Shown here: positions 1 to 60,000 of the stretch, piece after piece
Layout: the number at the start of each line of letters is the position of its first letter
Position numbering within the stretch: position 1 is the stretch's first letter
Assembly: GCF_963921235.1 (NCBI RefSeq)
Contig: NC_086107.1
Coordinates: 107,572,001 to 107,632,000, forward strand
DNA: 60,000 nt
From: Mobula hypostoma
Lineage: Eukaryota
Direction: 5' to 3'
Notes under the pieces: model-generated
What the model was told of the DNA's origin: nothing
The model's database searches: none
Seen by the model: the letters and a program-made list of their open reading frames with translations, nothing else
Made by a program: the position numbers and the translations under genes

Positions 1-1494
1 TATTTCTAACTAAAGTTTGAAAGCAGAGCTTGATTGCCCTGGCTGTGCCATCATTAATACTTTTGACTTGGGGGGCGGCGGGGGGGGGAAATTGCACACT
101 TAACCCTTAAATGGCAAATGTGGGGATTCCCTAAGTGGTTAGGGAACTGCAAAAGAAAAATATGTAAAAGATTGTAAACTGATTGACTGAGATGAATATA
201 CAATGGTTTATAAAGCAGCTGTTGAAGCCTTAGTTCAAATGGTATATGATCATAGACAAGAAAAAATTGGAGATGTTACTTTAGGCGTAGCTAGATATTT
301 TTATCATGTGTTACATTTATTTGACATTGTATGAAAGCAGATGAATTGAAAGCTTGTACTAAAACATCATTTATTTGGGAAAATGTTAAATAGTTTGACC
401 TGATAAACAATATGGAAATATATTTGACATTGGTAAGAAAGCTTGCTTCAAATTTACTCAGATTAGAAAATGGTGAAGTTTAACAGCAAGGGGCAAGGAT
501 TTGTTTATAATGTATTGGCCTTAATCTTAAAACTCAGTGCTTTTTTCAAAGTCATTTATATATTATTTGTCCAGAGTTGGAAGTAAAACAAAATCTAAAT
601 ATTCTTAAAAATACAAAGTCAATTTATCATCAAAGTACATATATGTACCTATACAACCTTGAGATTTGTTTTTCGCTGGCATTCACAGTAAGTACAAAGA
701 AACACAATAGAATCAATGAAAGATGGACAAACACCCAATGTGCAAAAGACAACAAACTGCAAATACAAAAAGAAAAAAGATAATAAAGTGATATGTAGTG
801 TATTCTGAATACTACAACATTGATATCAAGTAAATTTACACATTGTTCATGGATACAAAAATACTTGTAGAGAAACATGTTAAATGTAGTTTTTGATACA
901 TAATTTCAGTGTGTATGTTTTTATTATCTTTAACCCTCTATTTATAACAATGGTATTCAAATTGTGTTTAATTCACAAGGAGTGTTATAAAATCTGATTG
1001 CATTGAAATAAAAGCATATGTCATTATTGCCAACATGATAATCTAAGCATGGCAGGGTAAATCTACACAATACTCAACTTTTGGACTAAGTAGTGTTTTG
1101 TGAAGATCTGTCATAGCTCCCTACTCTGATATTCTACATCTTGCCTTTTTACCACCCTAATAAAAACTGCTTTAGGATCAGTGGACATACTTTTATAGTA
1201 TTTGTATCTGGGGTGTATATTTGTAAATATGCTGCAGGCTGAGGCAATGAAGCTGTGTATAAGGAAAGAAGGAAAAACAATCATAAATCTTAATCTAACA
1301 TCTTCTTACTCTGATACTGTGATCAGTTTTGCATTTCAAATTCAGGAAGTGTGCTGGGCAGGTCCATAAATGTCACATGGCCAACTTAAAGTTATTTACC
1401 TTTGTGCAAATACAGTTCACATACTAAGGGCTTTGAACTATAGACCTTATGATTTGGATGAGGTCGGTACCAGATTTAGTAAAGTGGAGGCATT

Positions 1495-1725
1495 AGAGAC
1501 TGCAGATGCTGGAATCTGGAGTGGAAAAAACACAACCTGCTAGAGAGTCTTGGTAGGTCAGGTAGCATCTGTAGAGTGTAAGTGGACAATTGACAATAGA
1601 GGGGAATGGACGGTTGATGTTTCTGGTCAGTCCAGATGAAGGGTTTCGATCCAAATATTAACTATTATTTTTCTTTCTGCAGATGCGCCCTGACCTATTG
1701 TGTTCCCCAGCAGTTTTTTTTTCCT
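1495..1725. mobile_element. Degraded Penelope-derived fold-back (palindromic) short element
   Basis: Starts GAGACTGCAGATGCTGGAATC, and its arms resemble the Penelope terminal repeat at 39724/41710 in opposite orientations (..GGTCAGGTAGCATCTGTAGA.. / ..TCTGCAGATGCGCCCTGACC..). Centre has a decayed hammerhead-like CCAGATGAAGGGTTTCGATCCAAA. Confidence 0.6.
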
Positions 1726-2172
1726 GGCTTTGTGCCAGATTATCTACCCAAAGCTATAAGATATGATTCTCATTTGCCTTTCTCCAGTGTATTACATAGG
1801 CTCTTGCCATTAAACAGTGAACCAGATTATTGTTCATTCTGGATCTCAAGGATAGCATCCTCTGGAATGTTTTATTGTCTGTTTGTGAGGCATTTGCAAG
1901 TACATGTTTTCTGTTTTCTACCCTCACTTTCTCTTGCTCTCACTTTCATTTTATTTTTCCTCACTTAATTGTGTTTTCTTGCATGTGTGTTTCTTTGGTC
2001 TCTCCCTCTATTCCCTTTCTCTATCTTTTAACAACTACTCTGTGATGAATTACCTGCTGTACTGTGTCATGGCTTTGAATTTTTCACCTCATTGACGATC
2101 TAATCTATGGTCCAGGACTTGATATTGTAGAATTTACAGATTGCTCAGAATCTGATGTTGTTCTGTTTCTAG

Positions 2173-2241
2173 GAGATGGAGAAGATGACAGAGGAACTGC
2201 ACATACAGGCAAAGGAACATAATGCTAACACGGAGGTTCAG
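2173..2241 (+). CDS. Internal coding exon of an unidentified host gene (EMEKMTEELHIQAKEHNANTEVQ)
   Basis: Acceptor ttgttctgtttctag and donor CAG|gtaaaa. 69 nt, open only in phase 0, in non-repetitive context. Confidence 0.7.
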
Positions 2242-2475
2242 GTAAAAATGATTGTCATTTCAGATCACAATAAGTTACCTGGTTCTGTTGCATGTGCCAC
2301 TGCTGCTGTTCATGGCCAATGGCACAGTCAGCAAAATTACACAAAGTAAAATTCCTCAGATTTGCAAGATGAGTTCACTATTTACTTTAAAAGTACAGAT
2401 AGTTTATTTAGGCTAACTGCCAGAATGACCACCATTAGGGAAAAGCAGATGTTCTCTTTAGAAATACTATTATAA

Positions 2476-3559
2476 TCTATATACTACTAAAACTCTCATG
2501 CTCTGTCTGTTTGTGACCTCCAATTAGTGCAAGCGGTGCATTACAGCAGCACTTTTTTTGGCTCAATTGAATTAAAATGCGCTAACTTACAGAATGCAGG
2601 CAAAGTTCAGGGTTATATATTCGTATAAAATCGCTCATTCGCCAAAAATCAACACGCTGGCTTTCACCCAAGACCCGATCGGCCATCATGGAAATCGGGA
2701 CGCAACAACCCGACGCATGCACACGGCCAGCCTCAGCAGCGACACCTACCGGAGCAAAAGGGCAGGGCAGCTCTATTTCGAGGGGACATTCTGCTCATCA
2801 CCATCAGCATGTGCAGGATTGGGACACATCTAACTGCCACCCATCAATAAGAGATAATTAAATCTTATTGTAATGACATACTCCGAGACACCCATAAAAC
2901 CCTTTGCTGCAGTTGAAGGAGAGCGGTGACTATATCACATCCATTTAAGAGAGTGCCAACCACATCATCAAGAATAATCAGCATCCTTTGGTGTTAGTGC
3001 TTTGTATCTTCTATCCAGCAGTAGAGTAAAAAAAATGGTCAACCTAATTATGCCGCGTGGAAAGGGAAGGGGGACGTTATGGTCGAGATGACGCCATACG
3101 TCATCGGGAAGCGGCACGGAGAGGGAGAGAACAAGAATTGGATGAAGCCAGGGCCGTACAACTCCAGGATCAGAGTCAAGACAAAAAAAGATGAGAGAAG
3201 AAGAGATAGAGGAGGAGAGGCATGCACGTCTCCAGGATCAGGGACAAACAACAAACAGCAGAAGAGATGAAGAGATGGGGGATGAAAAGGCTGCACGTCT
3301 CCAGAATGACAACGAGAAGCACAAGTGTGGCAGATAAACCAGAAATGATGCCATCAAAAGTGTCTTTCGTTAAATGAGGAGCAGTTATATTTGCTTTGCT
3401 ACGTGTCGTTCTTCTTTAATAAACTGAGGTTTTCTACTTCAGTTTCCAAAGCAAAGCGATACCAATAGCATTCAGGAAAATTTAATGTTCATTCTGGTCA
3501 CATCAGACTGCACTACCCTTCTCTCCAAGGGTGCCCCAACAGGTTACCCTGTTGTCTAG
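2476..3559 (+). mobile_element. Non-autonomous Helitron (internally deleted) retaining the N-terminal part of RepHel
   Basis: 5' A|TCTATATACTACTAAAACTC and 3' hairpin CAACAGG-TTAC-CCTGTTG followed by TCTAG|T, with no TSD. CpG-rich compared with the flanks. A frameshifted ORF from ATG 3050 has E/R-rich repeats (ELDEARAVQLQDQ, EIEEERHARLQDQ, DEKAARLQND) like the STPR-type repeats at Helitron RepHel N-termini. Confidence 0.8.
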
Positions 3560-6128
3560 TTGTTCTTTAAGCACTTGAAGTACAGTGTAATAGCACTTTA
3601 CACACAATGCATGGATTGGATTATACCATGAGCTTTCTGATTTTTTAGCACACTTTATTTAAAGGAAGCTTTTTCTAACAACTTCTGTGTATGACCCAAC
3701 TGTAATTTTGTGGCTCCTTTCACATACACTGCCCCACAAAGTTTATCTCCTAACAAGTCTGTAGATCTTCAATCAACTTTTTATTTAATCTTTTATGTTT
3801 CAATATGTCATGTCCCTTACAGTCATGGTAAATGAACAAAGAAGTTCTACTGAATACAATGCTATAACGATTAGTTAATGAGGTGACTTTGGTTGTTGCG
3901 AGCATTTATTTTCGCATTGGATGCTTAGGAGTGTGAAGTAACCAAGAATCACTGTGTGCTTTATGGTTAGCCATAATGGCCTGTGGAAATTGTATTTAAC
4001 AAGTTCAGAATAATACGACTAAGAAGCAGAGTGATTACTAAAGCTAGAAAAAAAAGCTAGAAATGGTTATTTTACATTGAATTTCCCAAGTCAAAAGGGA
4101 AATAAAAAGAAAGTTGTAAATGGTAAAAATCTGAAATGACTGCAAGTGCTTGGGGGATGCAGCAGCTAAATCAACAAATACATGAAAATGGATATCGGTG
4201 TTTGAAGTGGAACTCTTTGATCTTAGCTCAGTAATGAGTGTCTCCACCTAAAAGAAAGAGCGACCTTCCCTTTCATCTTTTCAGATACTGATTAACCTCC
4301 TGCACAGTTCAGTAATGTTGTACTTAACTGAATTGTGATAAAATTTGTATGTAGACCCCCAAACAGTAGTGAAGGTGTGGTCTACAAATTACAACGGGAG
4401 ATAGAAAAACATGCAAAAAGGCCAATGTTACAATAGTAATGGGAGACCTCAGGATGTAGGTAGATGGGGAAAATCAGGTTGGTGCTGGATCTTAAGAGGG
4501 GGAATTTCTAGAACGCCTACGAGAGCAGCTTGTGGTTGAGCCCATGAGGGTATTAGCTGTTCTGGATTGGGTGTTGTGTAAAGAACTGGAATTGATTAGC
4601 GAGCTTAAGGTAGAGGAACCCTTAGGGACCAGTGATCATAATATGATAGAATTCACTCCGCAAATTGAGAAGGAGGAGCTAAAGTAAGATGTATCAGTAT
4701 TACAGTAGAGTAAATGGAATTACAGAGGCATCTGAGAGGAGGTGGCCAAAATTGATTGAAAAAGAACACTGGCAGGGATGATGGCAGAGCAGCAATGGCT
4801 GGAATTTTCTGAGAGCAATTTGGATGGCGCAGCTTATGCACATCCCAAAGAGGAAGAAGTATTCTAAAGGCAAGATGACGCAACCATGGCTAACAAGAGA
4901 AGTCAAAGCCAACGTAAAAGCCAAAGAGGGGGCATATAATAGAGCAAAAATTAGTGAGGATTGGGAAGCTTTTAAAAACCAACAAGGTAACTAAAAAAAG
5001 TTATAAAGAAAGAAAAGACAGAATACAAAGGTAAACTAGCCAATAATATTAAAGAGGATACCAAAAGTTTCTTCAGCAATACGGAGTGTGAAAGAGAGGC
5101 GAGAGTAGATATTGGACCACCGGAAAATGATGCTGGTGAGGTAGTAGTGGCGGACAAAGAAATGACAGACAAACTGAATAAGTATTTTGCATCAGTTTTC
5201 ACTGTGGAAGACAATAGCTGTATGCTGGAAGTTCAAGAGTGTTGGGGCATGAGGTGTGTGAAGTTGCCATTATTACGGAGAAGGTGCTTGGAAAGCTGAA
5301 AAGTTCCCTGTACCAGATGGTATACACACCAGCGTTCTGAATGAGGTGGCTAAAGAGATTGTGGAGGCGCTAGTAATGATTTTTCAAGAATCAATTGATT
5401 CTGGCATGGTTCTAGAAGACTGGAAAATTGCAAATGTCACTCCACTCTTCAAGAAGGGTAGGAGGCAGAAGAAAGGAAATTATAGGCCAGTTAGTGTAAC
5501 CTCAGCGGGTGGGAACTTGTTGGAGTCGATTGTTAAGGATGTGGTTTCAGGGTACTTAGATGTATTAGGGAAAGTATTGCCTGATAAATCTGTTGGAATT
5601 CTTTAAAGAAATAACAAGGTGGATAGACAAAAGAGAATTAGTGGATGCTGTGTACTTGAATTTTCAGATGGTCTTTGACATGGTGCCATACAGGGGGCTA
5701 CTTAGGTTAAGATTCCATGGTATTACAGAAAAGATGCTAGCATGTTCCAGTTTTTTCAATCAACCATTGGCTGATTGGCAGGAGGCAAAGAGTGGGGATG
5801 CAGGGAGACTTTTCTGGTTGGCTGCTGTGTTCCACCGTGGTCTGTACTGGGACTGCTTTTTTACGTTATACATCAGTGATTTGGATGATGGAGTTGATGG
5901 CTTTGTGGCCAAATTTGTGGATAATACCAAGATAGGTGGAGAGGCAGGTTGTTTTGAGGAAGTAGAGAAGCTACAGAAGGACTTAGACAGATTAAGAGAA
6001 TAGGCAAAAAGGTGGTAGGTGGAATACATTGTTGGGAAGTGTTTGGTCATGCACTTTGGCAGAAGAAATAAAAGTATTTTCTAAATGGAGGGAAAATTAA
6101 AAATTCAGTGAGTTCCTGTGCAGGATTC

Positions 6129-7870
6129 CATAAGACATGGGAGCAAAATTAGGCTATTCAGCCCATCGAGACTGCTCCGCCACTCCATCGTGGCTGATCC
6201 CAGATCCCATTCAACCCCGTACACCAGCCTTTTCGCCATATCCTTTGGTGCCCTGACTGCTCAAGGAATGATAGACTTATGCCTTAAATATACCCAGGGA
6301 CTTGGCCTCCACAGCAGTCTGTGGCCGAGCATTCCACAGATTCACTACTCTCTTGCAAAAAAAAGTCCTCCTTACCTCTGTTCTAAAAGGTCACCCCTCA
6401 ATTTTGAGGCTGTGCCATCTGGTTCTGGAAACCCCCACCATAGGAAACACCCTCTCCATATCCATCCTATCTAGTCCTTTCAACATTCAATACATTTCAA
6501 TGATATCCCTCCCCACCCCCTGCAAAGCTGCCAAATGCTCCTCATATGATAACCCCTTCATTCCTGGAATCAACCTTGTGAACCTCCTCTGGACTCTCTC
6601 CAATGACAACACATCCTTTCTGAGAAATGGGTCCAAAACTGTTGACAATACTCCATCCTGACTAGCGCTCAGCATTATCTCCTAGCCTTTATATTCTATT
6701 CCCCTTGAAATAAATGCCAACATTGCATATGCTTTCTTTACCACAGACTCGACCTGGAAATTAACCTTTTGGGAGTCTTGCACGAGGACTCCTAAGTCCT
6801 CCTTCACTTTTGATGTTTGAACCTTCTCCCCATTTAGATAGTAGCCTGCACTGTTGTTCCTTTTACCAAAATGCATCATCATACATTTTCCGACACTGTA
6901 TTCCATCTCTCACTTTTTTTGCCCGTTCTTCCAATTTGTCTAAGTCCTGCTACAATCGCATTGCTTCCTCAGCACCACCTACCCCTCCACCTAAATTGGT
7001 ATTATCTGCAAATTTTGCCACAAAGCCATCTATTCCATTACCCAAATCATTGACAAACAATGTGAAAAATAGTGGTCCCAATACTGACCCTGAGGAACAC
7101 CACTAGTCACTGACAGCCAACCAGAAAAGGCCCCTCTTATTCCCACTCGCTGCATCCTGCCTGTCAGCCATTCCTGTATCTATGCTAGTATCTTTGCTGT
7201 AATGCCATAGGATTTTATCTTATTAAGCATCATGTGTAGCACTTTATCAGATGCCTTCTGAAAATCCAAGTAAATGACAACCACTGCCTCTCCTTTGTCC
7301 GCCTTGCTTAAACTTCCCTTTACAGAACCATACTGACTTTGTTTTATTTTATCATTAGTCTCCAAGTACCCCGACACCTCATCCTTAATAATAGACTCCA
7401 ACACTTTCCCAACCAATGAGGTTAGGCTAACTGGTCTATAATTTCCTTTCTTTTGCCTTCCTCGCTTCCTAAAGAGTGGGGTGACATTTGCACACTTCCA
7501 GTCCTCCGGGACCATGCCAGAATCAAGTGATTCTTGAAAGATTATGAAAAATGCATCCATTATCTCTTCAGCAATCTCTCTCAGGACTCTGGGATGTAGT
7601 CCATCTGGTCCAGGTAATTTATCCACTGTAAGACCTTTGTGTTTGCCTAGCACTTTTTCCTGTGTAATAGCAATGACAAACACTTATGCTCCCTGGCACT
7701 TATGGACCTCTGGCACACTGCTAGTGTCTTCCAAGATGCAAAGTCCCATTAAATTCATCTGCCATTTCTTTGTCCCCTATTACTACCTCACCAGCATCAT
7801 TTTCCAGTGGTCCAATATCAACTCTCACTTCCCATTTACTCTTTGTATAACTGAAAAAAACTTGTTTTTT
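6129..7870 (-). mobile_element. CR1 LINE 3' portion inserted antisense into the previous CR1
   Basis: Minus-strand ORFs PGPDGLHPRVLRE..GNYRPVSLTS..YLDFQKA (7180-7683) and LERVQRRFTRLIPG (6487-6675). CR1 tail at about 6130-6170. Host CR1 sequence GATTCC is repeated at both junctions. Confidence 0.88.
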
Positions 7871-8175
7871 TGATTCCCTAAAGTTACTTTGCAGGTTGAG
7901 TTGGTGGTGAGGAAGGCAAATGCAACGTTATGCTTCATTTCAAGAGGACTAGAATATAAAGGCAAAGATGAAATGTTGAGGCTTTATAAAGCACTGGTGA
8001 GACCTCACTTGGGGTATTGTGAGCAGTTTTGGGCCCCTCATCTGAGAAAGGGTGGCTCTGGGGATGCCTAGAGGATGGTTCCTATGGTGGGGAGTCTAAG
8101 ACCAGAGGACATGGTCTCAGAATAGAGGGACATCCTTTTAGAATGGATATGAGGAAGAATTTCTTCTGTCAGAGA

Positions 8176-8840
8176 TCAGATTAGATTATTAGATTATGAG
8201 GACACTCAGTCCTTGTTTATTATCATTTAGAAATGCATGCATTTGCATTAAGAAATGATACAATGTTCCTCCAGTATGATATCACAGAAACACAGGACAG
8301 ACCAAGACTAAAACTGACAAAAACCACATAATTATAACATATAGTTACAACAGTGCAAAGCAATACTGTAATTTGATAAAGAGCAGGCCATGGGCACGGT
8401 AAAAAAATGTTTCAAAGTCCCGATAGCCCATCATCTCACGCAGACGGTAGAAGGGGGAAACCCTCCCTGCCACGAACCTCCAGCGCCGCAAACTTGCCGA
8501 TGCAGCACCCTGGAAGCACCCGACCACAGCCAACTCTGAGCCTGTCTGAGCCTCCGACCAGCCCTCCGACACCTCTGCCAAGTGCTTTGACCCCGCCCCG
8601 GCTGCCGAGCAACAAGCAAAGCCGAGGACTTGGTGCCTTCCCCTCCAGAGATTCTAGACCACTCAGCAGCAGCGGCAGTGAAACAGGCATTTCAGAAGTT
8701 TCACCAGATGTTCCTCCGTGCTCTCACATCTGCCTCCATCAAATCAGGATTGTGCTCGGCACCCTACTTGACAGATAACAGATATTCATCACCAGAGTGG
8801 CCGCTGCACACTGCGTCGTGCTGCCATCTTCTCCTCTCCT
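8176..8840 (-). mobile_element. Non-autonomous retroposon (GC-rich body, AAGATGGCAGC-type 5' end, AATAAA plus (TAATC)n tail)
   Basis: Splits the host CR1 motif ..CAGAGAGTGGT.. with AGAGA repeated at 8171-8175 and 8841-8845. On the minus strand it starts AGGAGAGGAGAAGATGGCAGC and ends ..ATAATAAAC..ATAATCTAATAATCTAATCTGA. Confidence 0.7.
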
Positions 8841-9139
8841 AGAGAGTGGTAAATCTGTGGAATTCGTTGCCACAGGCGGCTGTGGAGGGCAAGTCATTTG
8901 GTACATTTAAGGCAAAGGTTGATCAATTCTTGTTTATTCAGGGCATGAGGGGTTACGGGGAGAATGCAGGAAATTAGGGCTGAGAGGGAAAATGGATCAG
9001 CCATGATAAAATGGCAGAGCAGACTTGATAGCCCAAATGGCCTAATTCTGCTTCTATATTTTATGGTCTCAGAAGTTACTCAGGCCTTTATGCGTATGAG
9101 AGAATATTCAAAGGGACATACATCATGGAAGGTGGTTAT

Positions 9140-11980
9140 TGGGTCCATTATAGCTTGTTGAGAAAGAACTACCCTGTCTAATCCCACCTTCTGGTTTAGG
9201 CCTGTGGGTCACAGCTATGAATACATCTGTAGTTCCAATTACTTTTTAAATGTGATGATGGTGTTGCATTCTACCACATTTTCAGATGGTGAGTTCATTA
9301 CTCCTTACCCTCTGAATCAAAGGATCATCCCCTCTCTAATATTTCCAACAATTACTTAAAATCTATGCCCTGGCTTTAATCCATTCTGGTTTTGGAAGTA
9401 GGTCCTTTTTACATAATATATCTAGGTTTTTCATCTGAAAAGTCTTCCTTTAGCACTCAGCTTTCAAGAAAAACAACTCGTCCTATCCAATCTTTCCTAA
9501 TAATAGCTAATATATTTCCACTCTTAGCAACATCCTGGTAAATATGCTGTACACCCTATTCAGTGCAATCATATCTAACCTGTAATGTGGTGACCAGAAT
9601 TCTGTAGTACTCAAGCTGCACACAAGTTCTCATGTAACCTCCCAGCTTTTACTCTGTATATCAGCAAATATCCCAAGAGATTCCACTTGTTTTAACCATC
9701 TTATTCACCTGACTCACTACCATCAAGGATCTATGGCCATGCACTTGAAGCTCCGGTTGATCCTTCACACTTCTCACTTGTTTTATATAGATCCCTGGTA
9801 TGTTACACATCCCTAATGCACAGCCTTGCGCTTCGCTGGATTAAATGTCATTTGTCACTTTTCTGTCTAATTAACCAGACCATCTGTTTTACACTTTAGC
9901 AGTTTTCTCTGCACTGACAACAACATGGCTATTTTTTTAAAAATCTGCAAACTTTCATGGTCCCTATATTTCACTAAACTATCATTATGTTCTCCAACAG
10001 AGCAAGAGACTAAGTAATGAAAGCAGCCTGTTAAAATGTCTGTGAGCAATTACTTATTTCTTCATGACACTGACCATTTCTGGATCCAATTTGCTGTCCT
10101 ATCATGGATTTAATATATTTTCATTGACCCAATTACCCTGTCAACCACCTTTGTAATTCATGCTCTTACCCTCTTCAAAAGTAAAAAACTCTGATCAAGT
10201 TAGACAAGACCTTCCTTCATGGATCCATTCTCAATGTCCTTGATTAATTTGTGCCTTTTGAACGATGGTGTCTCTCAAAATTGATTCCAGTGATTTTCCC
10301 GCTGTTGAAGTTAAACTAGCTGGTCTGTAAGTGCTCAGGTTATTCCTTCCTTTCTTTATGAACATTGTCAGTTCTCCAGTCCTCTACATCACTTTTAAAG
10401 TCATGAAGGATTTAACTATTATTTCCTCCCTTGCTGTTTTTAACAACCTGAAATATATTTCTTCTGGTTTTAGCAATTTATCCACTTTTAATGATGTTAA
10501 CACTAGATTTGGCACCTTTTTTCTTTGTGAATAATGAACCCTTTGCATCTCACTCTTGAATTTACATTCCATGACTATAAGACTGATTTACTTTCGTGCA
10601 GCTGGTTCTGATTCACTTTTCCTAAAACTTCATAATCCAATAAAATTTGTATTTTCCCAATTTGGATGCTTTTTCTTAATTTAGCTTTGTCTTTTCTTCC
10701 ATAACTATGCTGTCTAATGGAGTAATGATTACCACTGTAAAAATGTTCTTCCAACTCTGCACTCTTATGTCCTAAAGCTAGATCCAGAATTGCCCCACTC
10801 TTGTTGAAACTATACTGGCTAAAAAAAATGTTCTTCCAACTCTGCACTCTTATGTCCTAAAGCTAGATCCAGAATTGCCCCACTCTTGTTGAAACCATAC
10901 TGGCTAAAAAAAAAGAAGCAGGGATTCTGTGATTTTTATACCCCAGCATGGAATTCATCACTATAATTGTTTTAGTGTTTTTACAGTTGTAAGAACTTTA
11001 CTTAATAGATTTGTTTCTTTGGGCCTTTGTGCTATGTGGTATAGCCCCAAAGGTGTGATTATGGTGTATGAGACTGTCCTGCTGGTTATATCCATATAGC
11101 CTAATTTGATGATCTTTCATACTGTACATATTATCCCTTCTCACCTCTTTGACTTGTCCTAACCAATTTTGGCATTCCCTATATTTCTTTTAATCCATCT
11201 CTATCTTGTACATTGAATCTTTGCTGCAAATCTTTAACCAACGTGATATCATTAATTAAAAGAACATTCTTTCATGCCTCTTTGGTTCTTCGGCATATGT
11301 ATACACTTCTGTACACATTGGACTGTTGCACTGGAATTAATTTGGAGATAACTAACTTCAGTGGTCCTGCTTCTGAATATCTTTCCTAATTCTTTTAACA
11401 CTCACCTGCATAACCTTGTTCCCCTTTCTGCCAGTATTATTGGATATATATTGACTCTGGTCTCTGGCTACTCACCTTTTCCCTCCAGAATGTTCTGCAA
11501 ACACTCAGTGATATCTTTAGCATTATTAATGCAATATTTCATCCCCAAATCAATCAGCAAACTTAGAAATGCCTATCCATTATCTAGTTGTAGAATTCCT
11601 ACCACTACTGTTTACTTTTCTTGACTTTTCTCCTCCCTCCTTGTATCATTGTATTATTCTTTTGTAAAGGCCTTGGTTTGCTCCTTTAAAAAAACTCCTA
11701 TCGTATTTATATTCAGACTCTTATTGATTGGAGAGCAAGATCCTCCCCTTACAGAAGGGTATACTTTTAAATCAACACACTGCTTTTTTTCTTAGTTGTC
11801 TGTGTACAATGTCTTAGTTCACAAGAAGACTATGATGTGAAGCACACTATTGATGACACATACCTTGTAAGTGACCCCAGAGATGCCAGCAGCTCATCAG
11901 ATTCCGAGACCGAGGGTTTAACCTTCTCCAACTGACTAGACTTCTTGGACCTGTGGTTATCTAGGAGTTGAGGATTGAGA
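9140..11980 (-). mobile_element. Old, highly decayed CR1 LINE including an ORF1 remnant
   Basis: Minus-strand remnants: NLVLTSL.. (10384-10572), endonuclease-like GAILDLAL..SGNHYSI (10575-10847), and ORF1-like NHRSKKSSQLEKVKPSVSESDELLASL (11830-12021). Boundaries are approximate. Confidence 0.6.
10739..10914. repeat. 85-bp tandem duplication (2 copies, 1 mismatch)
   Basis: AAAATGTTCTTCCAACTCTGCAC...GAAAC(T/C)ATACTGGCTAAAA occurs twice. TGTTCTTCC starts at 10744 and 10829. Confidence 0.95.
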
Positions 11981-12540
11981 TGCTTTGCCAACAAAAGTAA
12001 AACGCACACATACACACTCACTCACAGCACAGTAACCAGTTCTTTCATTTGTTCTGACCTTAATCAGCAAGCCAGCACCATGCTGTTTCCCACTCCCTCT
12101 TGTGTCATTTCTGTTTTCAAAAGAATGTACTTGTGAAGTGCTTCACCTAATTTTCCCACTTCTCAGTATCCTGAGTTTTGTACCCTGTATGAGTGAAGGG
12201 CTCTGGGGAATTGGCACTAGAGAAAAGTTAGGCCAACGAGGAGCAGCCGAAGTAATAGTGAATGGCAGAACAGGCTTGAGGATTCAAGTGGCCTTCTCCT
12301 GTTTTCGTATGTTTTTGTGCACTCTATGAAATTCGACATGTAGAAATTTCAAGTTCAAAGTAAATTTATTATCACAGTACTTATATGTCACCATATACAC
12401 AGGGTTGCTTCTCCCTGTAAAATTAGTATCATTGATTATGTAGCTGAATAGTTTCTCAGTTGGTCACTTGCTTTTTTCCCTTCTGTGTTAGTTATGCCCA
12501 CTTCCTCACCTTTGAGTTGGATGTTACGGGCTTGAGACTC

Positions 12541-13930
12541 AAAGTTCAAAATAAATTTATTATCAAAGCACATACATATATGTCACTCTTTATAACCCTG
12601 AGATTCATTTTCTTGTGAGCATACTAGATAAATCCATAATAGAACCAACGAAAAACCCTGCCAACTTGGGCTTTCAACCAGTATGCAAAAGACAACAATC
12701 TGTGAAAGTACTAAAAGAAATAAATAATAATGAATAAATGAGCAATAAGTATTGAGAATGTGAGATGAAGAGTTCTTGAAAGTGAGTCCATAGGTTGTGG
12801 GACCATTTCAATGATGGGGCAAGTGAAGTTGAGTGAAGTTATCCCCTTTGATTCAAGAGTACGTTGACTGATAACTGTTCCTGAGCCTGATGATGTGAGT
12901 CCTGAGGCTCCTGTACCACCTTCCTGATGGCAGCAGCGAGGAGAGTGCATGTGTTGGGTGATGGGGATCCCTGATGATGGATGCTGCTTAGTGTAGAAAT
13001 GCTCAATGGTTGGGAGGGCTTTACCCATGATGGACTGCACCATATACACTACTTTTTGTTGGATTTTCCATTCAAGGACATTGGTGCCTGCGTACAATGC
13101 TCCTTTGGTCAACATCTTCTGGATTGATCATGAAACCATCTTTTTCACTTCTTATGTCTTTTACATTTGTATCTCATCTTGAATGTGACTCTGGAACTGT
13201 CGGAGCCTGTTTTTGCTGTATGGAGATCTTTTGGGTGCGTCAGCATTCTGTAGTCTCTGGGAAGCAGAGGCTCTGTGAGTGAACCTCGTGGCGAGAAGGC
13301 TGCAGGATGGTGCGCAAGCTGATGTTTAACACCATTTTGCCGGTTATAGCTTCCATTGTTTGCAGATTAAAGTGCCAAGGGCAATTGAAACATCAAGGCA
13401 AGTGCCGAAGTTTGGAGCTAGTTTGCGTGTTCAAGCGCTCTGACAGGATTCGGGAGGCAGAGACAGCATGCACGAACGTCTGGGCAGGCGGCAGGACAGG
13501 ACGCAAGACTATGTTTGGCTCCGCTTCGCCAATTAAAATGACAAGGGGGATTGAAGCATCGAAGTGAGTGCAGAGGGTGAGCACTGGCTGCTTGCCTTTT
13601 GATTGGTTGCTCTGTACCGGAGAGGGGAGGGCCTGTCGCTGCATGTTGGCCAGGTTTTTCCTGCATTTTTGATGTGGACTTGGACTATAGATTCTTACTT
13701 TCCAGTCTTATAGTTGTTATGTTGTGTTTTTTCACCAGACCTTCTCATTTTTTGTGTGCGAGGAGGTGAGATTTGGGAGTTGATGATTGTGGTGCTTTTC
13801 TTTTCTTTCTTGGTTTCATGGCAACCTGGAGAAATGAAGAATTTCAGAGTTGTATACTTTGATAATAAATGAACATCTGAACTGTTGGTGTTTCCATAAC
13901 AGGCTATGAAGCAGCCAGTCAATGTAGTCC
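12541..13930 (-). mobile_element. Rex1/Babar-type LINE 3' fragment, interrupted by a nested element
   Basis: Minus-strand LTGCFIACYGNTN resumes after the insertion as ..QKVV..QSIMGKALPTIEH (13695-13922, 12711-13115). The tail AAAGTTCAAA.TAAATTTATTATCA recurs at about 610, 12350 and 52010. Confidence 0.75.
13087..13884 (+). mobile_element. Non-autonomous retroposon nested in the Rex1-type fragment
   Basis: TSD TTGGTG at 13081-13086 and 13885-13890. GC/CpG-rich body and a 3' end TTTGATAATAAATGAACATCTGAAC. Confidence 0.65.
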
Positions 13931-14159
13931 CTGCTGGCAGTCAGTTCTACTGTGCCACTACCACCAGACAGCGTCTTATTTAACACAGTGAAAGAAATTA
14001 GTCTGGTCAGAGTTAAGTTAAAATTTTGATTGTAGCACCTAACAAAATTTTTACACAGATTCTGAATTTTGTGTTTTGTTGAAGCTGTACTACTTGCTAG
14101 TTATATTGTGTAAGTTTGGCTTTGTAAGATTAGTCTTTAAATAAAGGAAGAAAAGATTT

Positions 14160-14162
<3 letters not shown>

Positions 14163-14215
<53 letters not shown>
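14163..14215. repeat. (AT)n microsatellite
   Basis: Pure AT dinucleotide run of about 53 nt. Confidence 0.98.
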
Positions 14216-14217
<2 letters not shown>

Positions 14218-14791
14218 TAATTCCAGAAATATTCATTGTCAGATTATTTAAAAAGGTTAGTCAGCATTGATTTACAGGCAAACTTATTAGTCACTTGGTG
14301 CACAAAATGGATCCTTTGTATGACCTTGAGGTAAATAAAGAGTTGACTTCTTTTGACAGGTCCTGACTATCATTTTTAATTTATTAAACGTGGAGTAGTT
14401 GCTCAACATATGAAAATTGTGACCAATGCAGTTTGCAGCACTGACTCTGCTGGGAATTGAAGACATACTGGAGAATTGTTTGAATGGGGTCGTCTGTTTT
14501 TTTAAATTTCCTCTGCTTTCCATTAACTAACAGCATTTAGCAAAGAAGTGCCCCATGGGGTATGATCTTGTAACAAATCAAACCATAAAAATTCATATCT
14601 CCTGGAAAAAATGCAAAACTAATCCCTTGAGAAATAAGAATGTCCTGTGAAGGAAAATTAATAGTGTTAAGATTTGGAACAAAGGTAGCTTAAGAGAGAC
14701 TTCATAGAGAATAGAAGATATTAAATGGTGTAACATTTGGAGAAGTTTTTCTGCTTATGATCTTTGTCAGTCCTTGCCATTCTTGTTACAG

Positions 14792-14862
14792 ACTGAACGA
14801 GAAGATTTTTCATCAGATGAGCACCGTGACACATCAGAATCTCCAAGTGAAGAGAGCAAGCA
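14792..14862 (+). CDS. Internal exon of the host gene (phase 0 reading TEREDFSSDEHRDTSESPSEESK; alternative frame LNEKIFHQMSTVTHQNLQVKRAS)
   Basis: Acceptor ttcttgttacag and donor CA|gtaagt, 71 nt. Phase 0 continues the 2173-2241 exon, but two frames are open. Confidence 0.6.
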
Positions 14863-15524
14863 GTAAGTAATGAAGAATGTTCAAGGAGATTGTATTTGCA
14901 GTTGGTTTATGATGCTTTGTTTGCCAAAGGACTGCCTCTGAAGTGAGATGTTGTTTCCTTTTGATGTAGTTATGTTCCCTCCCCTTGAGGATTTGATATA
15001 AAGTATATATTTATATATTAAATAATTAAATAAGTGGTGCAAAAAAGCAGAAATTAATCAAAAAGTAGTGAGGTAGTGTTCATGGGTTCAACGTCCACTT
15101 AGAAATTGAATGACGGGAAGAAGCTGTTCCTAAATTGCTGAACGTGTGTCTTCAGGCATCTCTACCTCCTTCCTGATGGTAACAATGAAAAGGGGGTGTA
15201 TCACTGAACAATTAGTAGTCTGTGCTCCCCTCTTGCCTCATCTGTTATTCAAGAGATAACTTGCCTACTTTAAGTAGATCCTCTTACTTTGGCCCATGTT
15301 ATTGGATATATATTACTAGAAACTAAGCACATAATGCAATGATATGCTATTGGAGTAATACAGGAAGAGGAGTGAAGGGCCTTTGTTTCATTTGTGATAT
15401 AGTCACAAAGGTTATGTGTGCAAATCCCACCCTGAGAGAGAAAAATATTGTCTGATACTCCTTACAGTTAATTAAATGCTGCACAGTTTCAGATGCATTT
15501 TTCCCAGATAAAACATTGAATTGA

Positions 15525-15785
15525 GAGCCAGGTGGACATGGCCTTTTGGATGAATTCAAGAAGGGGAATTCCCTCTGTGGTTCTATCTAGTAATTATCCT
15601 TCATCCAACATCGTTACAGCAGATTATTTATGCATATTGCCGTCTGTGGGAGCTTGCTCTGTGCAAATTGGCTGCATAATTCCTGTGTTGCAGCATTGAC
15701 TGCAGTTCCGAAATATCTAATTGACTAGAAAGTGTTTCTAAAGTCTGCTAGGTCACAAACAAGGTGGTGTATGAATCTAAATCCT
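15525..15785 (+). mobile_element. Old DeuSINE (AmnSINE1/SacSINE1-like) remnant
   Basis: Contains TTGCCGTCTGTGGGAGCTTGCTCTGTGCAAATTGGCTGC, recognised as the conserved Deu domain, followed by a decayed 3' tail. A similar antisense remnant lies at about 24370-24700. Confidence 0.65.
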
Positions 15786-18355
15786 TGCACTCTTTGTGAT
15801 AGTTGAGTATACTCGTGTATCTTGCAGTCTGTGAAGAGAAGTATGTTATTACTTCTGTTGTGCTTTGCCAGTGCACAATGTTTTAACACATTTGTCCCTC
15901 AGGTGGCTTTAGTTCATGGGTTTTTTTTTTGTAATTTATATTTTATTGAATTTCATCATCAAAGAAACATTTCCATAAGATGTTTTTCAGATACTGTACA
16001 TAAATATCATATAATCATATTTGTCACAAATCTCCACGTAATATTTATCTGAGGTATATGCTTATAGAAAGGAGAGGAAAGAAAGAACAATCGAAAGAAG
16101 AAAACTATGTACAGAGTAGGAAGTGATCTTTTTTTGCAACATATTCATTGACTTGTGAGAATAAAATCAGGCCTATGAGGTGTTACGTAGTTAAACCATT
16201 TTTTCCAGTATAAATAAAATTGTTCCAACTTAATGATTAACAGATGCTGTTATCTTCTCCATTTTGTAAATGTCCATTGCAATTTCCATCCATACATTTA
16301 AAGTTGGGTTCTCCTGTGATAACCATTTCCTGGTAAGGGTCTTTTTACCAGCTACCAGCAGTATATTCATTAAATATTTATCTCTTTTCAACCATTCATG
16401 AGGTATATACCCAAATTAATGGTCTTACTCTCTAAGGGTATTTCACATTTAAAGATGTCTTGTAGGGCATTATGTATCCCACTCCAATAGTCTTTGATAA
16501 CGGGGCATTCCCAGAAAATATGATAATGGTTTGCATTTTGTTTTCCACAATTTCTCCAGCAAACAGGGGGGTTACTATCGTAATGGGATTTCTCAGAGGG
16601 TGTAATAAAATATCTTATCAAGTTTTTCCACCTGAACTCCCTCCATTTCTGTGAACTGGTACACTTCCATTGATACCTCCATATTATTGTCCTGTCTTCC
16701 TCCGATATTATTATCCCTCCTTCCTTCTCCCATTTTGTTTTAATGTATGAAGTCGAATGTGTTTTAAGATTTGACAAACCCTTATACACGCTTGAAATGA
16801 TTTTACTACCATTGTCTGAATTAAATGCTTTTCTAAATAGCTCTATCAGACATGTACTTGCCTTGGTTACATTTTTAACTGTCCTATTAACATACTGTCG
16901 CATCTGTAAATACCGGTAAAAGTCTTGTTTTTCTAATAAGTGTTTCTCTTTGAGCATTTCAAAACTGAACAGTGTTCCTTCTTTCATTATATTGCAAATA
17001 GCTGTTATTCCTTTAGCTATCCAGTCCTTAAATCTAGCATCCAGTTTATTCGGCGTAAAATCCGCGTCATATGCACACCATTTAAGAATTGCAATGTCTC
17101 TCTCTAGTTTATATTCTTTTATAATAGTTTTCCATATTTTAAGAGTCCATTTCACCCACGGGTTGTCACTTTTATTTGTGTAACTCTGTAGGTTGTTCTC
17201 AGCCATAATTGCCTGTATGGGGATGGAAAGTATCCTCTCCTCAATGTTTTTCCATTGAGCGTCATATGATGGGTTGCACCAGCATATCATAGCTCTCAAC
17301 TGTGCTGCAAAATAATAATCTCTAAGAGAAGGTAGGCCCCATCCCCCCTTTTCCTTGGCTAATTGCAAAGTTTTGAGACAAACCCTAGGCCTTTTACCTT
17401 GCCATATATATACCTTGATAGTATCTTATTCCATTCATTGAATTGATTTTGGTTAATCTCTATTGAAAGAGATAAAAACTGCAATTAGGGTCTGGGCAGT
17501 ATATTCATTTTAATAGATTCAATCCTTGAACTGAGACCAAGAAAAGGAATTAGGTTCCATCTTGTTATATCTTCCTTAATTTTTTTTACATATAGACTGA
17601 TAATTGCATTCTGATAATTTTGCCAAATCTTTTGGCATAATGGTGCCCAAATATTTGATGGACTCTGTTTGCCATGCCCAGGAATATCTACTTTCAATTT
17701 CTCTTGGTGGGCTATAGTTATATGAAAGTAGTTGGGTTTTATCTATGTTGATCTTTGTATCCTGATAATTGGCCATATTGTTCAAAGGATTGCATCAATT
17801 TGGGTAAAGAGTCTGTTGGTTGCCCTAGATAGATCTAAATGTCATCCGTGTAACAGGCCAATTTATGCTCTGCCCCTTTAATAGTAATTCCCCTGATATC
17901 TTCATTTTGTCTGATGTACTGAGCTAATGGTTTCAGATATAATGCGAAGAGTAGTGGTGACCATGCACAACCCTGTCTCGTGCCCCATTCTAGGAAAAAC
18001 TATTAGATAAATATCCATTGATTTTAATCCTGGCAGTAGTGTCGTATAGTGCCTGTATAGTTTTAATAATTGTGTCATGTAGACCAAATCTATGTAAAAC
18101 TCTATAAAGAAAATTCTAATTAGCCGAATCAAATGCCTTTTCAGCATCCACTCTTATCACTATTGCTTCAATTTCATTTTTTTTATATGATCAATAATGT
18201 GAAGTGTCCTTCGTATATTGTCTTGAGTTTGGCGTTGTTGTATGAAACCTGTCTGATCATTATGTATCAGTGTGGGTAGAAACTCTTCTAATCGTTTGGC
18301 AATGATGGAGGTAAATATTCTATAATCCACATTAAGAACAGATATTGGTCTAAAT

Positions 18356-19137
18356 CAGCGGTCCCCAACCACCGGACCGCGGACCGGTACCGGGCCGTAA
18401 AGCATGTGCTACCAGGCCACGAGGAAACGATATGAGTCAGCTGCACCTTTCCTCATTCCCTGTCATGCACTGTTGAACTTGAACACAGGGTTGCCAACTG
18501 TTCCGTATTTGCTGGGACATCCCTTATATTGGGCTAAATTGGATTTGTTCCATATGGGACCGCCCTTGTTCCGTTTTTCCCCTGCTAAGGTAGAGCGTTC
18601 CTATGAAACCTTTCGTGATGAAATGGTGTAAAGCGAAGAAGCAATTACCAGTAATTTATATGGGAAAAATTTTTGAGCGTTCCCAGACCCGAAAAATAAC
18701 CTAACAAATCATACCAAATAACACATAAAACCGAAAATAAATAACACTAACATATAGTAAAAGCAGGAATGATATGATACACAGCCTATATAAAGTAGAA
18801 ATAATGTATGTACAGTATAGTCGGGAAGATGAAGGCAAAACCGATTTGTGGGAAAAAAAAATCGACACGTACGCGCATGTGCACATCACATGCGCTTATG
18901 GTGCCCGCGCAAGGCTTCATGGTCATGGTAGTCTTCCTTGGTGTAAAGTGTCCCGGGATTTGACTTCTACTTTTGTCCCTTATTTGGGAGTGAGAAAGTT
19001 GGCAACCCTAACTGTAAAAGACATGTTAAGGTGAGTTTAACCCTACTTGAACACACCCCTCCCCCCCGTCAGCCGGTCCACAAGAATATTGTCAATATTA
19101 AACTGGTCCGCAGTGCAAAAAAGGTTGTGGACCCTTG
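18356..19137. mobile_element. hAT (Charlie-type) MITE inserted into L1 ORF2
   Basis: TIRs CAGCGGTCCCCAACC / GGTTGTGGACCCTTG. 8-bp TSD GTCTAAAT (18348-18355) / GTCTAAGT (19138-19145) with the central TA typical of Charlie targets. Confidence 0.9.
18486..19045. mobile_element. Second hAT-type MITE nested in the Charlie MITE
   Basis: Perfect 8-bp TSD CTTGAACA at 18478-18485 and 19046-19053. Left end CAGGGTTGCCAACT. A full inverted copy AGTTGGCAACCCTA ends at 19010 and a short AACCCTA ends at 19045. Confidence 0.8.
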
Positions 19138-21153
19138 GTCTAAGTGACCCAAATTCCATTTTATCCTTGCCTTCTTTCTCTGTAGCTGAGATTATCGCCT
19201 CCTTCTAGCTGGGTGGCATTTACGCCTTTCTCAGGGCCCAGTTCAGTGTGGGGAGTAAAATAGGAATTAACTCACTTCTAAACTCTTTATACCACTCTGC
19301 CGTATATCCATCTGATCCTGGTGACTTGCTTAATTTAAGCCTACTAATTGCAGTTTTTAGTTCAGCTTCAGTTATGTCAGCAGTCATCTTTCTATTTTGT
19401 TCTTTGCTTAAAGTGGGTAACTCTAAAGAATTCAGGAAGGTGTCAATTTGGGTTAAGCTTCCCCCTGGAACTTTGGAATTATAGAGTTTTGTAAAACAGT
19501 TCAAAAGCTTCATGAATTTCACTTAGCTTTTTTTAAATCACTTTTGTTCTTGGATCTCTAATTCTATGAATTGTATTTTCTGCTATCTTTTTTTCAGTTT
19601 CCATGCCAGTATTTTCATAGATTTAGATCCACTTTCATAGTGTCTCTGTTTCAGGAACATTAATTTTTTTCTAATTTCTTGTGTAGCCAAACTATTAATT
19701 TCATTCCTAATTTTTTTAGTTTCCTCTAGTATATCCTGTGCCAAACTCAAGTTATGTTTTTTTTCTAGTTCCTTCAGCTTATTTTGTAATTCCGCTAATG
19801 TTTTATTCCTTATTTTTTTCTTCTATGACGATATCACTATAATTTTCCCTCTTAAGACAGCCTTCAGAGTATCCCATAGAATGGGAGGTGAAACCTCTCC
19901 ATTATCATTGAATTCTAAGTAAAGACCAATTTTTAAAATTTGTTCCTTAAAATAGGGATCATTGAGTAGACTTGCATTTAGTTTCCAAATAGTAGTCTTT
20001 GGTTGTAGGTCAAAATCAACAGATAAATATATAGGTGCATGGTCACTTACATCTATTGTCCCAATTCCACGGGTGATTATTTTGTGTCTATCTTTTCCAA
20101 ATGTTATGAAATAGTCCATTCTTGTATATACGGAATTGGGGTCAGAATAATGAGTGTAATCCCTTCTGTCGGGGAAAAGGTCCCTCTATATATCAATTAG
20201 ACCAACATTCTCAAAAAGAGTGTTAACTTTCTTATGTAAGGACTTTGTTTCATAAGTTTTTCTATTGGAAGAGTCTAACTTTGGTTGTAATTTTAAATTT
20301 AAGTCTTCCCCCACATATCAAAAGACCTTCTGTTTCCGTTACCATAATATTAGTAATTTTCTGGAAGAAACTAATATCACTTCCTGGGAGTGCGTATATA
20401 TTCAATAAAGTAACTGGATTTCCATCTATATTCCCCCTTACCAGACTATATCTGCCCTCCTTATCTCCCATTTCGAATACTTTTTCAAAATTTAGCTTAC
20501 TTGAGATGAGAATAGCAACTACTCTTCTATGTCCTGATTTATATGAGGAGAAAAACAAATTAGTGAAGCCCATTCTCTTTAATTCCATTCCATGCTCATT
20601 ATCACTTAAGTGAGTTTCCTGTAAATATACTACATGGGCTTGTACTTTTTTCATTTTTGGTAGAATTTTACTGCGCTTGACTAGATTCAACAGCCCATTG
20701 ACATTAAAAGAAATAAATTTTACTTTGTCCTTAGCCATGTGTATTTATCTGTTAGTATATCATTGAAATTTGCAGAATATAATTTAATCGATCTACTCCC
20801 TGAACAGATAAGAGCCAAGAAACATGAATAATTTTAAAAAAAGGTAACGAAGGTGTGATTCCAAGGCTGGGGTCTCTAGATGACCTGGGTTGAGCTAAAA
20901 GAGACGTCTAGCCGTGGGGGATAGCCCCTCCTACCTGTGAGTTGAGGGCCCCCGCTGCAGTACCTATGAAAGTAAGTAGAAAAAAATCTATGTCCATTAC
21001 ACAGAAATGATTTCCTTGTGTATTCCTCCCATGTATATATTCTCATTTAGGTGGGGAAAAAGGAATAAATGAATGAATTTTAAAAAAATTGAGTAATATA
21101 AAGTCCACATTATAATACGTATTTCTTGATATAGGTATATCATCATCTATTTT

Positions 21154-21380
21154 ACAACCAGAGAGTGGTGGATATATGGAATGCTCTGCCCCAGAAGGCT
21201 GAGGAGGCCAAGTCTCTGGATGCTTTCAAGAAAGGGATGGATAGAGCTCTTAAAGATAGCGGAATCAAAGGTTATGGGGATAAGGCGGGAACTAGATACT
21301 GATTGTGGATGATCAGCCATGATCACAGTGAATGGCGGTGCTGGCTCGAAGGGCCGAATGTCCTACTCCTGCACCTATTG
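21154..21380 (+). mobile_element. 5'-truncated CR1 3' end inserted in the L1 inter-ORF region
   Basis: CCAGAGAGTGGTGGATATATGGAATGCTCTGCC..GAAGGGCCGAATG..CTACTCCTGCACCTATTG, with TCTATTTT on both flanks. Confidence 0.88.
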
Positions 21381-21545
21381 TCTATTTTTGCTTCCGTTTA
21401 GTTTCTCAGCACTTTTAAAGTTAGCCAAACCGTATGGCTCTTCTGGAGGAGGTGAGGGCTGCCCTCGGAGAACTCACAGTCTCTTCCTAATATCCTTCTC
21501 TCGTACTGTTCCGGTCCCTTGGTTTCTTGGTTCTCTTACTATTTC

Positions 21546-22298
21546 CTAAGCAGATCGGGATAACTGCTCAGCCAGACTTTCCCTTGGTTTGACCACGCTA
21601 ATGGGCAGTCCTCTGTTATTCATGTCTGTAGTCGCCTCTTCCACCGTCTGATATAGCTGTATCCCTTGGTAAAATACCCTCAGTTTAGCAGGGTATGGGG
21701 TTTGGAATTTAATCTTTTCTTGCTTTAATATTCGTTTTGCTTCGGAATATTCCTTCCATTTCTGTAGGACTGCCGGGCGGTAATCATGATCGAAGTATAT
21801 TAACTTCCGGTTCCAAGACACCCTCTTCATACCCCAGGCCCTTTGTAGAATCTCCGCCTTGCTCTTGAATTGAAGGAATTTAAGTACTACTGAGCGCGGT
21901 TTACTTTGTCTGTCTCTGGGAGGCCGTGGGACAACTGAACGATGCACCCTCTCAGTTTCAATCTCCATAGTCTGGGGAATCTCCAGCGCTTCTCGCAGCA
22001 GCTTGTCTACAAAGTCTATCATGGGCAATCCCTTCCCTTTGGGAACATTATAAGTCCTGATATTTTTCCGTCACGATCTTCCCTCCTGGTCAAGCAATTT
22101 ACTTTCCTGTTGATTTAATGTTTTTATAGTCCTACTTAGTATCTGTTCCACTTTTTGCACGCGATCTTCCACCTTCTCAATTCGAGTCTCTGCCACCACT
22201 ATTTTCTGATTGATGTTGGCGAGCTCTGACTTTATATCATTGAGTTGCTGTTTTATATCTTTTTGGACTTTCCTTATCTCTTCCAGAATTTTTATCAT
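21546..22298 (-). pseudogene. L1 ORF1 (coiled coil plus RRM/CTD), frameshifted
   Basis: Coiled coil ..AETRIEKVEDRV..LDQEGRS (22071-22298), then ERVHRS..PRSVVLKF..IYFDHDY..YPAKLRV (21546-22028), typical of fish L1 ORF1p. Confidence 0.9.
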
Positions 22299-23593
22299 AT
22301 TTGCCGCTTCGCCTGAACGAGGCCCCGCGTCAGCCTAGCCGCCATGCGCACGTGCGGGAGAGCCGCTCATTGTACCTCTCTCTTCCATAGGCTCTGGAGT
22401 GGTGCTTTTTTAATCTCCATTCTTTTTCCCCATTCTTGTCCCCCCTTATCAATTCAGATATTTTCGAAAGATCTTGTATATGATGGACTAACGGGGCAAA
22501 ATGTGCGTTTTTCCGGAGGAGCTGTTGATTTAAGCTGCCATTCTGGATGATAACGTCACCGGAACTCCCAGTTCATGGGTGTTTCAAATGGAATTACAAC
22601 TTGGAAACTTCAGATTAAGTTGTTGCCAACTTTATGCTTTTCAGCAATAACCTTTAATGTTTTGTATTATTTTATAACTTTCATATACTTAATTCTAAAT
22701 TACTGATTTTGTAGAAATGATTTACAGTAATTGATAATCTCTTAACTGTAAATTCAGAAATCGCTTGGGTCCAAGAATTAGCTCACCATCTAATTTCTTC
22801 TGTGCTCCCATCTAATTTACTAGCGCCATTATTCCTGAGCCCCCTTTAAGCATACTGAGTTCACTGGGAAATTTATTATTTAAAAAATAGTGAGAAAGTG
22901 TTGTGGTAGATGGCCCAAAAATCCTGAGTGTACCAGATTGTTAGAGTTTTACTATACACAGAATTTCCATTCTAGGATTTTGTTTGTTCTCTTCTTGTCC
23001 TAAATTTCCTAAACTTGATGCTGTTCCTGGACAGGTTAATTTTTTTTTTGTATAATGATAAATACTTCAGTTTCATGGTAGATAGCTAGAAAATATAGCA
23101 TAAGTCGCAAGTACACAAATAGCCAATTATGTATAAATATGTTGAAGATCGTGTACGGTTTGAGTAATTTAGTTTAATTTTGTACTGTGTGGATGTTCTC
23201 TCTGCAAAGCTTTTATAAGAGGGCACATTACGTTTTGTACTTTATATGGAATACAGTGCTCAGCCTAGGTATGGACAACTGTTTTTTAAAAAAAAAACTT
23301 GCAGTCGATTTTAGATGATTAAAACTGGTTCAAAGCAGAACTTGTTCTCTTCTTCCTTACTTGTGTTGGAATTGGAATATGATTTCTCATCTTTAATTTT
23401 ATTTGAAGATTCAGCATTCCAGTTTAATGTCACCAAAACCATCACTATTCTTGTGATGGTGCCCATATGCAAAGACCATTACCTTAGGATAGCTCTATAC
23501 AGAGCAGAATTTCTGCGTTTCTGCATAATGCTTTCTCATTTTCATGGGGCATCTCTGGGGAGTATTTACTTTTTCCTCTGATTTACCTCTGAG

Positions 23594-23641
23594 CAACTGC
23601 CTTCTGGATGAACTACAAATCTTCAAGTTGAAGACAGAAAG
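23594..23641 (+). CDS. Candidate host exon (phase 2-2, NCLLDELQIFKLKTE)
   Basis: Pyrimidine tract with a weak GAG acceptor and donor AAG|gtaatt. The single open frame is compatible with the phase-0 reading of exon 14792-14862. Confidence 0.4.
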
Positions 23642-24015
23642 GTAATTGACAGTTCCCTTTTGCTCAATGTGCCTATAACCTTGCCATTATTCATTAAGCA
23701 GACCTTTATCTTGGAGCCTGTCAAGTAATTGCTCACCTGAGACCTGCAGCTATTGCTGAGTTTTTTTTTGCTGACACCAACCCTGTCAGTAAGTGTGGGC
23801 ATCCCCTATACTTGGACAGGCAGGATGCTGTTCGTACAATCTTTTAGTGGATATTGAGGCAACAGGGACCTGACCTATCCACTCTTGATGATGGCTCACA
23901 ATTGCCCATTATATTGAGTTCTTTTGAATAAAATACTTTCTGGACCTTGTTATTGGTTAATTTCTCAAGTCACATTAATTGTGTGCTTTCCTGTAAACTT
24001 TTATCTTCCCTCCAG

Positions 24016-24047
24016 CAGAATTTCTGACTAGATTTCTGAATGCCAAA
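24016..24047 (+). other. Candidate 32-nt host exon (NAGNAG acceptor)
   Basis: Strong acceptor ttttatcttccctccag(cag) and donor AAA|gtaaga. Open only in phase 1 (EFLTRFLNAK); phase 2 hits TAG. Confidence 0.35.
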
Positions 24048-25164
24048 GTAAGATTAAATCAAATTTATAAGGTGAATTTATGCAAAATTAAAGTAGCAAT
24101 CTTGTAAATTTTAGCAGTGCTTTTTCCATTATAGTGCAGGGCGCATTAGAGTGTAGTTGGAATCAAACTGCCTGCCTGTGTACAATTTGATCCAGAGCAG
24201 CTGTTTGTCTAAACCAGTTATACCAAGTGTAAGTGTGCTGTGTAGCAACTCCGACCATATGAAAAAGAAATAGCTTGCATCAACAACGCAAGGGCCCAGT
24301 TTGGGGAAAGCTTGTACTTTTTCTCTGGAAAGAAATTCTGTGTGAACATAGTTAAAGTTCTTTAAGAGGTACATTTATATTGGGCACTTCCTTTCAGGCT
24401 GTTGCTTTGTTTTACAGTTGAATCATAATTCTGTTGAAATATGGCAGCCATTTCCCAGATAGCTGGTGTTCTCAAACAATAAATTAGTAATAGGAATAGC
24501 TTAACTGCTGTTCTATGAAGTAGTGATAAAGGATCTTTATATAAACTGGAGAGAATAGATGGGACCTCAGTTTAAATATTCATCTGAAAAATGCCTGCCA
24601 TCTTTCTGCCATGTACAGCAGTCTTTCAATACTTTCCTTGGGCTGCTGCCTAGTTTTGTGTGTGGAGTTTCTGGAGCAAGATTTAAACCTGCTTGTCTGA
24701 AGGATGCCAGAATTTGCATTAGTAATTGGACTTGGAAAATGTCAAATAAATGTTATAGAATTAGATAGAACATAGAATAGTACAGCACATTACTGGCCCT
24801 TTGGCCCACAATGTTGTGCTGTACTATTGAAGGTGACAAATAAAATGAACCTGTTATTTCCAACAAAGTCTATGTATTCTCAACCTTAAATGAAATCAAA
24901 ATGCTGGAGATACTCATCAGGTCTAACAAGAAACAGTATAAAACAGTTAAAGCTTTAGATTTATACCCTTTCATCAGAACTTCCATTGATCAGTTGTTGA
25001 CCTCAAACATAAAACACTATTTCTGTCAGCATAGATGGCACCTGATTTCTAGACTATCTCCCGCATGTTCTGCTTTTATTTCTGATTTTCATTAAATGCA
25101 GCATTTTAGCTTTTGTTTATATCAGGGGTTCCCAACCTGGAGTCCATGGACCCCTTGCTTAATA

Positions 25165-26335
25165 ATACAAATTACAACGGGAGATAGAAAAGGCATGTAA
25201 AAAGGCCAATGTTACAATATTCATGGGGGAATTTCAATACGCAGGTAGATTGGGGAGAATCAGGTTGGTGCTGGATCCCAGGAGGGAATTTGTAGAATGC
25301 CATCAAATTGGCTGCTGGTGACTAGTGGTCGTGTTGTGACCGCTTCATTTCACGTTATATATCAATGATTTGGATGATTGAGTTGGTGGCTTTGTGGCCA
25401 AGTTTGTGGATGATACAAAGATCGGTGGAGGGGCAGGTAGTGTTGAGGAAGCAGGAAGTCTGCAGAAGGATTTAAACAGATTAGAAGACTGGGCAAAGAA
25501 GTGGGGGATAGAATATAGTGTAGGAAATTTTATGGTCATACACTTTGATAGAAGGAAGGTGTAGACTATTTTCTAAATAGGGAGAAAATTCAGTAATTAG
25601 AGATACAAAGGGACTTGGGAGGCCCTGTGCAGGATTCCCTAAAGGTTAGCTGGCAGGTTGAGTTGGTAGTGAGGAAGGCAAATGCAATGTTAGGATTCAT
25701 TTCAAGAGGAATTGGATATAAAAGCAAGGATGTGATGCTGAGGGTTTACAAGGTACTGGTCAGACCACAGTTTGAGTGTTGTGCGCAGTTTTGGGCCCCT
25801 TATCTAAGAAAAATATTATTGGCATTGGAGAGGGTCCAGAATGGCATTGGAGACGGCCCAGAGGAAGTTCAGAGAATGATCCCGGGAATAAAAGGATTAA
25901 TGTATGAGGAGCGTTTGATGGCTCTGGGCCTGTATTTGATGTGGTTTGGAAGACTGATGAGGGATCTTATTGAAACCAATCGAATATTGAAAAGCTTAGA
26001 CAGAGTGGATGTGGAGAGGATGTTTCTGATAGTGGGGGAGTTGAGGACCAGAGGGCACAGCCTCAGACTTGAGGGGCATCCATTTAGAACAGAGGTGAGG
26101 AGGAACTTCTTTAGCCAGTTTGTGGTGAATCTGTGGAATTCATTGCCACAGGCACTGTGGAGGCTGAGTCATCGAGTATATTTAAAGCAGAAGTTGATAG
26201 GTTCTTGATTGACCAGGTTTAAAAGTAATGTGGAGAAGGCAGTAAAGTGGGGTTGAGAGGATAATATGTCAGTCATGATGAAATGGTGGAGTAGATGTGA
26301 TGGGTCAAATAGTCTAATTCTGCTCCTTATGGTTT
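25165..26335 (+). mobile_element. CR1 LINE fragment (short endonuclease piece joined to RT C-terminus and tail), preceded by a hAT MITE end at 25123-25163
   Basis: ORF 25615-26208 KANAMLGFISRG..YKVLVRP..TRGHSL..RRNFFSQ..VVNLWNSLP, with the CR1 tail near 26310-26335. CAGGGGTTCCCAACCTGG at 25123. Confidence 0.88.
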
Positions 26336-27071
26336 CAGTCAATAATTTCACTATTTACTTAGAATGACAATTTATGTTTTTTCTTTCTTTTGTCTTAACA
26401 GTAGTTGTGTGCCTTTTTTTTGTAACATTCATTCTTGCTTTTATCTCGTGCCTTGACCCAGAGAGTCAATCTGCCTCTACAATTGCTGCTTTACCTACTG
26501 AGTTCATCTAGCAGTTTTGCTCCAGATTCCAGCATCTGAAGACTCTTGGGTCTTCATATCATGCTTTCTTCCAATTGCCCTTAACATTTTCCCTTTGTAT
26601 TTATCAAATTCTTTTATGACAATTTGTATTGAATCTACTTCCACAGCACTTTTTTTTTTGGAAAACATTTTGTCAACTCTGCTCTGCATACATATTGTCG
26701 GTGCATAATTGCCAGCCTAATCTAGTTTGGCTAAATGTCATGTTTCAGCTTAAAGATATGCGTTTCAACACTCTATCCTGTGTTTACTGACCCATCTGCC
26801 ACTGCTCTAAATGTGAAAGATTGTATTGCACCTCAGTATTTGCTGACACAACCTGGTGATCCAACGGATAAGACCACTTTAGGGTACTTCCCTATGATTG
26901 GTATAAATATTCAAAACCTTAACTTACTACAGTCTCCACCTTTTGAGCATCCATATTTACTTTAGATCTGTCAGCTTTATTTTTGTATATGTGCTGCCTT
27001 ACATACAGTTCACACAATGTATTGTGTGTGTTCAGTATATTCTTTAAGAGTTTTTTGTCCTTTGTTGACAG

Positions 27072-27125
27072 GGAAAACTATTCAGTGGAATCCCCTCAAA
27101 TATTTATCAAAACAGTTAATTGAAG
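27072..27125 (+). CDS. Candidate host exon (phase 1 KTIQWNPLKYLSKQLIE, or phase 2 ENYSVESPQIFIKTVN-stop)
   Basis: Acceptor ttttgtcctttgttgacag and donor AAG|gtgaag, 54 nt, in unique sequence just before a LINE fragment. Reading frame unresolved. Confidence 0.45.
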
Positions 27126-27164
27126 GTGAAGAAATCTGATGGATTTGATAGTTAACAAGGATAA

Positions 27165-27950
27165 AACTGAGGAGATATGTAGGAGCGAGATAGATCAGCT
27201 GGTTGAGTGGTGTCAAAGCAACAACCTTGCACTTAACATCACTAAGATCAAGGAATTGATTGTGGACTTCAGGAAGGGGAAGTCAAGGGAACACACACCA
27301 TTTCCTCTTTGAGGGATCAGAAATGGAAAGGGTGAGTAGCTTCAAGTTCCTGAGCGTCAGCATCTTTGAGGATCTATCCTGGGCCAATATATTGATGTAA
27401 TTGCAAAGAAGGCATGACAGTGGCTACATTTCATTAGGTGTTTCAGGAGAATTGATACATCACCAAAGACACTCACAAATTTCTGCATATTTACCATGAA
27501 GAGCATTCTAGCTGGTTGCACCACCATCTGGTATGGAGGGTCTATTGCACACAATCAGAAAAAAACTGCTGAGAGTTGTAAACTTAGTCAGCTTCATCAT
27601 GGGCACTAGCCTCCATACTGTCCAGTACACCTTCAAAAGGTGTTGCCTCAAAAAGGCGGTGTCCATCATTACGGATCCCCATCACCCAGGACATGCCCTC
27701 TTCTCATTGCTGCCATCAAGGAAGAGATGTATGAGTCTGAAAACACACACTCAACGTTTTAGGAACAGCTTCTTCCCCTCCACCATCAGATTTCTGAATG
27801 GACAATGAACCCATGAACACTATTTTTTCCCTTTATTTTGCATTACTTAATTTTCTTTATTGTAATTTATAATTTTTATTATTATTTATTACAATGTACT
27901 GCTGCTGCAAAACAACACACTTCATGACATTTGCCGGTGATGTTCTGAAC
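27165..27950 (+). mobile_element. Rex1/Babar-type LINE 3' fragment
   Basis: Encodes L..WC..NNL.LN..K.KELIVDFRK, then CLKKAVSIITDPHHPGHALFSLLPS..RFRNSFFPSTIRFLN (27533-27808). Confidence 0.85.
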
Positions 27951-28589
27951 TTCCTAATCAGTATCTGAGGGAGATTGTTCGTTTATACTTCCAGGTAGAC
28001 GAAAAAGGAGCAGAAAATAACCAAAGTACTTGTATTAACAATGATATAATTGACAAGAAGGTGATTCAGCTGATTAAACTTGTTTTATTAAAGGCTTTAA
28101 TTTGGGCTGTATTTAAGAAATCTCTTCCTCAGTTCTTCCCAAATACTCGCAATATGGATGAATTACTATAGAAATATTTATGGCATTGCACAGTGGGGTT
28201 CTCCTGTTACTCGTGAGGATCAAAATTTGGTGGTCTTGAGCATGGGCTCCCATCTCTTGATGTGGAACAACAGGTTCCAATTTATTTTTTGTTTTGTAAG
28301 GAGTATTCAACCTGTAAATCGAACTCTTTATTCTCAGGTATTGAAAGATCTGTTGAGTGGTTCTAGCAGTTTTAATTTTGACTTCAGATCTCCAGTACTT
28401 GCAGGATTTTTTGTTTTGAATTTAAGTCTACTTTTCAAGGGAAGAAGACTTCATTCATTTTAGGCATTATGACTCAAAGAATGTACGGAAACACTAATGT
28501 ATAATTTTGCACTTTGTCGTACCTGAGAATAACAGGCTACTAATAAAATAACTCATTCAACACCCAGTCGGATCATCTAGCAATGCCCA

Positions 28590-29540
28590 TGTCAGGTGCT
28601 GTTTATTGATTACATCTCAGTGCTTGACACCATCACAGCCTTAGTATTAATCAACAAGCTCCAAAACCTGGGCCTCTGTACCTCTATCTGTATCTGGATC
28701 CTTGACTTCCTCATTGGGAGATTATAGTCAGTAATAACATTACATCTTCGCTGAATGACAATCAACATTGTGCATCTCAAGGATGTGTACTTAGTCCACT
28801 GCTTTACTTTCTCTATACCAGAAATTTCTAACCTTTTTTTATGCTGTGGATCCCTACCGTTAACGGAGGGTCCGTGAACTCCAGGTTTGGAGTACCTGCA
28901 CTACACCCACAAATGTATGGCTAGTCACAGCTCAAACACCTTCTGTATATTTGCCAAATGCACAACTCACAACTATTGTTGCCAGAATTTCAGATGATGT
29001 GGAGGAGGTGTACAAGATTGAGATAGATCAGCTGGTTGAGTGGTGTCGCAACAACAACCTTGTATTTAACATCAGTAAGACCAAGGAACTGATTGTGGGC
29101 TTCAGGAAGGAAATGTAGAGGGAACACATATCAGTCCTCATCAGGGGGATCAGCGATGGAAAGGGTAAGAAGTTTCAAGTTTCTGATTGTCAACATCTCT
29201 GAAGATCTATCCTGTGCCCAACATATTGATGCAACTATAAAGAAAGCATGACAATGGCTATATTTTGTTAGGAGTTGGAAGAGATGTGGTATGTCACTAA
29301 AGACTTATAAAATTTTATAGATGTACCATGGAGAGCATTCTAACTGGTTGCATCACCTTTGGTATGAAGGGACCACTGCACAGGATTGGAAAACGCAGCA
29401 GATTTGCAAACTCAGCCAGCTCCATTGTGGGCACAAGTCTCCCTAGCACTGAGGAGATTTTCAGAAGGCAGTGCTTCAAAAAAGTGGCACCCATCATTAA
29501 GAAACCCCATCATGACCCTCTTCTCATTGCTTCCATCAAG
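28590..29540 (+). mobile_element. Rex1/Babar-type LINE RT fragment
   Basis: ESILTGCIT..SIVGTSLPSTEEIFRRQCFKK (29328-29597). Same family as 27165-27950. Confidence 0.82.
28819..28898. mobile_element. 80-bp hAT (Charlie-type) MITE
   Basis: Degenerate TIRs CAGAAATTTCTAACC / GGTTTGGAGTACCTG and imperfect 8-bp TSD CTCTATAC / CACTACAC. Its right end matches the reverse complement of the fragment at 25123. Confidence 0.65.
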
Positions 29541-31075
29541 GAGGACAACTACCCTCTGTCTTCTATGGGCAAGCCAGTTCTGAACCCAAACGGCTAATTT
29601 CCCATGCATCTTAATTTTGTGGATGAGCCTCCCATGAGTGCCCTTGTCAAACAGCTTACAAAAATCCACATAGACGACATCCGCAGCTCTATCTTCAACA
29701 GTCACCCTCGTCACCTTGTTAAAAAACTCAATCAAGTTAATAAGACACAACTTGCCCTGCATAAAGCCATGCTGGCTCTTCCTAATTAGGATGTTTTCCA
29801 AATGTTCATAAATCCCATCCTTAAGAATCCTCTCCAGTAACTTTGCTACCACTGATGTGAGACTTAGCAGTCTAAAGTTTCCAGGATTATCCTTTGTTCC
29901 CTTATTGAATAATGGAACAACATTAGCTACTTGCTAGTCCTCTGGGACCTCACCTGTGGCTTGAGAGGTCACAAAGATATTAGTCAAAGCCCCCAGTAAT
30001 CTCTTGCTTCTCTCAATAATCTGGGTTATATCTCATCAGACCCTGTGAACTTACCTAGCCTATTGCTCTTTTAGAGGCCCAACATTACCATCTCCTTTAT
30101 GTTGAAATGCCCTAGCACATTAGTTTGCTTGACACTGATCTAACTATCCTCCACTTTCTTCTAGTTGGTAAATACTGATGTATTTATTAAGGTCCGCACC
30201 CATATCCTCTGCATCCAAGCAAATGTTCCCCCCCACCTTTTACCTTAGTGGTCGTACTCTCTTCCTAGTTTTCCCCTCGCTCCTGAGTATCTGTAGAATG
30301 TCTTGGGATTCTCTTTAATTTTACTTGCCAAGGACTTCTCCTGGCCCCTCCTGGCTTTCATAATTCCCTTCTTGAGTTCTTCTGTGGCTTCTTTATAATC
30401 CTCAAGGCCTCTGTTTGATTTTAGCTTTCTAAGCTGTAATACTTATGCTTGACTCTTCTTGACTAAATTAACCATCTCTTTTGACATCCAAGGTTCTCTT
30501 ACCTTACCATCCTTGTCCTTCTGACTGAAACATACCTGTCCTGTACTCTGTCCAGTTGATCTTTAAGCACCCTTCACATGTCAGATATTGGCTTGCCCAA
30601 AAACAGCTGTTCCCAATTAACTCTCCTCAGTTTGTGCTCTCGTAATGCTCTCATTACTTGCTCTGCTCCAATTTAATACTCTCCCACGAGGTCCATACTT
30701 AACCTATGTTAAAACTTAAAAGAAATTGTGGTCACTGTTCCCTAACGGTTCATCTACTGAAAAGTCAGTCACCTGGTCTGGCTCGCTACTTACCACTAGG
30801 TACAGTACAGCCCCTCCTCTTACTGGGCTATCTACATTTTGATTAAAAAAAAAACCTTCCTGAATGCACTTAACAAATTTTCCCCATCTAAATGTTTTGC
30901 TTTAAGGTAGTTCTAGTTTATATTAGGTAAGTTGAAGTCTCCCATGATAACAACCCTATTTTTACACCTTTCTTAATCTACTGCATATCTGTTCCTTAAT
31001 ATCTGGGTGGCTACTGGGGTGGTGGGGGGGTGTTGTAGTACAATTCCATCACAGTGATTGTATCCTTCCCATTTC
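29540..31075 (-). mobile_element. Decayed CR1 LINE (endonuclease to RT)
   Basis: ORF 29412-29852 KLLERIL..SQHGF..CLINLIEFF..DVVYVDF.KLFDK..W..NWL..RRQRVV. Boundaries are approximate. Confidence 0.85.
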
Positions 31076-34034
31076 CCACTTCCTATAGTGGGAGAGTAAT
31101 TAGCAGAGATTCAGGGAAATGGGATCTATCAACATTTGGAAAGGCAAGGACTAATTAAGGACATTTATGATCATTTTGTTTGCTGGAAGTTGTGTCTCAT
31201 GAATGTGAGTTCCTTTAGAGACATGACTCCAAGAAGATTGAAGGCAGAGATGTAAATGCTGTTTATAGGGACTTTAGAAAGACGTTTTAAAAGACCTGGG
31301 AAGTCAGGTTACATGGAATCCAAGGTGAGCTAGCCAAGTGGTCACAAGATTGTGAGAAGGGAAAGATTTAAAGGTGGCCTGAGAGGCGAGCTTTACACAA
31401 GGGGTGTGAGCTGCTAGAGGAAGTGGTTGAGGTGAGTAAAATTACAACATTTAAGAACACTTGGATAGATACATGGATAAGGAAGGCCTGGGATAAATGC
31501 AGGTGAATAGGACGAGCTCAAGATAATGACTTGGTTGGCATGGACAAGTTGGGCTGAAGGGCCTATTTCCATACATCTGTATGATTCTTTGACTCTATTT
31601 TTAAGTGCCTTAGGGATGTGCATTGAAGATGATGGTGGATGAAATCAATCCTTTCATAAAGTATGGAGAGTATTATTGAAAGCATACTCCCTTTTGCCTA
31701 CCATTCCTCTTTATGCTCTTGAACTTGGACTTTGCATTGATCACTGTAATCAGGTGATTGGTCCAGGCTTGCATATATACTGCACCCTTGGACTCTATGC
31801 AAGGCAGTGCTAAATGATTGAAAGTTTTGGGTTAGTGTTTATTGACAGCAACCAGATCATCCAATGAATTGGAGCTTGGGTGGTCCATAGAACTTGCACC
31901 AAGCAGTTTATTGTGCATCAAAGTTAAGTTACTCATTAAATTGAATATCTAATAAACAGAGGAAGCAGAAACCATAGTAACTTCCAATAATACCAGGGTC
32001 GTTTTTCTAGTAAAATGCAGCAAGTGAAGGATAATTACACAAATGATGTGCCTAAACTCACTCCCAGTCATCACCAAGCTTAATTGATCCACTCGTCTTC
32101 ATTTGTTTGGTTACTCTGAAACTTTTCACTATAATCAATGTATCTATTTTTAATTAGTGTACAGATTGTATCCCAAAGACATTTAAATAACAAAATGGAT
32201 AAATTGTGAATGAGTTAGGGATTTAATTTTAGTAACTATTGCAACATAATTAGCAATAATATTTTAAGAAAAGGAGCAGAGGTATAGGGTTAACAGCTCA
32301 AATTTAATTATTACAATGCCACCTCCACCCAAGCAGTCTACAACATGCAACTAGCCTGCTTAAAGCTTTCCTGAATTCTTTAGGGCCATTGTTCCCAGCC
32401 AAAGGGAGGAGTTATGCTACAAAGAATATACTGGTGCGGCAGTAATACAGTTTTCATGTTCACATTTACTTCCTTTCATAACTAGCCTACAACGATTCCA
32501 ACTGCATGAGATCATCCACTAACTTCTGCTGAAAGGCTCAGACTTCAGAAATTGGGTGATGTGGAATTTAAATAAATTGTTCATTAAAATATGCCTGCTG
32601 CACATTTGTAGTTTTGTTTCCCACTCCTGATTCTAAAAGCTTGATGACTTCTTGTTGCATCAGCTGAGGTCTGACATGTAAACATAAGTTACTGTGGGCC
32701 CCCTAGTAAATTTAATCACCACCAGAAAGTTCAGGTTTCTGGGCTGAGTGCCATTTCTTTTTGCTTGGCTGTGTGAGCACTCCTGCCTGGTTATTGCTCA
32801 GAGGGCCACCACGCAGCAGACTGAAGGAAAGTCGCCACCTATTTGCCTTGTCTGTTAAGAATTAAAGCAGAAAGTTCTGGAAATACTCAACAATTCAGGC
32901 TACATCTGTGGAAGCAGAAGCTGTTATATTTCAGGTTGGTGGCCTTTCATTAGAACTTTGAAGAGATAGCAATAAAAGAGGTTTAAATTGCATTGAAGGA
33001 TGGGTGGTGGGGGAAGGTTGGTCCACAGAAAAAAACACCCTGAAAAAATAAAGAGCAGAGATAGGCTGCTTACCCTGCCATTCACTATGATCTGCTCCTG
33101 TCTCAGCCCTCAACTTCCCCTTTCCAAAATTGACCTATTTTATAAATACTTCACTGAGCAAACCTTCACAGTTCCAGAGATTTACCATACACTGCAAGAA
33201 GAAATTCCTATGATCTTCAGTTTTAAGTAATTGCCCCTTGTCTTGTTTGAGCCTTGCCTACTAGTGCAAAACTTCAACATCTATATTGGCTTGCTCTTTG
33301 TCCTATATGTTTCAAATACAATCACCCCCTCATTCTTGTATACTCAAAAAGAAATGAAACCTGACTTATACAGCCATTCCTGTTAAGGCTAGTCTGTTAC
33401 CCTAGGAATTGATAAAGAGAACCTCTTCTGGATAGCTTCTAGTGTTTGTATATGCTTCCTTAAATAGGGGGACCAAACTCAGATATAATATTCCAGATGC
33501 CTTGCTCTTCCAATGTATGGGTTTTGTATTTCTAAACTATTTGCCTTTCAAGCAGCTTGCTGTACCTGTTTGCTAACCCTATGTTTCACACACAAGAACA
33601 CCTAGAATCCCCCCACCATGCTCCACTCATTTGTAATCTCTCACTATTTACATAACCTGCTTTTTGAACTACATCTCACATTTTCCTAAATTAAGCATAA
33701 TTTATAAACATGAGATTTGGCTAATGGTGGAAATCCAGAGCAGCACCCACAAAATGCTGGTCAGATCAGGCAGCGTCTGTGGGAATAAATAAAGAACCGA
33801 TGTTTTGGGCTGACACCCTTCTTCAGGACGGGAAAGGAAAGGGGAAAGGCATCAGAATAAAAAGGTGAGGGGAGATGAAAGAGCACCAGCTATAAGGTGA
33901 TAGGTGCAGCCAGGTGGGTGGGAAAAGTAAAGGGATGGAGAAGAATGAACCTGATGGGAGAGGAGAGTGGACCATGGGAGAAAAGGAAAATGGATAGACA
34001 CCAAGGGAATCCTTCTGACCCGGTGTTCTGTTTT

Positions 34035-36072
34035 AGAAACATAGAAACATAGAAAATAGGTGCAGGAGTAGGCCATTCGGCCCTTCGAGCCTGCACCGCC
34101 ATTTATTATGATCATGGCTGATCATCCAACTCAGAACCCCGCCCCAGCCTTCCCTCCATACCCCCTGACCCCCGTAGCCACAAGGGCCATATCTAACTCC
34201 CTCTTAAACATAGCCAATGAACTGGCCTCAACAGTTTCCTGTGGCAGAGAATTCCACAGATTCACCACTCTCTGTGTGAAGAAGTTTTTCCTAATCTCGG
34301 TCCTAAAAGGCTTCCCCTCTATCCTCAAACTGTGACCCCTCGTTCTGGACTTCCCCAACATCGGGAACAATCTTCCTGCATCTAGCCTGTCCAATCCCTT
34401 TAGGATCTTATATGTTTCAATCAGATCCCCCCTCAATCTTCTAAATTCCAACGAGTACAAGCCCAGTTCATCCAGTCTTTCTTCATATGAAAGTCCTGCC
34501 ATCCCAGGAATCAATCTGGTGAACCTTCTTTGTACTCCCTCTATGGCAAAGATGTCTTTCCTCAGATTAGGGGACCAAAACTGCACACAATACTCCAGGT
34601 GTGGTCTCACCAAGGCCTTGTACAACTGCAGTAGTTACTCCCTGCTCCTGTACTCGAATCCTCTCGCTATAAATGCCAGCATACCATTCGCCTTTTTCAC
34701 CGCCTGCTGTACCTGCATGCCCACTTTCAATGACTGGTGTATAATGACACCCAGGTCTCGTTGCACCTCCCCTTTTCCTAATCGCCACCATTCATATAAT
34801 AATCTGTTTTCCTATTTTTGCCACCAAAGTGGATATCTTCACATTTATCCACATTAAATTGCATCTGCCATGAGATTGCCCACTCACCCAACCTATCCAA
34901 GTCACCCTGCATCCTCTTAGCATCCTCCTCACTGCTAACACTGCCACCCAGCTTCATGTCATCTGCAAACTTGGAGATGCTGCATTTACTTCCCTCATCC
35001 AAGTCATTAATATATATTGTAAACAACTGGGGTCCCAGCACTGAGCCTTGCGGTACCCCACTAGTCACCGCCTGCCATTCTGAAAAGGTCCCGTTTATTC
35101 CCACTCTTTGCTTCCTGTCTGCTAACCAATTCTCCACCCACACCAATACCTTACCCCCAATACTGTGTGCTTTAAGTTTGCACACTAATCTCCTGTGTGG
35201 GACCTTGTCAAAATCCTTTTGAAAATCCAAATATACCACATCCACTGGTTCTCCCCTATCCACTCTACTAGTTACATCCTCAAAAAAATTCTATGAGATT
35301 CGTCAGACATGATTTTCCTTTCACAAATCCATGCTGACTTTGTCCGATGATTTCACCGCTTTCCAAATGTGCTGTTATCACATCCTTGATAACTGACTCC
35401 AGCAGTTTCCCCACCACCGACGTTAGGCTAACCGGTCTATAATTCCCCGGTTTCTCTCTCCCTCCTTTTTTAAAAAGTGGAGTTACATTAGCCACCCTCC
35501 AATCCTCAGGAACTAGTCCAGAATCTAACGAGTTTTGAAAAATTATCACTAATGCATCCACTATTTCTTGGGCTACTTCCTTAAGCACTCTAGGATGCAG
35601 ACCATCTGGCCCTGGGGATTTATCTGCCTTCAATCCCTTCAATTTACCTAACACCACTTCCCTACTAACATGTATTTCACTCAGTTCCTCCATCTCACTG
35701 GACCCTCTGTCCCTTACTATTTCTGGAAGATTATTTATGTCCTCCTTAGTGAAGACAGAACCAAAGTAATTATTCAATTGGTCTGCCATGTCCTTGCTCC
35801 CCATAATCAATTCACCTGTTTCTGTCTGCAGGGGACCTACATTTGTCTTTACCAGTCTTTTCCTTTTTACATATCTATAAAAGCTTTTACAGTCCGTTTT
35901 TATGTTCCCTGCCAGTTTTCTCTCATAATCTTTTTTCCCCTTCCTAATTAAGCCCTTTGTCCTCCTCTGCTGAACTCTGAATTTCTCCCAGTCCTCAGGT
36001 GAGCCACTTTCTCTGGCTAATTTGTATGCTTCTTCTTTGGAATTGATACTATCCCTAATTTCTCTTGTCAGC
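34035..36072 (-). mobile_element. Young 5'-truncated CR1 LINE (near-intact RT), inserted into older Penelope/CR1 debris
   Basis: ORFs 35280-35810, 34778-35263 and 34131-34625 with [27 protein letters not shown] and LYKALVRPHLEYC. 3' tail (AGAAACAT)n at 34035-34055. Confidence 0.96.
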
Positions 36073-39000
36073 TAGTCTTATAACCAGTCTTCAATCCATG
36101 ATAATATGCATCCCCCAATACCATGTGCTCTTGTATAACAGCCTGTTATATGACAGTTTATCACACACCTTGTGGAAAGCTGCAAGTTCACCTGCATTGA
36201 TTCTGTTTGTTACATCCTCAAAGAACTCCAGTCAATTTGTCAAAGGTGATTTCTGTTTATAAAACTATGTTAACTTGAATGTACCAAGTTTCTCTAAAGT
36301 GATCTTTACTTATACGCTCCATCATTTTGCCAGCTTGGTGGTGTTTAGTTTTCAGCTTTTTGACTTTCTTCCTTGAATAAAAGTATCATATTTGTGTTTA
36401 CTCAATCATAGAATTAAGTTTTGAAAAACTTCAACCAATAGCTGCACTACCTTTGTAGCCACTTCCTGTAAAACACTTGGTTACAGGCTTTTGACTTATT
36501 GGTGATCTTTATGCCTTTAGCCTTATTAGTTTTTCCACTGCTTGTCCTTTGTGATTGGGATGGTTACAGATTCTTCCATGCTATTTGAAACTAGCCCATT
36601 TGTCATCTCTGGGATATAAGTAGTGTCCTTTACTGATGCAAAAAATTGGTTTAAATTATTTAGCAAAAAATTATTTACCATTATTAATTCCTTAGTGGCA
36701 CTCTCCAGAGGTTCCATGTTTGCTTTCACTACCATTTCCCATCTGAAGGATGCAGACTAAAAGAGGGCAGCAGAGCCACACAGTCAGTGGAGCTGCAGAG
36801 ACCCAGTTAAACCCTGACCTGTGTGGAGTTTGAATGTTCTCTCGAGGGTCTTGTAAGTTTTCACCAGGTAGTCTGGTTTCCTCCTACATCCTCAAGATTG
36901 ATTACTGTAGATTTCACCTACTATGTATGTGAATGGAATAATCCGAGGGAAGTTGATGGTAATATGGACAGAATTAGGGATTACTATAGGATTAGTGTAA
37001 ATGAAGTGTCTCAGCCCCCAACATCAACTGTTACATCATTTCTATAGACGCTGCTTGGCCTGCTGAGTTCTTCCATCACTTTTGTGTGTGTTGCCCTGAA
37101 TCTAATCAGTTGAAGGGCTTGCTTCCGTGGTGTATCTCGATGACTGTTAGTTTGGAAAAGGCTAGTGATTGACATGCGATAGCTGGAAGAGTTGTAAATA
37201 GAGGGAGATAAAATCTGACATCACCAGCAGAAAGAAAACAAAATACAATGCTGGAAATGGTGAAATACAAGACTGAAATGGCTGAATTCAATATCTGTAC
37301 TTTCACCTTGTCCCTTCCATCTTTCAGGGATCCAAGCAATCTTTCCATCAGAAGCAGCAATTTGGTTGACTTCTGATCTCATGTAGAACAACTGGTGTTC
37401 ACAATATGGTCTCTTCTGCTTTTGGAGAAACCAAATGTAGATTGGATGTTTGCTTTGTGGAGCACTTCATTCTTCAAATATGATCCTGAGATTCTGGTTT
37501 GCTACCACTTTAATTCTCCATCAAATTCCCACTCTAATAAATCAGTCTGTGGCCTTCTGCACTTTTACGATGAGGGCAACAAGGAACAACATCTCTTTCA
37601 CCTGGGATGTAGTAGCTTTCCATATTGTGTCTATTTATCTGGCCATGAATAACTTGCCCCTTTCTCTCTAGGTTAGAACTGACCACTTCTACTTGTCATC
37701 TGTGATTTTTGACTCTGACCTTCCCTACCTCCAGTAATATAGCCTAATGTGCTGAGTGTTTCCAACATGACAGACAATGGTATAAGAACATTTAGACAAC
37801 CGTGCTGCATAGCTCTTCTGGAAGTAGTTATTCTTATAGACATCCATATAAGACAATATTCACATTTCTGCCTTCAACCTTCTTGGGTTCACCTCTTTTA
37901 AAGAAACTCACAATCATGAGACACAAAGAGTTTTTGCTATATATTGGAATGTACGTGCTAACAGCTTCCAATATACCAGAATTTCCATCAATGGGGAATC
38001 CAGAAGCTGCCGCATTCATACATTTGGTCATATCCTATCAGAATATTTCTTCTGTCCTATCTGGCCTTCCCTCATCCTCAAACTAAAACTAACTTTATTT
38101 TTTTTCCCTATTCTGACTTAGAGTCTTGGGTATTAAGTCTGTTTCTCTTTATGCCTGATATTGAGTGTAATCAGTATTCCCTGGTATTTGTAGCATGTGT
38201 TGCATTGCTTGTTATTCAGACCTCAAAATAATCTGTGTGATGTATTGTTTTAGTAATTGGCAAAGTTGATCATGCACATTGTTTCCTGATAGGAATGGGG
38301 GTCATATCCCAAGCAACAAAAACATAATTGCTGAGAAGATAGCATTGAGGGAGTAAGTTAGCTGAAACTGGTAGCCCATTAGGGGAAGTCAGTAAAATAT
38401 ACTTCAAGGGATAAGTGCTTCTTGGCAGAGAAAATTGAAGGATATGGTTAGAAGGTGGATAGCTGGAGTTTTTCCAGTAAAAGAAACTGTCTTGTTTAAC
38501 CCAATTGATCAGTTCCTGTTCCTAAAAATCAAAATATTCTTAACTGTAAAGTTCAAAGACAACAAACAGAACATTCTGTGTACCAGTGTAATATCTTATA
38601 ATTCTCTTTACCCTGAAATGTGTAACACTGGACATATTGTTTTCTTGCCAGTTTCTTCTGTTTAGCGGAAGAGGCAAAAAAAAACTGCAGGGCCTTTTCT
38701 GCTTTAGTTTCGCCAAGGAAAACAGCATTTAAAAATTAACCAATTGGGTATCAGAGAGCATTAGAGTTGCTTACATTTTGTTCAACTGTGTGTGATTACA
38801 TCGGGTAAATTTCCGTCTTTGTATATTGTGGCACAGTAAGTGAAGGAGGCAGTTTCTTTCAATTCACTTTCTATATAGAGCTTTCTTTTGCTTTGTATTT
38901 TTCCTCAGTTTAGCTAACACAAACAAAACTCTCAAGATAAGGAAGTAAACTATGCCTATATAAACTGGTCCTGGTAAACATACAAGCTTAGACTATGTAG

Positions 39001-39784
39001 AGTAGTAATCAACTGTGTAAATACCAGACATTGATAATCTTCAGCAAGATTGATTCTAACAACTGCCTATGATGAGCAGTACCTTTGTTAGATTCCTCCA
39101 TTGTCAACATTTTGAGAGTCACCGTTGACCAGAACTGAAAATCAGGGGAAGAAAAAACTATAGGTGCTCAAAATCTGAAATATACATGGAAAATGCAGGT
39201 ATTTTAACATCATCTTTTCTATCATTGGCCAAAACTTTATCTAGACCAGACGTGCGCGTGCGTGTATGTGTGTATACATGCAGTGGGTGTAAGAGTATGT
39301 CAGAAGTGACAAGTGACCCTTCAAGTAACCACAGATAACCTTTCATCACTTAATAGATTTGAATCAGCAGTTTCTTGGAATATTTTGCACTTGCTGAGAT
39401 GGATATAACTTAAATATTGAGAAAGTCGGAATCCATAAAAACAGATGAATTAGGTGTAGGATTACAGTTTCTCTCAACTCTGCACTGTTATTTAATGAGA
39501 TCAAAGCTGATCTGATTGTTACCTCAACTGCATGTTCCAATCTACAGGTGATAACTTTTCTGTTGATAATTCTTGTTGCTTATTAAGAATTTTAAAATAT
39601 TCAGAAACTCTTGGTTTCATCATTCATTGAGAATGTGTGTTGCAAAGATTCACAACTCTCAGAGAAAATGTTTTGTCTAATTTCTTTTTCAAATGGATAA
39701 GAGATAAGCACTTATTGCCTAGTAACACACATAAAAGTTGCTGGTGAACGCAGCAGGCCAGGCAGCATCTCTAGGAAGAGGTAC

Positions 39785-39820
39785 AGTCGACGTTTCGGGC
39801 TGAGACCCTTTGTCAGGACT
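39785..39820 (-). ncRNA. Minimal type I hammerhead ribozyme motif in Penelope terminal repeat (CUGANGA mutated to CUGACAA)
   Basis: Minus strand AGTC-CTGACAA-A-GGGT-CTCA-GCCC-GAAAC-GTC-GACT: stem I AGTC/GACT, stem II, palindromic stem III and a GUC cleavage triplet. Confidence 0.75.
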
Positions 39821-40952
39821 AACTGAAAGAAGAGCTAGTAAGAGATTTGAAAGTGGGAGGCGGAGGAGGACATCTGAAATGATAGGAGAAGACAGGAGGA
39901 GGAGGAATGGAGCCAAGAGCTGGACAGTGATTTGCAAAAGGGATATGAGAGGATCATGGGACAGGAGGCCCAGGGAGAAAGAAAAGGGGGAGGGGGGAGA
40001 AAACCAGAGGATGGGCAAGGGGTATAGTGAGGGGGCAGAGGGAGAAAAAGAAGAGAGAGAAAAAGAATGTGAATATATAAATAAATAATGGATGGGGACC
40101 GAGGGGGAGGTGGGGCATTAGCGGAAGTTTGAGAAGTCAATGTTCATGTCATCAGGTTGGAGGCTACCCAGACGGAATATAAGGTGTTGTTCCTCCAACC
40201 TGAGCGTGGCTTCATCTTGACAGTAGAGGAGGCCGTGGATAGACATATCAGAATGGGAATGGGACGTGGAATTAAAATGTGTGGCCACTGGAAGATCCTG
40301 CTTTCTCTGGTGTACAGAGTGTAGGTGTTCAGTGAAATGATCTCCCAATCTGTGTCGGGTCTCGCCAAGAAGACCACATCAGGAGCACCGGATGCAGTAT
40401 ATCACTCTCCAGCCGACTCACAGGTGAAGTGTCACCTCACCTGGAAGGACTGTCTGGGGCCCTGAATGGTTGTGAGGGAGGAAGTGTAAGGGCATGTGTA
40501 GCACTTGTTCTGCTTACAAGGATAAGTGCCAGGAGGGAGATCGGTGGGGAGGGATGGGGGGGGTCGAATGGACAAGGGAGTTTCGTAGGGAGGGATCCCT
40601 GCGGAAGGCAGAGGTGGGGGGGAGGGAATGATGTGCTTAGTGGTGGGATTCCGTTGGAGGTGGCGGAAATTACGGAGAATTATATGTTGGACCCAGAGGC
40701 TGGCGGGGTGGTAGGTGAGGACAAGGGGAACCCTATTCCTAGTGGGGTGGCAGGAGGATGGAGTGAGAGCAGATATGCGTGAAATGGGGGAGATGCGTTT
40801 GAGAGCAGAGTTGATGGTGGAGGAAGGGAAGCCCCTGTCTTTAAAAAAGGAGGACAACTCCTTTGTCCTGGAATGAGAAGCCTCATTCTGAGAGCAGATG
40901 CGGTGGAGACGGAGGAATTGCGAGAAGGGGATGGCATTTTTGCAAGAGACAG

Positions 40953-41320
40953 TGGATGGAGAACCAGTGGATGTGGTATATTTGGATTTTGGGAGAACCA
41001 GTGGATGTGGTATATTTGGATTTTGGGAGAACCAGTGGATGTGGTATATTTGGATTTTCAGAAGGCTTTTGACAAGGTCCCACACAGGAGATTAGTATGC
41101 AAACTTAAAGCACACGGTATTGATGTGGATAGGGAATTGATTGGCAGACAGGAAGCAAAGAGTGGGAATAAATGGGACCTTTTTAGAATGGCAGGCAGTG
41201 ACTAGTGGGATACCGCAAGGCTCAGTGCTGGGACCCCAGTTGTTTACAATATATATTAATGATTTAGACGAGGGAATTAAATGCAGCATCTCCAGGTTTG
41301 CAGATGACACGAAGCTGGGA
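40953..41320 (+). mobile_element. CR1 RT segment embedded in the Penelope insertion
   Basis: [43 protein letters not shown], with no CR1 3' tail and no TSD. Very similar to 34970-35265. Confidence 0.9.
40958..41058. repeat. 34-bp tandem triplication
   Basis: GGAGAACCAGTGGATGTGGTATATTTGGATTTT(G) starts at 40958, 40992 and 41026. Confidence 0.95.
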
Positions 41321-41579
41321 GATCCGAAATGATAGGAGAAGACAGGAGGGGGAGGGATGGAGCCAAGAGCTGGACAGTTGATTGGCGAAAGGAATATGAG
41401 AGGATCATGGGACAGGAGGCCCAGGGAGAAAGAAAAGGGGGAGGGGGGAGAAAAACCCAGAGGATGGAAAGGGGTATAGTGAGAGGGACAGAGGGAGAAA
41501 AAGGCTCCTGTCTTCTATCATTTCGGATCTCCCCCTCCCCCTCCCACTTTCAAATCTCTTACTAGCTCTTCTTTCAGTT

Positions 41580-41615
41580 AGTCCTGATGAAGGGTCTCGG
41601 CCTGAATCGTCGACT
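41580..41615 (+). ncRNA. Minimal type I hammerhead ribozyme motif (GAAA mutated to GAAT)
   Basis: AGTC-CTGATGA-A-GGGT-CTCG-GCCT-GAATC-GTC-GACT, the inverted copy of 39785-39820. Confidence 0.75.
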
Positions 41616-42464
41616 ATACCTCTTGCTAGAGATGCTGCCTGGTCTGCTGCGTTCACCAGCAACTTTTATGTGTGTTGCTTGAAATTCCAGCATCTGCAGA
41701 TTTCCTCGTGGTTGGGATCAAGTCCCTCTCTCTCTTCTGAACAACTCCAGGAAAAAGCAGCCTGCTTGATTGGCAGCCCATTCATCACATTATATATTCA
41801 TTCTCTCCACTGCTTTTATGGTATAGGTATATATTGTACCATATATACAGTGGTAGCATTTTATCAGATTGTCAAACTACCCTTAATGACCCAGACATAT
41901 GCTTTCTATCACCCAGAAAGGCAATGATCAGCAGATATATTAGATAACTTGAGTTAGAAATTATCACAGCTTGGAAATAAATGGGCATTACTTTGTTGTC
42001 ATAGAGTCAGAATGTGAAACTCCATACCAAGCAATACTAGACTTCATGGAGAAGGATTATTATTAATGTATCAAGGGTAATTGGGGATTGATGTTAAATA
42101 CTAGCCTTACTAAATATGCCATATAAATGAATATAAATGACTTGAGGATTGCAGCTAAATGTCACAGGATTATGAGTGAGTTTATTTTATAAAATGATAT
42201 TTTCTCTCTTTATTTCTCTCTTACTTGTACCTTTTCCATCACACTGATCTAGGGTTTTCTAAATACTTGGTCTCTGGGAATACCAGTACATCCTATTCCC
42301 CCAGATCAGACATGATTGTACCTTGGAATCATATTGCCTTTCCTCCTTTACCACTGATTCAGAATCCCAGAACCCTGCATCCTAAACTGTAATTCTTTAG
42401 TTTGCATGTCCCTGAGTGTGCTGTTTATACTTCCTTTGTGTTTGTTTGCATGCTGCTGAAATAG

Positions 42465-42730
42465 CAAGGGTTACTGGGGTGCAACATGATGTCACTGACA
42501 ATGAGTGACAATACAGCCTATTCCTTTGGCTGTACCCGCATGCGCTTTCCTATCAGGAACTACTCAGCAGTGGCAACTGGGCTTGAATTTATTTTTTTTG
42601 TTAGACGTGCTCAAATTGGAGACATGGAAGCTTCCATACATCCAAGGTGAGCACGTCTAACAAAAGTCAATTACTTATCTTTGCTATAGCAGAAATCGAA
42701 AATCTGGTCAGCATCATGGTAACAATTGCA
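42465..42730 (+). promoter_or_regulatory. Candidate promoter / first exon A
   Basis: X-box-like GTTACTGGGGTGCAAC (42470), CRE-like TGATGTCA (42487), NRF1-like CGCATGCGC (42537), GACATGG and a strong donor AAG|gtgagc at 42647. Confidence 0.35.
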
Positions 42731-43559
42731 TGTGATAGGGGGCTATAACAGGAGTTAAAAATGGGTCATGTAATTCAATACTATTTATCTTTTAGCTTCA
42801 ACCCAGAAAAGCATAAATATAATTTAAAAACTGCATCTATGTTGTATTTGATAATCGAATGAGTTTATTGCTCATTTAGAACCAGGTGCACAGAGCTAGG
42901 TAGTACACCATATAGGCCATTGTGAAAACAGCTTGACTGTTTCATTCCTTGATGCTTTTAAGTCTAAATGGTAGATTTATTTTGTTTGTCAAAGTCAGGC
43001 TGGTTGAAATTAGTGGCGCAGTTGAGGCATTTGTGGCTGGTTGAATTAACCATAAATGTTAATAATTAAACTTAACGTGTGCTCTAGACGTAAGGTTATT
43101 TGTGCAATGTGACAGTTGGCAAGGTGGGAGAAGGGTTTGGTGAATGTTCGGATTCTGCTCAAAAAGCAAATGCTGGGCCTTAACCTACGAAGAGAAATTT
43201 AGAAATAAAGTTAATGGGAAACATTTATTAGGGTGCTGGAGGAAAGGGCTGCAACACCGGAGCTCCCAGGAAACTCCTGGATGGGCAGTGGATTATTGGG
43301 AGTGTGAATGGTGCAATACAATTGCTGATTGTAGGTAAGTTGTATCATGCATTGACCACACAATGTGGAAAGTTCAACACTTATCTGGGTGTCTACTGGA
43401 ACAAATAACTTGCAGGAAGGCAGTGGAAGAGTTAACGCTGTTGCTAAGTTGCAGATTGCTCTGGTGCTGTAAGCAGAGGGATTAACCTTACAGGGTTCTG
43501 CTGCATGTTCGAACATGTAAACTACCAATCAGAGTCCCTGTGCTTCCAGGGAAGGTGGG

Positions 43560-43850
43560 ACTCAGCCTCTCTCGCTCTCTCTCCCTTACCCCACCTCTCC
43601 ATTTGATTGATGGGACAATAGATCACATGACAGCCTCTCTCTGAAGGTCACAAATAAAAGCTTCCCACAGAAGCTAGCTCTTAAGTTCCTGCCAAAATGG
43701 CCGCCACAGTCTCTGCTGGCTTTTGAGCGTTGTTTTTTTTTAAAGAGAAGAGAGATCAGTTTTTTTTTGATTTATTATTCTTCTTTTGCTCTTGCCTTGA
43801 ATGCCTCAACTTGCTGGATCCTTGCACTGCTGCACTTTATGAGGTTTGTG
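43560..43850 (+). promoter_or_regulatory. Candidate promoter / 5'UTR first exon B
   Basis: CT-rich tract, E-box TCACATGA (43623), AT-rich AATAAAAG (about 43653), YY1-type CAAAATGGCCGCC (43693-43705) and possible donor GAG|gtttgt at 43844. Lies in a repeat-poor block. Confidence 0.45.
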
Positions 43851-45294
43851 ACTGATGCCTGTTCCTGTGGGTTGGGCTATTTTTAAAAAAAAAATTCAAC
43901 AACACTGTTTAGTCTGTCTGGCAGCAAACAGCTACAGGGTTGGAACCTGGGCCTGGTTTAAAAAGGCCACAGCCATTTTATGAAAGCGGGTGGGTGGGAG
44001 GGGAAATGGTGGCTTTAAACTTTAAAGATGCTATTCCTTTCCAAAAGTCGGAAGGGTTGAAGATTCTGCAAAATAACGCCATGCTGTAAATGAGCAGCTG
44101 CTGATCAATTTTCATTGCAAATGTGTATTGTCTGGCAAAGCAGTGAACACTAAATTATTTTCTCCCAAATCTTTTTGCTTTCATGCTGTTTTACCAATTT
44201 TTAAAATAAATGGCAAGTTGGTACAAGGAGGATTGTTCTTGCACCAGTCATTTTGATGGCGGAAAAAGGTCTTGTTTCCTCTGGCAAAGGGTGCTTTCTA
44301 ACCAATTAGGTTTGATTTGCAAAACTGCCAAGTAGCTGGTTGAACTTACTTATAACATTGCGGGATAGTCTAACTAATTATAATTTCGAAATCTTTCAGT
44401 AAATCAGAACTGCAAAACTGTTATTGGTTAAAATGCTCATAATTTTAAAATTTATTTCACATCTTTTTTTTAAAGATCAGACAGTCTGCTGCAGTTTTTA
44501 AATTGGTAATGTCGGATAGGTCCAGAAATTGCTTGCTTGTTTTGTCGTTACCCTGTCATTAACAACGCAAACCATGGTTGTGATCACAGCCAGTAAATTC
44601 CATATTCAAATTAAACTCCAATGTGAGCTTCTCTCTCCCCCCCCCCCATTAAGTTTGCATGATATGTGTGCTCAGTTGTTTTGTTTTTGGATCCTGAAGT
44701 ACTATGTGATATCTTGTTTTGTCTGCTATATGTTCTTCTCTCTTAGAGGATGACAGGGAGAGGGGATGGATGGTGGTTATACTGCCAATGGTCTCATGCG
44801 TGAAAGCAGTTCCTTGTATTGGGAAGGTCATGAGTTCCGGCTTTTGGATTTGTGAGGCACCTCAATCTTCCTGCTCTTTTACCAGTAGTTTGGAAAGATT
44901 GTTGTAAAATTGACTTGAGAAAGAGTGACACACGATTAGCAGTTGGGAGCAGAGAAGGACTGTTGATGGTAATTGAATGAAGGAGCAAAGAATATCTTTG
45001 CTAGTACGACTGGAGTAGAACTTAGAATATTAAAGTTCAGTGTCATGTCTTCAAGCTTTCTGAAAAAATATGTATTTTAGATGTGTGTTCATTGGAGCAT
45101 GTGAGAATAGTTTTGCTGTGCTTTGGTTTATTCAGGATATTGGACATGAACAAATGGGATTATTACCAAGCAAAGGTTGTGTGGATAAGTGTGGATTGAC
45201 CAGTGGTCAAATTCCGATGACCAGAGAATCAGGTGTATTATCAATGACGTATGTTGTGAAAATTGTAATTTTTTGTGGCAATGGTACAGTGCAT

Positions 45295-46115
45295 CTAAGT
45301 AGTGCAAAAAGAGCAAACAATAGTAAGGTAGTGTCATGACTTAATTGTCCATTCAGAAATCTGATGGCAGAGTAGAAGAAGCTGTTCTAAAATGTTGCGT
45401 GTGTGACCTCAAGCTCCTGCATCTCCTGTGATGGTGGTAATGAGCATGCCCTGGGTGTTGGGCGTCCTTAATGATGGATGCTGCCTTTTTGAGGCATTGT
45501 CTTTTGAAGGTAGCCTTGATGCTGGGGAGGATAGTGCCCATGATGGAGCTGGCTGAGTTTGCAACCCTTTGCAGTTTCTTCCAGTCCTGTGCAGTGGCCC
45601 CTCCGTACCAGATGGTGATGCAACCAGTTAGAATTCTCTGCATGATATATCTGGAGAAATTTGCTGGAGTCTTTGGTGAGATACCAGATTTCCTCAAACT
45701 CTTAATAAGATATAGCTACTGGCAAGCCCTCTTTGTAATTGCATCAATATGTTGGGACTAAGATGGGTCTTCAGAGATGTTGACACCCAGGAATTTTTAA
45801 AACTGCTGACCCCTCAGGAAGGTGTAGTTGAAGGAATACACACCAGTCTTTACTGAAGTCCACAGTTCCTTGGTCTGCTAACATTTAGTGCAAAGTTGAT
45901 GTTGTGACACATTCAACCAGACAGTCTTATCTTACTCCTCTATGCCTCTGACGCATCCTGAGTTGTGTCATTGTTGAATTTATAGATGCCGTTTGCACTG
46001 TGCTTAGCCACACTTTCATAGGTGTAGAAAGAATAGAGCAGTGGGCTAAGCACACATTTTTGAGGTGCCCCAGTGTTGATTCTCAGCAAGGAGATGATGC
46101 TATTTCCAATCCGAC
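45295..46115 (-). mobile_element. Rex1/Babar-type LINE 3' fragment
   Basis: ORF 45353-45697 ILTGCITIWYG..KKLQRV..CLKKAASIIKDAQHPGH. Confidence 0.85.
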
Positions 46116-48617
46116 CTTAATGACATTCAAGAGAAAGCTGAGAAGGAAAAGGCTAGCGTAATATATAAATGGACTTATAAAAGAAAGAAGCAAAATATAA
46201 AATGAAGTATCGTACACCTAATATTAACATATAGGGTAATGGCAGAAAATATTTGATTTTTTTTAAATAGGTTCCCAAATGGTTGAAGTAAAGTAAGTAT
46301 AAGTCAGGAAATAGAAGTGCATGTAACAAGAATAATGAAGTAAGCATGGGGGATTTTAACCTGTAGCTTGACTGGGTAAGATGTTGACAGTTTTAGTGTG
46401 GAGGATGAACAAAATATGGTTTTCTAACTGAGTGTTGAAGAATCTAAAACTGGAGGGGTGAAGTATTTCTTTAAATGGTCAGAAAAGTGCTTGGTAAGCC
46501 TTGGGTATCCTTGTACATAAATGGCACTAGTAGAACTTCATCTGAAAAATGGTATACCAATCTCAATCTCTCTATCCAAAAACAGCAAGGGTCCACAATT
46601 TTCTGGGCTGGTAGCTTTGTTGTATGATGAAGCATTACATCATGCAACTCCAAGGGTGTGGGAGATGCAGGGATGATGATGGTGTTTGCATGCCAGGGCC
46701 ACACAAGAAGTTGGCTATTCAGAGCAGAAGAAATTCCTTTCACCAGAAAATAGTGATCCTTTGGAATTCTTTGACCAGGAGGGCTGTGAAGGCTCAGTTG
46801 CTGAGATCTGACTTTTAGATATTAAGGGATTCAACATATAGGGCAGAAAAGGGCTGCTGAATAAATTGGCCATGATCTGAATGGCCTATTCCTATTTCTA
46901 TTGTGTTCCCAAATGCATTGATAAGGTGCTGCAGAAGATTGAAGGCTAAGGAATAAAAGGGACTGGACAAGTATTGATAGAAAAATGGGTAAATAAAAGG
47001 AAGATGGTTAGCAGTAAAAGATTGTTTATTGGACTGGAGGAAAGTGTATGGTGGAGTTTCTTGGCAGTCTGTACTATGACCACTATTTTTCCTCAATATT
47101 TGATGCTGAGGAAAGTGAAGTTCTACATTTTAGTAGTCAATGAGAAAGGACAAGATTAAAGAGCAATATTCTAAGTGTTGCAAAAAGGAATATACTTTGG
47201 CTTGTATGTGCATAGTTCATTGGAAAGTGGAGAATTTTGTGAGAGTTGTTTCAAACAAAAGTGTATGGATATCTTGCCTTTAAGTAGAAGCGATAGAATT
47301 GGAAAGAGTAAAAAAAACATAGTGATCCTTTATCAAATGCTGGTTTGCCACAATTGAAGTATTCTGTGTTCCATGTTGTAGGAAATACATGAGAACTTGG
47401 GGAGGATGCCCGTATGATCCAGGATTTCAGGAATACACTGGTTGTTTTCCCAGGAACTAAGGAAATGGCAAGGAATCTGATAAATATTTAAAATCATGGA
47501 AGGTTTAGATACGAACTCCTCCTTTTTGGCTGATCAATAGCATGGGCAAAACAGTTGAAGTTGACATGAGGGGAAAAAAGTTACACAGCAAGTGGTAGGA
47601 CCTGAAAGGGACTACTATTGTAGTAGTAGCTAATTTCATTGTAGTGTTAAACAAGGAGCTGACAAAGTATTTGAAAGGATGGCATTCGTTGGCTTATGAG
47701 GAGGTGGCAGGGGAATGGGACTGTAACCAACCAAGAATTTTTTGAAGAATCTTAGAGCAGATTGAAGTCCAGTGCATGACAGTATGAATGAGAGATAAGA
47801 GTCTGCTTTCAGCTTCGGTATTTATAAGTAATAGTTTAAAGGCTTAAGATTATCAGATCAAATTGTTGATGGCACATGTTGAATTCTGTGTGATGCATGA
47901 TCCTAATAACAAAACCAGAGGGCTGTTGTGAACTTGAATCCCAGACTGGTTGTACTGCAACCCCAAACTTGTATTAAAATTTGGATTTGAAATCTAATCC
48001 CAAATCATAGCGTGAGCAGTAATTTCATTCTTTGTGACTGGTTGTTAGTTTTAGTGTGGTTTTTTGTGTAGCCTATGCCTAGTTACTGTCTATTACTCCC
48101 TCCTGTGTCATCTGAACCTCCTTGGTTTTGCTCTTTTAGTTGAAGTATTTATAAAGGCACAGGGAAAGCAAACAACACAGTTGTAGAGGCGGCCTGCTGG
48201 AATCATCTCTTACACCAAGACTGTTATATTGACTCTGGACTAAATTGCAGACCTTTGGTTTCATCTAGTGTTTTAAACAGGTCATGAGAGCATTCTTTGC
48301 AAAAATCTGATGTTGGCAAGCATTTCAGATGTATGAAAAAAAGACTAAGGAAGTAAGTGCTTAGTTTCTAATATGATCAGTACTGCATATCCTTAGGGCG
48401 TTTGGATTTTGAGGCATCTGGTGCTTTGCATCTGAACATTGGGAACCTGAATTGAAGGTCAAGATTGCCTTGAGCAAAAGAGTCCTTTGATATGAAGATG
48501 TGGATGTTTTAGTTGTAGAAATGAATAACAAGCTGCTATCTATTTTCTGTGCATTTATGGTGCAATTTGGTTTGACAAGTTAACATGGCATCCACGTTGT
48601 GAATCTACTTACAAGGA

Positions 48618-48880
48618 CGTCCCTTCAGAACAGAGATGAGGAATTTCTTTAGCCAGCGGGTGGTGAATCTGGAATTCATTGCCACAGGCAGCCGTGAAGC
48701 CCAAGTCATTCGATATATTTAAAGTGGAAGTTGATAGATTTGTGATTAGTAAAGACATCCAAGGTTACGGAGAGAAGGCAGGAGAATGATGTTGAGAGGG
48801 ACAATAAATTGGTTATGATGGAATGGCAGAGCAGACTTGATGAGCAGAATGGCCTAATTCTGCTACTATGTTTTATGGTT
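48618..48880 (+). mobile_element. CR1 3' end fragment
   Basis: CCCTTCAGAACAGAGATGAGGAATTTCTTTAGCCAG..GGCCTAATTCTGCTACTATGTTTTATGG, the same tail as 8850-9067 and 26100-26335. Confidence 0.85.
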
Positions 48881-49444
48881 TTATCTGTGATTATGTTGTG
48901 CCCAGGCAGAAGTAATACCTGATCATTTTGGTATAAGAGATCAACGTGATACACAATAGGCCCAGAATGTTGCTGTAAACATGTCAGTAAATCCAATGAA
49001 ATTTGCACTTACTGGGACGTTTTATGCAGCAAATTAAATTAGATCCAACAGTGGAGTTGTGGAGGGTATATTTGGAAAGTAGAATCAACACTACAAGAAA
49101 AAGCAATTTGTACTATGTGTAATGGGTTAATCTTTGATATGGTGGGTAAGTTACTGAATGAGCAATCCCAAAGTCCTGGACCATTGATTTGAAGGTGTGT
49201 TTGAATTTCACCATGGTGGTTGAGAGATTTAGATACATAGGATTTAAAAAAAGTAGGATCCATAACGGTGACCATGAAACTGCCAGGTTGTTGAAAGTTC
49301 ATTCTGGTAATTAGTGAGCTTTAGGGAAAGGGATCTAATTCTCTTGCCCATCTAGCATGTATGTGACTCTGGATTTCACAAAAATATGCATTTGATGCTT
49401 TTCTCAGAAGTGCGCAAAGAAGCCATTCATCTCAGTGGCTATTT

Positions 49445-49738
49445 ATAGGCATCCGTTAGTCTCGTGAGACCATGGATTTGCGCCTTGGAAGGTCTCCAGG
49501 GCGCAGGCCTGGGCAAGGTTGTATGGAAGACCGGCAGTTGCCAATGCTGCAAGTGCCCCCTCTCCATGCACCGATGTTGTCCAAGGGAAGGGCACTAGGG
49601 CCGATATACCTTGGCACCAGTGTCGTCGCTGAGCAATGTGTGGTTAAGTGCCTTGCTCAAGGACACAACACGCTGCCTCAGCTGAGGCTCGAACAAGCGA
49701 CCTTCAGATCACTAGACTGGCGCCTTAACCACGCGCCA
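49445..49738 (-). mobile_element. tRNA-derived CORE-type SINE with an RTE-like tail, inserted in an older SINE (about 49140-49780)
   Basis: Minus strand: A box TGGCGCGTGGTTAAGG, B-box-like GTTCGAGCC, CORE-like GTGTCCTTGAGCAAGGCACTTAACCAC, and tail CAAATCCATGGTCTCACGAGACTAACGGATGCC. Imperfect TSD CAGTGGCTATT / CAATGGCCATT. Confidence 0.75.
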
Positions 49739-49927
49739 GCAATGGCCATTAGGGTTGGGAAATAGTAACACTTCCCTGAATGGGTCAGTTTTAGGGGAAA
49801 AGCTTCCCTAGGTGCAACTGTAGCAGGTGTCCATTCAGTCATGAGCATAAAATATTTTTTACCAAATTACATTAGTTCAAAAAGCAAACAGCTAGAGGAA
49901 CTCAGCAAAATGAGGGATCATCATTGA

Positions 49928-50432
49928 ACATAAAACAGTACAGCACAGGAATGGGCCCTTCGGTCCATAATGTTGTGCTGAACCAGCTAAAAAGCAAATC
50001 AAACACACCCAAACACTAAACCTTCTACCTACACAATGTCCATTTCCCTCCATCTTCCTTATATCCATGTGCCTGTGTAAACATCTCTTAAAAGCCTCTA
50101 ATGTATTTACCTCTACCACCATATCAGGCAGCGCATTACAGGCATCCATCACTTTGAGTTTTTAAAAAATAAAACTTGCCCCTTGCGTCCCCTTTGAACC
50201 TACTCCCTCTCACCTTCAATGCATACCTTTGGGTATTAGACATTTCAACCCTGGGAAACAGATATTTCCTGTCTGTTCTATCTATGCCTCTCAATCTTGT
50301 AAACTTCTAATTGATCTCCCCTCAGCCTCCAGTGCTTCAGGAAAGACAACCCAAGTTTATCCAGCCCCTCGTGATAGCACATGCCTTCTAAACCAGGCAG
50401 GATCCTGATGGACCTCTTTTGCACTCTCTCTA
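49928..50432 (-). mobile_element. CR1 3' fragment
   Basis: ALERVQKR..ILPGLE..LDKLGL..RLRGD..EVYK (50278-50619) and NALP..VVE..LEAFKRCL. Tail (AACATAAAAC)AGTACAGCACAGG..GGCCCTTCGG. Confidence 0.85.
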
Positions 50433-53400
50433 AAGCTTCAGCATGACAAAGGAATAGCTGATGTTTTGGGTCAAGACCTGATTCTGCTGATGCTGACTGA
50501 CTGGAGTTCCTCCAGCAGCTTTTTTTCTTGCTCCTGATTCTTGCATCTGCAGTCTTGTGTTTCCAATAAACATTGTGACCTGATAAAGAATTAGATTGTG
50601 AGATCGTTCCAGATGGCATTGCATTAATATTTTATTTACAAAGTTTATAATTCGATTATGTCCAAATAGAAATGCGAGCTTCATTCTAGATTAAATGTGG
50701 GTTGGAGCTTGCACATGTTCAGCTGAGTGATTATATCCAATCAGGCAATATTTGTTACTCAGCTTGGTTGACATTTACACTTGCCCTCCATTTCTAAAAA
50801 ATCTTTAGTTAGTGGTGATTTAATTATTTATTTCCGGTGTGGTTTTTTTTGCATTCTTCACATAACATCAAAGGTAGAATTCTATTAGGTTATACATTGG
50901 TGGGCAATCCTTCAGTGTCCAGCAGTATGTGGTTAACTCGATAATCAGTAACTTGAATTTTATGCATTTCTTATTTCCCCTTTATGTGAAACTGGGGCAG
51001 GTTTATTACAGTAGGAAATGGAAAGAGTACTAACATTTAATCACTCAACCATGATTGATATCATTGCAGCTTCTTATAAGTATTTCTGCTTCTTAAAAAT
51101 ATGCGACCAAGAAGAAGGCTCTTCTACCTGTTGTTTTTGTAGTAGCTGTTTGAAAGTGCTATTCAATTAGGCCCTGTGGTACTCATTGCTCAGTAGCTAA
51201 TATCTCTACTGCACCATATTTATCAAGTTGCCTTTTGGAAGTTATTACTGAATCAGTTTTGTTCTTTTAGTGTTACAGATCATTGTAATTCACTACAAAT
51301 AGAAAAATAATGTTCCTCTTCTCCCCCCTCTCTCCCCCCCCCCATTTTTTAATTCTTTCTGGAATTTTCAGCCTTGTGCTTCCCCATACTAATAACAATA
51401 CATTTACTTTAGTACAGCAATGGTCCTCCGGGTGAATCATAAGTTCTGTTGAGTATGCAGAAAGAAATATTTCTCTGGCATTGTGGTACCTTATCGATTT
51501 CCTCAATTTAAAAGAAAAACAAAAAATGCTGGAAAACTCAGCAGGACGGGCTCTGGAAAGAAACAGTCAACATTTTGCTTGTGCAACCCTGAGAAAAAAA
51601 GAGAGACACGTTTTCAGACAAAAAGGTAGGGGAAGGAAAAGTACACAAAGGGAATGTCTGTGATAGGAGGACTCAAATATTTCGCCTCAATTTAATTTCT
51701 CCTAGCAGCACTTAGTTATCAAAGATGATCTGTAATTTGGAAAATAAGAGCCTAACCTCACTGAATTTCTTTGAGTCGTTCACAAGGATGGATACAATTA
51801 GTATGAATTGGCTTCATTGTAACAACTTTTAGGGTAGATTGGATTACTGGCCAACAAACGCACTGCATCGTGTGATTATAATTCCTTTCGAAAGTGTTGC
51901 TCAATGAAGGTTTTAACAGTGGTATAGCTTTGACAAGTTCCATGCGTACTTTAGTCCAACAATTATATGTTTCTTTGCTGTAATAATTACAATTTCACTG
52001 CACATGCCAAAGTTCAAAGTAAATTTATTATCAAATTACATGTGTCACTATATAAAACCCTGGGATTCATTTTCTTGTGGGCATACTCAGTAAATCTATA
52101 GATTAATATCCATAATAGAATCAGTGAAAGACTGCCCATTTAGGGCATTCAACCAACATGCAGAAGACAAAAAACTTTGCAAATACAAAAACAGGAAATA
52201 ATACTATCAAATAAATAAATAAATAATAAGCTTTGCCTCCAAGTTGATGTGAGGGAAGGGCTCACGCCACCAGGTTCAGGAAGTTATTACCCCTCAACCA
52301 TAAGGCTCTTGAACCAAAGGGGATAACTTCACTCAACTTTACTTACATCTGCTAGACTTTGATCTATGTTTGAATATCTTGTGCACTGTTATTGGAGATC
52401 TTCTAAGCTTTTCAACCTCCTTGATTTGAAATCAAGGTGGATTTTATTGATTTTTACCTTTATTACTATGTGGTCATTACTATATATGACATTAACCACA
52501 CCTTGTCCCATTTTCTCTTTACTATTTTTCTGTAATGATTCATAAGCAAAAACTGAACAATTAATTTTCACTTTTTCCTAGCTGCTTATTGGTTAAGTAG
52601 TTCAGAGTAACAAAAATTAAAGGAATTGGAGACAGGGAACTAGCTGTATCTACTGGATTGAATTGAGTAGTAATTGCTTTATGGACCAACATTGATATGC
52701 CTGTTGATTGGTCTCGGAGGCAGAAACAACACTGGTGGTTCTCCTGTGACAATGGAAAGCCATTAAGGGTACTCTGGGAAGATAGATGTATACAAATGAA
52801 TCCCATTTTTATTTTATTCTGAGGGTGGAAATATCTTGGGTTACTGCTCCAGCTCTCAGATGCTCTTATTGTGCTCTGCAAGCATGCATACTTGGAGGAT
52901 GTATTGAACTTTGCTGAAAATCTGATGTTGCTACTCCATCCAGTTTCTGAGGTAATGAATAGCATCTTAATCACGTTAATAGAGAGGAGTTGAGTGGTTG
53001 ATGTCTGTGCAACTGTAGGACAAAATTGCATTTAGGGAAAAAAAATTTCTCAGATTGGCAATGTACCTGTCTTGGATCGATATGGGTATTGCTTACATTC
53101 TGGGATTCTGGAATTTATCTATTTGAAATCAGGGTTTACATGCCAGAAATTTGGTAAAAAACTGGTCACTAAGGCAAAGACAGGCCACTCACCACATTGC
53201 TTTAGCTTGCCTTTGTATTTTCTAACTAGGTTCTCCTCCTATTTGAGCTGATGCAGCCTTTTCAGTCTCCTTGCTCGGCTGTATCTGGCCGCTGCTGATA
53301 CATTCTAAGCATTAGGTAGTCAGTTTGCACATTTGTGTGGGTGTGAGAGAGCTGAGGTTTGATTATGTGTTGCAAAGTTTAGCAGATCTGGGATTAATCG

Positions 53401-54555
53401 GCCCTAAACATCAACTGTACTTTTTTCCATAGACGCTGCCGGGCCTGCTGAGTTCCTCCAGCATTTTGTGTGTTGCCTGGTAAAATAAAGAGCTGGGTTA
53501 GTGCAAAGAGAATGATTTTGAAGAACCTAGGTTAAAGTTTGGAGTTGGCTCATTAATTTGATGTAGAGGCTGGTTTGGTTGTGAAGGCATCAATCTGATA
53601 CTGACTGCAGACAGTTTCATTCCAAATAAACTAGAGTCTGCTTCGTTGCTACTGTTTTGTTCAGTTGTTAAAAGTTAAGATTATTTAAATAGGAATCACA
53701 AAAAATTAATATGAGGATGTCAGAAATAAGAAATAGGTTATTTTTGCACTACTGTACATTGGTATACATAACGGATCAAACAGTTGATTCTGAACAGAAG
53801 TGGAAAGTTAAATGGCTAAAGGTTATAAAATAAAATTAAAAGATGGCTTATGACTTTTTTCTTAAATGCATCAATTAAATATTTTTGTGCTAACCAGTGA
53901 GATGGTGAATGATCGGCAATAACCTTTTTACTACTGTTGTTTAATGAGTCAACGTTATAGGAAAAAATTCAGCAACAGTTACAGTTTGAAGAATTACTGC
54001 TGTGCTTCAGTTTTTGAAGGATTTTAAAGTGATTTAGTTATTGCAATTCAAGACTAAATTTATTGCTGGTATTCTAGAGCAAGCTGATGAAATGGAAGAT
54101 GTGCCCACCAGGATTGTAAATGTCTTTAATTCCGTTTGCTCACTCTTTATGAACCCTTATCTGGATTTGTGTTCAGAGTTTCACTTCTCGTAGCAAACAC
54201 ACAAGACCTGTTGTGAGCTGCAGCAAGGTCACCAGATGGGACTAGGTTTCTGTTTTTAGTTGTTATGACATTAGTTTTCCTGAGAGGATTTGGTATAAAC
54301 TGTAGAGCTGGGGAACCAAAGTCACTACTGGTACCAGTAAAAATACACAGATGCTTCTCTTTCCCTTAAGAAAGTAGCTGGGTTTTATAGCATTTCTGTA
54401 ACTTTCAGTTTGTTTCGCTCTTGCGATCGTCAGCAGTGTACCAATTACTTAACAGTTTCAAAACTAGTTTTTGAAAATCAGGACTATGGGGTGATAGTTT
54501 AGTCCTTGTCTCCTTCTTCCACAGGTTACAGAATGTTTTGCTTATATTCAAATTG

Positions 54556-54822
54556 AGCAGCACTGTAGCGTGGTGGTTAGCACAACACTTTACCAGTAAT
54601 CCAGGTTCAGTTCCTACTGCTTCTGTAAGGAGTTTGTGCATTCTCCCCATAACCACATGGGGTTCCTTTGGATACTCTGGTTTCCTCCCACTGTCCAAAG
54701 ATGTAACCGGTTGGCAGGTTACTAGGTCATTGTAAATTGTCCCATGATTAGGCTAGGGTTAAATTGAGGGATTGCTGGATAGTACAGCTTGAAAGGCCAG
54801 AAGGACCTATTCCGTACTCTTT
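54556..54822 (+). mobile_element. HE1/V-SINE-like tRNA SINE with CR1-type tail
   Basis: A box TAGCGTGGTGG, B box GGTTCAGTTCC, V-domain-like GGATACTCTGGTTTCCTCCCACTGTCCAAAGA, and tail GGCCAGAAGGACCTATTCC. A similar decayed copy lies at about 36770-36990. Confidence 0.8.
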
Positions 54823-54942
54823 AATTTTTTAGAAAAAAAGTTATTTGATTGCATAGTCTATGTAGGACCTACGATTACCCCCAAAGGTGTGTGTTTATGT
54901 AAGTGAGGAAACTTTACGTGTTAACTTGGTTAAATTGGTGAG

Positions 54943-55960
54943 ATGGAGCCACCAGTTGTGAAAGGTGGAAACTGACTGGACAGTTTGAGACGCCAGAGTA
55001 GGGGCGTGTATACTCGTTTGGGGAGATATCTCAGGGAGAGGTTTTATCCAGATAGATCGGCCAGGATGGCACCTATAGAGGTCAGGCAACGTCAGGTTGA
55101 GAACCCTGATGATCCGAGGCAGCCCTTGACCTTGATTACGACTATTCATAAGCCCTTCACCCCTGGGGAGAAACAGCATCTTGTCTGAGTTGCTCTCACT
55201 TAAAGTCACCTGTGGGAATTCAAAATTCTGGCACAAGCTCGAGGAAATTGTTGAAATTCACCAGATGTACCCTAAAGATATACATGCGTTAGTAAAAGCA
55301 AAATGCCCAAAATGCCCGAGGAATATGTGGGACAGGATGGCCCAGGCGGTGCAGGATGGTACATGGGCAACTACCTGGAGTGCCAGTAATGAAGAAAGAT
55401 ATCACTCTTTTAAAGGGGAAGTGAGGCAGTGGCTGGGGGGAGGCAACAGTAGCTGGGGAACGATAATGGCAGTGATTCAAAAAGCTGACGAGACAGCCAT
55501 AGATTATGCGGAACGTAAATATCGAACATATGAGGAGTATTCAGGGTTGGATAATCCCGGAAGAGATGACCCAGTCTTCCTAAAAATGCTGAAGGAAGGC
55601 CTGAGCTCAGCCTACCAGGAAGTTGTAGATTTAGGCGTAACGGTGGGGTCCAACTACTCTGCGATAGTTTTGTGGGCCAGCGAGATAGACCAAAGAAAAG
55701 GCAAGAGAAATCGTGAAGTGGGTATAGTGGGTGCAGCTGTTACGATGACACAGGGTTTGTTTTAGGTGCCAACAACCAGGGTACCTAGCAAAGGACTGCT
55801 GGACCAAGTATAAGACAGTGAAGGAGTTGATATGCTACAACTGTGGCCTATCGGGATGTGGTTGGAGACAGTGTCCAAAAGGGAGGGGGGAAAACCCAGG
55901 CGAAGGTCACGGCGGACACCCAGTCACTCACCCCATCAGCAACCAGTCTAACTGTTGATC
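54943..55960 (+). pseudogene. gag: Retroviral gag (short MA, CA with major homology region, two zinc knuckles), decayed
   Basis: ATG 54943 (GAGATGG, in-frame TAA upstream), one TGA and two frameshifts. MHR-like QKADETAIDYAERKYRTYEEYSG. Knuckles CFRCQQPG(Y)LAKDC (from 55758) and CYNCGLSG(C)GWRQC, each with the His lost. Confidence 0.88.
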
Positions 55961-56029
55961 AGATCAAAGAGCTAGTAATGGCGCCTCTTAGGGCAGGAAA
56001 AGATGTGGCATCGGGCTCCACTGCCAGCG

Positions 56030-56340
56030 CTGGTGACCCACGGATGTACACAACGACATTGTTAGGGGGAAGGCAATGCAATACGTTAATAGCACGGGCA
56101 TCGGTATTGATATCAGGTTTACCCTTACCAACAACCGGACAGGCCAGTTATATCAGGGTTGTAGGAGGGAAAACAGTAAAAGTAGAAAGAAGCGAGTGGC
56201 AAATACTAGAAATCGGGGGAGTGCAGCTTCCAGTGTATTTCTGGGTATGTCCAAATAATGAGGGCATGATCCTTGGAATAGAAATCCTAAGGGAAGCAGG
56301 AGCTGTTATAGATTCAGGAAAGGGAGAAATAATATGGATG
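56030..56340 (+). pseudogene. pro: Retroviral aspartic protease (catalytic DTG damaged)
   Basis: GDPRMY..LGGRQCNTLI-ARAS (eroded LIDTGAS), flap IRVVGG, and C-terminal ILGIEIL..GAVID. Confidence 0.82.
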
Positions 56341-56779
56341 AGTCAGGGGCAGCGAATGCATACAGCCAACAGAATACACAACCTGCCTAGCATAGTCACA
56401 GCCGCCCGGATTATCAGAGACTGCATCCTGGATGGGGTCTATGGGTTACCTTGTCAGCAGTTCTCATCTGTGTGGGCTAGACACAGGCAAGATTGTGGGC
56501 AGGTAAAGATAGACCCAGTTAAAATAGATGGGGACCTGCATAAGCCGCCTAAGCAGGACCCTATACAAACTGATACACTGACCGCTGATCAGGGTATAGT
56601 GAAGGAGCAAAAACACCAGGGGATACTCAGAGAGACTGCAGCCACTCCAGAACATAAAGTTTTCCCAGTTCCTCCGAGGGCAGACATTACTGCAAATAAG
56701 GCAGCAGGGGAACTAGAGGCAATTGAAATTGCAAGTGTGCAGGAGGAAACAGCAGAAGCCAGCTTAGTAAAATTATATG

Positions 56780-57890
56780 AAGAGGTAGAGGCAGAAGAGA
56801 CGGAAAAATGGAGGAGAAAAGGAGCAAAGGAGGGACCAGATGGGTGCTGGACACATGGGGAGGAAAGAGTTGTGGTGGCTCCACCCTGTATTAGACAGAT
56901 ACTAAAGTTATTATCATGGAGTGATGCATCAGGGAAGGTAGAGCATGATCACAACCCTCCGGCAGGACTGGTGGTGGCCAGGGATGGGCGGGGATGTTTA
57001 GAAATTCTGCTACTGTTGTATCATTTGTGCTCAGCATATCCCTGGTAAGGGCAAAAAGCTACAGCTGGCAAATCAGCCTCGGCCGAGGGGACCCTGGGAA
57101 AACATCCAGATAGACTTCACAGGGCCCCTGCCAAAAAGCAGGGGGAAAAGCTACTGTTTAGTAATTATGGATCACTTCACCCGGTGGGTAGAGGCTTTCC
57201 CAACTGCACCGCCCGCACCGCTGCATGGATCCTAGTTCAGGAAATCCTCCCAAGCTGGGGAACCCCAGTTCAGGTGGATTCAGATCAGGGAGCACATTTC
57301 ACAGGGAAAGTGATGAAGGAAATGTGCCGACTGCTAGGGATTCGACAACGGTTCCATGTACCCTACCACCCCCAGGGTTCAGGGATGGTAGAAGGGATGA
57401 ACCGAACAATCAAGAATGCGTTAGCCAAAGCTATAGCTGAGACAGGAAAGACATGGGTTGATGTACACCAGGAATCCTGATGAGATTGCGTCCAACCCTG
57501 AACCGCACATTGGGTTTTAGCCCCTACGAATTATTGATGGGGTGAGCAATGCAACTCCCCTATGGGGTAATTACGGGTTGTGGAGAGCCTGGGGCTTACA
57601 GGGATAGAATGACCCAATATGTGAAAGACCTTTGTAACCAACTTAAAGTGTTGAAGGGCCGAGTGAAAAAACAGCAGCGAATGGTTGATCAGAGAGAGCC
57701 AGGGGGAAAGGGGACAGTCCTTCTACAGCCCAGTGACCAAGTTATGGTGAGGGTGCTGCCAGAAAGGCCAGGGTTTGCCTCCAGGTGGATAGGACCGCAG
57801 ACGGTACTCTTAACCAATGATACGTGTGTCTGTGTGCAGACTCGGCGAGGTAGCCAGTGGAAACACTGGACCCAGGTTAAAGCATACAAC
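56780..57890 (+). pseudogene. Retroviral integrase (HHCC, DDE, GPY-like CTD) with stops and frameshifts
   Basis: YHGVMH..WWWPGM..C..CIICAQ; GPWENIQIDFTGPLP..MDHFTRWVEAFP; VDSDQGAHFT; HVPYHPQGSGMVEGMNRTIK; GFSPYELL; RWIGPQTVLL..WKHWTQVK. Confidence 0.93.
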
Positions 57891-58756
57891 TCGCCCTCTT
57901 GTTGCTCCCACAGACTGAGCGGGGGACCAAGTGTACCCAGTAACCATGTAATTACAGGGAACCTAAGAGAAGAACACCAGCCGGCCATGCCAGACCTGAC
58001 CACTGCTGATGAAAACGTACTCGGAGGAAACGCAAAGGCAGAAAACGCCGAGAGCGTGGCAGAAGACACTGAGAGCGTGTTGGAAAATAATGAATAGCCT
58101 GCTAAAGTGTGATGATAATGGTACTCTGTAAAGAAGGCTGGTTGCTGAAGGTAGATGATTAATTTTATAGCATAGTATAGAAAATTATTCGAAAATAGAT
58201 GTGGGGGGATTTTTAAGTTAAAGCAGAGATGGCAAGTTCCACCAATTCGATGGCATTTCGGACTGCACACGGCATCTGAAAGCAGTCACCCCCAGTCTGA
58301 GGAGCTGGGCCCTTTTCAACAGTTGGGCCAGTGATCGACCGGACAGTTCGGAAGGGGGTGCCACTGGGGAGAGGTCCTTGCAGACATTTACGTAGAGGCC
58401 ACCCCAACCCCTTCCTGTACATCGAGAAGGCCTGTGGGTGCTCCTGGAAGAAGAGTTTCAGCGACCAGAGGATGAAGGGCTGAAGACAAAGGAATGTGAT
58501 TAAGCTGCAGTCAACCTGCAGGCAGAGAGCTGACAGGCACACGATAGGAGCCGCATTTTCTAAAGACTTGGAACAGCCTCTCTGCTTAACATTTGGTAGG
58601 TAGCGATTAGAGAATGCTCGGATAGATATTGAGTCGCACAAAATTGGCGGGGGGGGGGTGGGAATTTCGAGACAGGGCGTTTTTGCTGCCCTATTTGAGC
58701 AGATCCTCCTAGATTGGCCTTTCCTGGTACAAATTTAATTTTTGTCCAGGAGGGCC

Positions 58757-58768
58757 AAGAGGAGGGAC
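58757..58768 (+). promoter_or_regulatory. Polypurine tract
   Basis: AAGAGGAGGGAC immediately precedes the TG of the LTR. Confidence 0.8.
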
Positions 58769-59337
58769 TGTTACAGTGAATTTTTGGATAGATGATTCAC
58801 TTACACTTAAATGACTTTGGCTCTATTTGACAAAGTAATGTGGATTGAGTTCACAAAAATGCATTTCCTAAAAGCTGTGAATATCAGAATACTAGCCAGG
58901 TGCTGCGGATGGAAGTGTGAAGTTTACAGGTAGTTTCGAAGACAGCCTTATCTATACTTTATAAATATGAATTGTCCTCTGTGTTAGCACGTAAAATACC
59001 AAATAAATGTATTGTGGATTTAACTTGCATTCCTAAAGGCTGTGAGCACCATCCAGACATGGTGGGCGTCAGGAGGAAAGGATGAAGTCAGAAGGTGTGA
59101 TGTTTTGTATGTAGCTTCAAAAGAAAGCATTGTCTATGCATTGTCTATAACCTTGTAAATAGGAATTGTCCTTTGTGTTTAGCAAATAAATATCGAGCCC
59201 ACATTGGGCTAGCAGACCTTTCTACCGAAAGCGTCTCCGTCCATATGATGCCTGCTGTACCTTGTTGTGTGGAATAAAGAAGCTGCTTTGTATCTACCAG
59301 TAACTCTGTCTCTGGTGATTTCATCCACGTTACTACA
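58769..59337 (+). repeat. 3' LTR (569 bp)
   Basis: Begins TGTTACAG after the PPT, has AATAAA at 59273-59278, and ends ..GTTACTACA (TG...CA). No second copy was seen in the window, so the right end is inferred from motifs only. Confidence 0.75.
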
Positions 59338-60000
59338 TTCTTGGGCTGCTTCTGCTTTTGCATAGCATCCACGTGCTCCTTGCAAAGATGCTTGCTACCT
59401 TTCTGGACATTTCCCCTCAGTTGAAGTGGCTGTGGATAAGTGAGGGTGTTGCATTTTTCAGAGAGGCTTTGAAAATATACTGGAGATAGCTCTGCCATAA
59501 CAGATTTCCAGCAATGCACTAACAGTAAGTTATCTGATGTGGGAGTCTGAATATTAGTTTAGTTTGTAAACCATGTGGCCCAATGGAGATCATTGAGTGT
59601 AAGTATAGCCTTGATACTAATGGCATTGGCCTGGGGGAGAAAATGCTGATCGATTTGAAGGACTTCAGAGTTTTGGTGTAATTTCTTGTGTTCTGGGGTG
59701 GCTGAAGGAGATGAACTATGTCTCTAAAGCACTTGGGAAGATGGAATCAATGCTTCATTTGTAGACCATAATTCTTCTGTCGGATTGGAGGTCTTGGATT
59801 GGTTCATTATTTTATTAATTGATTGCCAGAAGTCTATCATTGGCTGTTTCAGTACTGCTTTGGCTTCACCTCTTCACTGTTGTAATGTTTAAAAGCAGGA
59901 AATTCTTGGTGGTATCTGTTCAGGATGTGGCTCCTGCATGTAAGCAACAACCAAAAGAAGTGTGTTTTTATCCAAGAATTGTGTGCTGTTCAATTACATT

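Follow-up and report, generated by a model that had tools for sequence, protein, structure and literature searches.

In the element described here, the core of the reverse transcriptase (RT), the tether and most of the RNase H are missing from pol, and this deletion, at positions 56671-56677 of the window (the whole stretch of 60,000 nucleotides of DNA that was analyzed), is real and in frame. Judged from its sequence, the element itself is an env-less endogenous retrovirus (ERV) of the Retroviridae. On balance, and by no means with certainty, we favor the view that this copy is the relic of a non-autonomous ERV subfamily devoid of RT, whose deletion would have occurred in a replicating template and whose shortened RNA would have been copied by the RT of a helper. 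The features on which our analysis relied are collected in Table 1.

Table 1. Positions in the window of the parts of the element and of the repeat adjoining it.
Feature	Position	Strand	Evidence or remark
High-copy short repeat, SINE-like (label inferred)	54560..54830 (ends approximate, by eye)	+	Immediately 5' of the element
gag in several frames: capsid-like part, two CCHC knuckles, both damaged	55066..55895	+	tblastn
Aspartyl protease region	56035..56331	+	83% identity with P0001 across 114 aa
RT N-terminal lead-in, up to the first RT motif (..VFPV)	56461..56676	+	L004 pol up to aa 223; P0002, P0010, P0011
Join, in frame; no RT core or tether, RNase H mostly missing	56671..56677	+	Split-point scan
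Last RNase H helix and linker before integrase	56677..56886	+	In the frame of the protease; L004 pol aa 768-835
Integrase, HHCC, D-D-E and C-terminal domain	56909..57881	+	Pfam rve E 1e-6, IN_DBD_C E 3e-4
Polypurine tract	58757..58767	+	11 purines; a single base separates them from the LTR
3' LTR, 569 bp, TG...CA ends, AATAAA at 59273	58769..59337	+	Sequence and contig depth

A tblastn search of the whole 60 kb with the pol protein of an intact relative yielded matches at 56035-56670 (protease and RT lead-in) and at 56912-57881 (integrase), and none to the RT core or the RNase H core anywhere in this stretch. The position of the join is the optimum of a split-point scan against the pol protein of the relative L004: the sequence to its left aligns with aa 12-223 and that to its right (56677-56883) with aa 768-835, both in one and the same native frame, and 544 aa of L004, corresponding to about 1.6 kb, are skipped. 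The right-hand alignment has a score of 65 that was equaled by none of 300 shuffles; shuffles were clearly exceeded with L004 and L005 only, four more distant pol proteins giving either no signal or a marginal one. The LPQG, YCDD, DGS and TDS motifs of L004 pol are all located inside the skipped segment, and neither LPQG nor YxDD was found by a motif scan in any of the six frames between 54000 and 60000. The preliminary description of this DNA had reported the absence of these two RT motifs, the loss of a kilobase-scale segment and a join that keeps the frame, and it was correct in each of these points. Its statement that no RNase H motifs occur in any frame holds for the acidic motifs, which are part of the skipped segment, but not for the last RNase H helix, which is retained. 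It had let RT end at about 56637, whereas RT homology extends to the ..VFPV motif and the join consequently lies ~40 nt further to the right; the first His of the HHCC motif is indeed found at 56915, 278 nt past 56637. PDB entry 7ksf matches the RT lead-in weakly (E 2).

The list of open reading frames in the window contains a frame of 405 codons on the + strand (55831-57048), which had initially been taken to lead from the protease through the RT lead-in straight into the pre-integrase linker. A single frame of this length does exist, but pol homology stops near 56890, and its final ~50 codons are off-frame relative to pol. The frame does not run into integrase, as the zinc finger is encoded in a different frame that is interrupted by stops at 56939 and 56999. 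Chance alone gives an in-frame join one time in three. Over 2,815 nt, 9 breaks were counted; a stretch of 1,014 nt free of them then has a P of about 0.18, and the long open frame therefore shows no special protection.

The initial view that protease and integrase have been kept is justified insofar as both regions are recognizable, but not with respect to their function. The catalytic D-T/S-G motif of the protease is absent from every + frame between 56000 and 56200, as judged by a motif scan, while the related protein P0001 matches Pfam RVP. The D-D-E motifs of integrase are present (57104, 57274 and 57379), and tblastn and motif scans revealed its coding sequence to be distributed among three frames; besides the two stops mentioned above, there is another at 57543. 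Across successive frames, the gag region is 77-85% identical to P0001 in tblastn alignments, and it matches P0011 (E 9e-39) and the gag protein of L004 (E 5e-8); comparison with P0001 showed that both zinc knuckles are damaged in this copy. The N-terminal 170 aa of P0011 have no counterpart upstream of gag, where scores of 33-40 correspond to background. The missing matrix-like N-terminus may reflect either a truncation of this copy or a trait of the family. The first piece of gag (55066-55185) begins with an ATG followed by PIEVRQ, and the matrix-like N-terminus of the relatives is missing upstream of it. By all of these signs, this ERV copy is dead and predicted to encode no working protein.

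The assignment to the Retroviridae is built upon the order gag-protease-(RT-RNase H)-integrase, with an HHCC and DDE integrase and with the RT core and most of the RNase H absent. A tether and a second RNase H in pol separate the Retroviridae from Gypsy elements. For the element studied here these parts can be traced through its relatives, as P0010 matches both RT_RNaseH_2 and RNase_H in Pfam, and of this second RNase H the final helix is preserved in the window. Neither a 5' LTR nor a primer-binding site was found, and the 60-kb window contains no second copy of the LTR and no recognizable target-site duplication. Searches with Rfam and ARAGORN gave no matches. At the 3' side, contig depth climbs over 58700-59355 and drops to 11-75 past 59356 in all four runs that were mapped to the window. 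A direct repeat of 53 nt is found within the LTR (58945-58995 and 59138-59190, 81% alike). The repeat upstream of the element reaches a contig depth of 216,000-873,000 in the bin 54600-54763, and all 24 listed loose ends fall into this repeat, at 54706-54778. Three env proteins used as tblastn queries found no match in the window, and the longest frame in the about 850 nt between integrase and the polypurine tract comprises 64 aa. ERVs without env are known (PMC6466679).

The closest protein, P0001, is assigned by its source to Mobula hypostoma, which makes a ray the likely host of the element; it is 77-86% identical, and its gag continues, without a change of frame, into a protease that is intact. 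Other related proteins were found in sharks, a teleost and turtles. Members of the clade that possess RT exist, one of them in a shark (P0011); those RT-bearing relatives that were found by protein search are only 25-35% identical, and none of them is close. Two of seven metagenome loci, L004 and L005, retrieved via the integrase core, carry an intact pol of 1,180 aa, fall into the same clade and match gag, protease, RT lead-in and integrase of the window; they apparently represent an intact member of this retrovirus clade. The two loci (L004:1112-6457 and L005:664-6009) are near-identical, and each has an open gag of 601 aa and an open pol that are separated by one in-frame stop.

In a tree of RT sequences with eight rows, none of them a foamy virus, L004, P0010 and P0011 group with L011, which we take to be the snakehead retrovirus, at 90/92 on a branch that is not starred; without an RT core, the window itself is not placeable in this tree. 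No branch is starred in the corresponding integrase tree. We therefore provisionally regard the relatives as snakehead-like (clade Huo, class III), with the window being placed indirectly through them. An epsilonretroviral origin was rejected, since L001-L003, presumably the walleye viruses, form a clade of their own (100/99) in the RT tree, without the relatives. Lokiretroviruses, which would be recognized by WNRCPFG/RCPFG in place of LPQG in RT and by an env resembling the paramyxovirus fusion protein, were rejected as well, as L004, P0010 and P0011 read LPQG and no env is present in the window. The cited part of a study on lokiretroviruses gives RCPFG in place of LPQG for three distinct sequences (PMC7947760). 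Snakehead-like ERVs have been reported in cartilaginous fish, as far as the cited sections of two studies go (PMC4422223, PMC6001957). Such ERVs (clade Huo; CmiERV lineage I of the elephant shark) resemble the element studied here in that its RT-bearing relatives group with L011, and they differ from it in that the window has neither env nor RT.

Is the join shared by other copies of the element? Contigs from four runs, representing four organisms, were mapped to the window at 80% likeness. Parts of the element are carried by 20 of the 23 listed runs, with at most 0.41 of its words found in any of them, and none of the 30 bins is left uncovered in any of the four mapped runs. Depth inside the element amounts to about 1,700-78,000 in comparison to 11-75 in the right flank; it is not a copy count, and these values fit a large multi-copy family in four organisms. 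A contig from another organism (X19 record 20) spans the join from 56297 to 56800, with 380 letters on its left and 124 on its right side, and is 84% like the window, differing from it 79 times in 495 letters and showing 15 gaps; its final 220 letters do not match the window. This divergence and the unmatched tail are more readily explained by a different insertion than by the same locus, and we infer that X19 record 20 is paralogous. It is the one piece that bridges the join among the 32 listed, out of 131,995. One contig of X5 joins 56271 to 56670, seemingly placing a few letters from the left of the join beside the RNase H tail; it falls below our 31-letter rule and gives a weak hint that this contig carries the join. 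The breakpoint is thus probably not private to this locus, as X19 record 20 crosses it, with orthology of that contig as the alternative. The earlier proposal of a replicating lineage without RT gains from this contig and from the deep coverage in all four runs, but with respect to the join it depends on one of 32 listed pieces. Members of such a lineage may have made Gag-PR-IN particles, as was also proposed, but the copy in the window is unable to do so, and no RT-bearing partner with the same LTR was found.

Searches centered on the join added little to this picture. None of 140 candidates was a protein spanning the join; among 4,055 candidates there was one match, restricted to the protease side. 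None of 12 representative protein matches had a best stretch that continued past the join to the right, and a further search for such a product gave one hit among 37, a distant integrase. Because genes are seldom predicted in decayed repeats, these negative outcomes of the protein searches carry little weight. Locus scans centered on the join returned none of 113 stretches from metagenome contigs and none of four from viral contigs; another scan confirmed one of two stretches and no locus. All matches of an atlas search were below 0.9 and serve as leads only.

The same observations can be read in a different manner. An ordinary provirus of an ancestor common to several ray species might have lost the 1.6 kb after its integration, with the frame being kept by chance, and the bridging contig would then be an orthologue of this locus. 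We judge this to be a serious possibility, albeit one that falls well short of being probable. It would agree with the join being bridged by only one listed contig, with the finding that the right flank is matched in all four runs, which means that the locus may be shared, and with the lack of the 5' end and the 9 breaks of this copy. The family moreover displays 1,223 joints over 54600-59500, including skips inside pol that measure 398, 510 and 892 nt; internal deletions are consequently common in it, and one more would not be special. However, a mismatch of 16% combined with the gaps and the unmatched tail of X19 record 20 would be high for the orthologue of a related ray, and depth does not dip in the bin that contains the join, although the latter observation weighs little.

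The preferred account of a subfamily without RT can be described as follows. The deletion would have arisen in a replicating template, and the subfamily would already have lacked RT when it was copied. The deleted RNA would have retained the LTRs and the polypurine tract, and it would have been packaged with the Gag-Pol proteins of a helper, whose RT would have reverse-transcribed it prior to integration of the product. Since the frame is preserved across the join, young copies may have been able to produce a Gag-protease-integrase protein in which both cleavage regions are intact, and this might have conferred an advantage in cis. The copy in the window would afterwards have lost its 5' end and gathered frameshifts and stops. 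Packaging, the borrowing of RT and any advantage in cis are suggested by what is known from other systems.

A more far-reaching version of this scenario strikes us as doubtful. It supposes that most copies never had RT, that a Gag-protease-integrase element made its own particles, integrated its own DNA and borrowed nothing but RT, and that, under selection, it came to occupy several ray species; this layout would have arisen independently in P0009, and parasitism for RT only would be recurrent in the clade. P0009 (538 aa) leads from a protease through an RT lead-in to integrase without a stop, has no Pfam match to RT or RNase H, and is 32% identical over the protease side. Its gap corresponds to aa 203-841 of L004, and the ends of this gap differ from those of the join in the window. 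P0009 may be the outcome of an independent loss of RT or an artefact of its gene model; when used as a query of genome contigs, it was found in none of 29.

Alternatively, the deleted form could have been spread by copying at the level of DNA, through segmental duplication, gene conversion or recombination between copies, and not by reverse transcription. The high copy number would offer many templates for conversion, and neither an intact pair of LTRs nor a target-site duplication is demonstrable for this copy; yet its flank gives no sign of duplication, with the depth of the right flank being low in all four runs, and we hold this route to be improbable. That the gap is an error of assembly in the source of the window is very hard to credit, given that an independent run from another organism contains a contig over the same join.

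Non-autonomous retroviral elements often lose all of pol, and the IAP 1-delta-1 element of the mouse is one that keeps integrase. In the cited part of the work on this element, a 1.9-kb deletion creates a gag-pol fusion, proteins of a helper are needed, and the fusion aids in cis (PMC6466679). On the same partial account, it resembles the element in the window as an env-less ERV with a deletion of similar size, one frame that leads into the end of pol, and gag and pol provided in trans. Its deletion affects both gag and pol, each of which is lost in part; in the window, by contrast, the gag and protease regions stay, and the cut begins at the first RT motif and reaches as far as the final helix of RNase H. 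The two also differ in clade and host, and IAP 1-delta-1 is active whereas the copy in the window is dead. Most copies of HERV-H carry deletions in pol, and its RTVLH2-like subgroup is comparable in its high copy number, shared pol deletions and frequent loss of env; several pol deletions occur there, and the sections of the source at hand describe no single protease-integrase join that keeps the frame (PMC6629862). Bik-1 and Bik-2 of the zebrafish, likewise non-autonomous ERVs of a fish, have kept coding sequence and presumably borrow enzymes from a partner, but according to the cited portion of that report they contain gag only and no pol, and they are lokiretroviruses, unlike the relatives of the window (PMC12067270). 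A helper-dependent lifestyle is therefore already familiar. For a ray, a clean layout of protease plus integrase is less usual: keyword matches in the open-access literature, a scope outside of which Repbase and Dfam lie, yielded no report of an ERV family in cartilaginous fish that lacks RT and keeps integrase.

If our preferred reading of an RT-less subfamily is true, an element that dropped RT and RNase H alone, with protease and integrase retained in frame, would show which enzymes are shareable in trans and which of them pay in cis. In the case of a large and old family present in multiple species, this would be testable by dN/dS alone. A family without RT would also escape those surveys of ERVs that screen with RT. 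Should the deletion be private to one locus, it would represent ordinary decay.

Other parts of the window contain further repeats, all recognized by eye. Frames resembling ORF1, the endonuclease and the end of ORF2 of an L1-type LINE occupy 16388-22070 on the - strand, and pieces like ORF2 of a CR1-type LINE are located at 5569-7683, 25597-26208, 29412-29933 and 34131-36071, with the CR1-like pieces making up the bulk of the repeats found in the window. Upstream of the element, two short AG...GT stretches on the + strand, at about 52866-52951 and 54081-54116, resemble host exons by eye; the element may consequently lie in an intron, in sense orientation.

Follow-up and report, generated by a model that had tools for sequence, protein, structure and literature searches.

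In HERV-K, the protein Rec carries an arginine/lysine (Arg/Lys) run whose coding frame is an alternative one, downstream of a 3′ splice acceptor. The same arrangement is found in HIV-1 Rev and HTLV-1 Rex, both of which require a leucine-rich signal besides the Arg motif (PMC3390767, in its accessible part). The locus studied here resembles them in having an Arg/Lys run in an alternative frame behind a 3′ acceptor, and an initial annotation had read it as a hidden Rev/Rex-like exon. Snakehead retrovirus (SnRV), which probably falls in the same clade as our element, is a complex retrovirus that splices to several 3′ acceptors (PMC12193657, accessible part). SnRV-like endogenous retroviruses (ERVs) have been reported from elephant shark, among them CmiERV lineage I (PMC4422223, PMC4977317, PMC12193657, each in its accessible part). 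A literature search that took in a minority of subscription papers found no Arg-rich regulatory exon described in cartilaginous-fish retroviruses.

We analysed the locus within a 60-kb stretch of vertebrate genomic DNA, referred to below as the window. Most likely, the Arg-rich frame is a side effect of repetitive sequence rather than a concealed regulator of the Rev type.

A defective retroviral copy and its relatives

The locus is a dead, non-autonomous copy that lacks a 5′ LTR, most of reverse transcriptase (RT) and RNase H, and env. Its gag-pro-(RT)-IN order, retroviral integrase, polypurine tract, and LTR identify it as an ERV. The parts of the element are as follows.

about 54840-59337, plus strand: the element, a defective ERV within the window
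54943..55958, plus strand: gag, interrupted by stops and frameshifts, with a capsid-like part and two CCHC-like knuckles (zf-CCHC, E = 0.016)
55831..56673, plus strand: protease and the initial RT residues (residues 4-217 of the related protein P0044 align to 56005-56673)
56674..56680, plus strand: approximate junction of an internal deletion, where alignment gaps suggest that about 550 codons of RT/RNase H are gone
56680..57893, plus strand: end of RNase H and conserved but fragmented integrase, with zinc finger, core, and C-terminal domain
58098..58747, plus strand: 3′ region of about 650 nt with no env or long plus-strand ORF
58696..58775, plus strand: long hairpin (z = -6.5, 0/200 shuffles), the sole strong window among fifty-eight
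58748..58767, plus strand: polypurine tract, a similar one preceding the LTR of the relative L001
58769..59337, plus strand: probable 3′ LTR, with TG...CA ends, TATAAA at 58960, and AATAAA at 59273

The integrase is identified by Pfam matches (rve and IN_DBD_C) and by matches to PDB integrases. Neither a second LTR nor a primer-binding site was found in the 60-kb window, and env is missing from this copy; L001 has env, two LTRs, and a primer-binding site. Both of the CCHC-like zinc knuckles in Gag (55761-55875, plus strand) are also carried by P0020, a predicted protein from Mobula hypostoma. The hairpin at 58696-58775 is unbranched, with about 34 bp interrupted by bulges, and its 3′ arm is made of the polypurine tract and the first LTR bases. 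It could be a candidate cis-acting element for export, packaging, or priming; the polypurine tract of L001 has no comparable fold. A search of the element against Rfam gave a single match, which we judged to be chance.

The element belongs to a multi-copy family, with 1449, 1106, 123, and 96 contigs from four runs placed on a 601-nt stretch. P0020 (LOC134358479) is 77-85 per cent identical to the Gag-protease region and comes from the same family; it is an uncharacterised gene model whose coverage includes neither the integrase nor the exon in question. The best named integrase matches are from Chiloscyllium and Scyliorhinus, and the closest named relatives are all from cartilaginous fish. There were no close relatives in viral_contigs and no exact 20-mer match in metagenome_contigs. 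Many related predicted proteins (P0021-P0068, 480-760 aa) also have the protease joined to the integrase with no RT, and RT-less derivatives seem common within the clade.

Elsewhere in the window, two head-to-tail copies of 85 nt (10739-10908) are 99 per cent identical, as would follow from a recent duplication or an assembly artefact. There are also nested long inverted-repeat arms at 5068-7859 and 34947-41679 (72-96 per cent complementary), which are probably interspersed repeats in opposite orientation.

Judged from sequence likeness, the family probably belongs to an SnRV-like clade. RT is deleted in this copy, and its likeness to SnRV is read through relatives rather than from a direct alignment to SnRV: the RT and RNase H motifs of P0044, P0063, and L001, the nearest relatives with a full-length Pol, resemble those of SnRV when compared by eye with the supplementary alignments of PMC7947760 (in their accessible part). 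Summed scores were 312 for P0044 and 291 for L002, against 171 for L006 and 153 for L036. In a 92-column integrase tree of forty-five rows, no starred group contains the element. The element differs from SnRV in having no RT, env, or 3′ORF, and in its number of CCHC-like knuckles, two against the one reported for SnRV (PMC2717909, accessible part).

We also considered a lokiretrovirus and rejected it. The integrase motifs differ by eye from the printed Loki sequences, the element has no env, and the loki-like L006 scores low. L004 and L006 are themselves metagenome contigs with lokiretrovirus-like elements, and the env of L006 gave a weak Fusion_gly match (E = 0.0022).

Donor, acceptor, and an env-bearing relative

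Both splice signals of the initial annotation were reproduced, with a GTAAGT at 54899 and the AG of the acceptor ending at 57913. These signals and the leader ATG in front of them are listed here.

54860..54898, plus strand: leader ATG with 13 codons, in phase 0; there is a stop at codon 2, and it may not belong to the element
54899..54904, plus strand: donor-like GTAAGT, a candidate major splice donor and the sole GTRAGT on the element's plus strand
57890..57913, plus strand: splice acceptor with branch-point region, pyrimidine tract, and CAG, recognised by score and by conservation in copies

The plus strand of the 60-kb window contains twenty GTAAGT sites, and the one at 54899 is a plausible leader donor. 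Compared with L001 and L002, Gag lacks 560-690 nt at its N-terminus here, so 54899 may sit in truncated gag and the true leader may be missing. The ATG at 54860 is the only one in the 118 nt before 54899. Its phase matches the 57914 frame, as would happen by chance in one case of three.

The acceptor at 57913/57914 looks real. It has sixteen pyrimidines in twenty positions and is the top plus-strand YAG site within the element. Its pyrimidine tract stays in register in divergent loose-end rows from X1 (twenty-one contigs), X13 (fourteen), and X9 (one), and the CAG is also visible in the single X9 contig. At the branch position, 57893, 96-100 per cent of depth differs from the window copy, and the other copies have the canonical branch-point motif. 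At 57916 (plus strand), 90-99 per cent of depth in four runs differs from the window copy; this difference gives most copies a possible second acceptor 4 nt downstream, in another phase.

Use of the acceptor in RNA may be read from one contig of a presumed RNA run. This X19 contig (depth 33.4; the RNA status of X19 is a guess) aligns from 57911 on and has twenty-six foreign letters upstream. An alignment start at 57911 is expected if the upstream exon of a splice likewise ends in CAG. Nowhere in the window is there a source for the foreign letters (best 17/26), so the upstream part does not come from the 54899 donor of the element copy, and the junction from 54898 to 57914 that the initial annotation proposed to look for is not the one seen. 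Phased by hand, these letters are interrupted by a stop if read in the 57914 frame and uninterrupted if read in the integrase frame. X19 is one of two presumed RNA runs, and its contig is the only junction-like one among the loose ends listed, with a further 419 beyond the listing; there were none among the six X9 loose ends listed.

A chance origin of the acceptor's pyrimidine tract, with the X19 contig explained by a breakpoint in DNA or by a cryptic site that caught a host exon, is quite unlikely in our estimation. About 2 per cent of plus-strand YAG sites in the window (41/1927) score equally well, as such a reading would have it, and the junction evidence is one contig from a run guessed to be RNA, where a loose end would fall on the acceptor's four places by chance with a probability of 2-8 per cent. 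The six listed X9 loose ends without a junction would also suit a chance site, as would the relatives L002 and L003, which have no equally good acceptor at the corresponding place. Against it, this is the best site on a purine-rich strand and lies where L001 has its env acceptor, and the tract and branch motif are conserved in divergent copies just past the point near 57893 where alignment with relatives shows integrase homology to stop.

Two other candidates were rejected. An acceptor at 57957, which would skip the stop at 57941, has ten pyrimidines in twenty positions, an AG inside the tract, and no listed loose end. Six deletion-like joints were discarded as splicing evidence; of the fifteen joints listed, DNA-like runs account for fourteen, and GT..AG is found at none.

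L001 (contig MDSQ01000919.1) is an env-bearing element from the best-scoring group of relatives. Its homology to our element extends over Gag, protease, integrase, and the polypurine tract, at 25-57 per cent identity. Like our element it has a donor before gag (a GTAAGT 105-111 nt upstream) and an acceptor just past the integrase domain; this acceptor is equally strong, lies 45 nt past the domain, and requires a phase-2 donor. The difference is in what follows. The integrase of L001 ends ahead of the acceptor and an env-like ORF lies beyond it, whereas in our element the integrase reads through the acceptor into a sixty-codon tail with no env behind. We call the L001 ORF env-like by position and anatomy, which include an RVKR-type site and a hydrophobic stretch at the C-terminus; it has no Pfam match, and there is no ATG in its first 115 codons. 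A leader ATG lies 41 nt before the L001 donor and gives thirteen hydrophobic codons in phase 2 (L001 1375-1421; acceptor side 6670-6760). An Env signal peptide encoded in the leader is thus probable for L001. The env signal peptide of SnRV is reportedly leader-encoded too, and the donor-acceptor geometry of L001 would point to this arrangement in the clade.

The simplest reading is that the 57914 acceptor descends from an env acceptor. No env-like sequence was found behind it by Pfam or by tblastn and tblastx against thirty-six loci, so position is what suggests this descent. The family seems to have kept the acceptor after env was lost.

Tail, repeats, and the arginine-rich frame

Behind the acceptor, the same bases are read in two frames and are partly built of repeats.

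57915..58097, plus strand: acidic low-complexity tail of the integrase ORF, 60 codons, evolving like unconstrained sequence
57914..58090, plus strand: Arg-rich -1 frame, interrupted by four stops and lacking Met and Leu; no gene according to the tests run
58005..58049, plus strand: three degenerate copies of a 15-nt unit, with one Lys-Arg pair per copy when read in the -1 frame (lag-15 identity 0.38, P = 0.014)
58039..58080, plus strand: 21-nt imperfect tandem duplication, with one X19 contig short by a net 21 nt

The initial annotation had paired the Arg-rich frame with an overlapping acidic frame. That frame is open and acidic, as claimed, but it is not separate: it is the C-terminal tail of the integrase ORF, which spans 57546-58097. 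The listed variants are silent in the integrase domain in nine of twelve cases and in the tail in three of fifteen (P = 0.007). Constraint on the integrase frame ends at the acceptor, and the tail is not maintained as a protein. We found no homologues of the tail and no longer homologues of the ORF; the tails of relatives that reach this far have 0-75 residues and are unrelated. The acidic tail has no Pfam match, its Atlas recognition was below threshold with no usable match, and tblastn and tblastx of the post-acceptor region against the thirty-six loci returned nothing credible. A match to P0006 was discarded as chance similarity to a repeat protein. Several DNA contigs have length changes in the tail region, some of them out of frame. 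On the opposite strand, a stop-free frame of 198 codons (57689-58285, minus strand) runs in register with the third positions of integrase and has no Pfam match; it is probably a shadow.

A product of the acidic frame is one alternative. A phase-2 leader joined to 57914 would make a small acidic peptide, perhaps the stump of an Env N-terminus or an SnRV-type ORF. The leader donor of L001 is in phase 2 and would select the integrase frame at 57914, where the frame is open in the window copy and, by hand, in the loose-end rows. Its stop at 58095 has no variant in the best 40 of 142 variant places, and the twenty-six foreign letters in the X19 contig, phased by hand, contain no stop when read this way. 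The 3/15 silent variants are the neutral share, however, and the peptide would have no homologue. The foreign letters are not signal-peptide-like, and the out-of-frame length changes among DNA contigs also weigh against it. We regard such a peptide as unlikely.

The Arg-rich frame is unusual in composition. It has fourteen Arg/Lys in twenty codons at 58013, more than any other stretch in the window's six frames, with eleven the next best (a comparison of composition only). When the integrase-frame protein was kept and its codons redrawn (the synonymous null), this best-twenty count of 14 stood against a mean of 8.4-9.1 (P = 0.003-0.009). Total Arg was not above the null (16 versus 12-13, P = 0.10-0.16), and stops in the 57914 frame were not depleted (6 versus 4.2-4.7). 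As a further control, we took 2376 overlapping 30-codon windows from the ORFs of thirty of the thirty-six fetched loci, leaving out six near-duplicates. Arg/Lys density was 0.53 here and at most 0.37 in all 2376 control windows. It stays at 12/20 when the second 21-nt unit is removed. The 21-nt imperfect tandem of the initial annotation is present at about 58039-58080. With the stretch made up of 15-nt units and this 21-nt duplication, its Arg codons do not count as independent. A C precedes a G-starting integrase codon at 8/28 places in the tail and 9/240 in pol (P = 7e-5), and the repeats account for only part of this CpG excess at codon junctions.

In the 2376 control windows, the more acidic a frame is, the more Arg its -1 frame tends to hold (rho = 0.46), together with more stops, and Arg enrichment has been described in frameshifted Glu/Ser/Ala repeats (PMC12871928, accessible part). 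Among -1-frame stops in the gag and pol pieces, too, TGA is the most frequent (21/47). The initial annotation had argued that its proposed stop-forming changes were synonymous in the acidic frame, but first positions of the -1 frame are third positions of the main frame by construction, and the argument loses its force.

Translating from 57914 again gave the reported peptide, which is interrupted at 57941, 58007, 58010, and 58070, by TGA at three of these places, and ends at a stop at 58088. The proposal that CpG decay had closed an open frame is not supported. The stop at 57941 is not a CpG-type site, and almost every copy departs from the window at 58004, with a majority letter that is not the one decay requires. 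Three independent CpG-type losses in one copy would have a chance of 0.1-6 per cent at per-site rates of 10-40 per cent.

Variant data came from run contigs and consist of the best 40 of 142 variant places, each with a share that reaches 0.52 or more in one run or another. None of the four internal stops is among these forty places in the four runs, and codons 58091 and 58095 are likewise free of variants among them. Fourteen near-private differences of the window copy do appear among the best 40 of 142. As the stops are absent from places where such differences are listed, they appear to be shared and not to have arisen in the window copy. The ranking suggests that places outside the best 40 of 142 stay at or below a share of about 0.52, and we infer from it that most copies share the stops; alleles of up to about 50 per cent at the stops are compatible with it. 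A once-open frame called for a consensus of copies free of these stops, and the copies apparently keep them.

An X1 loose-end row (seven contigs, fewer at the far end) retains the 58007 stop. The only visibly variable stop is 58070, which is absent in an X13 row (thirteen contigs) and present in one X9 and one X19 contig. Within the terminal stop, most copies carry a difference. In the 57914 frame, seven of the thirteen variants listed are silent (expected share 0.29, P = 0.053). Three of these seven are near-private to the window copy and, as variants of a dead copy, are uninformative on selection; among polymorphic places, four of eight are silent. Of the six listed variants that are not silent, three remove an Arg and none adds one, and several of the Arg losses in other copies are of the CpG type.

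The frame has no ATG before 58112, no Leu, Ile, Phe, or Met in 57914-58090, and no export-signal pattern there; a single match to that pattern occurs at 58556, beyond many stops, and a missing upstream exon might have carried such a signal. No Pfam family was found in any of the three frames behind the acceptor with stops read as X. The third frame (ATG at 58009, 40 codons) was considered and dropped, with a stop in two contig stretches (by hand) and 4/14 variants silent. There is no sign of an open gene in the Arg-rich frame, and the open-frame and export-signal tests failed. What stands of the proposed dual-frame exon is a conserved and probably real acceptor, without the open frame or the export signal.

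A more generous version of that proposal places the exon in an ancestor. An ancestral SnRV-like virus would have had a small spliced Arg-rich exon in the 57914 frame, coding for an RNA-binding or nucleolar peptide, started from the leader ATG and already broken in the masters that spread. The Arg/Lys excess over both the synonymous null and the controls speaks for it, as do the CpG excess at integrase codon junctions, the share of silent variants in the 57914 frame, and the end of integrase-frame constraint at the acceptor. The phase-0 ATG at 54860 would supply a start (with its one-in-three odds), the X13 row lacks the 58070 stop, the terminal stop is altered in most copies, and spliced small ORFs are known from SnRV (52, 94, and 76 codons; PMC12193657, accessible part). 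Weighing on the other side, the stops at 57941, 58007, and 58010 have no majority variant in the best 40 of 142 places, and the first of them cannot be ascribed to CpG decay. The frame has neither Met nor export signal, its silent variants are in part near-private to a dead copy, and the junction-like X19 contig has a stop in it (by hand). A folding scan over fifty-eight windows of the element showed no structured response element near the Arg-rich exon. The Tat-like 3′ORF of SnRV, itself predicted from basic and acidic patches, is nearly dispensable (PMC12193657, accessible part). We think this history improbable.

We favour, with fair though not full confidence, a leftover env acceptor and a repeat-derived Arg-rich frame in a dead, probably SnRV-like ERV copy. 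The 57913/57914 site would be an ordinary subgenomic acceptor at the end of pol, which in complete relatives would join a leader exon to env. With env lost here, the acceptor would face purine-rich repeats that the integrase ORF crosses as a disordered acidic tail. One base off, the Glu, Asp, Ala, and Asn codons of three 15-nt and two 21-nt units would become Arg and Lys codons and TGA. Arg/Lys codons and TGA stops together would then mimic a decayed Rev motif.

Comparison with known regulators and frameshift shadows

A ray SnRV-like virus with a Rev/Rex-like or nucleolar spliced exon overprinted on a dispensable integrase tail, and possibly still whole in basal copies, is an outside chance in our view. 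It would amount to an independent Arg-rich regulatory exon in a cartilaginous-fish retroviral lineage. As it stands, the locus matters little as one further defective ERV family, and its use is as a worked example of an acidic repeat that mimics a decayed Rev exon.

Set beside Rev, Rex, and Rec, the frame behind 57914 has no open frame, start, leucine-rich export signal, multimerisation segment, or Pfam match. It resembles the Arg-rich frameshift shadows of PMC12871928 (in its accessible part), where, as here, an acidic, Ala-rich repeat becomes Arg-rich one base off. Unlike those shadows, this one has a density above that of the controls, helped by CpG-rich repeat units.
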